IMG/VR virus record: IMGVR_UViG_3300032046_000009 | Reading direction: 5' to 3' (one strand) | Origin: a virus | Taxonomy: Duplodnaviria > Heunggongvirae > Uroviricota > Caudoviricetes | DNA: 30,526 bases | Part shown: in pieces, positions 1-30,526 of the stretch | Layout of the letters: each line of letters opens with the position of its first letter | Position numbering within the stretch: the first letter of the stretch is position 1 | The notes under the pieces: model-generated | What the model was told of the DNA's origin: nothing | Databases searched by the model: none | The model's input: the letters and a program-made list of their open reading frames with translations, nothing else | Program-made: the position numbers and the translations under genes

Positions 1-1146
1 ATGTATATCTTGATGGTAGCGCGTATCTTCTGGTTGGAAATGTTGTAACGGAACTTTGCCTTTTGATGTGCCAACTTTCTCGAAACAATCAAGAAACTGC
101 TTACATAATTTTTCATCATCAAGCAAATCTAAAAGCCGCTTACGCCCAGCTACAACCACTTCATGGTAGAATTTTGGGTCTGTTCTAAGCCGCTCAATAA
201 GTTCAATCTGTTTAGCAAAATCATTTACCTCTGTATAAAGTTCTGGAAACATATCATGAACAGAATTACTTGAACCAACGCAGGGTACACAACTTATTGC
301 ACATTCCATACCAAATCTTGACCATCCGCCGTAACCATCGCTATTATCCAGACCCACATCACAATTTCTCCAAAGCAAATCTGTATATGCTACATATTCC
401 ATTCGTACATATACTTCGCTATTAACTGGAAGTTTTTCTCGCGCACGAAAAGCATTAACAAATTCTTGTTTGATACTACCATTAAATACTGTTACCGCAT
501 AATTTTTAGGTCTTATAACATTTTCAAGAACAGAACGAACATTATGGCTTCTAGCGGAATGATACATTATTGCCAGATTTTTTCCTTTATGATTTTCATT
601 ATACCTGTTTACACCATATCTAAAAAGATGAGGCAATAATATTTTGAATATTGGTTTTGTAGTGTATTTTTCAAACAACGGATTATCTGTCACCTTAATA
701 ATTCCATCTGGTATTTCAAGTATTTTTGTATCTTTGAAGAACTGTTCTGGTCCACCATGATTGTCTGGATTTGGCATTAACTTTAAATCCCACCAACTTC
801 CGTTAGGATTAAATAACCATAACCATTCATCATCCCATTGAGCGAGCATTTTAGCTTCGGGTTTCATAAACGGTTTTGCAAAAATCGGTAAACTCCACCA
901 ACTAACACCAGTTGGTTCATATCTTGATGACCGTCTTGTTGCATAAGCGTAAATATAATCAGCTTCTTTCAAAGGGTTCCAATATGGGTCATTGACAAAA
1001 TCATTATAAACTTTTCTATGAACTGGCGAAGCGTTTATTGATGACACTACAATGTCGAGTTTTGACGCATATTTATTCAAAGCAACAAACCATTGGAAAT
1101 AATCGCGGCAATCAAACCATGCCACAATACAAAGTTTTTTTGTCAT
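1..1146 (-). CDS. Putative GT-B fold glycosyltransferase, 3'-truncated by the window edge (not in the ORF track)
   Basis: Manual translation: ATG at 1146 overlaps the upstream TGA (ATGA). Open for 382 codons to base 1 (MTKKLCIVAWFDCRDYFQW...). The C-terminal half has GWSRFGMECAISCVPCVGS...DPKFYHEVVVAGRKRL, resembling the E-x-A-x-x-G/C-x-P donor-binding region of GT4/CgeB-like enzymes. Confidence 0.65.
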   Translation of the reverse strand, partial: MTKKLCIVAWFDCRDYFQWFVALNKYASKLDIVVSSINASPVHRKVYNDFVNDPYWNPLKEADYIYAYATRRSSRYEPTGVSWWSLPIFAKPFMKPEAKMLAQWDDEWLWLFNPNGSWWDLKLMPNPDNHGGPEQFFKDTKILEIPDGIIKVTDNPLFEKYTTKPIFKILLPHLFRYGVNRYNENHKGKNLAIMYHSARSHNVRSVLENVIRPKNYAVTVFNGSIKQEFVNAFRAREKLPVNSEVYVRMEYVAYTDLLWRNCDVGLDNSDGYGGWSRFGMECAISCVPCVGSSNSVHDMFPELYTEVNDFAKQIELIERLRTDPKFYHEVVVAGRKRLLDLLDDEKLCKQFLDCFEKVGTSKGKVPLQHFQPEDTRYHQDIH

Positions 1147-2006
1147 ATTTTCCCCTCTTTCCCTAGTACCTTTATTGACCACTTTCGCATTATATCGAAT
1201 TTCTTCTTGCATTTGGCAACTTCTTTGGCTATTTCTGGGTCTTCCATCTCAGCTATCCTAAGTTCATTTGACCGTTCGACCCACCTGAATAGCGCGCTGT
1301 TTACACTCTGGTTCAACAATACAATGTTAGGCATCAAACAATGTCCACCGATGACTGACGGGTGATATAAAGGTCTGTCGAGTCTGTGAATATGTGTATC
1401 GATGAAGATGTCAAGAATATCAGAGAAATCAACACCAAATTCTTTGGAAATTCTATGCATCTCCTGAAACATTGCAATCATTGTAGCGGCGTAACTTGTC
1501 TCATACAACTTTGCCAATTCCGTGTTAGTTGAATTACGCATAAGTTCGCATTTAAACCCCGCCTTAATAAGATGATTAAATGCCTCTTTGCCGCCTTCTG
1601 GGGTCGCGCCACCGACAAACTTTGTGTAGGTCTTAATGTCTTCAAGCATCTGGGAGTGTACCCCGCGCACAGGCGAGTGCGCTACGTACGGACATTCGCG
1701 GTGAATTTCTTCATAAATCATTCTTGTTGTTAGAGGCGGAACTGTACTATGAATTATCACAAGTTTCGGCTCGAATTCGCTTACTAAGTCGCAGACTATG
1801 TTTATGAATTTCTTTGCGTCTGAGCACGAAATACAAATATGAAGGGAGTAGATAGTATTAGGAATTTCATCCAAGTCATGAATAGTTTTGTTTTGGTCTC
1901 TGTCATATCCGAAGACTTTCCATATCCTCTGCATTTTAAGCAGTTCAAATATTGGACGACCAACTTCGCCTAATCCAACTACAAGAATGTTATCCAATGT
2001 AATCAC
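1143..2006 (-). CDS. NDP-sugar 6-dehydrogenase (UDP-glucose/GDP-mannose/UDP-ManNAc dehydrogenase family), short form
   Basis: Rossmann GLGEVG, HSTVPP, ELAKLYETSY (catalytic Lys helix) and IGGHCL (catalytic Cys). At 287 aa it lacks the usual C-terminal UDP-binding domain. The true start may be the TTG three codons downstream, since the annotated GTG lies inside a GGTGA SD-like motif. Confidence 0.85.
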   Translation of the reverse strand: MITLDNILVVGLGEVGRPIFELLKMQRIWKVFGYDRDQNKTIHDLDEIPNTIYSLHICISCSDAKKFINIVCDLVSEFEPKLVIIHSTVPPLTTRMIYEEIHRECPYVAHSPVRGVHSQMLEDIKTYTKFVGGATPEGGKEAFNHLIKAGFKCELMRNSTNTELAKLYETSYAATMIAMFQEMHRISKEFGVDFSDILDIFIDTHIHRLDRPLYHPSVIGGHCLMPNIVLLNQSVNSALFRWVERSNELRIAEMEDPEIAKEVAKCKKKFDIMRKWSIKVLGKEGKI

Positions 2007-3087
2007 CTATGATTTTTGCGATTTGTTCTGAGGCTGTTCCATTTCCATAAAGCGGCTTCACGTTTTTCGGGAAACTCGGTAGATTATTCAGAATCTCAGA
2101 GATTGTCTCATATTTTGTTCCAGTCAGAATTGTCGCTTTACAGTCAGAAAGTTCTTGCCATTCTGGGGTACTGGTCTTCAATGCGATGCAAAGTTTATGA
2201 AGATAGAACGCTTCTCTTTGAATGCCACCTGAGTCTGTGATTACTGCATTAGAGAATCGTTCTAAGTTTATCATGTCATAATAGGAAACGGGGTCGATTA
2301 TCTGAATATTCTTTCCTATATATTTTTCAAGTTTGTTTTCTCTGAGCATTTTTCTTGAGCGCGGATGAATTGGATAAATAACTGGAATAGGACTACTACT
2401 TAATGCTTCAAGTATTCCTTTAAATGTCGCTGGATTATCAACATTCCAATCTCTATGAATAGTGGCAACATAGTAAGGCGATGAAATACCCAAATTATCC
2501 AAAGTCTTGACCTTCTCTATTTTAGAGAAATGCATCGTGAGAACGTCCAACAGTATGTCGCCAACATTGTAAGCCTTTCCAAATTGCCTTTCGGTAATCA
2601 AATTTGTCCAATGGCGTAAACTTGCTGTAAACAAAAGACTTGAAACTGAGTCGGCAACTACCCTGTTTATTTCTTCCATTATATTTCTATCATATGCACG
2701 ACAACCAGCCTCTATATGAGCAACTGGAATCTTCAGTTTAACTGCCGCAAGTGCCGCGCCCATAGTTGTGTTTGTATCTCCAACAACGACAACCATTGCG
2801 GGTTGCATATTCATCAGAATCTTCTCTGTACCTTCGATTATTTTTGCTGTTTGTGCGCCATGTGTGTCTGAGCCAACTTCGAGATTTACGACATGTGGAA
2901 ATTTCAACTGACTTAAAAAAATTTGGGACATGTTCAAGTCATAATGTTGTCCTGTATCAACTATAATACTTTCGTACTTTAGTTGATTAAGTACAGCAAT
3001 GACCTTCATATACTGTGGTCTAGTGCCCATCACGAATGCCAGAGGAATCTTTGCAAACTCATTCTTCAACTGTGAATGCCCCTTCAT
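1990..3087 (-). CDS. wecB: UDP-N-acetylglucosamine 2-epimerase (non-hydrolysing)
   Basis: Family motifs GTRPQ, TGQHYD, VGDT, HIEAGCR, ATIHR and TDSGGIQREA; typical length. Confidence 0.95.
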   Translation of the reverse strand: MKGHSQLKNEFAKIPLAFVMGTRPQYMKVIAVLNQLKYESIIVDTGQHYDLNMSQIFLSQLKFPHVVNLEVGSDTHGAQTAKIIEGTEKILMNMQPAMVVVVGDTNTTMGAALAAVKLKIPVAHIEAGCRAYDRNIMEEINRVVADSVSSLLFTASLRHWTNLITERQFGKAYNVGDILLDVLTMHFSKIEKVKTLDNLGISSPYYVATIHRDWNVDNPATFKGILEALSSSPIPVIYPIHPRSRKMLRENKLEKYIGKNIQIIDPVSYYDMINLERFSNAVITDSGGIQREAFYLHKLCIALKTSTPEWQELSDCKATILTGTKYETISEILNNLPSFPKNVKPLYGNGTASEQIAKIIGDYIG

Positions 3088-4156
3088 CTAATAGTTCTAG
3101 GAAGAAGTATAGCGAAGAGTAGGTTAATTCATACCAGAAACTTGTCTTCCACTTCTTATATGTTTCAAATCGTTCCATGTTAAAATCTTTGAGTGCTGGG
3201 TCATGTTCATGTGCAAATTTTCTGTAACCGTGCTGGAAATATGTTTCCCAGTTAGGACCGAATCCTCTTTTTGTACCAACCATCTTACCATAATCCCTGT
3301 TAATTGCTGGCAATATGCCGAACTGTTCTATTTCTTTTCGAATCCGCAATTTTGTTATTGGTCCCTCAACTTTGTGGCATATTGGAAGACTACGCATCCA
3401 TGCTACTATGTCTGGGTGTTTCAAATATGGAATTTTCAAATCAACTCTACCGTGACAATGATAGACATTACCCCAAATGTAATCTCTTTGTAAGTTAAGT
3501 GTTTTGGTTTCTTCTGCTTCGAATTTTACAACATCATGTTGAACTGCCCAGAGATTTGTTTCTCCACCTGTTATTGCATCAAGACCTAGACCTATGAACG
3601 CTTTGTTTGTGCCGTCCTCTTCGAGAACCTTTGCAATGAAAAGCACTTGTGGACACCATGAAGGTGCTCGCATCAGTTGACAAGATTCCTTTATCAGTTT
3701 TGGAACTTCTTCATATGGCATAAATCTCTGAATCAATTTTACCCCTGTGGCATCGCAGACGGCTTTAGCGTATTCTGTTTCGTCTTTGTCTTCACCCCAA
3801 GTCATATTGTAGCCTCTAACGTGGTCTGGTCCTAAAATGTCAGCGGTGAATTTCAAGAGTAGTGCTGAATCTATTCCGCCTGAGAGGAATATTCCTACTC
3901 TATCAACTTCATGGTTTGGATTCCACTCATTAAGACTTCTTAAAACGGCTAAACGAATCATATCCATGTATTTTCCAGCATAGTCGCTGGTAGAATTATA
4001 TGGTATTGGTTTGTTGATTGTGTGAGCATATGTATTGTATTCCGTGATTGCTGGTGGAATAATTCCCATTGGTGGATTTAGAAGTCGCATAATATTTTTC
4101 AGATAGTAGTTTAGTTTTGCTATGTCTATATCTTTTCTTGTTAAGGTTTTTTTCAT
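3059..4156 (-). CDS. Asparagine synthase C-terminal-like (PP-loop) ATP-dependent amide ligase, no glutaminase domain
   Basis: PP-loop LSGGIDS, GLGLDAITGG (equivalent to GEGADELFGG) and DLKIPYL (equivalent to ExRxPFL). Only about 90 aa precede the PP-loop and there is no N-terminal Cys of an Ntn glutaminase. Confidence 0.8.
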   Translation of the reverse strand: MKKTLTRKDIDIAKLNYYLKNIMRLLNPPMGIIPPAITEYNTYAHTINKPIPYNSTSDYAGKYMDMIRLAVLRSLNEWNPNHEVDRVGIFLSGGIDSALLLKFTADILGPDHVRGYNMTWGEDKDETEYAKAVCDATGVKLIQRFMPYEEVPKLIKESCQLMRAPSWCPQVLFIAKVLEEDGTNKAFIGLGLDAITGGETNLWAVQHDVVKFEAEETKTLNLQRDYIWGNVYHCHGRVDLKIPYLKHPDIVAWMRSLPICHKVEGPITKLRIRKEIEQFGILPAINRDYGKMVGTKRGFGPNWETYFQHGYRKFAHEHDPALKDFNMERFETYKKWKTSFWYELTYSSLYFFLELLDEGAFTVEE

Positions 4157-4186
4157 TTTTTATCACCTTATACCTATAATATTCAT

Positions 4187-6127
4187 CTACGGATGAGGTC
4201 CTTGACATGATTCTTTTTTGTGTACCTCACCTTGTTTCTTCCCATCATCTGGAAGTTTAATAGGACATGGTGTTTCACTTTGTTTCTTCTCATCTTTTAG
4301 AAGTTTAATACGATTTAGTTCTTCACTTTGTTTCTTCTCATCTTTTAGAAGATTAGCGTGACATTCAAGTTCTTCAAAAAGATTTCTTCGGTAGATTTTT
4401 CCATCAAGTGAAATATGTTGAAGATAAATGTCGCTGGCACAATAGACCTTTAATCCCATTTCCCAGACTTTTTCAATCAAAGGCATAATGATTTCAACGT
4501 TGTTTATGCCAGTTCTTCCACCTTTTGTGTAAATTTCTGGCTTCATCATCCAAACGTGACCTGTCATTCCAACTTCAAAAACCACTTGTCCGTGCATTTG
4601 TTTGTCAAGTATCCAGTTATCATCAACGTAAGCGACAAATGGTTTACTATCAATTCTTTTCAGAGGACCAGCAATACCATAACCATCAATTGGAGAATCA
4701 GGTCTTGAACACATATGAAGTGGGAATCGTCTGTGATGAACAGCACCAACCCAACCCGCGTCAGGATAGTCTCTGAAAACTTCGAGATACCGCCTGATTG
4801 TTTGCATTGGAACAACCACGTCTGCGAAAAGAAACATAATATACTTGTGTTCTGGTTTCAGTTGGTCAAAGAAATAATGATAAACTTTACATAATCGTTT
4901 CCCTCTTTCGATTTTATCTGTCATAGTTTGTACTTTATTTTTTCCAGCCCTATTATTAATATAGTCGGATACAGTAGATTTTCCGAATTTCTTCAATCCG
5001 TAATCTTGCCTGACAAGTGTAAACGAATGATAGTTGTATTTATTTTTGATTTTCTTCTCGTATTTCTGAAGCATTCCCCATGTATTGTCAACGCTGTCAT
5101 TTTCGACCCAGACTAAATCAATCATTTCTTTTGGATAGTCAATATCGAGTAAACTTTGGATATACAAGTCTATCGATTGGTCTTCATTGTTAAAGGGGGT
5201 ACAGACTAAAATTGGAACATATGTCAAACACTTTATTCCGCTCAAAGCACCACCTACTATTTGTTTTTTTTCTTCTATCGGTTCGAATATGAGAATCGGT
5301 CCTTTCTTTCCGACAAACAAATTCTTGTGGAATCTTGCATCATGAGGAATATAAACTCTCAAGTCAGTAAATTGAGGAATACAATCTTCTGCCAAATCTA
5401 CCGCAAAAGCAAAATCATCCGAGTTGAGGTCTGGCATAATGTAGGATTTGCAACCGTGCTTTTCAAAGATGTCTCTTCGTATAGCGCATAAAGAGTGTCC
5501 TTGAAAGAAACATTGGAATATCCTCTGGTTTTTCTCTCTAAAAGAGGACGTTAAGAATGCATAGTTTTCAGGCATAGCACCTAGATAGATACATTTACTT
5601 CTTACGCCAAATTTATCCAAATACGGAAATGGTTCAATAATGACATTGATTGTTGGATGTTCTATTTGTTTTTCGCAATAACTACACATTAACCTTCCTG
5701 TCTTGTAGGTATTGCACATATTTGAACAACCTGAAATTGCTGGAAAATCATATGTACAAATGTCATCAAGAAGAAGATTAAGTGCGTCTTCTGAAACATA
5801 CACATCATCGGATATGAGAATTATGTGTGTGTACTCTGGGTGAAGTGCGACCCATTCTATGGCAATTTTGTGAGCCTCTACATCATTGTAGTATTTTATC
5901 CAAAGTTTGTCAACTTGTTTTAGGTTGTCGAAGCATTTCTGAACTTCTGGAAGGTCACGGGGAGAACGAATAATCATAATTGGTTTTATCTCAGAGAGTT
6001 CCAGTTTTCTAGGGCGCAAAAACTTTGAAATATCAGTCTCATTCTGGATGAAGTCCAATTTATGAAGTAAACGCTCCCATTCTCTATCGAATTGAGGGGT
6101 TTCAGATTTTTGTTGGGTTTCTTCCAT
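4187..6127 (-). CDS. Tandem GT-A (family 2-like) glycosyltransferase
   Basis: N-terminal domain with YTHIILISDD (DxD-like). Second domain with TPFNNE...LLDIDYPKEMIDLVWVENDSVDNT and FLFADVV, reminiscent of GT2/Anp1-Mnn9-like enzymes. Confidence 0.8.
   Translation of the reverse strand: MEETQQKSETPQFDREWERLLHKLDFIQNETDISKFLRPRKLELSEIKPIMIIRSPRDLPEVQKCFDNLKQVDKLWIKYYNDVEAHKIAIEWVALHPEYTHIILISDDVYVSEDALNLLLDDICTYDFPAISGCSNMCNTYKTGRLMCSYCEKQIEHPTINVIIEPFPYLDKFGVRSKCIYLGAMPENYAFLTSSFREKNQRIFQCFFQGHSLCAIRRDIFEKHGCKSYIMPDLNSDDFAFAVDLAEDCIPQFTDLRVYIPHDARFHKNLFVGKKGPILIFEPIEEKKQIVGGALSGIKCLTYVPILVCTPFNNEDQSIDLYIQSLLDIDYPKEMIDLVWVENDSVDNTWGMLQKYEKKIKNKYNYHSFTLVRQDYGLKKFGKSTVSDYINNRAGKNKVQTMTDKIERGKRLCKVYHYFFDQLKPEHKYIMFLFADVVVPMQTIRRYLEVFRDYPDAGWVGAVHHRRFPLHMCSRPDSPIDGYGIAGPLKRIDSKPFVAYVDDNWILDKQMHGQVVFEVGMTGHVWMMKPEIYTKGGRTGINNVEIIMPLIEKVWEMGLKVYCASDIYLQHISLDGKIYRRNLFEELECHANLLKDEKKQSEELNRIKLLKDEKKQSETPCPIKLPDDGKKQGEVHKKESCQGPHP
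4226..4351. repeat. Three 48-bp tandem units at the 3' end of the tandem glycosyltransferase
   Basis: Exact 30-mer TTCACTTTGTTTCTTCTCATCTTTTAGAAG at 4274-4303 and 4322-4351, with a degenerate copy at about 4226-4255. Encodes LLKDEKKQSE x2 plus LPDDGKKQGE. Confidence 0.9.
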
Positions 6128-7093
6128 TTACATACTCTCCAATTTTCGTCTTATTTTCGACTTAATTGAAACTACATGTCTTGAGAGAATTCGTATTCCA
6201 TAATGGCGTAAGAAATCTCTCAAGTCATCGCAAATTTCGCTATCTTCTCCTGACCAACTATTATGAATTGCGTCTATTGCCATAAACTTGTCTCCCTGTT
6301 CTATCACAATCATATATTCTGAGCATCTTATCTCGAACGGTTCTTTGTAGAATCCTTTGATTGTGATTAACTCAGGACTACTTTCCACAGAAAAATCGTC
6401 AAGTTTGTCTTTAAGCAATTCGGCGTATTGCATCATAATTTGCCAAATCATATCTTCTTGTTCTTTCTGAGTAAGTTTCTTCGGGTGATTTGGTGGACCC
6501 ATAATTACTTTTGCTGGAACACCGCCAACAATCGTGTCGTCTGGAACGTCTTTCGTAACTACTGCACCAGCACCTACATTTGCATTATCGCCTATTGTCA
6601 CGTTTGGCAAAATTATTGCGCGGTAGCCAATTATTGAGCCTGAACCTATCTTTACTGGACCTATCTTCATTCCGTAACCTTTAACTACTGATTGCCAACA
6701 ACCATGTGTTAAAATCGCGGAACTTGGACTCAATCCAACGTGGTCGCCAATCGTCACAGGCATAAACACGTTTATGAAACTATCATGCATAACACAACAT
6801 TTACCTATTTTGATTCTGGCTGTTGGTCTTTCTGAGCCGCCACCACCGATTATAAGTGGAAGAGGCTGGTCATCTGAGTAGAAGAAATCTCCTATCTCGA
6901 TTGAACGCGCCTTGAACTGTGCATTTGGGCGAATTTTACAAAACTTTCCTATGACAAGTTTCTCATATGCAATGATTGTAGTACCATTACCAATCTCTGT
7001 ACCTTCGCCAATCGTTATGTCATCAGAAACAATCCTGACATCATTGCCTATCTTAACAGTTTCATGAATGTTTGACTTAGAGCACGTTATCAT
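6128..7093 (-). CDS. Hexapeptide-repeat (left-handed beta-helix) O/N-acyltransferase with C-terminal extension
   Basis: [LIV]G hexapeptide repeats (VKIGSGSIIGYRAIILPNVTIGDNANVGAGAVVTKDV) and the GGVPAKVI motif. About 110 further C-terminal residues are unassigned. Confidence 0.9.
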   Translation of the reverse strand: MITCSKSNIHETVKIGNDVRIVSDDITIGEGTEIGNGTTIIAYEKLVIGKFCKIRPNAQFKARSIEIGDFFYSDDQPLPLIIGGGGSERPTARIKIGKCCVMHDSFINVFMPVTIGDHVGLSPSSAILTHGCWQSVVKGYGMKIGPVKIGSGSIIGYRAIILPNVTIGDNANVGAGAVVTKDVPDDTIVGGVPAKVIMGPPNHPKKLTQKEQEDMIWQIMMQYAELLKDKLDDFSVESSPELITIKGFYKEPFEIRCSEYMIVIEQGDKFMAIDAIHNSWSGEDSEICDDLRDFLRHYGIRILSRHVVSIKSKIRRKLESM

Positions 7094-7824
7094 AGATAAT
7101 ATCCACCGTTCACGGCAATTACTTGTCCTGTTATATAACTAGCATTGTTCGAACTTATAAATGTTATGGTTGAAACAACTTCTTCTACCGTACCGAAACG
7201 TTGCATCGGAATCTGTGTTCTGATTTTTTCATGAATTTCTTCAGGTATTCTTAGACCCATTCCAATATCAATATAGCCAAGTGCAACACAATTTACTGTT
7301 ATACCAAAAAGCGCAACTTCTCTGGCTATTGCCTTTGTGAATCCTATTAATCCAGCTTTTGAAGCCGCATAATTGCTTGTGCCAAATGCACCTGTTTGTC
7401 CGACAACTGATGAAATGTTTATGATTCTCCCAAACCTTTTTTCGCGCATATATGGAATAACATATTTCGTACACAGGAATGCACTTGTAAGATTTGTGTC
7501 CACAACTGAGTCCCAAGCCTCTTTAGGCATTTTCCAAATGACTGAATCCTTAAAGATTCCAACATTATTTATGAGAATATCTATCTGCCCAAACCACTTA
7601 ATAACTTGATTAATCATTTGGGTAACTTGGGCTTCGTCTGTGACATCAGCCTTGATTACTTCTACATGAATCTTTGTTGCGGCATAAATCTCATTTACTG
7701 CTTTCTGCGCTTCTAAATCGTTCGAATGATAGTTAAGAATCACAGTTGCTTGCTGTCTTGCGAACGCCATAGCAGTTGCTTTTCCTATACCCTGAGTTCC
7801 ACCCGTTATTAGAACTACTGTCAA
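7090..7824 (-). CDS. Classical SDR, FabG/PhaB-like 3-ketoacyl reductase
   Basis: TGGTQGIG, DILINNVG, NISS, catalytic YAASK and C-terminal YITGQVIAVNGG. Confidence 0.92.
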   Translation of the reverse strand: MTVVLITGGTQGIGKATAMAFARQQATVILNYHSNDLEAQKAVNEIYAATKIHVEVIKADVTDEAQVTQMINQVIKWFGQIDILINNVGIFKDSVIWKMPKEAWDSVVDTNLTSAFLCTKYVIPYMREKRFGRIINISSVVGQTGAFGTSNYAASKAGLIGFTKAIAREVALFGITVNCVALGYIDIGMGLRIPEEIHEKIRTQIPMQRFGTVEEVVSTITFISSNNASYITGQVIAVNGGYYL

Positions 7825-8438
7825 TTCATTCTACCCCATACAAGTTCAAAGGCTTCTGCATAATCTGTTTTTGCTTGAACCCCACGCATTCTATTATGAG
7901 ACTCATATTTTACTCTACTTGTAGCATAAGGTCTAGCTTTCTTCTGTGCAACATATAGGTCTAATGCATCCAACTTTCTTTTAACATCCTCTTCTGTAAG
8001 AATTATGAAATAGTTTGGTTTGAAATCTGGTGTTGAACTTCGCAAAACTTCGTAGGCTAGAATCGTTGAAGTATCTCTAAAAATTGTAACACAACATTCC
8101 GCAATTGTTACGTGGTCCTGATGAAAATCATGAACAGTTGGACAAAGCACCAAATCGGGCATTATTTTTTCTCTGATAACCCAGAGTTGATTTCTTATAT
8201 CTTGCTTGTGTTCCTCTAGTCTATCGCGGGCATATTGAAACGAAATTATTTCTGATATTCCAAGTGCTTTACATACGGCTTCGTGGTCCTGAATGTGACC
8301 TTTGTTTTTCGGGTCTTCCATACATGGTGCAAAATAAACTTCTGTAACCATATGACCCTCTTGAACAAGCCTTACAATTGCGCCGCCAGCCGCAGATTCA
8401 CCATCATCTGGATGAGCGTCTATTACAAGCACTTTCAT
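7821..8438 (-). CDS. PIG-L/LmbE family N-deacetylase
   Basis: Metal-binding AHPDD and HQDH motifs; C-terminal AEAF. Confidence 0.92.
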   Translation of the reverse strand: MKVLVIDAHPDDGESAAGGAIVRLVQEGHMVTEVYFAPCMEDPKNKGHIQDHEAVCKALGISEIISFQYARDRLEEHKQDIRNQLWVIREKIMPDLVLCPTVHDFHQDHVTIAECCVTIFRDTSTILAYEVLRSSTPDFKPNYFIILTEEDVKRKLDALDLYVAQKKARPYATSRVKYESHNRMRGVQAKTDYAEAFELVWGRMN

Positions 8439-8471
8439 TATACCACATCATAAAGAATATAGGTGAGTAAG

Positions 8472-8479
8472 TATTTAAA
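8472..8479 (-). promoter_or_regulatory. Archaeal TATA box of the glycan operon
   Basis: TTTAAATA on the minus strand, 33 nt upstream of the ATG at 8438. Confidence 0.65.
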
Positions 8480-8481
8480 TG

Positions 8482-10770
8482 TTACGGTTCAAAGCACTCC
8501 CGTATATAGTCTTGTATGGTTTTACACCCAACTACTTTCAATGTATAGTCAGATGGATTAATGTTTTTCTCATAGTTTCTTTGAGGAATACAAACCTTCT
8601 TAAATCCCATTCTCTGAGCCGCTAAAATTTTCTCGTGTGCGCCGCCAATAGAAGTAACTTCTATTCCAGATTCGCCCGCTTTCAAATCACCATTTGCTAT
8701 GTTTATTTCGCCCGTGACCGCTACATCCTGTCGTATCTTCTTTTGAAGCAATACCGAAGCTAGAGCCAGAGTCATCGTTATTCCAGCACTAGGACCTTCA
8801 ACGCCATGTTCCTGAGCGAAGTCAACATGTGTATAGCATTCTTGTTCCACATCAATACCATATAGTTGAAGGATAACATGCCGAACTTTTGCTATTGAAT
8901 GTTGAACATAAGATGAATCTTTTGTTGCAACGCCCGTAACGGTAAAGTATCCAAGAGATTTTAGACCAGTTTTTTGCAAACATGATGCTCGAATTGTCAA
9001 AACCGAACCTACCATATCTGTTCCTTCTACATTAATTGTGCTTACAGCTAGACCGTGGATTTGTCCTACTTTTGGTTCTTCTGTTGGGTCAATTAATGTA
9101 TTATATATAATATGGTTTTCAATCTGTTTCTCCATAACTTGTAAAGCAATTGACTTACAATGTTCATTTAAGGCATCATTAACGTGTTTTCTTTCAACTA
9201 TCTTTAGCCCCTCATTCTGAGCCAGAACACTTGCAGTTTTTATCGTGCCAATCATAGGTCTAAACTTACACGTTATAGTATTGTTCTTTCCACTTTTCCT
9301 AATTGCTTCCTCAATCACCGCTATGCAAGCGTCCCTACTGAGAGGCAATAGATGAAAACGTTTGACTTCTTGAGAAATAAATTGAACATATTTTCGGCGA
9401 TTCTCTGGTATGTTTGGCATATCGTTCGACATATAGACCATTTTACCGTAGCCATGAATGCGGTCTAACAGAGCATAATGAATGTGTGGCAAACTATCCA
9501 AATTTCCAGCGGCTATCAAGAAATTCATACATGGAATTGGTTCTGTTGCTACAGCCATTGCCGCTGTGTCACCGCCATTTAGTGAGCCTCTCATAGCAAC
9601 TGGCAGTTGTCCATCTTCCAGAACAGTCAACAAAGTTATAGCTTCATCGCCAATTAAATTCTTAATTTCGTCTATGTAGAGAATTCCTAAGTGTGCTCTG
9701 TGAACATCGCCAGCGGTTACTCTCTGGTGTTCGGGCGTTCCCAAATCTCCTGTCTGATAGGGGTCCCAAGCTATTGAACCGAAGAGTTGTGCGCTTCTGT
9801 GTCCTGTAGCATCAATGAAGGGGGCAATTCCACTTGAATTATCAATCAGCAATTTTGGTGCTTGAGTAGCTTCTGCCCCACCTACTCCTTTCTTATTTCC
9901 GCCTATCATTCCGCCCATAAATCTTGAAAAGATATAAAGCATTCCACCCATAGACAATGCCATTATTCCAGAAATCACAAGTTGGATATTCGACATTATG
10001 CAACCTTGAACCATATATTGTAAGAAATTGCCGTGGAAAAATTCTTGAACTGTCTCTCCCCACATAGTCCAAATTACGTTGTAATACCAATCGGTAAGTC
10101 CAGAAATTCCTATGTAGCCTAGAATGAATATCCCTATGCTCATCATAAGCAATATTATAGCTTTAAATCCCCACTTTACAAATCTGCCCTTCTTAGCTTC
10201 CATTTTAGCGGCTTTCTTGATTATCTTTGTTCCTTCTGGTGATGGGTGAATTGAAATTCTAGGTTGACAAGGCAAAGTCTTGTTATACCATGAGCATGTA
10301 TCGTATAGTTTTATCCCTTTCTTTTGATAAAGGTCTGTCATATAACTCTGCATAGCGCGACCCAAAAGACTCTTACCTGTTCCAGCATCTCCTAACATGA
10401 GCAGAAAAGGTCCAGAGGGCAACATTTCTTTCGGTAAAGGCTTAGGGTTGAAGACGAGTTCCTTCTTTCCATAATTGAACAGATGAATCTTGTGACCACG
10501 AAACTTTATAGCTAATTCCCTTTTTGGCTTCTCAACTATCTCGAATGGTTTCCACCATTTCTTTTCGTTCAACCAACCTAGTTTGTTTACCCATTCATCA
10601 ATACAAAGTTTGCATTCAGTTATGGCATGTTCTTGTCCGATAATCCAATCGATGAGATTAGGTGAAACTGGATAGTTCTCAGTTGATTGGAAGTTCTCCC
10701 AATCCCAACTTTCGTCTGATTTACCAAAAAATTCCTTTAACCTATCCATTATTTTCTTAGGCATGAACAC
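8482..10770 (-). CDS. lonB: Membrane-anchored ATP-dependent Lon protease (LonB architecture)
   Basis: N-terminal LIDWIIGQEHA, Walker A GDAGTGKS, two hydrophobic segments inserted in the AAA+ domain, VTAGDVHRAHLGILYIDEI (Walker B), catalytic Ser in EGPSAG and Lys in GGAHEKILAA. Confidence 0.93.
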   Translation of the reverse strand: MFMPKKIMDRLKEFFGKSDESWDWENFQSTENYPVSPNLIDWIIGQEHAITECKLCIDEWVNKLGWLNEKKWWKPFEIVEKPKRELAIKFRGHKIHLFNYGKKELVFNPKPLPKEMLPSGPFLLMLGDAGTGKSLLGRAMQSYMTDLYQKKGIKLYDTCSWYNKTLPCQPRISIHPSPEGTKIIKKAAKMEAKKGRFVKWGFKAIILLMMSIGIFILGYIGISGLTDWYYNVIWTMWGETVQEFFHGNFLQYMVQGCIMSNIQLVISGIMALSMGGMLYIFSRFMGGMIGGNKKGVGGAEATQAPKLLIDNSSGIAPFIDATGHRSAQLFGSIAWDPYQTGDLGTPEHQRVTAGDVHRAHLGILYIDEIKNLIGDEAITLLTVLEDGQLPVAMRGSLNGGDTAAMAVATEPIPCMNFLIAAGNLDSLPHIHYALLDRIHGYGKMVYMSNDMPNIPENRRKYVQFISQEVKRFHLLPLSRDACIAVIEEAIRKSGKNNTITCKFRPMIGTIKTASVLAQNEGLKIVERKHVNDALNEHCKSIALQVMEKQIENHIIYNTLIDPTEEPKVGQIHGLAVSTINVEGTDMVGSVLTIRASCLQKTGLKSLGYFTVTGVATKDSSYVQHSIAKVRHVILQLYGIDVEQECYTHVDFAQEHGVEGPSAGITMTLALASVLLQKKIRQDVAVTGEINIANGDLKAGESGIEVTSIGGAHEKILAAQRMGFKKVCIPQRNYEKNINPSDYTLKVVGCKTIQDYIRECFEP

Positions 10771-10797
10771 ACCTTATAAGAAATAGAGGCAACGAAC

Positions 10798-10805
10798 TAT
10801 TTAAA
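10798..10805 (-). promoter_or_regulatory. Archaeal TATA box upstream of lon
   Basis: TTTAAATA on the minus strand, about 27 nt upstream of the annotated start. Confidence 0.65.
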
Positions 10806-10807
10806 GG

Positions 10808-12805
10808 TTACGGTATTCCATACACTTCTTGGTTGTTAAGAGCCATACCCTTCAACATAATGTAGTTTTCTCCTTGTAGTTTTACGAATGCTTTCTCAAA
10901 TTTGTCATTATCTTCACATTTCATCAAGTTTCTGAGGTCATTCTTTGTCATATCGTGGCTTTTGAATGCTTCCATCATAATCTTTTGAATGTCCATTGAG
11001 GATGTAGATTGACCAGTTTCGAGTTGGGTTACATCATTGCCAACGGTGTCTTTAAGGAATACATCGAACAATCGTTTAACACATTCTACATCAGATGCAT
11101 CAGCTTCAAGTTTAAGAAGAGACCTTGCCCGCGCAAGTGTCAACCGCTTCAAAGCCTCAAATTGTCTATATGAAAAGGGGAAGGTTTTCTGGTCAGTTGT
11201 GTAAGTTTTCCTTACAGCAACAAAATAGTTCTTCAAAGATTCAGCCGCTTCTTTAGAAAGTTTGGGTTTAAGTTTCTTAGAGTATGCAATATATTTTCTC
11301 AAAAGTTTTCTGTCTATTGGAGATTTTCTATCGGCATTTTCTATGATGTGGTCCACAACTTCTCTATCCATCTGTTCGTTTGGAATATCAAGCACTTTAA
11401 AAATTAAGTCGAACCTACTGAATAGGCTTGGCGGAAACTTTGGAAGATTTTCAAACACCGATTTATATTGGTCATATCTTCCTAAACTTGGATTTGCCGC
11501 CGCAATCAATGATGTCCTAGCTTTCAACTGAACATGATAACCAGCTTTGTCAATTGAGACTGTTTGTTGTTCCATCGCTTCGTGAATATTTACTCTATCC
11601 TCTTCACGCATCTTATCGATTTCATCTATTGCGGCTACACCTTCGTCTGCCAGAACCAAAACACCAGCGGAGATTTCCCATTCTCCACTATCATTATCTT
11701 TGTGAAGTGCCGCAGTTAATCCAGCCGCAGTTGTCCCTCTACCCATTGCATACATTCCTCTGGGCGACAACTCTACAGCCGCACGAAGCAATTGGCTTTT
11801 GGCAGTAGCGGGGTCGCCAACCATAAGAATGTGAATATTCCCACGTATAGTTATATCTTCTCGAATTTCCTCTGGGGAACCAAAAATAGCCAATAATACA
11901 GCTTCCTTCTCATTCTCATGACCATAGAGCGAAGGAGCAAGAGAATTAATCATCTTCATATAAACTTCTGGGTCTTTAGCTATTTCCTTTAATTGAAGTT
12001 CCTCTTCTAATGTGAACACCATTGCGTCTGGGTCTTTACGTCTTTTATTGACAGAGAGAACTTCTAAATAGATTACATTGAACTTTGTTTTGACAAATTT
12101 CTGTGAAGCCGACATAGCATTTACTACACAAATAGCTTCTATGTCATCTCCACAATTTACAAAATTTAGAAGATGATTTTTGAATGTGATACATCGTATA
12201 GGTCTTGGAATTTTTGAACTAGATATATCATCATATGCCTCTTGAATAGTAAACTCTTGACTGTCTTCTAATGTGCTTAATTGTGGCACAGGTTCCCAAG
12301 TTGTTCTGTCATCACAACCTTCACACTTAGGAAATGGTTTAGTAAGTGTCCACGGATTTCCTTGCACAATTGATTGAGATTCTGCCCCGCACATAACACA
12401 TTTAAAAACAGCTTCTATATACATTGGAAGAATCTTAGCAGTTTTATTTACAAGACCATGAATTTTAACAATGTGACCAATATCATCCGCTCCAATTTCA
12501 TGAATCAAACTTAGTGGAAAAGTTCCAGTTATGCTTATATGAGTTTTGTCAATCGTTTTCAAACCGATATAAACAACCTCACTATCTACAGCATCTTCAA
12601 GAGCCGCCATTCCATAACTCAATGCTGTTCTAATCAACTCATCAGCCGTTGCTTTTTGAAATACAGCCAACTCATCAATGTTCACAATGATTGTATCGGT
12701 TGTTCCAGCTACATAATCATCGATATATTTCTTTCCTTTTGGGTCTTTAAGAAATAGGGTTATTGCACCAGCCAGATTTTTCCTTTCCAATGTATTAGAT
12801 GGCAT
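10808..12805 (-). CDS. mcm: MCM replicative helicase
   Basis: C4 Zn finger (CVMC...CEGC), Walker A GDPATAKS, Walker B IDEIDKM, EAMEQQTVSIDKAG, AAANP and Arg finger SRFDL. No intein seen. Confidence 0.97.
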   Translation of the reverse strand: MPSNTLERKNLAGAITLFLKDPKGKKYIDDYVAGTTDTIIVNIDELAVFQKATADELIRTALSYGMAALEDAVDSEVVYIGLKTIDKTHISITGTFPLSLIHEIGADDIGHIVKIHGLVNKTAKILPMYIEAVFKCVMCGAESQSIVQGNPWTLTKPFPKCEGCDDRTTWEPVPQLSTLEDSQEFTIQEAYDDISSSKIPRPIRCITFKNHLLNFVNCGDDIEAICVVNAMSASQKFVKTKFNVIYLEVLSVNKRRKDPDAMVFTLEEELQLKEIAKDPEVYMKMINSLAPSLYGHENEKEAVLLAIFGSPEEIREDITIRGNIHILMVGDPATAKSQLLRAAVELSPRGMYAMGRGTTAAGLTAALHKDNDSGEWEISAGVLVLADEGVAAIDEIDKMREEDRVNIHEAMEQQTVSIDKAGYHVQLKARTSLIAAANPSLGRYDQYKSVFENLPKFPPSLFSRFDLIFKVLDIPNEQMDREVVDHIIENADRKSPIDRKLLRKYIAYSKKLKPKLSKEAAESLKNYFVAVRKTYTTDQKTFPFSYRQFEALKRLTLARARSLLKLEADASDVECVKRLFDVFLKDTVGNDVTQLETGQSTSSMDIQKIMMEAFKSHDMTKNDLRNLMKCEDNDKFEKAFVKLQGENYIMLKGMALNNQEVYGIP

Positions 12806-12840
12806 TCTATCTTCACTTACAGAGAATATTGTCTTACTAC

Positions 12841-12877
12841 CTTATAAACCTTATGGTATGCTTAATCAGTTGATTAA
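12841..12877 (-). promoter_or_regulatory. mcm promoter: TATA box plus upstream 7-2-7 inverted repeat
   Basis: TTTATAAG on the minus strand at 12841-12848; TTAATCA-GT-TGATTAA at 12862-12877. Confidence 0.55.
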
Positions 12878-12878
12878 T

Positions 12879-15800
12879 TTATTCATCCAATTCGTCTAAC
12901 TTATCCAAGAGGTCCATAAGTTCCCGTTTGGTCATCTTCTTCTTTCTGGTCGATAGAGGTTCTATGAAAAATGAGAATGTATTATTTGAAACTATATCTA
13001 GTCCAGCAGAGGTAAAAGTCATTCCTCTTTCTGATAAGATGTTTAATGGGTCAATTCCAAATCCAACTATTTGTTCTTTAGAAAGTTGTAATTCTACTAG
13101 AGTGATTGAGTAAGATTGTTCTTTTGCTACTGCTAATTCGGTTAAAGAAGTAGATTGTGAACATTCTTTTGCTATTGCTAGTTCGTTTAGAGAAGTAGAT
13201 TGTGAATATGATTTTGCCACATCCAGTTCAGCAGTTCTATTAGAGTGAGATGACTTTCCTATTACCTTTAATTCTGAAACAGGTTTCTTTGATTCGACTT
13301 TTTGAGCTATTTGCAATTCTTTTGTTGGAATTTTCTGTTGATGGCGTATGGAAACTACTTTAAGAGCAATTACTTTGAAGTTGAAGTTACGTTCGATATA
13401 CTTTACTATTCCTTCTGAAATTCTTCTATCTATTTCCTCTGGATGACCGCCGCCGATTTTTACCTTTTCAAGTTTTACCAGCAAAACATCTATACCAGTA
13501 TTTTGGGTTATGCCAAGTTTCTCAATCAAAGAATCCACTAAATATTCTTTATTTATTTTGAGTGACGAAAGGAAAGCGTCAATGAGATAACCATTTGCAA
13601 TTTCATTTCTCTTGAACAGAACATCCAAATAATATGGAATTTCTATACCAAGTTTCTTCATTATCAAATCTGCAAGATATGTTTTAATTACACTTAATTT
13701 CTTGAGCACAACATCAATATCATAAGGAATCATTATTCCCAATTTTCGAAGAAGAGTGTCTATTGAATCGGTTTTGGTTAACCCTAATTTTTTAAAGAGA
13801 ACATCTATGTCATAAGAATATTTTGGTCTAAGTCCAAGTATCCCATATAGCCATAAAATCATTTTACCGCTATCAACTGTTCTTCCTTGTTCCATATAAT
13901 TTCCTGATGCACCAGCTAATTTATCAGCGGTGAAGAGTTGAATACAACTTGCACCAGATTCCGTAATAGAATCCCGTGCCGTTTGACCCGTCAGCCATTG
14001 CTGTGTAACAGGCACTTCAGGACCGTAAAGACATATAGCTTCAAATAGTTCTTCTTTTCCTTTTGGAAGCGTAATAGTATTAGTTTCAGTTGCAGGAGTC
14101 CACGGACCACTACCATAAGCCATATGATAATCTGGTGTTCCAGATATTACCGTATTAGCATATGAACAACTTGCGCCCTTATATTGGATTGAGTTTCCAG
14201 TCCCACCTAATGTAACTGTAATTGTTTGTGTACCAACTAACGGAGAATATTTGTACCAGAATTCCAGATAAACATTGCCATATTGGTCAGTAAATCGTGT
14301 AAGATATGTTGCATTTTGTCCACCTACTTTTACCGAAACTATATTTTGACCCGTTCTGGTTACAGCAATTACAACTAAGTTTGCATCCCCCCCAATAATA
14401 TGGGTCCAACTCCAAGAGCTTTGACCAGTAGCGCATTTTCCACTTCCATGATGGTCAAATCTAATGGTAGAAATATTCAATCGTTTTAACAAAACGTCTA
14501 TATCATAAGAACCTTCTACTCGTGATTTAGAAGTCCATGAACCAAACGCTGGTTCTGGACGAACACATTTACGATGCCAAAAAGCATCAAAGTACATTTT
14601 TTTACGTGTGGTTGCTAGAACAGCCCCAATCATAGTTCTCATAGCGTTAGTTAATTTAACACCAGTATTTGCCAGTTGAACCCCGTCTATATAAAAGTAT
14701 GTCAAATTAGTATGTTCTATTTCAAGCAGATGCCATCCTACTATACGGTTAACTGTTGAAGTTAACCATCCCGTACCATTATTATAAACATATTTAGTCG
14801 CGCTTTGAAATTCGCCCACACCTACATAACGTGCAGTAGTATTATTATCCCAAACTAGCCATCCTTCTTCTGCCAACGCTTCCATACGGTCATAGAACAT
14901 AATTGCCGTTTTCCCCATAGTTTGGTTTTGTGCAAAGCGGTTGTCAAGATACCCGTTATAGCTTGATACTTCTTGCCCACATTCTATTCCTTTTATTTTT
15001 TCGTAAACATAACTTGTATCTAATACCACTACACCATTTACAGTCCATAGTTTATCTCCACTCCCAGTTTTTAATGTTTCAAAATCATCGAACCATGAGA
15101 ATGTATTGAAGCCATTGCTAGTGGTCGTAACATTTGGATTTCCATACCAGATATAAATTGTACGATTAACTGTACTCAAATCTTCTTTGACTTCTACCCA
15201 AAATAACGCATAATTTCCATTCACTTTTTCTGCTAACCAATAATCTAAGTCAGTTTTTCCGTCCTCGCTCTTAAATCTAACATCTCCAAAATCGGTTCTA
15301 CATTCTCCATTTAAATAGACTTTGGCTCTCGTTTCATTTCCAAAGGATTCTGTGCCGTCTGTTCCATTTCCATAGTAAACTTTTATACACACGGGATAGT
15401 TTGTTCCAGCGTTACTTGCATAATTTATAGTTAAACCTTTTTTCCACATCCAATTTTGATTCACGATAATACTTAATCTTTTGAGTAGAATATCCATATC
15501 ATCGGTTCTTGTCAGTCCTAACTTTTGAAGAAGTGCATCTATAGAATCTGTAGTAGTTTGTCTCAAAGCTGTTTGAACATCTATCAGATTAGTCTTAGTA
15601 ACTCCTAATTTCTTAAACAATACATCAATTGAATCTACAACCGTCAAACCCTGTTTTTGGAGTAAAACATCTATCTGGTCAGTTATAGTTGCGGAATATT
15701 TTGAAAGTATAACATCTATCTGTTTTGCATTTGTGATTCCAAGTTTCTTAAAAAGTGTATCTACCGAATCGATTTTAGTTATGTCTAACTTCTTAAAGAG

Positions 15801-18800
15801 CACGTCTATATCATCTGTGCTTGTAAATCGTAATGCAGTAAGAACGTCTATATCGTAAGGAATTATTACCCCTAATATTTTGAGCAATGTATCTATTGAG
15901 TCTGTTGTAGTTAATCCGAGTTTCTTGAACAACACATCAATCGAGTTGGTCTTAGTTATTCCTGATGCCTCAAATAGAACGTCTATCGAATCTGTAACAA
16001 CAACGCCAATCTTTTTGAACAGAGTATCTATTGAGTCTGTAATAACAACCCCCGTCTTTTCAAATAGAGTGTCTATAGAATCTATAGAAATTAATCTTGA
16101 AGCTATTTCAATATCTATAGGATAAATTGAAGTTATCTCCAACTTCTTGAAAAGAATATCTATAGAATCAGTTTTGATAATTCCGCTCTTTTGTAGCAAT
16201 ACGTCTATTGAATCTGTTTTTGTTACTTTTAACTTCTTTAACATCACGTCTATAGAATCAGTTATCGGAATAGCCAATTTTTTAAACAAAATATCTATAC
16301 TATCTATTTTTGTAATTCCAGTTATCTTGAAAAGAATATCTATAGAGTCTGTACTTATTAATCTCGAAGCTATCTCAACGTCTATTGGATATGCTTTAGT
16401 AATCCCTATCTTCTTGAATAAAACGTCTATACTGTCTATTTTTACTATACCCCCTTTCTTGAAAAGAATATCTGTGGAATAAGTCTTTATAAGAATGAGT
16501 CTCTTGAATATAACATCTATAGAATTTGTCTTAGTTACTCCTAACTTTTTAAAGAGAGCATCTATTGAATCTGTTTTGGTTAACCCTTGTTTTGCTAGTA
16601 AAGTATCAATATCGTAAGTTATATACTTTGTAGTAATACCTGATTTTAGAATAACATCTATAGAATAAGTTTCTGTTAGACCTAACTTACCAAACAACAC
16701 GTCTATAGAATCTGTCTTGGTTATCCCTAATTTCTTGAAAACTGTATCTATTGAAGTGGTTACAGGTATTGCTACCATCTTGAATATAACATCAATTGAA
16801 TGGGAATTTTCTGTTTCTTCTTCTTCCCATGCTCCTTGTGCTGGCTCGGTTGCAATCATTTTTCGTGAAAAGAAGTCATCATGAATTTCTGGACCAAGTT
16901 TTGCACCATTATCGCATTTTCCTTCAAGATAGACATAGACATCTGTATCTGCAAGAGTGTATGCTTCGTCCGCTCTGAGATAAACTAGCCACGGGTAATC
17001 TTTATCTTGTTCATAGAAATAAATATGTCCACCGACAATCTTTATGATGACAACATCTGTTGTTGCCAAAAATGACGCACTATAAAGTGTTCCAGAGTCT
17101 TTACTTTGAATATAGATATTTCCGTCACCATAAATAAGAACACGATACCAATCAAGTTGAGTCCAAAGGTCAACATTGGTGTATTGTGTTGGAATTATCC
17201 AAAGTCCCATTTGACCCAAATTCTGAGCATTGGTAGTTCTAAGTCTAATAACACAACCAGAAGCATCAACCACGTCTGTTGAGACATACCATGCTTCGTC
17301 AGCACTTTTAAGAGCGGAGATTTCTAGTTGGTTATTTACTTCATCTACTGAGCCAAGTCCAGCCCCATCAGAATGATATTCTCCTTCGGTCCATTTTGCA
17401 TCTTTCGAGTTATCATTAAAGTTATCTCCCAAATTCCAAAGCGATGATACCGCTGGGTCACTCAAAGATGTGGCGGAACTATTCCCATAGTAAACATACA
17501 TATTGAAAGCGTCTGATTCCAAACTGTCTGGAATTTCAACCCAGAAGATTGCATAATCACTATTGGTTTTTTGTTCAAGCCAGTAATCCAAAAGAGTCTG
17601 ACCATCGCCAGTTGTGAAACGAATGTCATCAAAATCAGTCTGACAATTTGTATTACATGAGAAACAATCGTAGTCGATATAGACTCTCAAATAGTAAGTT
17701 GCTGTTGACCATGCTCCGAGAAGATAAACTGTTCGGTCACGGAATCCATTTGCATCAACGACTGTTTCGCTTAAAGCATTATGGTTGTAATAGCCGTCTA
17801 TTTGTGGGTCTAGGTCATACGTTTCAAGAGCTACAGAGTTTCCAGCAAAATCACCAGTTATAGCTCTTAATGTAAGTTTTCCAGCAGATGGTCGTGCTAT
17901 ATGAATATACATATGTGTTGTATCATGAAAGACGCATGGAACAAGAGCTTCGGTATTGGCAAATGGATTTACTATTGGGTCGCCATCAGAATCATCAAGT
18001 TGTCCATCTTTGGTCCACGGACAATCTTCTATATCAGTAGTTATAGCTCTACCAATTGAGTAAACCCCATTTTCATCGTTGCATTCATACATCATATAGT
18101 ATGTTGAACCATCTTTCATAATGCAAGGCGATGTTGTTGACATTTCATCATATGAGTGGTCTGCACCGACATCTACTGGGTCCCCAATATAGGTATAACT
18201 TCCAACCAAATTAAAATCCGAAGATATTGTGGTTTTGTAAAGTTTTATTGGACCAGACTTGCTTCCAGAAGTTGTATATCCTTGAAGAAACAGATAAATA
18301 TCCGACCCTTCTATATAAACTGTTGGGTCACGAACTCCAACCCCAGAACCAGTTAAATCTATTACACATACTGGTGTGGTCCAAGTTGTAAACGGTGGTC
18401 CAGACTTCATATAGTATATTTTATCCGTATCTGAAAACCCATCATCGCTTATACCTACCCAAACATGAAGTTCTTGACCATCCCAATAAGTTGCAGTTTG
18501 ACCAGATATGAATTCTGTCCCATCGGGTGGACTTATTGCCACACCTTCCGTAGCAAATCTAATATTTTCCCAATTACCATCGTATTTAGCAACCATTCTT
18601 TTTTGATAGTCAGTTCCCGCGCCCGTTGCTGGGTTTATTTGGTTAAATCGTCTATATGTCCAGTTTGCAAGCCAACGAGCAACTTTTCTTGAAGCTATTT
18701 GAACGTCTATTGAATCGGTTACTGTTTTTCGTACTTCTTCATTTCCCCAAGTTGAGTTGGCTGGCTCAGAAGCAACAAACGGTCTAATTTTAAATGCCGA

Positions 18801-19742
18801 AAATGTTTCTGTACCGAAACCATAAGTTGTATATGTGGCTATTATCAAGTGAACCCTGTCGGGTGTTTCAGAATTCGCTTCATTAACTCTCTGGGTTCCA
18901 TTTTCTATAATTGAAATACTTCCGCCAATTTTCTTCCAGATTTGGGATTTTGTAATAGGTACAGCACCAGATTGTTCACCAGAATAATAATCGGAAGCCC
19001 CACCTACACCACAATCAAACCACCAATGTTTGTCTCCACCCCAACTATCGCCAATATTGGCATATGCTACTCCTTTGTCAGTAACATCGTTATACGCCGT
19101 ATGATGAAGACTATGCCCAGCACCAAAAATTTCGCCGTTAACGGCAGAGTCGTGAACCAATGTAAAGGCTGTTGCTGGTGCTCCGTAAGCATGTTCAATA
19201 ATCCATGTTGTAGGCAAACTAAGTCCTGTCTTCGAGTGAAAACCAACACCATCCCACCAATGAGAAGTCGCCATGTTAGTAACTTCGAGAACATGAGTTG
19301 TAGCATTAATAGAATATACTGGTGTTCCATCCACACTTATCCATCTATTCGTATTAAGAGTCACATTGTCAAATGGGTCGCCGAATATGAAGGTGGCATC
19401 GAAGTCTGATGTTGTTGTTTGAGCAGTTTTACCATAATAAATGTAAATAGTTGCATTAGATTCTAAAGTATCATTCACTTTAAACCAGAAATAAGCAAAA
19501 TTGGAATTTGTTTTTGATTCCAACCAACAACTTAGAACGGTATTTCCATCATTGTCTGTAAATCGTACATCTCCAAAATCTGTGGCGCATTTGGTTGCCA
19601 GATTTATTTCATCATTATTAGCCGCCGCGCTATCGTAGAGAACTTTCACTCTTTTACAATAACCAAGTCCAGCACCAGCACTAGCCGTAATCAAATGGGA
19701 CTTTCTGTATGTCCAACCAACGAGCCAATTTTCACCCGACAT
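12879..19742 (-). CDS. 2287-aa modular fibre/adhesin-like protein (3 DUF2341-like modules, glycosidase-like beta-propeller, repeat shaft)
   Basis: Three copies of W-x-(Y/W)-(R/K)...C-x-TDF-x-D-(V/I)-RF...L-x-x-WL-x-(E)...FW...IY(V/I)(Y/W)YGN. Asp/Pro blade motifs (VRDPTV, TSPCIM, LVPCVF). About 39 copies of a TKTDSIDVLFKKLGI-type repeat. No obvious signal peptide. Confidence 0.8.
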   Translation of the reverse strand: MSGENWLVGWTYRKSHLITASAGAGLGYCKRVKVLYDSAAANNDEINLATKCATDFGDVRFTDNDGNTVLSCWLESKTNSNFAYFWFKVNDTLESNATIYIYYGKTAQTTTSDFDATFIFGDPFDNVTLNTNRWISVDGTPVYSINATTHVLEVTNMATSHWWDGVGFHSKTGLSLPTTWIIEHAYGAPATAFTLVHDSAVNGEIFGAGHSLHHTAYNDVTDKGVAYANIGDSWGGDKHWWFDCGVGGASDYYSGEQSGAVPITKSQIWKKIGGSISIIENGTQRVNEANSETPDRVHLIIATYTTYGFGTETFSAFKIRPFVASEPANSTWGNEEVRKTVTDSIDVQIASRKVARWLANWTYRRFNQINPATGAGTDYQKRMVAKYDGNWENIRFATEGVAISPPDGTEFISGQTATYWDGQELHVWVGISDDGFSDTDKIYYMKSGPPFTTWTTPVCVIDLTGSGVGVRDPTVYIEGSDIYLFLQGYTTSGSKSGPIKLYKTTISSDFNLVGSYTYIGDPVDVGADHSYDEMSTTSPCIMKDGSTYYMMYECNDENGVYSIGRAITTDIEDCPWTKDGQLDDSDGDPIVNPFANTEALVPCVFHDTTHMYIHIARPSAGKLTLRAITGDFAGNSVALETYDLDPQIDGYYNHNALSETVVDANGFRDRTVYLLGAWSTATYYLRVYIDYDCFSCNTNCQTDFDDIRFTTGDGQTLLDYWLEQKTNSDYAIFWVEIPDSLESDAFNMYVYYGNSSATSLSDPAVSSLWNLGDNFNDNSKDAKWTEGEYHSDGAGLGSVDEVNNQLEISALKSADEAWYVSTDVVDASGCVIRLRTTNAQNLGQMGLWIIPTQYTNVDLWTQLDWYRVLIYGDGNIYIQSKDSGTLYSASFLATTDVVIIKIVGGHIYFYEQDKDYPWLVYLRADEAYTLADTDVYVYLEGKCDNGAKLGPEIHDDFFSRKMIATEPAQGAWEEEETENSHSIDVIFKMVAIPVTTSIDTVFKKLGITKTDSIDVLFGKLGLTETYSIDVILKSGITTKYITYDIDTLLAKQGLTKTDSIDALFKKLGVTKTNSIDVIFKRLILIKTYSTDILFKKGGIVKIDSIDVLFKKIGITKAYPIDVEIASRLISTDSIDILFKITGITKIDSIDILFKKLAIPITDSIDVMLKKLKVTKTDSIDVLLQKSGIIKTDSIDILFKKLEITSIYPIDIEIASRLISIDSIDTLFEKTGVVITDSIDTLFKKIGVVVTDSIDVLFEASGITKTNSIDVLFKKLGLTTTDSIDTLLKILGVIIPYDIDVLTALRFTSTDDIDVLFKKLDITKIDSVDTLFKKLGITNAKQIDVILSKYSATITDQIDVLLQKQGLTVVDSIDVLFKKLGVTKTNLIDVQTALRQTTTDSIDALLQKLGLTRTDDMDILLKRLSIIVNQNWMWKKGLTINYASNAGTNYPVCIKVYYGNGTDGTESFGNETRAKVYLNGECRTDFGDVRFKSEDGKTDLDYWLAEKVNGNYALFWVEVKEDLSTVNRTIYIWYGNPNVTTTSNGFNTFSWFDDFETLKTGSGDKLWTVNGVVVLDTSYVYEKIKGIECGQEVSSYNGYLDNRFAQNQTMGKTAIMFYDRMEALAEEGWLVWDNNTTARYVGVGEFQSATKYVYNNGTGWLTSTVNRIVGWHLLEIEHTNLTYFYIDGVQLANTGVKLTNAMRTMIGAVLATTRKKMYFDAFWHRKCVRPEPAFGSWTSKSRVEGSYDIDVLLKRLNISTIRFDHHGSGKCATGQSSWSWTHIIGGDANLVVIAVTRTGQNIVSVKVGGQNATYLTRFTDQYGNVYLEFWYKYSPLVGTQTITVTLGGTGNSIQYKGASCSYANTVISGTPDYHMAYGSGPWTPATETNTITLPKGKEELFEAICLYGPEVPVTQQWLTGQTARDSITESGASCIQLFTADKLAGASGNYMEQGRTVDSGKMILWLYGILGLRPKYSYDIDVLFKKLGLTKTDSIDTLLRKLGIMIPYDIDVVLKKLSVIKTYLADLIMKKLGIEIPYYLDVLFKRNEIANGYLIDAFLSSLKINKEYLVDSLIEKLGITQNTGIDVLLVKLEKVKIGGGHPEEIDRRISEGIVKYIERNFNFKVIALKVVSIRHQQKIPTKELQIAQKVESKKPVSELKVIGKSSHSNRTAELDVAKSYSQSTSLNELAIAKECSQSTSLTELAVAKEQSYSITLVELQLSKEQIVGFGIDPLNILSERGMTFTSAGLDIVSNNTFSFFIEPLSTRKKKMTKRELMDLLDKLDELDE
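13060..13290 (-). repeat. Second 15-aa repeat type (ELAIAKECSQSTSL-like, about 5 units) near the fibre C-terminus
   Basis: SELKVIGKSSHSNRT / AELDVAKSYSQSTSL / NELAIAKECSQSTSL / TELAVAKEQSYSITL / VELQLSKEQ. Confidence 0.75.
13464..13829 (-). repeat. Eight degenerate 15-aa shaft repeats
   Basis: RPKYSYDIDVLFKKLGL through TQNTGIDVLLVKLEK, 122 aa. Confidence 0.85.
15468..16811 (-). repeat. 30-unit coding repeat array, 45-nt units with a 267-nt higher-order period
   Basis: Consensus TKTDSIDVLFKKLGI. Units 10, 16, 22 and 28 are 14-aa variants whose last codons fall at about 16359, 16092, 15825 and 15558, exactly 267 nt apart. Confidence 0.95.
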
Positions 19743-19785
19743 AGCGTATCCTCTATTTTATCCTTGATAACAAGATTAAAAGGAG

Positions 19786-19793
19786 TATTTAAA
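19786..19793 (-). promoter_or_regulatory. Archaeal BRE/TATA upstream of the fibre gene
   Basis: GAAAACTTTAAATA on the minus strand, followed by a GAGG SD-like motif before the ATG at 19742. Confidence 0.65.
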
Positions 19794-19834
19794 GTTTTCG
19801 GTCAGATTTAACAAAAGATGTATTTTGTTATTAT

Positions 19835-20545
19835 TTAAAGATTATCAGACAATTCAAATGTTCCATCTTCGTTTATGAATATTACTTGTTTACTATTCTT
19901 TCCTTCAATTGTAGTTTGATACCCAAGAAGATATACCAATGTTCTCATATCATCCTCAAGCATTTGAATATATCGAACGTATTCTTTGTTACATTTTGGA
20001 CATTTGAAATAATGTTCTTCAGACCCCGCTTTCTTCAATTCATTTATGAGCGTATCTTTACATTCTGGGCAAACTATAGCATTGAACGAACCACATTTTG
20101 GACATACCCCAAGAGAATATTTCTTTCCAGCCCATTCTTGGATAATATTATTAGAATGCACGAGAAGCCCAATTTCCGTCTTAGCCCCCTCTTTATAACC
20201 ACTCATAAATTGCCAATCGTACCCACATTTGTTACAATGTAGATATGAGAAGACGTGGATTTTGTTTCTCCGAACAAAAATAAGTCGTTGATTCTCTTGA
20301 AGTTTCATCATAAAATATGGCAAATTCTCAACTTCGCGCGCTACTATAAATCCCTTCATTCTATTTGCACTTAAAGCTAATGCTGTTGTGAATGGAAAAA
20401 TCCCAAACTTGTCCAATTTGCTCTGGTCTATGTCCACAAAATTATTCTCTTTTCCATTTTCAATATCGAACTGTGGAAGACAAGTATTATCCTTATAAAA
20501 TGCTATCCAGAAATAGACCAACGGATGAAATGTTTCATTAGTCAT
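19835..20545 (-). CDS. Hypothetical virus-type protein with four CxxC pairs (Zn-ribbon insert)
   Basis: CNKC, CPKC, CPEC and CPKC lie between an N-terminal WIAFYKD...LPQFD...F-x-DID part and a C-terminal YLLGYQ...IFINEDG part. I recall this frame from uncharacterised phage proteins found next to tail genes. Confidence 0.6.
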   Translation of the reverse strand: MTNETFHPLVYFWIAFYKDNTCLPQFDIENGKENNFVDIDQSKLDKFGIFPFTTALALSANRMKGFIVAREVENLPYFMMKLQENQRLIFVRRNKIHVFSYLHCNKCGYDWQFMSGYKEGAKTEIGLLVHSNNIIQEWAGKKYSLGVCPKCGSFNAIVCPECKDTLINELKKAGSEEHYFKCPKCNKEYVRYIQMLEDDMRTLVYLLGYQTTIEGKNSKQVIFINEDGTFELSDNL

Positions 20546-20578
20546 GACGAATCACTAATGAATAAAACGTTCTACTAC

Positions 20579-20586
20579 TATATAAA
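20579..20586 (-). promoter_or_regulatory. Archaeal TATA box
   Basis: TTTATATA on the minus strand, 33 nt upstream of the ATG at 20545. Confidence 0.6.
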
Positions 20587-20657
20587 CATTACGGTGAAAA
20601 AAGGATGTTGCCCATGTGATTAGGACTTAATTGGGAGATTGAATTCTCAACAGGTGT

Positions 20658-21284
20658 CTAACTTTCGTCATATTGCCAAGTGAGGGTCTTAGTGTGTTGT
20701 GTTCCCTGAACAGCGTCATAGCAAACTTTGGCTTGTAAGCAAATCATCTTGCTCTTTCCAGCCGTATTATGCGTACCGCTGTCAACCACGGGGGCACTAC
20801 CAGATGTGTCGTCATTTACATCCAATTCTGAGGTTGTTTGTCCGCTATAGAACGTATGTGAAACACTAATTGGGTTGCCAGTTGTTCCAGCACTTCCAAC
20901 TGCGACAATATAATTTGCCGCCGCGCATCCTATGTCACCAGCATCCATGTTTCCACGATAAAGTCCGCCGCCTGTGCCTGTAGTCCAGTAATCCCCAGAT
21001 GGTGTATTAATGTCACCAGCGGAATAGTGCTTTATGTTTGTTATAATAAAGCCTGAACCAGCTATATCCAGACAAACGTGCTTCCAATAGCTATAGTTGA
21101 AATCTCCCGCACCATAGCCAGCACCAGCACCCGAAGGTATAATAACTGGATTGGTTGTCTGCGCGGTTGTTTGGTTCGTGAAAGCATCCGTGGTCATTAG
21201 ACGAACTCTGTTCGTTACGGTCTGATAGGTAGGATTTGCGTCAGTTCCACCTGTTACTTCTTGAACAACGACTGTCGCTACGAT
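20658..21284 (-). CDS. Putative virion structural (tail-region) protein; probably starts upstream of the annotated ATG at 21197
   Basis: The frame is open from 21323. The segment (I)VATVVVQEVTGGTDANPTYQTVTNRVRL precedes MTTDAF... and continues into NPVIIP...NYSYWKH, a pattern I recall from phage/archaeal-virus structural proteins starting M-x-ATV-x-x-QE. Beta-rich and G/T-rich composition. Confidence 0.55.
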   Translation of the reverse strand: MVATVVVQEVTGGTDANPTYQTVTNRVRLMTTDAFTNQTTAQTTNPVIIPSGAGAGYGAGDFNYSYWKHVCLDIAGSGFIITNIKHYSAGDINTPSGDYWTTGTGGGLYRGNMDAGDIGCAAANYIVAVGSAGTTGNPISVSHTFYSGQTTSELDVNDDTSGSAPVVDSGTHNTAGKSKMICLQAKVCYDAVQGTQHTKTLTWQYDES

Positions 21285-21334
21285 TTTCTCATTCCTCTTG
21301 TCATTTAAGACAATGTAGATAAACTAAAAAGAAG

Positions 21335-21342
21335 TATATAAA
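21335..21342 (-). promoter_or_regulatory. Archaeal TATA box
   Basis: GAAAGATTTATATA on the minus strand, upstream of the structural gene. Confidence 0.6.
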
Positions 21343-21366
21343 TCTTTCTATTCTATTTAACACTTT

Positions 21367-21798
21367 TTAGTTTTCTTTGTTTTCTATTCGTTTTATCTGA
21401 TTACAGTTAGCGCAAAGAAGTTGAAACTCTTCTGGATGACTCAAAACATATTTAAAGAACTTAACTGCATTCATTATTCCTCTTTGTTGATGCCCACCAC
21501 CGTTGATATGGTCGATTTGAAAGCCTCTGGGGTCTGAAAACCCACAACGAACACACTTTCCGCCGAGCAATTGAAAGACTTCGACTTTATACTTTTCAAC
21601 AAGTTTCTGATAGTAAATATGTCTATGACTCTTGAATTTGTCTGTTTTAGAATATGCACGTTCATATATTCGTTTTTCTTCTCGTTGTTCCTTTGTCATA
21701 TTCCGTTTGTACTCTTTTTGTTGAGATTTGATTTCATCCCTGTGTCTGGCGTAATATCTTTGATGCCTATTTTCTGGGTGTTCGAACTTGAATACCAT
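21367..21798 (-). CDS. Free-standing HNH (His-Me finger) endonuclease
   Basis: CVRCG...QIDHINGGG...FQLLCANCNQIKR, with a basic Y/K/R-rich N-terminus. Confidence 0.85.
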   Translation of the reverse strand: MVFKFEHPENRHQRYYARHRDEIKSQQKEYKRNMTKEQREEKRIYERAYSKTDKFKSHRHIYYQKLVEKYKVEVFQLLGGKCVRCGFSDPRGFQIDHINGGGHQQRGIMNAVKFFKYVLSHPEEFQLLCANCNQIKRIENKEN

Positions 21799-21831
21799 TT
21801 TGTATCACAAGAAATAACATAGTCAATCGAC

Positions 21832-21839
21832 TATATAAA
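21832..21839 (-). promoter_or_regulatory. Archaeal TATA box of the HNH gene
   Basis: GAAACGTTTATATA on the minus strand, 33 nt upstream of the ATG at 21798. Confidence 0.6.
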
Positions 21840-21858
21840 CGTTTCGCTTGACTTTAAT

Positions 21859-21873
21859 AAAAAAAAGAAAAAA
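21859..21873 (-). terminator. Oligo-T archaeal-type terminator after the portal operon
   Basis: On the minus strand, a T-run, one C and a T8 run follow one base after the TAA of the 125-aa gene. Confidence 0.65.
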
Positions 21874-21874
21874 C

Positions 21875-22252
21875 TTAGGATTTATAGATGTAGTAGCCTA
21901 TTATGTTGATTTTGCCAGCTTTTATGATGTCGTCTTTTGTTGGGTTGACGGGCACGGGGAAAACGATTGTCATTTGTGTTGGTCGATTAGGATACACCCA
22001 AGATGAGGAAAGAATTATTTGAACCCTGCTGTCATCAAATGATATTCCAGTTATACCATAGTCGTATGGAGATTTGTTCTTTATCCAGACTGTGATTGTT
22101 GCTTTATCTCCACCACGAGCGGTATTAGGAAGAATTTTTTCTGTTCCATCTGCAAGTTTTATCTTTATAGAATTGCTCCACCCAATAGTAGAAATTGGTT
22201 GGGTGCACGGTTCATCAGCGTAGATTTGTAAGTTATCTATTTGCTCAGACAT
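21875..22252 (-). CDS. Hypothetical beta-rich (Ig-like) protein
   Basis: Clean 125-aa ORF coupled to the portal gene. IY-x-D-x-x-CT-x-x-I-x-x-I-x-W...V-W-I-K-N pattern; function unknown. Confidence 0.6.
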   Translation of the reverse strand: MSEQIDNLQIYADEPCTQPISTIGWSNSIKIKLADGTEKILPNTARGGDKATITVWIKNKSPYDYGITGISFDDSRVQIILSSSWVYPNRPTQMTIVFPVPVNPTKDDIIKAGKINIIGYYIYKS

Positions 22253-22254
22253 TT

Positions 22255-24840
22255 CTACTCATCTTCCTTGAGTTTCTTATCCATTTTTTCTAATATTTCC
22301 TTTTTCTTTTTTCGAAGGTCAGATTCCTCTTTCTTTTTCTCTGGGTCTTCTATGAGTGTTAAATCTTGTTTAATTTTGACTTCGACCTCTTGCTTCTCAG
22401 TTTTAATTGGCTCTGTCTTGATAGTAACCTCATGTTCGGTTTTGCTAGGTTGGTCAATATGAATGTTTACATCGACCTTCTGTGGCTCTTGCTTTACTGG
22501 TTCTGGGATGCTTTCTTGAACCTCATGTTCTACTACATCTGGGGGATTTTCTACACCAGTTCTCTTTGAAACTTCTGCAACAATCTCTGTACATTTTCTT
22601 GCATAGACATCTGGATTAATTCCAAGTTTCTTAACGAACTTTGATTCGAAACTTGTAGCCATTCGTTCAGCTTCTTTAAACGAGTATCCCATATCCTGTT
22701 CAAAGATGTATTCCAAGATTTCACGAGCGATTATTGGTTTGTAAAACTCTACTGGAATGAGTGGGTCCATATAAATCTTTGTAAGGTCCGCATTATATCT
22801 GGCAATATATCCATCATCGCCAGACAGTTCTACAACCTCTATTGTTATTCCAGCGAACTCTTCTTTTGAAGCTGTGCTAGGAGAATTGAATGGATTAGCA
22901 ATTATAAAAGTATCGCCAACTTTTGTTGCTTGAGGAATTGTTTCTTCTATCAAAGATTCTTTTACCGATTCTTGTACTTGTCTTTTAGCTTCTGCTGGGG
23001 TTCTTGTACTTCCTCTAGGTGGGGTTTCTTTTGCACCAACTTTTTGTTTATTCATGCCAGCTTCTTGACGCTTCTGTTGTTTCTCAGCACTTGGCGGAGA
23101 AGGTGGTCCCATAGTTTTGTCGCCCTTCTCTTCTGGGGCTTTAGGCTGTTGCATATTCTTTATTTGTGCGTTCCGTTGTTCCTTCTTAAATGCTTCATCC
23201 TCTTCTTGTTTCTTCTTCAATTCAGCCATATATTCCTCTTGAGATGGAAGAATAACTTCCCATCCTCTGGTTTTCACAATATCGCGTTCAACTTCGAGTT
23301 TAGTTTGTGGCATTACTGGATTAGCCGCATTGAGAATATCTATGTCTAACTTCAAACGGTCTGCTGGGTTAAGCAAGTCCTCTGTCATTGCTCTTATTGT
23401 TGGAATCCATGTAGGCTCGTTATACCCACCTTGTTTGCTCTTCTTTTCACCATATTTTGCCCATATATGTAATCGGAAAAGTTGTGTTCTTATTTGATTT
23501 AACATTTCTTGCTTCAATCTTATATGTGAAGAATATGAAAAATCAGTTACATTTCTTCCTTCACGAACATCTAATCCAAGAACAGATGCATTAACATGCA
23601 TAATGCCAGCGATAACCCTCAAAAAGTAATTGATGGCGTTTTGTGCTTCGAAAACTTGTCCACCAGCTTCCTTCAAATCAAACCCCGCTGGAACTGGAAT
23701 TGTTGACCAGTTTTTCTCAGATGCGTCCTTGATTTGTGATAACAAGTTACGAATGTGTATAGCTCCCCACGGTCTATCCTTAGTGCCACAGATTATGAAG
23801 TATTTCTTGTTGCCCGCGCGATAGATTCCTTCGCCAACTGCATTCATAATTTTCTCAAGCAGTTGAGCAGTTTTCATAGCTGGAAGAATTATGCTCGGTC
23901 CTTTTTCTAGCCAATTTCTTCGAGTTACTGAGAGAGAGAATATCTGCCACGGGAGAAAATACGCGGATGGTTTAACAAGTGCCTGTTTTGAACCTACTAT
24001 AGTTGACCTTACTAAATCTGCACTTGTAAGTTGCATAGGTGTACCTTGTTGAAGATTCTTCTGAGAAGATGAAGTCATACCAGCTTGAGCACCAGCTACG
24101 TTAGGCTGGTCGAGAACCCAATAATCGGCTTCCCATGTTCTACCTTTTCTATAGAGTCTCAATCTTGTAGGTGCATCAAGAAAGATTTTCAATCTAGATA
24201 TTCCTTTCAAGTCACTCCATATTGGGTCTGTAATTTCATAAGATGTATAATCAGATTTTGCAAGTTTCCCACCCTCTTGAGACATCGATGAGGATGTTAT
24301 TGGCTTGGCATATTTTGAAAAGTAGTCTTCATCAGTTTCATAAACTATTTCAGCGGCGGCAAACCCGTCAGTAAGAGCATTATCAACAAGAATGTTAAGC
24401 AAAGAATTTAGACCGATAGTATAAACGTCTTGGTAAATATTATCCATCCATTGTTGAAGTTCTTTCTTTACATCTTTCTGATGTGAGTCAGTTATATCGT
24501 TAAGCACAACATCAATGCCGCTTCCAAGAATAATGTCTTTGATATATTCAACACAAGCGGATATAGGACCAAATCTTTCCCTCAATCGGCGACATTCGGT
24601 TAGGTCATCTACTTTTTCACCAGTTGGTTTAAAAAGTTGTCCACCCTCAACCTTAAATGCTCCATCGCCAGACTCACTAATGACCACATAACCATCATGG
24701 AATGTTTCCTCAAGAATTTCCTCTTTGCTCTTTCCAGTTTTTTGTACCTCATCAATGATATATTCACGTAAATCACGAGTGTTAAAATTGGCTGGATTGC
24801 GCTTTATGGCTTTCCTAGTCTTTGTGCTCATGCATAACAC
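22255..24840 (-). CDS. Portal-like protein with long C-terminal extension (probable start at ATG 24831)
   Basis: About 450-aa core with portal-like segments (ISACVEYIKDIILGSGIDV, LTDGFAAAEI, GPSIILPA, FLRVIAGIMHVNASVLG), followed by Q/K/E/P-rich linkers and an extra domain. The GTG at 24840 lies inside an AGGTG SD-like motif. Assignment is by recalled resemblance only. Confidence 0.65.
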   Translation of the reverse strand: MLCMSTKTRKAIKRNPANFNTRDLREYIIDEVQKTGKSKEEILEETFHDGYVVISESGDGAFKVEGGQLFKPTGEKVDDLTECRRLRERFGPISACVEYIKDIILGSGIDVVLNDITDSHQKDVKKELQQWMDNIYQDVYTIGLNSLLNILVDNALTDGFAAAEIVYETDEDYFSKYAKPITSSSMSQEGGKLAKSDYTSYEITDPIWSDLKGISRLKIFLDAPTRLRLYRKGRTWEADYWVLDQPNVAGAQAGMTSSSQKNLQQGTPMQLTSADLVRSTIVGSKQALVKPSAYFLPWQIFSLSVTRRNWLEKGPSIILPAMKTAQLLEKIMNAVGEGIYRAGNKKYFIICGTKDRPWGAIHIRNLLSQIKDASEKNWSTIPVPAGFDLKEAGGQVFEAQNAINYFLRVIAGIMHVNASVLGLDVREGRNVTDFSYSSHIRLKQEMLNQIRTQLFRLHIWAKYGEKKSKQGGYNEPTWIPTIRAMTEDLLNPADRLKLDIDILNAANPVMPQTKLEVERDIVKTRGWEVILPSQEEYMAELKKKQEEDEAFKKEQRNAQIKNMQQPKAPEEKGDKTMGPPSPPSAEKQQKRQEAGMNKQKVGAKETPPRGSTRTPAEAKRQVQESVKESLIEETIPQATKVGDTFIIANPFNSPSTASKEEFAGITIEVVELSGDDGYIARYNADLTKIYMDPLIPVEFYKPIIAREILEYIFEQDMGYSFKEAERMATSFESKFVKKLGINPDVYARKCTEIVAEVSKRTGVENPPDVVEHEVQESIPEPVKQEPQKVDVNIHIDQPSKTEHEVTIKTEPIKTEKQEVEVKIKQDLTLIEDPEKKKEESDLRKKKKEILEKMDKKLKEDE

Positions 24841-24870
24841 CTATTACATAATACATAATACAAACGGATA

Positions 24871-24878
24871 TATAAAGG
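24871..24878 (-). promoter_or_regulatory. Archaeal TATA box of the portal operon
   Basis: TTTATATA on the minus strand, 39 nt upstream of ATG 24831. Confidence 0.6.
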
Positions 24879-24899
24879 TTATGGTTCACTTTAACAGAA

Positions 24900-25457
24900 T
24901 TATTGACGTTTTTTACGCCCTTTTTCATCCTTTTTGATTGACTTTGCCAATTCCTTCAATGGGGGAATCTTAGTCCAATCATTAAGTTTGCTTTCTGTAG
25001 CGGCTACTATTGTTGGTTTTCCGTCAATCATTTCCATTATGTATTCTCCATAGGGGTCTGGAAGAGTGATTTTACGTGGCAAATCATAAAGTTCTGCTGG
25101 ACGTTTGCCTTCTTGAATCCATAGAATAGTTTGATAAGCACATAGAAGATTCCATATCGCCGCTATAAGATGGTTCTCATCATTTCGTCCATCGATAACT
25201 TGCGCGGCATGACGTATAGCTGAGTCCAAAAAAGACTTTACTGGCAAACCTTTTTCCCAATTTCGGTCCCCGTACTTTTCACAACCTTTCTGATAATGAA
25301 TGGCAATTGCTCGAATAACAGCCCACGGCAAAAGGTCAAACCGACCTTTCCCAATAGCCATATCTCTAACTGCACCTGTTCCAAATTCTCTACGTGAACC
25401 AGAATCCTTAATTTCATAATCAGATTTTCCTTCAGGTTCTTTTGGTGGTTTTCTCAT
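24900..25457 (-). CDS. DUF5664 / dATP-dGTP diphosphohydrolase-like protein
   Basis: REFGTGAVRD...GKGRFDLLP...KYGDRNWEKG...SAIRH...DENHLIAAIWN, the characteristic family signature. Confidence 0.88.
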   Translation of the reverse strand: MRKPPKEPEGKSDYEIKDSGSRREFGTGAVRDMAIGKGRFDLLPWAVIRAIAIHYQKGCEKYGDRNWEKGLPVKSFLDSAIRHAAQVIDGRNDENHLIAAIWNLLCAYQTILWIQEGKRPAELYDLPRKITLPDPYGEYIMEMIDGKPTIVAATESKLNDWTKIPPLKELAKSIKKDEKGRKKRQ

Positions 25458-25684
25458 GGTGTTCCAACCTTACTAGACTGTTCATTTTCTTCCTTATAAA
25501 CCTTACGGTTATCATACCCAAAAGGTTTGAGAAATTCTTCCATATTATCCAACCGAGCATCTATTCTATCCAAACGACAAAACATATTTCGTATCCAGAC
25601 ATATTGAGCGTGGGATTGCTTATTTCTCGGTGCTATTCCCGCTGGACGGTTGTACTTCTTCTTTTCTTTTTCCGCCATGTTCAT
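25454..25684 (-). CDS. Hypothetical protein with short coiled coil
   Basis: Co-oriented with an ATGA overlap into the next gene; RLDRIDARLDNMEEFL heptad pattern. Confidence 0.55.
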   Translation of the reverse strand: MNMAEKEKKKYNRPAGIAPRNKQSHAQYVWIRNMFCRLDRIDARLDNMEEFLKPFGYDNRKVYKEENEQSSKVGTP

Positions 25685-25767
25685 ACTGCCTTTTCAAATT
25701 TTCTAATTGTTCGTCCCACTTTTCTTGTGAAACTTCTTTCTTTTTTGGTCTATTTTTTCTTTGATTT

Positions 25768-26496
25768 TTATTCGTCTATTTCACCTTTGTTTTTATTTCT
25801 CCAATGAATATATCTTCTTTTCCAATAGAAAAACTTAGCAACCTTTCTTCCAAGAACTTCTTGTAACCACGGTTCAGGAATTTGCATTCCACTTTCTTTG
25901 GTATAAAATTTTGCAAGATTTAAACCATAACCAATCATTCCTATTTTTCTATCTGGATTTGTTTCTTGATGAACGTGAGGGCAAATACCATCATTACGAT
26001 TCTTTCCCATATTACAATTGAAACAAAGAACCTGAAACCCTTCTTTTGGATACCCGTTTTCTTTAAGCCAAAGATATAAATTCTTTTTAATTTGTTTTCG
26101 ATGACGATTCCCAAATCCATTAATATGGTCAATAGTAAGAAACTTTATCTCAGTTTCGCCGCAACACGCACATTTAGGCGGATTACCACCATAATGTTTT
26201 AATCCTTCTATAATCAAATTGTAACGATATTTCTTACTTGATTTCTTATGAACTTCTGGATGAATTTTTCCATATTCTTTTTGATTACTTAACATTTTCT
26301 TTTTGTTTTTTGCATAATAATCACGAAGATATGTAATAGGTCTAAGATATTTCTTGTTATATACATTATGGCATTTCTTACAAAAAGACTTCAAACCATC
26401 CTTACGCCTAACATCCTTTCCAAACTCATTTATAGACTTTGTTTCACCACATCGACAACATTTCTTTACACCATTCATATCATTTCTCACCGTCAT
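25768..26496 (-). CDS. HNH endonuclease with N-terminal Zn finger and unrelated C-terminal tail
   Basis: CCRCGETK...EF...CKKC, then CACCGE...TIDHINGFG...FQVLCFNCNMGK. Confidence 0.85.
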   Translation of the reverse strand: MTVRNDMNGVKKCCRCGETKSINEFGKDVRRKDGLKSFCKKCHNVYNKKYLRPITYLRDYYAKNKKKMLSNQKEYGKIHPEVHKKSSKKYRYNLIIEGLKHYGGNPPKCACCGETEIKFLTIDHINGFGNRHRKQIKKNLYLWLKENGYPKEGFQVLCFNCNMGKNRNDGICPHVHQETNPDRKIGMIGYGLNLAKFYTKESGMQIPEPWLQEVLGRKVAKFFYWKRRYIHWRNKNKGEIDE

Positions 26497-27661
26497 TAAT
26501 AATGGTGTTTCTTCTATTTAAATCTTTCGCTTTCTCTTTACGATTTCTGTAAATAGGACAACTATATTTATCACACCAGTTTAAATCGGAAATCGTGGTA
26601 CAACGATATGGTTTCCACTTATGACTTTTCTCTATCTCTGGAACTTTAGTTTTAAAGAACCACTCAAGTTGGTCCCGACATTTACTACTAATAGGATTAT
26701 CCCCGTCATAATCGTGAAAACATCTAAATAATTCCTTCATCTTTTCGAAAGTATTATACCCAGCCCAATATGCTTCAAGTTCAAGAGCCAAACGCATTTG
26801 ATGACCCATTTCCCCAGCTTCCATTCGCCGTTGAAAACAAGGTCTAATCTTGCCTACGAATCCATGAGACATTTCCCAATTCTCTTTATACTCTTCTTTG
26901 TTCTTAATAGCCGCGAGTTCCCTCTTTTTGATTTCATCGTATGCCAAACCAACCCCACGTAACCAATCCTCATCTTTCAGACCGTTTAACCTAAAATCGT
27001 CTATACCACGAAACTTGGCTTTTGTGATTTTATCCCCTTCTATATCCTCAATAAGATAGCATTCTTCACCACTTACTTCATGAACAGAAGTTGGTATTCT
27101 ACACATCCGTTTGAAATCTCCAATAACTGCATTATCGAGATATTCATAACCGCCTTTTTTGTCTCGCATAAATTCACGTTGAAGTTGATAATATGTCTCT
27201 TTAAGAACTTCCTCATTGTTGTCCGTTACCGTGTAAACTTTATCAAGATAGATATAAACATGGAATCCTTTTCTTGTTTTTACTACAAGCGGAACAATAC
27301 CTCTTCCCTTTAGCTTAGATAGGAAAAAGCTAACTTCTCTTTGCATTTCTACTTTTCTCTTCGCATAAACCGCTTCACGTTTAACTGGGTTTTTTATCCT
27401 TTTTTCCAATTGTTTTACAAAAGTCTTGTCTGCGTAGTCAAAGTCAAAAAACAACTTTTCTATTCCAGAAACTTTCTCGTGGGCATCTCTAGGATTAACA
27501 CTAATGAAAGCTGGCTTCTTCTGAACACAACAGTCTTCCATAAATTGAAATATGTCGTTAGGATTATCTGTAAAATGCTGTGCTGGGTCCGCCAGTTCTC
27601 TACCAAGCATCCCAAAAAATTCTAGAAGAAATTCCTCTTTAGATATATGGTCCTTATCCAA
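26480..27661 (-). CDS. priS: Archaeo-eukaryotic primase: PriS catalytic domain fused to a PriL-like Fe-S C-terminal domain
   Basis: AEP motifs LFFDFD, TRKGFHVY and RMCRIPTSVH. C-terminal RPC...GHQMR...DYD...YRC-x8-C-x4-C matches the four-Cys pattern of the PriL C-terminal domain. Confidence 0.85.
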   Translation of the reverse strand: MDKDHISKEEFLLEFFGMLGRELADPAQHFTDNPNDIFQFMEDCCVQKKPAFISVNPRDAHEKVSGIEKLFFDFDYADKTFVKQLEKRIKNPVKREAVYAKRKVEMQREVSFFLSKLKGRGIVPLVVKTRKGFHVYIYLDKVYTVTDNNEEVLKETYYQLQREFMRDKKGGYEYLDNAVIGDFKRMCRIPTSVHEVSGEECYLIEDIEGDKITKAKFRGIDDFRLNGLKDEDWLRGVGLAYDEIKKRELAAIKNKEEYKENWEMSHGFVGKIRPCFQRRMEAGEMGHQMRLALELEAYWAGYNTFEKMKELFRCFHDYDGDNPISSKCRDQLEWFFKTKVPEIEKSHKWKPYRCTTISDLNWCDKYSCPIYRNRKEKAKDLNRRNTIINDGEK

Positions 27662-27812
27662 TTAGATTTTCCTCACAATTTCGGTCTGCACGTTTTACAA
27701 ACATTTGTTGCCAATAATTGATACATCTTCGTCCTTCATTCTTTCCACAATATGGACATTCTTCACAACTTATCCAAGTACCATCTGGATGAGTAAAAAT
27801 ACTTTTCTCCAT
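27654..27812 (-). CDS. Small Cys-rich protein (52 aa; not in the ORF track)
   Basis: Manual translation MEKSIFTHPDGTWISCEECPYCGKNEGRRCINYWQQMFVKRADRNCEENLIG. It abuts the upstream TAG and overlaps the primase start by 8 nt, filling the gap exactly. Confidence 0.6.
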   Translation of the reverse strand: MEKSIFTHPDGTWISCEECPYCGKNEGRRCINYWQQMFVKRADRNCEENLIG

Positions 27813-28295
27813 CTAATCATCTACATATGTATCTTCTATGTATTCGAGATATTCTTTCCATGAAGAGAATATTTTAGTAGAACATCCCACAAGCCATGCT
27901 GGAAGTTTTATGGGCTTCAAACTTCTATCAGTTACAACGAGCAATGGCTTCTTGAGATAAAACTGCAAAGTTGCTTCACCATAAGTTCCACAGATTTCAT
28001 ATCCATTATCTTCTGGAACATAAAGAGTAACAAATGTACATTTTTCAACCATACTCAAGTCTGGGGGTATTATCGTATTCTTTGTAAAATCTCTTACTTT
28101 TTCTACTTGACCATTTTCCATCCACATTTTTAATTTAGCCCTATTCTTACCTAATCTGTCTCCACCACCAGAACCCATAGGATTCAAAACTTCTATTCTA
28201 AATCTTGACAATGAAGCAGTTATGTTTTCTCTCCATTCCATAGCACCCTTTTCAATGACTACACCTATAGGTCCAGCTAGATATGTACTTATCAT
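27813..28295 (-). CDS. Nucleoside 2-deoxyribosyltransferase / nucleotide N-glycosidase-like protein
   Basis: N-terminal YLAGPI...WR...L...VLNP, D-x-x-x-V and GT-x-x-E motifs of the NDT/Rcl-like flavodoxin fold. Confidence 0.8.
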   Translation of the reverse strand: MISTYLAGPIGVVIEKGAMEWRENITASLSRFRIEVLNPMGSGGGDRLGKNRAKLKMWMENGQVEKVRDFTKNTIIPPDLSMVEKCTFVTLYVPEDNGYEICGTYGEATLQFYLKKPLLVVTDRSLKPIKLPAWLVGCSTKIFSSWKEYLEYIEDTYVDD

Positions 28296-28717
28296 CTTTT
28301 TCCCATCTCTAATATCTTCTTTGCCAAGTCCACATTTTGCTCCTTTAGTCTCCTAGATACTTCGTCAATCACCTTAATAAACTTTTCCCTCGGTTCTCCA
28401 CGAAGAAGTTCGGCGACCATAGCAACACGAGAAGGATTAGCATAAAGCAATGCTCTAATTGCGTCACCAATTGGATGACACCCAAAGCAAAGTTCGCTAG
28501 TATTTTCTATAGCCAATATAGGATTTTCTCGTACTGTATTAGGTTGATAAGCATACCACCAATGATGAAGAGCGGTTACTCTTATTTCACCGTCAGCAAC
28601 AGATTTTCCACAAGAGTCGCATATATGCTTTCGGGGGTCAAATGGTAAAGTAACTACTATCCCATGACCGTGAGCAGTTTCATATCGTACTTTATAATCT
28701 TTCTTTTTCTCCGACAT
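28292..28717 (-). CDS. His-Me finger/HNH-like Zn-binding protein (probable start MSEKKK at 28717, not 28891)
   Basis: CDSCG...TALHHW...NTSELCFGCH. The ORF-track extension to 28891 overlaps the upstream gene in another frame. Confidence 0.6.
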   Translation of the reverse strand: MSEKKKDYKVRYETAHGHGIVVTLPFDPRKHICDSCGKSVADGEIRVTALHHWWYAYQPNTVRENPILAIENTSELCFGCHPIGDAIRALLYANPSRVAMVAELLRGEPREKFIKVIDEVSRRLKEQNVDLAKKILEMGKR

Positions 28718-28721
28718 TTTT

Positions 28722-28946
28722 TTATCTTCCAATTTTCCATTTTTTCCACAGGTCTTCGCCATATCTAGCGATGAAATCTCTGTCTTCTTGAGTAAGACTT
28801 CTGAGCCAATCCCTTCGCTTTTTGAGCCATTCTTCATGTCGTTCATCTCGTTCGTTTTGAGGTTCTGGTCGCTCATATTGTTCGTCCTCAAAAAATTCGT
28901 TTTCCTCTTTATATTGCTTAGGTTGTTGCTCAGGTTGTTCCGACAT
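28722..28946 (-). CDS. Small acidic/charged hypothetical protein (probable start MSEQPE at 28946)
   Basis: 74 aa that fit between neighbours with a short overlap and a 4-nt gap. Confidence 0.5.
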   Translation of the reverse strand: MSEQPEQQPKQYKEENEFFEDEQYERPEPQNERDERHEEWLKKRRDWLRSLTQEDRDFIARYGEDLWKKWKIGR

Positions 28947-29325
28947 CTTCCTCAGTTCCATCTTCTTCTGCATCACAATACATCGCTTCATAACATTCTT
29001 TATGGAAATAAAGATGTTTGCTACGATGATGTTTTGAAATTACATCTTGTGTCCATTTAACTACTGTTAATGAGATTTGAGTTTTACAAACAGAGCATTT
29101 GAGTAAAGATTTCTGTGTTGATTCTTGAAATTCCAAGTCATCTGGATAAGTAACTGGTGCATTGCAATTTGGACATTTTGTACTACCCATAACTACTATT
29201 TCTCTTCCAAAGCCTTTACCAACTTCGAAGATGCAATGAGTAGCACAACATTTAAGTGAGCCGTCTTTGAACATCCCTCTACCACGAAGAATAGATTCGA
29301 TGTGTGGTGTGTAAGTGAATCCCAT
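28930..29325 (-). CDS. Cys-rich Zn-finger hypothetical protein
   Basis: CCATHC, CPNC, CSVC and HKEC; AGGTGAG SD 3 nt before the ATG. Confidence 0.65.
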   Translation of the reverse strand: MGFTYTPHIESILRGRGMFKDGSLKCCATHCIFEVGKGFGREIVVMGSTKCPNCNAPVTYPDDLEFQESTQKSLLKCSVCKTQISLTVVKWTQDVISKHHRSKHLYFHKECYEAMYCDAEEDGTEEDVGTT

Positions 29326-29333
29326 ATTCTCAC

Positions 29334-30326
29334 CTAAACTGGGGGTTGCTCCATTTTTTCTTCTGTCTGCTCTTCGCCTTTCTTCTTCTTTTTCTCTTTG
29401 TCTTTTAGCTTTTCAGCCATTTCTCTTTCATATGATTCTGCTTTCTCAAGAACTTCTGCCGCTTTCTGAGTATCTGGTAAATCCTCTATTCCATTAATAG
29501 TTATGAGATATGGTCGCTCAGATAAAGGTTTCCAATCTGAATCAGTTAGTCGTGCAATGCGAAGGTTTCCCTGTGCCCGTCTTAGGAACATAACATATGA
29601 GGCTTGGTGTTCTATTGATGCCCCACCAACCGCGTGGAAACTTGCCCATTTTGGCATAAATGCACTAGCATTAGGCGACTCATAGATTTGTGTAGTGAAT
29701 ATCAGAGCGCATTCGTAAGCCTTTGCTATTTCTGTTCCAGTTATCATAAGTTCCCTAATCGGTGGTTGCTTCACTTGAAGTTCCTGTCGTCCCGCAAATT
29801 CTATTCCACGGAACAATTTTGTCAATGAATCGATGATTATTACGCCAATTTTTCCTATTCCTTCATCTGCTGGCGATGGCAATTGTGCAAGAGTCATCAT
29901 TAGTTCGACCCAATTTGCTGGCTGAAACAGTTTGATTTTGGCAAAGACAACTTTGTAATCTAATTTTCTTGAGTCACACATCTCTTTTATTCTGGACCAT
30001 TTGAATGAACCTTCGCAATCAATGTAAATGACTGTATCTGGGCATAGAACTGCAACTGTAAAACAAGTTTCAGTCTTTCCAGAACCATATTCTCCAAAGA
30101 GAAGCATGGACGAACCAGCCTCAAATCCGCCGCCTATCATATCATCAATAAGCGTCCCAGTTTTGAGTTTTATCTGAGCCTGTTCTTTGTCATATGCCGC
30201 AAATGGGTCAACTGGTTTTATCTTTTTGCCTTTATGGTCTTTGTAAAATTGAACTATCTTCTTCTCTTTTTGGTCTGCCAAATCGCCTATAATATCTGTA
30301 ATTTGCTTTTGTGTTTCCTCTGGCAT
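29334..30326 (-). CDS. radA: RadA/RadB-like RecA-family recombinase lacking the N-terminal HhH domain
   Basis: KTG...DDMIGGG, Walker A GEYGSGKT, YIDCEG (catalytic Glu), Walker B IIIDSL, FRGIEFAGRQEL and TTQI...GG-x-x-x-EH. Whether it is an orthologue or a paralogue of radA is unresolved. Confidence 0.9.
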   Translation of the reverse strand: MPEETQKQITDIIGDLADQKEKKIVQFYKDHKGKKIKPVDPFAAYDKEQAQIKLKTGTLIDDMIGGGFEAGSSMLLFGEYGSGKTETCFTVAVLCPDTVIYIDCEGSFKWSRIKEMCDSRKLDYKVVFAKIKLFQPANWVELMMTLAQLPSPADEGIGKIGVIIIDSLTKLFRGIEFAGRQELQVKQPPIRELMITGTEIAKAYECALIFTTQIYESPNASAFMPKWASFHAVGGASIEHQASYVMFLRRAQGNLRIARLTDSDWKPLSERPYLITINGIEDLPDTQKAAEVLEKAESYEREMAEKLKDKEKKKKKGEEQTEEKMEQPPV

Positions 30327-30526
30327 TAACCTGTCGCCGTCCTAATTCTAGGCATGAACTCATCTACTGCCTTTTTGATGTTTTCCCAATCCTTTTCGAA
30401 ATTTATTCCCATTTTCTGTTTTCGTTTCCAGCCGCCCATTTTATCATTCCATTGCCAGAGATAGACCATTATCTTATCATGCCCAAACATGTTGCCGAGC
30501 AAGACGGCACACCACCATTTTTGAGT
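30326..30526 (-). CDS. Partial ORF (5' end outside the window), possibly PC4-like single-stranded DNA-binding protein
   Basis: Manual translation ...TQKWWCAVLLGNMFGHDKIMVYLWQWNDKMGGWKRKQKMGINFEKDWENIKKAVDEFMPRIRTATG*. Its TAA overlaps the recombinase ATG. The strands + GW-x-x-K-x-K-x-G-I + helix pattern resembles the PC4/p15 fold. Confidence 0.5.
   Translation of the reverse strand, partial: TQKWWCAVLLGNMFGHDKIMVYLWQWNDKMGGWKRKQKMGINFEKDWENIKKAVDEFMPRIRTATG

What the first reader, a model, noticed from the sequence alone, without database searches (positions are those of the whole stretch)
1..8479. Virus-borne, self-contained pathway for an acylated/amidated amino-uronic-acid glycan
Seen: one TATA box drives at least 8 translationally coupled genes: deacetylase, FabG/PhaB-like reductase, LbH acyltransferase, tandem GT-A, PP-loop amide ligase, UDP-GlcNAc 2-epimerase, NDP-sugar dehydrogenase and GT-B. 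Known: WecB plus a WecC-type dehydrogenase make UDP-ManNAcA. AsnB-like enzymes convert uronic acids to uronamides (e.g. Bordetella wbm loci). PhaB-like SDRs make 3-hydroxybutyryl-CoA, and N-(3-hydroxybutyryl) amino sugars occur in O-antigens. Inference: the element builds ManNAcA, removes an N-acetyl, re-acylates the amine with a 3-hydroxyacyl group and amidates C6, then transfers it with three GT domains of its own. Archaeal viruses commonly carry GTs, but I do not know of a tailed archaeal virus with a full precursor plus tailoring route. It could glycosylate virions or remodel the host S-layer glycan (receptor masking, superinfection exclusion).
Basis: partly seen in the sequence, partly recalled or inferred. 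Interest (0 to 1): 0.85.

Follow-up and report, generated by a model that had tools for sequence, protein, structure and literature searches.

The report
Sugar-tailoring operon of archaeal tailed virus
A large uncultivated virus of sediment archaea carries a conserved ten-gene operon of soluble enzymes that most likely builds and attaches an unusual acylated amino sugar, although the exact sugar and its target are still unknown.

Summary
The operon is real. It starts at an archaeal TATA box (8472-8479, minus strand) and runs through ten tightly packed genes, ending about 0.9 kb beyond the window start.

The element is very probably a tailed virus. An HK97-type major capsid gene lies on the same 137-kb contig, and capsid homologues also lie on two contigs that, by matching length, carry relatives of the operon.

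Eight core genes recur behind MCM-LonB in four lineages (31-68% identity):
- PIG-L deacetylase
- FabG-like reductase
- long hexapeptide acyltransferase
- large glycosyltransferase
- stand-alone AsnB-type PP-loop ligase
- WecB epimerase
- short WecC-like dehydrogenase
- GT-B-like protein

New support for "deacetylate, then re-acylate": the reductase-acyltransferase pair recurs in cellular archaeal glycan loci, with PIG-L, with a MaoC hydratase, or with a DegT aminotransferase.

Weaker points:
- The dehydrogenase lacks the UDP-binding domain and two catalytic residues, so uronic-acid formation is unproven.
- "Tandem GT-A" is shown for one domain only.
- The pathway is not self-contained: it has no carrier transferase, flippase or oligosaccharyltransferase.

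The acceptor is unknown (virion proteins, host envelope glycan or DNA). I rate this a new variant of virus-encoded glycosylation. Earlier scan notes covered neighbouring parts of this genome, not this operon.

The parts
8472..8479 (-). Archaeal TATA box (TTTAAATA) of the operon, 33 nt upstream of the first ATG
   Evidence: The same TTTA[TA]ATA box with an A/C-rich 5' flank precedes eight other genes or gene groups in the window. On the coding strand it recurs only after the tenth gene.
7821..8438 (-). PIG-L/LmbE-family de-N-acetylase (205 aa)
   Evidence: Pfam PF02585, E 5e-15, 56.6 bits against a cut-off of 28.2. The AHPDDGE and HQDH metal and catalytic motifs are kept in all four lineages.
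7090..7824 (-). Classical SDR, FabG/PhaB-like 3-oxoacyl reductase (244 aa)
   Evidence: adh_short_C2 E 3e-64. NF009466 scores 247.6 against 222 and NF009464 scores 269.3 against 269; the acetoacetyl-CoA reductase model scores 258 bits, below its cut-off. TGxxxGIG, NNxG and S...YxxxK are kept. It is 55-60% identical to the SDRs that sit beside the homologous LbH in cellular archaea.
6128..7093 (-). Long left-handed beta-helix acyltransferase (321 aa) with a conserved C-terminal domain of about 115 aa and unknown function
   Evidence: Hexapep E 9e-16. PDB sequence hits are sugar and xenobiotic O- and N-acetyltransferases. It directly follows the SDR in all four viral lineages and in three cellular loci.
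4187..6127 (-). Two-domain glycosyltransferase (646 aa). The C-terminal domain is GT-A (Anp1/GT2-like). The N-terminal domain has an SDD motif and a Cys cluster, and its fold is not established.
   Evidence: the N-domain tests were negative or inconclusive. All 45 differences between the window and the 99.66%-identical contig L001 lie at 4711-5756.
3059..4156 (-). Stand-alone AsnB-type PP-loop adenylating enzyme (365 aa) with no glutaminase domain
   Evidence: Asn_synthase E 2.8e-11. A profile matches the synthetase domain of human ASNS (218-462) and CarA. The SGG(I/F)DS PP-loop is kept in six of seven aligned sequences and reads GGFDS in the seventh (L010). Only 12 homologues were found, all on metagenomic contigs; the three whose loci were fetched lie in related operons. 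There is no hit to the WbuX/PseA-type amidotransferase model.
1990..3087 (-). Non-hydrolysing UDP-GlcNAc 2-epimerase (WecB, 365 aa)
   Evidence: PF02350 E 1.8e-81. TIGR00236 equivalog scores 230.2 bits against a cut-off of 210.15.
1143..2006 (-). Short WecC/UGDH-like dehydrogenase (287 aa): NAD-binding and central domains only
   Evidence: AF2 pLDDT is 96.9. The best structural matches are UDP-ManNAc dehydrogenases over their residues of about 2-300. It belongs to a family of proteins of about 250 aa with G-x-G-x-x-G, K166 and C223 kept, but T170 and N227 in place of the catalytic Asn and Asp.
1..1146 (-). GT-B (GT4-like) glycosyltransferase candidate (392 aa). Its last 11 codons lie outside the window; the full gene is L001:11942-13120.
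   Evidence: Profile hit to PglA E 3e-4. hhalign to archaeal GT4 proteins gives E 1.2e-4 over the EAM..G.PVI-type motif. Language-model neighbours are viral GT1-like clusters. Orthologues at 31-36% identity sit between LonB and PIG-L in the three relatives.

Best explanation
This is a vertically inherited glycan-tailoring operon of a tailed archaeal virus of about 150 kb. All of its enzymes are soluble and act in the infected cell's cytoplasm on host-made precursors.

Proposed steps:
1. WecB converts UDP-GlcNAc to UDP-ManNAc. The family assignment is shown by sequence; the activity is inferred.
2. The adjacent short WecC-derived dehydrogenase probably oxidises that sugar. This is inferred and doubtful, because it cannot bind UDP in the usual way and may act with WecB or on an already transferred sugar.
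3. The stand-alone AsnB-type enzyme adenylates a carboxylate and forms an amide with ammonia or an amine (inferred).
4. The PIG-L enzyme removes an N-acetyl group, most likely from a glycoside.
5. The FabG/PhaB-like reductase makes a 3-hydroxyacyl thioester, for example from acetoacetyl-CoA, which archaea make for the mevalonate route to their isoprenoid lipids.
6. The long hexapeptide acyltransferase puts that acyl group on the freed amine (inferred; supported by conserved gene neighbourhoods).
7. The virus's own glycosyltransferases then attach the sugars: the large GT, the GT-B-like protein, and a small GT2 with a ParB-like partner.

My best guess for the acceptor is virus structural proteins, decorated before release. 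Host lipid-linked or S-layer glycan is the next most likely.
For: Viral nature:
- A 316-aa HK97-type capsid candidate lies on the same 137-kb contig. It matches PHROG major-head families at E about 1e-4 and capsid clusters at 0.98.
- It has 137 homologues, many carrying PF25209 or named 'N4-gp56 family major capsid protein' by JGI. Some lie on contigs of 112,809 and 69,348 bp, the lengths of the contigs that carry relatives of the operon (compare).
- The window also holds MCM, a primase-like gene, RadA, three HNH nucleases and many TATA boxes.

Conserved module:
- The eight core genes recur behind MCM-LonB in four lineages at 31-68% identity, with the GT-B-like gene the least conserved.

Catalytic motifs:
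- They are intact in PIG-L, the SDR, the PP-loop enzyme and WecB.

Reductase-acyltransferase pair:
- The two genes are adjacent in all four viral lineages and in three cellular archaeal glycan loci.
- In those loci the pair sits with PIG-L and WecB (L017), with a MocA oxidoreductase and a MaoC enoyl-CoA hydratase (L016, a Thermoplasmata MAG), or with a DegT aminotransferase (L018). The SDRs are 55-60% identical to the viral one.

Dehydrogenase:
- It is nearest in sequence and structure to archaeal UDP-ManNAc dehydrogenases and always directly follows WecB.

Soluble enzymes:
- No enzyme has a clear predicted membrane-spanning segment; the only windows above the threshold (SDR 1.71, large GT 1.70) are borderline.

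Known chemistry:
- Glycans of the predicted type exist in methanogens: ManNAcA amidated with threonine, and diaminoglucuronic acid N-acylated with glyceric acid and amidated at C6 (PMC11407970).
Against: - The dehydrogenase lacks the whole UDP-sugar-binding domain. Across its family it has Thr and Asn where classical enzymes have the catalytic Asn and Asp, so uronic-acid formation is not assured.
- The AsnB-like enzyme has no characterised close relative.
- O- versus N-acylation by the hexapeptide enzyme cannot be told from sequence.
- The SDR falls just below the FabG and PhaB equivalog cut-offs.
- Nothing in the sequence identifies the acceptor.
- No terminase was examined, and the portal match is weak.
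Confidence: 0.6

Rival explanations
1. The chemistry is the same, but the target is the host envelope. The modified UDP-sugar and the peripheral glycosyltransferases feed into the host's dolichol-linked N-glycan or S-layer pathway. This changes the cell surface during infection, for receptor masking, superinfection exclusion, or a match between virion-associated host glycan and host.
For: - The closest cellular counterparts of the reductase-acyltransferase pair, WecB and the short dehydrogenase lie in archaeal cell-surface glycan loci that include AglH-type GT4 initiating transferases.
- The best PDB match of the GT-B-like protein is PglA, which works on a lipid-linked sugar.
- Methanogen S-layer glycans carry this class of sugar (PMC11407970).
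Against: - The virus shows no flippase, oligosaccharyltransferase or carrier-lipid transferase in the 57 kb inspected, and no membrane segment in any enzyme.
- Four or more viral glycosyltransferase genes are more than is needed to supply one altered donor.
Confidence: 0.3
2. The sugars are attached to viral DNA, as a hypermodified, glycosylated base. The small ParB/Srx-like protein would help a glycosyltransferase reach double-stranded DNA, as an anti-restriction or anti-CRISPR device.
For: - A 93-aa ParB_N protein and a 189-aa GT2 are the last two genes of the same operon.
- ParB-like proteins activate phage DNA-modifying dioxygenases on dsDNA (PMC13229309).
- Phages encode their own UDP-sugar synthesis plus several glycosyltransferases to glycosylate DNA (PMC13326640).
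- The window also has a MazZ-like dNTP diphosphohydrolase and a weak nucleoside deoxyribosyltransferase-like gene.
- One language-model neighbour cluster of the 392-aa protein is a DNA alpha-glucosyltransferase family (rank 49).
Against: - No thymidylate-synthase-like hydroxylase or 5-methylpyrimidine dioxygenase was seen in the 57 kb inspected or surfaced in my word search of earlier notes on this genome.
- Without such an enzyme there is no hydroxyl on a base to glycosylate.
- The nearest relatives of the tailoring enzymes are cell-surface glycan genes.
Confidence: 0.08
3. The genes do not make one product. The reductase and acyltransferase, or the PP-loop enzyme, act on non-sugar substrates such as small metabolites, cofactors or protein side chains, and only WecB and the glycosyltransferases concern sugars.
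For: - FabG-like SDRs and hexapeptide acyltransferases are very broad families, and none of the equivalog cut-offs is reached.
- The PP-loop enzyme has no characterised relative.
- Relatives add an ATP-grasp ligase, a DSP-type phosphatase or an amidohydrolase.
Against: - The same eight genes stay together in one operon in four lineages that have diverged to 31-68% identity.
- The reductase-acyltransferase pair is embedded in glycan loci in three cellular archaea.
Confidence: 0.1
4. The contig is not a virus. It would be a plasmid, or a chromosomal island of an archaeon that happens to carry phage-like genes.
For: - No terminase or tail genes were identified by me.
- The portal match is weak.
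- The contigs are absent from the IMG/VR copy and from GenBank phages.
Against: - A capsid gene lies on the same contig and its family is widespread.
- No ribosomal or core metabolic genes occur in the 57 kb inspected.
- The longest contigs carrying these genes are about 112-152 kb.
- In the tree the known viral LbH sequences fall in two strongly supported clades, and the three sequences known to be cellular fall in the other half; most other rows are of unknown origin.
Confidence: 0.05

Closest known systems
[quoted passage not shown]
   Same: The product class matches the operon's enzyme set: an amino (mannos)uronic acid with a non-acetyl N-acyl group and a C6 amide, made in archaea from UDP-GlcNAc via WecB and WecC.
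   Different: Those are host S-layer and archaellin glycans assembled on dolichol phosphate. This operon is viral, lacks all membrane steps, and its product has not been seen.
wecB-wecC (UDP-GlcNAc 2-epimerase plus UDP-ManNAc 6-dehydrogenase) gene pair of bacteria and archaea
   Same: The gene order is the same and WecB is a true family member. The dehydrogenase is nearest to archaeal WecC in sequence and fold.
   Different: The viral enzyme, like its family of proteins of about 250 aa, lacks the C-terminal UDP-binding domain and has Thr/Asn in place of the catalytic Asn/Asp. It fails the membership test.
N-(3-hydroxyacyl) amino-sugar formation: the LpxC/LpxD logic of lipid A, the AntD N-acyltransferase of anthrose synthesis (my own knowledge), and the 3-hydroxybutanoyltransferase of the E. 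coli O103 / Salmonella O55 Fuc3N derivative (reference 47 cited in PMC3726653)
   Same: A free sugar amine is acylated by a hexapeptide-repeat transferase with a 3-hydroxyacyl thioester. Here a dedicated 3-oxoacyl reductase is co-inherited with the transferase.
   Different: The deacetylase is PIG-L type, not LpxC. The transferase has an extra conserved C-terminal domain. Its donor and acceptor are untested.
AsnB-type amidotransferases that convert uronic acids to uronamides in O-antigen loci (e.g. WbpS and the Bordetella wbm enzymes; my own knowledge)
   Same: It has an Asn_synthase PP-loop domain and sits in a glycan locus next to a UGDH-family gene.
   Different: There is no N-terminal glutaminase domain, so the nitrogen donor would be free ammonia or an amine or amino acid. 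It is only distantly related (E about 1e-7 to ASNS and CarA).
Autonomous glycosylation by large DNA viruses (chloroviruses, mimiviruses; PMC4691112), and phage UDP-arabinose plus glycosyltransferase clusters for DNA glycosylation (PMC13326640)
   Same: The virus encodes both nucleotide-sugar tailoring enzymes and several soluble glycosyltransferases, which act in the cytoplasm.
   Different: Those hosts are eukaryotes or bacteria. For archaeal viruses, the papers I read report only single glycosyltransferases or scattered glycan genes (PMC10384203, PMC13465236, bioRxiv 10.1101/2025.08.23.671958).

Membership tests
Non-hydrolysing UDP-GlcNAc 2-epimerase (WecB, TIGR00236) | Full-length match above the curated equivalog cut-off | tested here: met
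   230.2 bits against a cut-off of 210.15, model positions 3-362 of 366. Pfam Epimerase_2 E 1.8e-81.
UDP-sugar 6-dehydrogenase (UGDH/WecC) | N-terminal NAD-binding Rossmann domain and central helical domain with the catalytic Cys and Lys | tested here: met
   GxGxxG, K166 and C223 (in GGHC) are invariant in 72 family members. The fold matches 4R16 and Cap5O with TM 0.70-0.74.
UDP-sugar 6-dehydrogenase (UGDH/WecC) | C-terminal UDP-sugar-binding domain (PF03720) | tested here: not met
   The protein ends at 287 aa. Matches cover only residues of about 2-300 of enzymes that are 418-438 aa long. No separate gene supplies the domain.
UDP-sugar 6-dehydrogenase (UGDH/WecC) | Catalytic Asn (E-N motif after the Lys) and Asp (GGxCxxKD) | tested here: not met
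   T170 and N227 stand at the aligned positions (89% and 91% of 133 family members).
Asparagine synthetase B-type amidotransferase | PP-loop SGGxDS ATP-pyrophosphatase motif in an Asn_synthase domain | tested here: met
   The LSGG(I/F)DS motif is kept in six of seven aligned sequences and reads GGFDS in the seventh (L010). PF00733 E 2.8e-11. Profile hits to ASNS and CarA.
Asparagine synthetase B-type amidotransferase | N-terminal class II (Ntn) glutaminase domain | tested here: not met
   Matches start at ASNS residue 218. The 365-aa protein has only about 80 residues before the PP-loop and no GATase hit.
PIG-L/LmbE de-N-acetylase | Pfam match above cut-off, plus the AHPDD and HxDH metal and catalytic motifs | tested here: met
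   56.6 bits against 28.2. The motifs are conserved in four lineages.
FabG / PhaB 3-oxoacyl reductase | Classical SDR motifs and a score above the family cut-offs | tested here: inconclusive
   The motifs are present. The subfamily models NF009466 and NF009464 are passed, but the equivalogs TIGR01830 (278 against 297.75) and TIGR01829 (258 against 302.1) are not.
GT-A glycosyltransferase (GT2/Anp1-like), two copies in tandem | Each half recognisable as a GT-A domain | tested here: inconclusive
   The C-terminal half is met (Anp1 41.6 bits against 28.8; PDB hits 6P61 and 5TZE). The N-terminal half gave hhalign probability 0.5%, no PDB or Pfam hit, and AF2 pLDDT 37. The only hints are a beta-alpha alternation and an SDD motif.
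GT-B glycosyltransferase (GT4-like) | Recognisable C-terminal Rossmann domain with the E..G.PV-type donor motif | tested here: inconclusive
   PglA E 3e-4 over 80 residues. hhalign to five archaeal GT4 proteins gives 55.7% probability and E 1.2e-4. There is no Pfam hit and no model was made.
Tailed virus (Caudoviricetes-type, HK97 capsid) | Major capsid protein of the HK97 lineage on the same molecule | tested here: met
   L014:8881-9831 lies on contig k141_946335. PHROG major-head families match at E 9e-5 and 6e-4. There are 137 homologues carrying PF25209 or the name 'N4-gp56 family MCP'. Language-model score 0.98. The fold itself was not modelled.
Tailed virus (Caudoviricetes-type, HK97 capsid) | Terminase large subunit and portal | not tested
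   The only portal evidence is a weak Portal_Mu match of the 861-aa protein (E 0.007). I did not search for a terminase. About 80 kb of the contig was not seen.

The most novel reading that the evidence does not exclude
The operon decorates the virus's DNA rather than a protein or lipid. A glycosyltransferase, helped by the co-transcribed ParB/Srx-like protein, would attach an N-acyl amino sugar (perhaps a uronamide) to a modified base. This would give an archaeal virus a new kind of hypermodified, glycosylated genome.
Probability: 0.08. Interest if true: 0.9.

Novelty: new variant of a known kind. Interest (0 to 1): 0.58.

Why it matters
According to the papers I could read, archaeal viruses carry at most single glycosyltransferases or scattered glycan genes. 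A conserved ten-gene operon that tailors a nucleotide sugar and transfers it would extend "autonomous" viral glycosylation to archaeal tailed viruses. That capacity is so far known from giant eukaryotic viruses and some phages.

The operon also points to two uncharacterised enzyme sets that are widespread in archaeal cell-surface glycan loci:
- the FabG-like reductase plus long hexapeptide acyltransferase cassette;
- the family of short WecC-like dehydrogenases of about 250 aa.

The viral operon offers compact, soluble, co-evolved versions of these enzymes for biochemical study. Such study could explain how methanogen-type N-acylated, amidated amino-uronic acids are made.

Tried and rejected
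- No whole genome is held for the window, and the contig is not held for whole-record searches. About 80 kb of the 137-kb contig was therefore not inspected.
- The IMG/VR copy gave no relative of WecB or of the PP-loop family.
- GenBank phages gave no DNA match, and no protein match for the capsid or the PP-loop enzyme.
- The AF2 model of the 646-aa glycosyltransferase, built from a four-sequence alignment, was unusable (pLDDT 37), so no fold search was run on it.
- The N-terminal domain of that protein gave nothing significant in hhalign against its own GT-A domain, in a PDB profile search, or in a lenient Pfam scan.
- I considered that the PP-loop enzyme is a WbuX/PseA/AglZ-type acetamidino-forming amidotransferase. 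I rejected this: it has no hit to that NCBIfam model and its nearest relatives are AsnB and CarA.
- I considered that the 78-aa ORF between PIG-L and the SDR in relative L008 is an acyl carrier protein. I rejected this: it is a CxxC...CxxC zinc-ribbon protein.
- I tested whether the 455/457-aa neighbours of the cellular cassettes match the viral GT-B-like protein. They do not.
- The sigma-70 promoter and intrinsic-terminator scans were no better than shuffled sequence, as expected for an archaeal element.
- No RNA holder was listed among public runs. The DNA holders are labelled sediment metagenomes.
- Literature searches for the Methanococcus threonine-adding enzyme (AglU/MMP1084) found nothing in the held library.

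Full report
**What is in the sequence**

All long ORFs of the window lie on the minus strand. After the stop of a LonB-type protease gene (8482) comes a 43-nt spacer with TTTAAATA at 8472-8479, 33 nt before the first ATG. The same TTTA[TA]ATA box, with an A/C-rich 5' flank, precedes eight other genes or gene groups in the window. This is the element's ordinary archaeal-type promoter.

The operon genes, with their Pfam/NCBIfam assignments, are:

| Coordinates | Size | Assignment |
|---|---|---|
| 7821-8438 | 205 aa | PIG-L de-N-acetylase |
| 7090-7824 | 244 aa | FabG/PhaB-like SDR |
| 6128-7093 | 321 aa | hexapeptide (LbH) acyltransferase |
| 4187-6127 | 646 aa | Anp1/GT2-type glycosyltransferase |
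| 3059-4156 | 365 aa | Asn_synthase PP-loop protein |
| 1990-3087 | 365 aa | WecB, above the equivalog cut-off |
| 1143-2006 | 287 aa | UGDH-family protein |
| 1-1146 | 392 aa | protein without a Pfam hit |

The junctions are 4-nt overlaps, abutting codons, 17- and 29-nt overlaps, and one 30-nt gap with a GGTGA ribosome-binding site.

A 137-kb ENA contig, 99.66% identical to the window (L001), shows how the unit ends. The 392-aa gene stops 33 nt beyond the window. It is followed, without a new TATA box, by a 93-aa ParB_N protein and a 189-aa GT2. The next TATA box comes only after that. The transcription unit is therefore ten genes and about 9.3 kb.

**Is it a virus?**

The window also encodes MCM, a PriS-like primase, RadA, three HNH nucleases, a MazZ-like dNTP diphosphohydrolase and a 2287-aa DUF2341 fibre-like protein.

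About 32 kb upstream, on the same contig, lies a 316-aa protein (L014:8881-9831). The evidence that it is a capsid protein is:
- It matches two PHROG major-head families (E 9e-5 and 6e-4).
- It sits among capsid clusters in the language-model search (0.98).
- It has 137 homologues, many carrying PF25209 or named 'N4-gp56 family major capsid protein' by JGI.

Two of those homologues lie on contigs of 112,809 and 69,348 bp. These are the lengths of the contigs that carry diverged copies of the operon (compare). The identical capsid protein occurs on contigs of up to 152 kb.

I did not identify a terminase, and the portal match is weak. I put the viral reading at about 0.9. The group is absent from GenBank phages and from the IMG/VR copy. 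The public DNA runs that hold the stretch are labelled sediment metagenomes.

**Conservation**

The PP-loop protein has only 12 homologues in 5.8 billion proteins. The three whose loci I fetched lie in related elements with the same MCM-LonB-glycan layout.

Eight genes recur in all four lineages at 31-68% identity: the GT-B-like protein, PIG-L, the SDR, the long LbH, the large GT, the PP-loop enzyme, WecB and the short dehydrogenase. The GT-B-like protein sits between LonB and PIG-L in the relatives.

Variable additions are:
- a small LbH directly after the dehydrogenase (three relatives);
- an ATP-grasp ligase plus a DSP-type phosphatase (L006);
- an amidohydrolase plus a second small LbH (L010);
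- the ParB-GT2 pair (this virus).

In every lineage the SDR is immediately followed by the long LbH, and WecB by the short dehydrogenase.

**The deacetylate and re-acylate step**

The long LbH has close homologues (49-53% identity) in cellular archaea. Three loci were fetched:
- A Thermoplasmata MAG has MocA oxidoreductase - SDR - LbH - MaoC enoyl-CoA hydratase (L016).
- A second archaeal contig has WecB and then PIG-L - SDR - LbH (L017).
- A third has SDR - LbH beside a DegT aminotransferase and 4,6-dehydratase-like SDRs (L018).

The adjacent SDRs are 55-60% identical to the viral one. The reductase-acyltransferase pair is thus a co-inherited cassette. It sits wherever a free sugar amine is made, either by a deacetylase or by an aminotransferase. 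In one locus it sits next to an acyl-CoA hydratase. This fits a reductase that makes a 3-hydroxyacyl thioester and a transferase that N-acylates an amino sugar.

Archaea make acetoacetyl-CoA for the mevalonate pathway (my own knowledge), so the precursor is at hand.

A maximum-likelihood tree of 95 homologues places all known viral sequences in two strongly supported clades. The three known cellular sequences fall in the other half. The gene is therefore not a recent capture. The catalytic motifs of PIG-L (AHPDD, HxDH) and of the SDR are intact.

The donor, the acceptor, and N- versus O-acylation remain untested. PIG-L enzymes characteristically act on GlcNAc glycosides rather than UDP-sugars (my own knowledge), so tailoring may follow transfer.

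**The uronic-acid and amide steps**

WecB is secure. The "dehydrogenase" is not a standard one. It matches UDP-ManNAc dehydrogenases best:
- PDB profile E 1e-16;
- a confident AF2 model (pLDDT 96.9), with TM 0.74 to 4R16 and 0.70 to Cap5O;
- the top seven Swiss-Prot structural matches are archaeal WecC enzymes.

However, the matches cover only residues of about 2-300 of those enzymes. The UDP-sugar-binding domain is absent, and no other gene supplies it.

The protein belongs to a large family of proteins of about 250 aa (289 cluster representatives at E <= 1e-30). In that family the Rossmann motif, the catalytic Lys and the GGHC cysteine are nearly invariant. The catalytic Asn and Asp are replaced by Thr and Asn.

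Members of this family occur in archaeal glycan loci. One is fused to a small LbH, and one carries an intein beside the cysteine.

The protein is therefore a functional, selected enzyme of unknown reaction. Oxidation of ManNAc at C6 is the simplest guess, but it is unproven.

The PP-loop enzyme keeps the SGGxDS motif and aligns with the synthetase domain of ASNS and CarA. It has no glutaminase domain, so it would use ammonia or an amine.

Methanogen N-glycans contain exactly such sugars: ManNAcA amidated with threonine, and diaminoglucuronic acid N-acylated with glyceric acid and amidated at C6 (PMC11407970).

**Glycosyltransferases and acceptor**

- The C-terminal half of the 646-aa protein is a GT-A.
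- The N-terminal half has an SDD motif, a four-Cys cluster and a beta-alpha pattern, but no significant match.
- The 392-aa protein is probably a GT4-like GT-B.
- The 189-aa GT2 in the operon and a 311-aa GT2 about 3.4 kb beyond the operon's end add two more glycosyltransferase genes.

No enzyme has a clear membrane segment. The 57 kb inspected contains no carrier-lipid transferase, flippase or oligosaccharyltransferase. The pathway is therefore cytoplasmic and not self-contained.

I rank the acceptors as follows: virion proteins about 0.45, host lipid-linked or S-layer glycan about 0.3, DNA about 0.08. The DNA reading is kept alive by the ParB-like partner (PMC13229309) and by phage precedents (PMC13326640). 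It lacks any base-hydroxylating enzyme so far.

**Strain variation**

Between the window and L001, all 45 differences in 13,087 bases fall in 4711-5756, inside the large glycosyltransferase gene at residues 124-473, and 36 of the 38 affected residues lie at 124-328. About 3.6 would be expected there by chance. The other compared genes are identical. This looks like a recombination tract in a specificity-determining part of the enzyme.

**Verdict**

This is a real, conserved viral glycan-tailoring operon. The scheme is overstated on "self-contained", on the uronic-acid step and on the tandem GT-A.

I rate it a new variant of virus-encoded glycosylation, here in archaeal tailed viruses.

Earlier scan notes described neighbouring parts of this genome (promoter cassettes, the ParB-GT pair). 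None of the notes I could see dealt with this operon; reports that overlap mine are withheld.

Noticed in passing
window 4711-5756 (inside the 646-aa glycosyltransferase gene): All 45 differences between the window and the otherwise identical 13-kb stretch of contig L001 cluster here, at residues 124-473 and mostly 124-328. There are 22 synonymous and 16 non-synonymous codon changes. This looks like a recombination or diversification tract in the putative acceptor-binding part of the enzyme.
   Followed up: partly
window 1143-2006; relatives P0133-P0282; loci L019 and L020: The short dehydrogenase belongs to a large uncharacterised family of WecC-like proteins of about 250 aa without the UDP-binding domain. 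The family keeps the Lys and Cys but has Thr/Asn in place of Asn/Asp. Members lie in archaeal glycan loci (Altiarchaeales and others). One is fused to a small LbH acyltransferase (P0223), and one carries a LAGLIDADG intein next to the catalytic Cys (P0226).
   Followed up: partly
window 6128-6480 (C-terminal part of the long LbH, residues about 205-321): A conserved extra domain of about 115 aa follows the beta-helix. It carries a near-invariant DDLRD(F/Y)LR..GIRI.S motif (Phe in three lineages, Tyr in the fourth) and has no family match. Its role is unknown.
   Followed up: no
L016:8252-11614, L017:8658-11059, L018:9246-11197: The FabG-like SDR plus long LbH cassette is conserved in cellular archaeal glycan loci, with MocA and MaoC, with PIG-L, or with DegT. 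It is a candidate general N-(hydroxyacyl)ation cassette for amino sugars in archaea.
   Followed up: partly
L006:6442-7899 and L010:7272-8587: Related viruses insert other tailoring genes into the same operon. One has a PylC-like ATP-grasp ligase plus a DSP-type phosphatase. Another has an Amidohydro_2 enzyme plus a second small LbH. The viral glycan therefore seems to differ between lineages.
   Followed up: no
L001:13125-13966 (just beyond the window start): A 93-aa ParB_N-only protein and a 189-aa GT2 overlap by 10 nt and are the last genes of the operon. A second ParB_N mini-protein lies upstream of RadA (L014:17667-17921).
   Followed up: partly
window 5680-5735 (residues about 132-151 of the 646-aa protein): An invariant Cys cluster (SGC.N.C...C..C) in the N-terminal domain looks like a small metal-binding insertion. 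Weak RING and PyrI_C-like Pfam hints were seen only at E > 0.1.
   Followed up: no
L014:8881-9831 (same contig, about 32 kb upstream of the operon): A major capsid protein candidate of the N4-gp56/Phage_capsid_4 type. It has 137 homologues on contigs of up to 152 kb, which defines a sizeable group of uncultivated viruses.
   Followed up: partly

Follow-up and report, generated by a model that had tools for sequence, protein, structure and literature searches.

A probable virus-encoded, membrane-anchored LonB protease of the type found in Bathyarchaeia

Introduction

In archaea, the principal ATP-dependent protease of the membrane is LonB, which is often essential. Its active-site motif was reportedly given by Rotanova in 2004 as (D/E)GDSA(S/T). 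The residue ahead of the catalytic Ser, Asp in LonB versus Pro, is a stated contrast between the A and B types of the family, and the bacterial LonBA proteins have no membrane insert (PMC9569914). With regard to viruses, no paper on a virus-encoded LonB was found in the literature; a paper on Bathyarchaeia viruses (PMC10848311) makes no mention of a Lon protease, and a match to 'LonB' in PMC12998224 proved false, as it lies inside a reference.

The gene described here is found in a 30,526-nucleotide stretch of DNA (IMG/VR record IMGVR_UViG_3300032046_000009), hereafter the window. Its product is most likely, as judged from homology and structural modelling, a catalytically competent, membrane-anchored AAA+ protease of a large, uncultivated head-tailed virus whose hosts are archaea from sediment, and it resembles the LonB of cellular Bathyarchaeia more closely than the well-described archaeal enzymes in its active-site motifs.

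The gene and its product

The lonB coding sequence occupies positions 8482 to 10764 of the minus strand, on which all the features given below also lie, and encodes a LonB-type Lon of 760 amino acids. The open reading frame of the original prediction, 8482 to 10770, is real and ends with a stop codon at 8482-8484, but the GTG at 10770 with which it opens is unlikely to be the start codon. Translation likely begins at the ATG at 10764, a start favoured by a Shine-Dalgarno-like AGGTG, read from the sequence 5 nt upstream (10770-10774), and by the database protein P0002, which is 100% identical and also 760 amino acids long.

The whole protein matches LonB best by a wide margin, both in sequence and in fold. 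The top family is NCBIfam TIGR00764 (2.6e-105), the best solved relative is the LonB of T. onnurineus, 3K1J (1.3e-76), and an AlphaFold model (pLDDT 85.9) aligns to 3K1J with a TM score of 0.86. Pfam matches were obtained for Lon_C (9.5e-21) and for LonB_AAA-LID (PF20436, 2.3e-9), and none for the LonA N-domain (LON_substr_bdg), with only 122 residues present ahead of Walker A. The LonB architecture that had been proposed from the sequence is thus borne out by the missing N-domain match, by 3K1J as the best match and by the LonB lid.

Within the AAA+ module, Walker A (GDAGTGKS, residues 127-134) lies at 10369-10392 and Walker B (ILYIDE, residues 363-368, with Asp367 and Glu368) at 9667-9684. 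The pore-loop region, placed at 9556-9759 by alignment to 3K1J and by conservation, contains Tyr338 and Met405, which align with the segments of 3K1J that hold Phe216 and Met275 and that we take to be pore loops. The LonB lid domain (9160-9345, Pfam) contains Arg504, which is probably the sensor 2 residue, and the S16 protease domain extends over 8485-9090 according to Pfam, NCBIfam and the 3K1J alignment.

The catalytic serine motif GVEGPSAG is found at 8782-8805, with Ser661 at 8788-8790. The EGPSAG context noticed in the original prediction is therefore read as expected, and the B-type Asp before the catalytic Ser is absent. The catalytic lysine motif, GGAHEKILAAQRMG (8605-8646, with Lys714 at 8629-8631), is LonA-like and leaves a Ser-Lys spacing of 53. 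Between both residues, alignments with 3K1J and with cellular proteins reveal a loop insertion, NIANGDLKAGESGI (8662-8703), which exceeds its counterpart in 3K1J by 10 residues and that in cellular Bathyarchaeia LonB by 6. In 73 LonB sequences, no variation is seen at Lys133, Asp367, Glu368, Asn423, Arg437, Arg504, Ser661 or Lys714. The same catalytic residues are kept in the 38 sequences of the viral clade, apart from one N-terminally short protein in which the alignment has a gap at Lys133 of Walker A; in these 38 sequences Met405 is invariant as well, and Tyr338 is present in 32.

The GPSAG motif itself had been taken as a sign of viral divergence, a reading that does not hold, since the motif is present in all the LonB proteins retrieved from cellular Bathyarchaeia, which are about 50% identical to the window protein, and also in more distant LonB-like proteins; among representatives at 50% identity, 15 carry PSAG and 24 DSAS. 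A chimera of a B-type motor and a LonA-derived protease domain was rejected as a viral feature for the same reason, the motifs being shared by all the cellular Bathyarchaeia proteins retrieved. Moreover, when the protease domain is taken by itself, its scores with the models of LonBA (81 bits), archaeal LonB (75), LonC (75) and LonA (68) are nearly the same, so that no donor of this domain stands out.

Two insertions lie on the substrate-entry side of the protein. The membrane-anchoring insert (9901-10185) comprises two predicted transmembrane helices, residues 196-229 and 262-289, joined by a Trp/Tyr-rich outer loop and located between Walker A and Walker B; hydropathy peaks and the helices of the model agree on it, in line with the two-helix insertion previously placed at about 9920-10175. 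The other insertion, between the N-terminal helix and Walker A (10405-10602, residues 57-122), makes the region ahead of Walker A about 60 residues longer than in 3K1J. Its 66 residues include 14 Lys and Arg versus 8 Asp and Glu, and are modelled as a long helix that leads into a beta-meander of four strands. The basic insert of the original prediction is thus present, but about 40 of its residues are common to the cellular Bathyarchaeia LonB retrieved, and only some 22 (86-108) are found exclusively in the close viral relatives of the window protein. Identity to cellular LonB is 76% in the AAA core and 24% in both the insert and the membrane domain. As these two most divergent parts are both on the substrate-entry side, the substrate choice of the viral LonB may differ from that of the host enzyme. 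The membrane domain is, however, poorly conserved among cellular LonB proteins too, and its divergence may reflect weak constraint instead of a new specificity.

Promoter and gene context

The proposal that lon has its own promoter is supported by a predicted cassette, CCGTAACCTTTAAATA (10798-10813), which contains the TATA box TTTAAATA (10798-10805), is placed 41 nt before the ATG and contains the mcm stop codon. The same cassette stands ahead of other genes, with 10 matches in the window versus 1.6 expected. The next one, CCGTAACATTTAAATA (8472-8487), contains the lon stop codon and, by its position, is the putative promoter that drives the PIG-L and glycan genes. The location of lon between mcm and a glycan operon was recovered by Pfam, with the MCM helicase upstream (10808-12805) and genes for PIG-L, SDR, acyltransferase and GT2 proteins downstream. 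The adjacency of mcm and lon is kept in two of the complete genomes described below (L086 and L101), and no lon was found within 6 kb of mcm in more distant MCM-bearing viral contigs (at most 35% identity). An 861-aa ORF at 22255-24840 was considered as a portal candidate but cannot be taken as an established one, with a Pfam value of only 0.007, no PHROGs match and, by BLAST, no similarity to the group-B portal.

Distribution in viruses and in cells

A survey of IMG/VR located lonB on at least 26 contigs. Five of the records (L084, L085, L086, L101 and L087) are 79-121 kb long, have direct terminal repeats and reach a CheckV completeness of 100%. A terminase large-subunit match was obtained in all four of those searched (L084, L085, L086 and L101), and in the genome of L087 the terminase adjoins the portal gene and is accompanied by an HK97 capsid gene and a head-tail connector. 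The order terminase-portal-Lon recurs across many contigs, lon lying directly 3' of the portal gene in the 13 contigs (13/13) returned by a portal search, and in L003 the portal stop and the lon start overlap as ATGA. In both virus groups lon adjoins glycosyltransferase or glycan genes. Thus, lonB is a core gene of its own virus lineages, which comprise two or more groups of viruses 80-156 kb in size. The earlier remark that Lon is not a standard gene of archaeal tailed viruses is right as regards 50,697 deposited phage and archaeal-virus records, in which no LonB was found and of which none covers 80% of the query, but not as regards these lineages. As a separate observation, inteins have extensively invaded the relatives of LonB that related viruses carry.

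The viral copies are kept under purifying selection, with a dN/dS of about 0.18 (0.089/0.488, L089 versus L092) against about 0.03 for cellular copies. Among the best 80 of 244 genome matches, all are Bathyarchaeia MAGs with the exception of one contig filed as Sulfotelmatobacter, and the MCM encoded next to lon likewise has its nearest named relatives in Bathyarchaeota. The host of the virus is, on these affinities, probably a member of the Bathyarchaeia. In three Bathyarchaeia genomes, the GPSAG-type LonB is the only Lon_C gene.

The window protein groups in a well-supported clade with proteins of CheckV-complete viruses, outside the cellular clade. Host LonB proteins with GPSAG, among which it could have branched as an ordinary cellular sequence, do exist, but it is placed in the viral clade and in a viral gene context. 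In outgroup-rooted trees, the cellular Bathyarchaeia clade is nested among viral lineages, and an AU test gave p 0.28 for viral monophyly once L093 and L095 were left free. Viral branches may be drawn toward the root by the high evolutionary rates of these sequences. A history of one old capture and one later exchange of lonB is not rejected by these trees, and a descent of the sole LonB of cellular Bathyarchaeia from a viral lineage would be rather improbable. The entangling of viral and cellular branches suggests that this central proteostasis gene has passed between Bathyarchaeia and their viruses more than once.

Role in the infected cell

The gene appears to encode an intact, virus-encoded LonB protease of the host-lineage type that acts in the infected cell, a reading to which a probability of roughly 85% can be assigned. 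The LonB hexamer would be held in the host cytoplasmic membrane by the two-helix hairpin, with its ATPase ring and protease chamber facing the cytoplasm. Substrates would be pulled, at the expense of ATP, through the Tyr338 and Met405 pore loops and cleaved by the Ser661-Lys714 dyad, so that an infecting virus would bring along a copy of the only Lon activity that its host has. In the group of the window, lon would be expressed from its own promoter, while in the group with lon after the portal gene, the translational coupling of both genes suggests that the protease would be made together with the virion proteins.

As to its purpose, the role put forward here, at somewhat less than even odds, is that of a virus-controlled protease for membrane quality control and turnover, which would keep the infected cell working during the mass production of structural and glycan-pathway proteins. 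No thermosome was found in the five complete genomes, which thus give no hint of a broader set of quality-control genes. The second most probable role, to be held tentatively, is that host proteins are removed selectively: a LonB with a shifted substrate range would destroy chosen membrane or membrane-proximal proteins, for which receptors (leading to superinfection exclusion), defence sensors, toxin-antitoxin components and host glycosylation enzymes can be guessed at. The low conservation of the entry-side parts, namely the membrane domain and the insert with its strand pair of 22 virus-specific residues, relative to the motor would fit such a shift, as would the faster evolution of the viral copies and the glycan genes next to lon in both groups; conversely, no domain or adaptor for substrate recognition was found, the divergent regions vary among cellular proteins too, and nothing links lon to any defence system. 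Participation in virion morphogenesis, whereby the LonB of the portal-linked group would process or remove capsid, scaffold or portal-associated proteins at the membrane, is suggested by the constant position of lon after the portal gene, a slot often held by a prohead protease. In agreement with it, a screen that covered one protease family, Peptidase_S78, in five records and PHROGs in one region, the nine ORFs from portal to capsid gene in the genome of L087, returned neither a Peptidase_S78 nor a PHROG head-maturation protease. However, a membrane-anchored hexameric AAA+ protease cannot fit inside a procapsid, the capsid protein of 297 aa has no extra N-terminal domain for removal, many tailed viruses have no prohead protease, and in the group of the window lon adjoins mcm, has its own promoter and is far from head genes. 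We know of no Lon with a role in assembly, and this role is considered quite unlikely.

That the gene could be a normal lonB of a cell, carried on host DNA or on a wrongly binned contig, is brought to mind by its closest named relatives, which are LonB proteins of cellular Bathyarchaeia that share its motifs, and by the window, in which neither Pfam nor PHROGs gave a firm capsid, portal or terminase match. The viral nature of the window thus rests on its terminally redundant, complete relatives, with which its LonB clades to the exclusion of the cellular proteins. Furthermore, all genes in the window are on one strand, in an array behind the repeated promoter cassette, and its viral-type MCM, primase, HNH endonucleases and giant DUF2341 protein are shared with complete viruses, whereas cellular genomes hold a single lonB in a different gene context. 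A cellular origin of this DNA is hence largely refuted and is given hardly any weight. If the viral LonB either sustains the cell or clears chosen host proteins, it would represent a new kind of host control in the biology of archaeal viruses.

Comparison with known Lon systems

The Lon-like genes of bacterial phages and prophages (PHROG 15585, for example in Moraxella phage Mcat3 and, as 'lon', in Acinetobacter phage MD-2021a) have the S16 domain in common with the window protein, although they are only 26-27% identical to it over half of its length. LonA (E. coli Lon, 1RR9/6U5Z) and LonBA (B. subtilis LonB) share with it the Pro-Ser pair and the motif EK(I/L)LAAxRxG. Unlike LonA, it has no N-terminal domain match and its AAA+ module is of the B type with a membrane insert; the LonA model TIGR00763 reaches only 73.8 bits, in the C-terminal part.

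Archaeal LonB (MEROPS S16 subfamily B, TIGR00764; T. onnurineus 3K1J/4ZPX) shares with the window protein a short N-terminal region, a split AAA+ module, a two-helix insert between Walker A and Walker B, the LonB lid and the S16 Ser-Lys dyad. The window protein differs in being virus-encoded, in the extra residues, about 60, ahead of Walker A, in having GPSAG instead of GDSAS and the LonA-like lysine motif EKxLAAxRxG, and in a Ser-Lys spacing of 53 versus 43. Its TIGR00764 score of 353.3 bits is below the equivalog cut-off of 516.6, as is that of the cellular Bathyarchaeia LonB in L080 (401.5 bits); on sequence grounds, the viral LonB and this cellular protein are classed as a divergent LonB subfamily.

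The cellular Bathyarchaeia LonB proteins (for example P0091, P0098 and loci L004-L083), which are unstudied and annotated as 'S16 family serine protease', are 48-54% identical to the window protein over the full length. They share with it GPSAG, the helix LCxDEWxxKLxxLxxxxWW before Walker A and the membrane hairpin, and the viral protein departs from them by 22 additional residues at 86-108 and by a Ser-Lys interval longer by 6 residues. The viral LonB offers a handle on the GPSAG-type LonB subfamily, which blurs the active-site split between LonA and LonB.

Identification of the window protein as a LonB

The lonB open reading frame spans 8482-10770 (-), with a 762-residue translation. Translation most likely begins at the ATG at 10764, given an AGGTG 5 nt ahead of it and the 760-residue length of P0002, an identical protein in the database. 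Pfam searches of the window protein returned Lon_C (9.5e-21) and the archaeal LonB AAA-lid (2.3e-9), and gave no match to the LonA N-terminal domain. The top NCBIfam family is archaeal LonB, TIGR00764 (2.6e-105), with a score of 353 bits that falls under the 516.6-bit cut-off. With regard to structure, the closest solved protein is Thermococcus onnurineus LonB (3K1J, 1.3e-76), to which an AlphaFold2 model built from 73 sequences (mean pLDDT 85.9, pTM 0.74) compares with a TM of 0.86, normalised to the target.

Kyte-Doolittle peaks and the model bear out the two-TM insertion originally predicted in the AAA+ module: the two membrane helices (residues 196-229 and 262-289; window 9904-10185, (-)) fall after Walker A (127-134) and before Walker B (363-368). 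The extra basic insert proposed ahead of Walker A is also present, at residues 57-122 (14 K+R versus 8 D+E), and is modelled as a long helix with a small beta-meander of four strands after it. Within the insert, residues 86-108 are confined to the window protein and a handful of close relatives. Lys133 of Walker A, Asp367 and Glu368 of Walker B, Asn423, Arg437, Arg504, Ser661 and Lys714 are invariant in 73 LonB sequences. The same residues are kept in the 38 viral-clade sequences, the one exception being a sequence with a short N-terminus that has an alignment gap at Walker A. In this set Met405 does not vary, and Tyr338 occurs in 32 of the 38.

LonB genes in viral genomes

The viral nature of lonB is settled by the genomes of its relatives. 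IMG/VR contains at least 26 lonB loci, at 35-56% identity to the window protein. Five of them (L084, L085, L086, L101 and L087) come from records of 79-121 kb that carry direct terminal repeats and a completeness rating of 100%. All four records searched for the terminase large subunit (L084, L085, L086 and L101) gave a match, while in the L087 contig the terminase adjoins the portal gene and the genome encodes an HK97-type capsid protein and a head-tail connector. Directly upstream of this capsid gene lies a 730-aa ORF (5293-7485 (-) of locus L150, from the same genome) with no significant Pfam or PHROG match, whose product may be a scaffold or a novel maturation protein.

Two gene arrangements are seen. 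The order mcm then lon is shared by the window, L086 and L101, and the longest contig has the same size for over 20 Lon and MCM hits from metagenomes, from which we infer that the two genes very probably co-occur widely. In a second virus group, the order is small ORF, terminase, portal, lon and GT1, and a search seeded with the portal alone found lon immediately 3' of it in 13 of 13 contigs. At L003:5455-5458 (+) the start codon of lon and the stop codon of the portal gene share the sequence ATGA, which implies that the membrane protease is translationally coupled to the portal in that group.

Among deposited phage and archaeal virus records, none covers 80% of the window LonB. A full-text literature search found no description of a virus-encoded LonB, and a paper on Bathyarchaeia viruses (PMC10848311) makes no mention of a Lon protease.

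Selection on viral lonB is purifying and looser than on the cellular gene, given a dN/dS of 0.089/0.488 (about 0.18) between L089 and L092 versus about 0.03 for cellular pairs, in which dS is saturated. Furthermore, inteins or large inserts interrupt lonB genes of the viral clade at five or more sites: Walker A (GDAG^TGKS), IDA^TGH, FG^SIAW, pore loop 1 (DPYQ^TG) and GGD^TAAM. The proteins concerned include P0007, P0011, P0013, P0027, P0029, P0049, P0062, P0104, P0107, P0123, P0124, P0126 and P0132, several of which have Pfam LAGLIDADG or intein-splicing matches, and the 1701-aa product of L101:7199-12304 (+) has three at once.

Relationship to cellular Bathyarchaeia LonB

The predicted EGPSAG serine context was found, as GVEGPSAG with Ser661. 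The reading of this LonA-type motif as a viral divergence does not hold, as GPSAG is common to cellular Bathyarchaeia LonB; the observations of the original prediction are confirmed and its interpretation stands in part. G(V/I)(D/E)GPSAG occurs in 95 of the 120 best database matches, including Bathyarchaeia 'S16 family serine protease' proteins on 300-490 kb contigs. In a cellular survey with one genome per species, the best 80 of 244 relatives were on Bathyarchaeia MAG contigs (48-52% identity), bar one. This 8.5 kb contig (L074, DATGZD010000092.1) encodes a Bathyarchaeia-type LonB at 49% identity and, probably through a binning error, is filed under the bacterium 'Candidatus Sulfotelmatobacter'. 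Three Bathyarchaeia genomes, including a closed chromosome of 1.18 Mb, have the GPSAG-type LonB as their sole Lon_C gene, and a close relative occurs in just 3 of 81 sampled genomes of the same phylum. Representatives at 50% identity comprise 15 PSAG and 24 DSAS proteins, some of the former being just 31-36% identical to the window LonB.

Two trees, LG+G4 with 66 rows and LG+C20 PMSF with 40, are in agreement; both are quick searches with SH-aLRT support only, rooted on GDSAS-type LonB. The window LonB forms a clade with L003, L084, L085, L086 and metagenome proteins (support 96 and 95); the cellular Bathyarchaeia LonB sequences group together (99 and 98) in a derived position, surrounded by other viral lineages. 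The cellular clade itself holds a viral subclade of L093 and L095, joined by L094 in the 66-row tree, that is sister to one cellular subgroup (compared with L055, L073 and L080), which indicates more than one exchange of lonB between virus and cell. Grouping all viral and metagenome rows was rejected by the AU test (p 0.001); with L093, L095 and P0129 left free, an exploratory grouping picked after the tree was seen, it was not (p 0.28). The data are consistent with a single ancient capture of the gene from the host lineage and at least one later exchange, and transfer from virus to cell is also conceivable. The position of the root may be distorted by rapid evolution in the viruses and by the length of the outgroup branches.

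Gene content and promoter cassettes of the window

The placement of lon between mcm and glycan genes, with a promoter of its own, is upheld by a repeated cassette and by the Pfam neighbours. The cassette CCGTAACCTTTAAATA starts at the mcm stop codon, with the TATA box starting 41 nt before the lon ATG, and recurs after the lon stop, ahead of the PIG-L gene. Ten window matches (up to 3 mismatches) compare with 1.6 expected, the majority just upstream of minus-strand gene starts. The form CCGTAACnTTTAAATA lies at 8472-8487 and 10798-10813 (-), and also near 19786, 20579, 21832, 24869 and 26515. It starts within the upstream gene; mcm and lon both terminate Pro-stop (CCG TAA), and therefore the last codon and stop belong to the cassette.

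All window ORFs of at least 120 aa are on one strand. The upstream neighbour of lon is MCM, and downstream follow a PIG-L deacetylase, an SDR, a hexapeptide acyltransferase, a GT2, an Asn-synthase-like gene and a UDP-GlcNAc 2-epimerase. Directly upstream of mcm, 12879-19742 (-) encodes a 2287-aa protein with three DUF2341 domains (2.3e-48); the portal-linked viruses have smaller DUF2341 proteins, encoded a few genes downstream of lon. The window also encodes a primase-like gene, RadA and HNH/endonuclease VII-like paralogues (21367-21798 and 25768-26496, (-)), with further paralogues at L086:3984-4514, 9400-9882 and 12134-12628, where two such genes bracket lon, one on each side. Two nucleotide-metabolism candidates were found with Pfam at 24900-25457 and 27813-28295 (-), one with a dATP/dGTP diphosphohydrolase N-terminal domain (PF18909, 3.4e-18) and the other with a weak nucleoside 2-deoxyribosyltransferase-like match. 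The virus may change its own nucleotide pool or DNA bases. No virion gene gave a firm match within the 30,526-nt window.

Possible roles and comparison with known Lon proteases

The window lonB is a virus-borne, conserved member of a divergent LonB subfamily, with a role that is predicted. The mechanism of LonB is established for 3K1J, and by homology a LonB-type working mode is well supported by sequence and model: the protein would assemble into a hexamer anchored in the membrane, its ATPase ring and protease chamber facing the cytoplasm, and substrates would be threaded via pore loops and cut at the Ser-Lys dyad.

With regard to its role, we favour, at a probability of roughly 0.4, a virus-supplied protease for membrane quality control and turnover, made alongside proteins of the virion or the glycan pathway. 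The selective breakdown of host proteins ranks second and is a serious possibility. Participation in virion assembly seems very unlikely, as the enzyme is membrane-anchored, the capsid protein has just 297 aa, and the window's group has lon beside mcm, not head genes; other roles take up what probability remains. Against a wider proteostasis package counts the lack of a thermosome in the five genomes searched.

LonA has a conserved proline before the catalytic serine where LonB has aspartate, and LonBA is a hybrid subfamily of bacteria (PMC9569914). The window protease domain alone scores alike with all models (LonBA 81 bits, archaeal LonB 75, LonC 75, LonA 68). Nothing points to a virus-specific LonA/LonB chimera; the protein belongs to a divergent LonB subfamily that is uncharacterised and has an A-like active site. 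Compared with cellular LonB, identity reaches 76% in the AAA core, 49% in the protease domain and 24% in both the insert and the membrane domain, the last two being variable among cellular LonB too. The cellular Bathyarchaeia proteins have the helix LCxDEWxxKLxxLxxxxWW and about 40 insert residues in common with the window LonB, whereas 3K1J is without a counterpart of residues 57-122. The lysine context, GGAHEKILAAQRMG with Lys714, is nearer that of E. coli LonA than that of T. onnurineus LonB, and the Ser-Lys spacing is 53 in the window LonB, compared with 43 in 3K1J and 47 in the cellular Bathyarchaeia relatives.

Follow-up and report, generated by a model that had tools for sequence, protein, structure and literature searches.

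The window, a 30,526-nucleotide stretch of DNA from a tailed virus (IMGVR_UViG_3300032046_000009), carries on its minus strand a gene for a giant fibre- or adhesin-like protein (P0001). The protein is composed of three DUF2341 lectin-like modules, a long array of short tandem units, a fourth, β-rich module, a short second array, and a conserved C-terminal tail. Matches of P0001 to Pfam DUF2341 (163 bits, gathering threshold 23.4, 2.3e-48) fall in three stretches and lie in the flanking modules only. The gene and its features are:

12882..19742, minus strand: gene for the fibre/adhesin-like protein P0001, 2287 aa (ORF list, translation, Pfam DUF2341, syntenic ortholog P0003 in L001)
18684..18725, minus strand: lone joint-type unit TVTDSIDVQIASRK, residues 340-353, separating DUF2341 modules 1 and 2
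15453..16808, minus strand: main array, 30 tandem units of 14/15 aa, residues 979-1430 (translation and anchor scan)
16623..16673, minus strand: irregular 17-aa unit 4, six units ahead of the first joint and kept in the ortholog
16356..16397, minus strand: joint-type 14-aa unit 10, KAYPIDVEIASRLI (anchor scan)
16089..16130, minus strand: joint-type 14-aa unit 16, SIYPIDIEIASRLI (anchor scan)
15822..15863, minus strand: joint-type 14-aa unit 22, IPYDIDVLTALRFT (anchor scan)
15555..15596, minus strand: joint-type 14-aa unit 28, KTNLIDVQTALRQT (anchor scan)
14469..14513, minus strand: one standard unit downstream of module 3
13461..13820, minus strand: C-terminal array, 8 units of 15 aa each, residues 1975-2094
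12882..13460, minus strand: conserved C-terminal tail, ~190 aa, with a period-45 repeat at 13119-13229

The main array, delimited here as 15453-16808, had been placed in the earlier note at 15468-16811 (residues 978-1425). The C-terminal tail holds a second type of 15-residue repeat and a charged terminal helix. It is 79% identical in P0015 and 54% identical in P0003, despite different N-terminal domains, and is a candidate for the virion-attachment end of the protein. Searches did not establish portal and capsid assignments for the genes neighbouring P0001.

The cells that a virus can reach are set by its virion fibres. A fibre or adhesin context for the array, as proposed earlier, is borne out by its relatives. 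One of these (P0012) belongs to a tailed virus and is encoded with the HK97-type capsid gene on one side and BppU_N, tube, and tape-measure genes on the other, and the N-terminal domain of another (P0033) matches tail-fibre PHROGs. Within the family, a lectin-like head (DUF2341, LamG, pentaxin, or CBM) nearly always stands N-terminal to the array. Arrays lie at a median of 323 residues from the N-terminus and 80 from the C-terminus, and the C-terminal tails are short and conserved among proteins with different heads. From this context, we infer a virion-fibre role, a spacer function for the array, and attachment through the C-terminal tail.

The consensus unit of the P0001 array is K-T-D-S-I-D-V-L-F-K-K-L-G-I-T, and its I-D core has the I at residues 983, 998, 1013, 1028, 1045, 1060 ... 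1416. Spacing is 15 residues in 25 of the 29 intervals, with 17 after unit 4 and 14 after the joints. The hierarchy described in the earlier note is present: the translation and anchor scan recover 30 units, and every sixth one from unit 10 is shorter. Units 10, 16, 22, and 28 are 14 residues long, start exactly 89 residues (267 nt) apart, and have a distinct common core, I-D-[VI]-x-[IT]-A-[SL]-R. The other irregularity on the same register, the 17-residue unit 4, lies six units before the first joint, and the lone joint-type unit said to link modules 1 and 2 is indeed found at residues 340-353. Divergence of the units at the DNA level likewise holds, with copies 60-70% alike; Tandem Repeats Finder, run on the window and on L001, reports a 267-nt period in neither.

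In P0001, units without Gly (7, 10, 12, 13, 15, 16, 22, 23, 25, 28, and 30) were considered as a three-unit sub-period, which was rejected: their positions are not cleanly periodic, and a family-wide signal is absent. With joints excluded, P0001 units of the same phase are 0.539 alike vs 0.524 for other units, a difference that is not significant (p about 0.19).

The array belongs to a large repeat family, comprising 326 representative clusters (50% identity) at E<=1e-3 and 193 at E<=1e-10, all of them metagenomic. Neither Pfam nor NCBIfam has a family for the array. In the PDB, phmmer finds no chain for it at E<=1, and the best profile matches (E about 0.1-1) are to unrelated proteins. A search of 50,697 deposited phage records gave no match, nor did a related-locus search in viral contigs and in metagenome contigs, and a feature search of the ESM Atlas yielded just sub-threshold leads to unnamed viral clusters. 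Three members (P0002, P0004, and P0158) bear the JGI name RelB/DinJ antitoxin. This assignment was rejected, since TIGR02384 scores only 17-22 bits, on single units, under a cut-off of 45.65; the name is a spurious transfer.

Family statistics were drawn from about 150 relatives and about 2,900 units. In a 104-row alignment, every unit keeps the Asp of position 6 at a conservation of 90% or more. Among about 2,680 spacings, 15 residues occurs 1,650 times and 14 residues 859 times. The 14-mer is the family's ordinary glycine-less variant, making up about one third of units and lacking the Gly at position 13. The A-x-R signature of the joints is confined to 14-mers (26 of 855 vs 0 of 1,619) and is scattered in 16 other proteins. 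The earlier note had named random placement of short units in homologues as evidence against its reading, and this is largely what is seen: they are aperiodic in about 150 relatives. With P0001 and P0003 removed, 14-mer co-occurrence has a z of -0.3 at lag 6 and 0.9 at lag 3, and the placement of 14-mers in relatives shows depletion at lag 2 and no other periodic signal. The strict six-unit period is confined to P0001 and its syntenic ortholog. Some arrays contain no 14-mer at all and others consist almost wholly of them, indicating that regularly spaced short units are dispensable for the fold.

The ortholog, P0003, is 67% identical to P0001 and is encoded at the syntenic locus L001. Its joints are also 89 residues apart, four times over, and likeness between blocks 17-22 and 23-28 reaches 68%, vs a background of about 55%. 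Here the phase effect is strong. With joints excluded, same-phase units score 0.562 vs 0.472 for other phases, a difference reached in 0 of 5,000 permutations, and a same-phase excess exists at the DNA level too (p=0.0014). This in-phase likeness fits the signature of an old 267-nt block duplication that would have produced a higher-order repeat; as in such repeats, the period is kept in the ortholog and is missing from distant relatives. The case for block ancestry rests on P0003, given that the same-phase excess in P0001 is not significant. An old date is indicated at the codon level, where only 21 of 57 identical residues have a common codon, and by the 60-70% identity of the DNA copies together with the missing 267-nt period. 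The earlier statement that the period is maintained by structure rather than by duplication is thus doubtful. Selection on the period could nevertheless be at work: the six-unit register is unbroken by unit-sized indels in P0001 or P0003 despite about 33% divergence, and P0003 has two more 14-mers, of non-joint type, at six-unit spacing downstream.

P0001 and P0003 show no 89-residue length difference; each has three blocks following an irregular start. Two variants of a paralogous fibre, P0011 and P0159, are 100% identical except for one exact duplication of a 15-residue unit, the sole natural length change observed among the fibres of this virus. The suggestion that fibre length is tuned in 89-residue blocks consequently loses ground: no difference by a multiple of 89 is seen, and the single-unit change between otherwise identical paralog variants indicates that length is not tuned only in 89-residue steps. 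Contigs from four sediment runs are letter-identical to the array wherever they cover it, though contigs drop rare variants and would lose any that differ in length by 45 or 267 nt. Three contig joins at the array have sides of just 23-26 nt and probably derive from paralogous arrays.

Structure prediction was of low confidence throughout. AlphaFold2, run on the monomer, gave a pLDDT of 40.6 for the whole array (9 alignment rows) and of 52.3 for 13 units (104 rows), both too poor for fold assignment, with pTM of 0.21-0.26. Both models place one helix of 7-8 residues in each unit, and the whole-array model, at the same low confidence, draws units 4-5 as a β-hairpin. The family logo has hydrophobic residues at positions 5, 8, 9, and 12, a helical pattern (i, i+3, i+4, i+7). 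A homotrimer prediction for units 8-20 with the 104-row alignment had a score of 0.00 and a chain pLDDT of about 45, which weighs neither way on a trimer. With the 13-unit model, Foldseek on the PDB and a shape search of the ESM Atlas returned only meaningless matches (TM below 0.3). Direct-coupling analysis of 578 unit triplets was dominated by same-position couplings of neighbouring units and consequently reports shared ancestry or homogenisation, not contacts. With model pLDDT only 40-52, the joint units may have a structural role. The shaft is proposed to be an oligomeric helix-plus-linker fibre, probably a trimer. A bolder proposal, which we consider rather unlikely, is that the unit adopts a fibrous fold unseen in solved structures. 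Such a fold would exist only as an oligomer, in which very short helices take turns with T-K-T strands and the invariant Asp acts as a pin; the mix of 14- and 15-mers would set its supercoil, and the regularly spaced I-A-S-R-L units of this virus would be programmed kinks, comparable to the skip residues of the myosin rod.

What, then, accounts for the 89-residue period? A chance arrangement of four randomly placed short units is very improbable. Short units are indeed common and randomly placed across the family, but an equally spaced series of 4 marked units among 30 arises in only 135 of 27,405 placements (~0.5%), and the same pattern is kept in the ortholog, which together argue that the pattern is not chance. 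Moreover, the four units carry the subtype signature that is rare among 14-mers (26/855). A structural origin, in which the joints act as hinges in a trimeric fibre or mark off its segments, the period is under structural selection, and length is tuned in 89-residue blocks, has more in its favour. The register is exact across four blocks in two orthologs at 67% identity; joint units lack the helix-closing Gly; in the low-confidence models, the inter-helix gap, otherwise about 8 residues, narrows to 4-5 at joints; and a joint-type unit is also present at the module 1/2 boundary. Nevertheless, we judge it unlikely: short units are irregular in relatives, whose arrays may have none or nearly all, joint-type units are sporadic in other proteins, P0001 and P0003 do not differ by 89 residues, and the one natural change of length observed in fibres of this virus amounts to a single 15-residue unit. 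The hinge and the trimer, like the S-layer glycan coat that the earlier note has the fibre reach through, are speculative.

Slightly less likely still is an array that coils, as a monomer, into a thin solenoid or superhelix with three or six units per turn and the joints along one edge, so that the period would reflect superhelix geometry. Unit similarity does peak at lags 3 and 6 in both P0001 (z 2.5 and 4.1) and P0003 (z 3.1 and 5.5), lag-3 z values of at least 3 are found in four other arrays (P0009, P0142, P0105, and P0007/P0047), and where the first AlphaFold2 model is better (pLDDT 60-72), a one-residue β-bridge precedes every helix. However, AlphaFold2 is usually confident on regular monomeric solenoids, yet the pTM here is 0.21-0.26 even with 104 rows, and Gly-less or short units have no lag-3 or lag-6 order family-wide. 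The super-periods of other arrays fall at lag 3, 5, or 7, and periods of 5 or 7 suit duplication history better than a fixed geometry. Taken as a whole, a fibre shaft whose period stems from old in-register block duplication is the best explanation, and one that we hold to be probable.

By this explanation, an uncultivated, archaeal-type tailed virus of sediments would carry a giant virion fibre (adhesin), in which the array would serve as a long shaft or spacer. A unit would consist of a short extended stretch (I-T-K-T-x-S), the near-invariant Asp, and an amphipathic helix of 7-8 residues that is usually closed by Gly. A block of six units, five 15-mers and one 14-mer of the I-A-S-R-L subtype, may have been amplified in register long ago and diverged since, giving a higher-order repeat that resembles the super-repeats of other tandem arrays. 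The 89-residue period would then be a record of array growth, not a spacing demanded by the fold; it is lineage-specific and probably of modest functional weight.

To our knowledge, the fibres of uncultivated archaeal-type viruses are almost wholly uncharacterised. The present work delimits a large unannotated family of shaft repeats, with at least 326 clusters, that has no Pfam entry, solved relative, or confident prediction and some of whose public members bear a misleading "antitoxin" name. With its all-15-mer, all-14-mer, and mixed arrays, the family is a clean natural series from which a possibly new fibrous fold could be worked out, and the P0001 array exemplifies higher-order repeat evolution within a protein-coding gene.

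Several known systems invite comparison. The triple β-spiral of the adenovirus fibre shaft and reovirus sigma1 has a 15-residue pseudo-repeat, and the array shares with it this period, a presumed place in a viral attachment fibre, and a conserved Gly per unit. The adenovirus analogy drawn earlier fails on secondary structure, however. A β-spiral unit is all-β, with two β-strands, alternating hydrophobics, and a Gly/Pro turn, whereas the low-confidence models of the array predict one short helix per unit, along with a helical hydrophobic pattern, indicating that the array is not a β-spiral. In PDB phmmer and profile searches, it also shows no similarity to solved members. The phi29 protein gp8.5, whose type is a helix-turn-helix supercoil of three identical parallel chains, is a virion-surface fibre thought to aid attachment, the role inferred for the array, and consists of tandem short units, each with a short amphipathic helix and a polar turn, as the low-confidence models predict here. 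Its stem units, by sequence, are roughly 13 residues long and of the type N-x-x-x-L-x-x-L-L. In contrast, the array has units of 14/15 residues with a T-K-T extended stretch and invariant Asp; at 30 units, it greatly exceeds gp8.5 in length, and it adds a higher-order period. As a homolog, the gp8.5 stem was rejected (hhalign probability 0.02%).

β-layers, which build α/β coiled coils, occur in trimeric autotransporters and phage tail fibres, such as HylP1 (2C3F) and Tcar0761, and are frequent in the latter (Hartmann et al. 2016, PMC4786415). The canonical layer comprises three β residues, with Lys/Arg at e, Asp/Glu at g, and a hydrophobic residue at a, dictates spacings such as 6, 9, or 13 along with a hydrophobic residue two places past the Lys, and is found in motifs such as MATKDD, FVTKTE, and LATKVE (PMC4786415). 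Its strand, h-T-K-x-D/E directly before a helix, resembles the I-T-K-T-D/Y of the array. The array differs in its 14/15 spacing, in the Gly before the strand, and in one extra residue ahead of the first core residue; with I-T-K-T-(D/Y)-S-I off both the canonical motif and the register, membership in this class was rejected.

For the period itself, the nearest parallels are the muscle proteins. Nebulin is built of 35-residue modules in seven-module super-repeats that match the period of its partner filament and are conserved throughout its family, and titin is another tandem-repeat protein with super-repeats. Unlike that of nebulin, the period of the array is confined to one viral lineage and has no known periodic partner. 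Like both, the array sets a simple unit in a higher-order block marked by position-specific variants.

The fibre/adhesin-like protein P0001 is encoded on the minus strand, which holds every long ORF of the window. Pfam recognizes DUF2341 (concanavalin/LamG-like) in three stretches of the protein and has no match over its repeat. The gene and its repeat elements are laid out as follows.

Window 12879-19742, minus strand: P0001 gene, an ORF for a protein of 2287 residues
Residues 340-353: joint-type unit linking modules 1 and 2
Residues 979-1430, window 15453-16808, minus strand: main array of 30 tandem units (anchor scan and manual segmentation)
After module 3: a lone standard unit
Just before the C-terminal tail: eight further 15-mers
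Residues 2095-2287, window 12882-13460: C-terminal tail

Within the main array, a spacing of 15 residues accounts for 25 of the 29 intervals. Unit 4 has 17 residues, and units 10, 16, 22, and 28, the "joints", have 14 residues each and lie exactly 89 residues apart. The core of the four joints, I-D-[VI]-x-[IT]-A-[SL]-R, replaces I-D-V-L-F-K-K-L-G of the standard unit. By counting, the chance that four marked units among 30 are equally spaced is about 0.5%. The hierarchical pattern described in the earlier note was correct in all its details, as judged by the anchor scan and segmentation, and it is real rather than a product of chance. In the DNA, Tandem Repeats Finder detects a local 45-nt period only, and none of 267 nt. 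The first AlphaFold2 model, at low confidence, folds units 4-5 (window 16623-16718) into a beta-hairpin; the length irregularity here is conserved in the ortholog.

The closest relative of P0001, P0003, is 67% identical over the array and is a syntenic ortholog in a related virus; its locus runs from RadA to a diphosphohydrolase, an 856-aa protein, small proteins, the fibre, MCM, LonB, and then sugar genes. P0003 retains the 17-residue unit 4 and has joints at units 10, 16, 22, and 28, plus one more two units later; two non-joint 14-mers follow further on, at six-unit spacing. When the six-unit blocks A to D of P0001 are compared with those of P0003, blocks A and B match their namesakes, block D matches P0003 units 17-22 (0.69), and block C has no clear counterpart. 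Within P0003, units 17-22 and 23-28 are paralogous (0.68 versus a background of ~0.55). The comparison shows turnover in register. When the joints are left out, P0003 units in the same phase resemble each other more than units in different phases do (0.562 versus 0.472, a difference reached in 0 of 5,000 permutations), and the excess is also seen at the DNA level (p=0.0014); the corresponding test in P0001 is non-significant (p about 0.19). Several unrelated arrays have higher-order periods of their own, at a distance (lag) of 3, 5, 6, or 7 units, and such varied periods are those of a tandem array growing by multi-unit duplication and then diverging. Lag 3 is seen in P0009, P0142, and P0105, lag 5 in P0117, P0035, and P0125, and lag 7 in P0060; P0081 has a 16-aa unit at every fifth position.

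We consider it reasonably likely that the 89-residue super-period, in what is probably the shaft of a virion fibre, is an old in-register duplication of six units restricted to this viral lineage. A six-unit block would have been duplicated in register long ago and would have diverged since. The earlier note ascribed the period to structure rather than recent duplication. That it is not recent holds, given that the DNA copies of the array are just 60-70% identical and that the two paralogous P0003 blocks share a codon at 21 of 57 identical residues; the period need not, however, be required by the fold.

Applied to 156 proteins, segmentation by position matrix and chaining yielded ~2,900 units, whose family-wide spacings are 15 residues in 1,650 cases and 14 in 859. 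In the 15-mer logo, K-T-Y-S-I-D-A-L-L-K-K-L-G-I-T, Asp stands at 95%; the 14-mer shares positions 1-11 with it and has no Gly. The A-x-R joint signature marks a rare subtype: it occurs in 26 of 855 14-mers and 0 of 1,619 15-mers and is scattered among 16 other proteins, usually one or two per array. Some arrays contain no 14-mer (P0047, P0134), others almost nothing else (P0014, P0141), and no order is visible in the spacing strings of the relatives. With P0001 and P0003 removed, shuffling within arrays shows that short units co-occur no more often than expected at lag 3 (z 0.9) or lag 6 (z -0.3); the sole departure is a depletion at lag 2 (z -3.0). Thus, the fold accepts either unit length anywhere, and the segmented homologues, all but the closest one, P0003, place their short units at random, which counts against the reading of the earlier note.

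A second fibre of the virus with the same repeat, P0011 (1338 aa, ~10 units), lies outside the window on the same 151,756-nt contig, beside a 1787-aa protein, a GT2 glycosyltransferase, and a family-B DNA polymerase. Its variants P0158 and P0159 differ from it by one 15-residue unit, repeated exactly in tandem, and are otherwise 100% identical, P0158 also having a different start. Single-unit length change thus also occurs in these arrays. Among the relatives, no two were found whose lengths differ by a multiple of 89 residues.

A word-indexed search turned up 19 long proteins with the repeat. When 1.84 billion representatives were searched exhaustively with phmmer, 326 clusters passed E<=1e-3 and 193 passed E<=1e-10. 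The array belongs to no Pfam or NCBIfam family, has no related PDB chain by sequence or profile, and matches none of 50,697 deposited phage genomes. The family is new, uncatalogued, and large. The JGI name "antitoxin component of RelBE/YafQ-DinJ" (P0002, P0004, P0158) is spurious, since TIGR02384 scores on single units are sub-threshold (17-22 bits versus a cut-off of 45.65).

Family members join the array to DUF2341, Laminin_G_3, pentaxin, and CBM-like or BNR domains. The array usually comes late (median 323 residues before it, 80 after), and one of a few conserved tails comes after it. P0015 (2038 aa, DUF2341 + BNR) shares the P0001 tail at 79% identity and P0003 at 54%, while the N-terminal modules differ, which suggests that the anchor is conserved and the heads can be swapped, a polarity opposite to the one usual in tail fibres; attachment is possibly via this tail. 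The genes around the family protein P0012 form a structural module typical of tailed viruses (terminase, portal, HK97-type capsid protein, P0012, BppU_N, tail tube, tape measure), and the N-terminal domain of P0033 matches several tail-fibre PHROGs. From these locations, the lectin-type heads, the late array, and the conserved tails, we infer a putative virion fibre/adhesin with carbohydrate-binding heads and the array as shaft or spacer. The P0001 tail also contains a second, unrelated 15-aa repeat type, S-Q-S-T-S-L-x-E-L-A-x-A-K-E (window 13119-13229); Tandem Repeats Finder counts 2.2-2.4 copies of it at a 45-nt period, and further copies, more diverged, lie upstream. Where P0001 has DUF2341 module 1, the P0003 N-terminus (L001:10001-11400) has three copies of another module, I-P-x-G-W-x-x-C-D-G...F-I-R-G and then His-rich H-x-H runs, which resembles tail-collar and metal-binding fibre motifs and has no Pfam match.

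Domain matches near P0001 include MCM, a LonB-type protease, RadA/Rad51, a primase-like protein, a dATP/dGTP diphosphohydrolase-like protein, and a sugar-modification operon. The stretch also turns up in contigs from several sediment metagenomes and is letter-identical wherever they cover it. The gene at 24900-25457, whose N-terminal domain is of the dATP/dGTP diphosphohydrolase type (PF18909, 3.4e-18), is conserved at the P0003 locus and may point to modified DNA bases. A 646-aa glycosyltransferase-like gene contains a 48-nt tandem repeat (window 4227-4355, 2.7 copies, 85% matches).

AlphaFold2 models of the array are poor, with pLDDT of 40.6 (9 rows) and 52.3 (104 rows) and pTM of 0.21-0.26; the failure of monomer prediction on so regular a repeat would mildly favour an obligate oligomer. 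Both models place one helix of 7-8 residues in each unit (positions 5-11), with ~8 non-helical residues between helices, and the hydrophobic positions 5, 8, 9, and 12 of the logo agree with a short amphipathic helix. I-T-K-T-x-S looks like a short strand, and Asp and Gly may serve as N-cap and C-cap. At the joints the predicted inter-helix gap shrinks to 4-5 residues. That the joints act as a functional hinge in the fibre is nonetheless unlikely, and a superhelical geometry of three or six units per turn is a shade less likely still; the preferred reading of the six-unit period remains old duplication. The adenovirus triple beta-spiral, proposed earlier as an analogy, is excluded as a model by the helical hydrophobic pattern and cap reading of the logo, together with the helix per unit in the low-confidence models. 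The beta-layer motif h-T-K-x-D of trimeric fibres (PMC4786415) looks similar, but the array unit differs from it in register and spacing. Phage phi29 gp8.5 has a similar-looking fibre design, but its sequence shows units of ~13 residues rather than the 14 or 15 seen here, and hhalign finds no relationship between the two.
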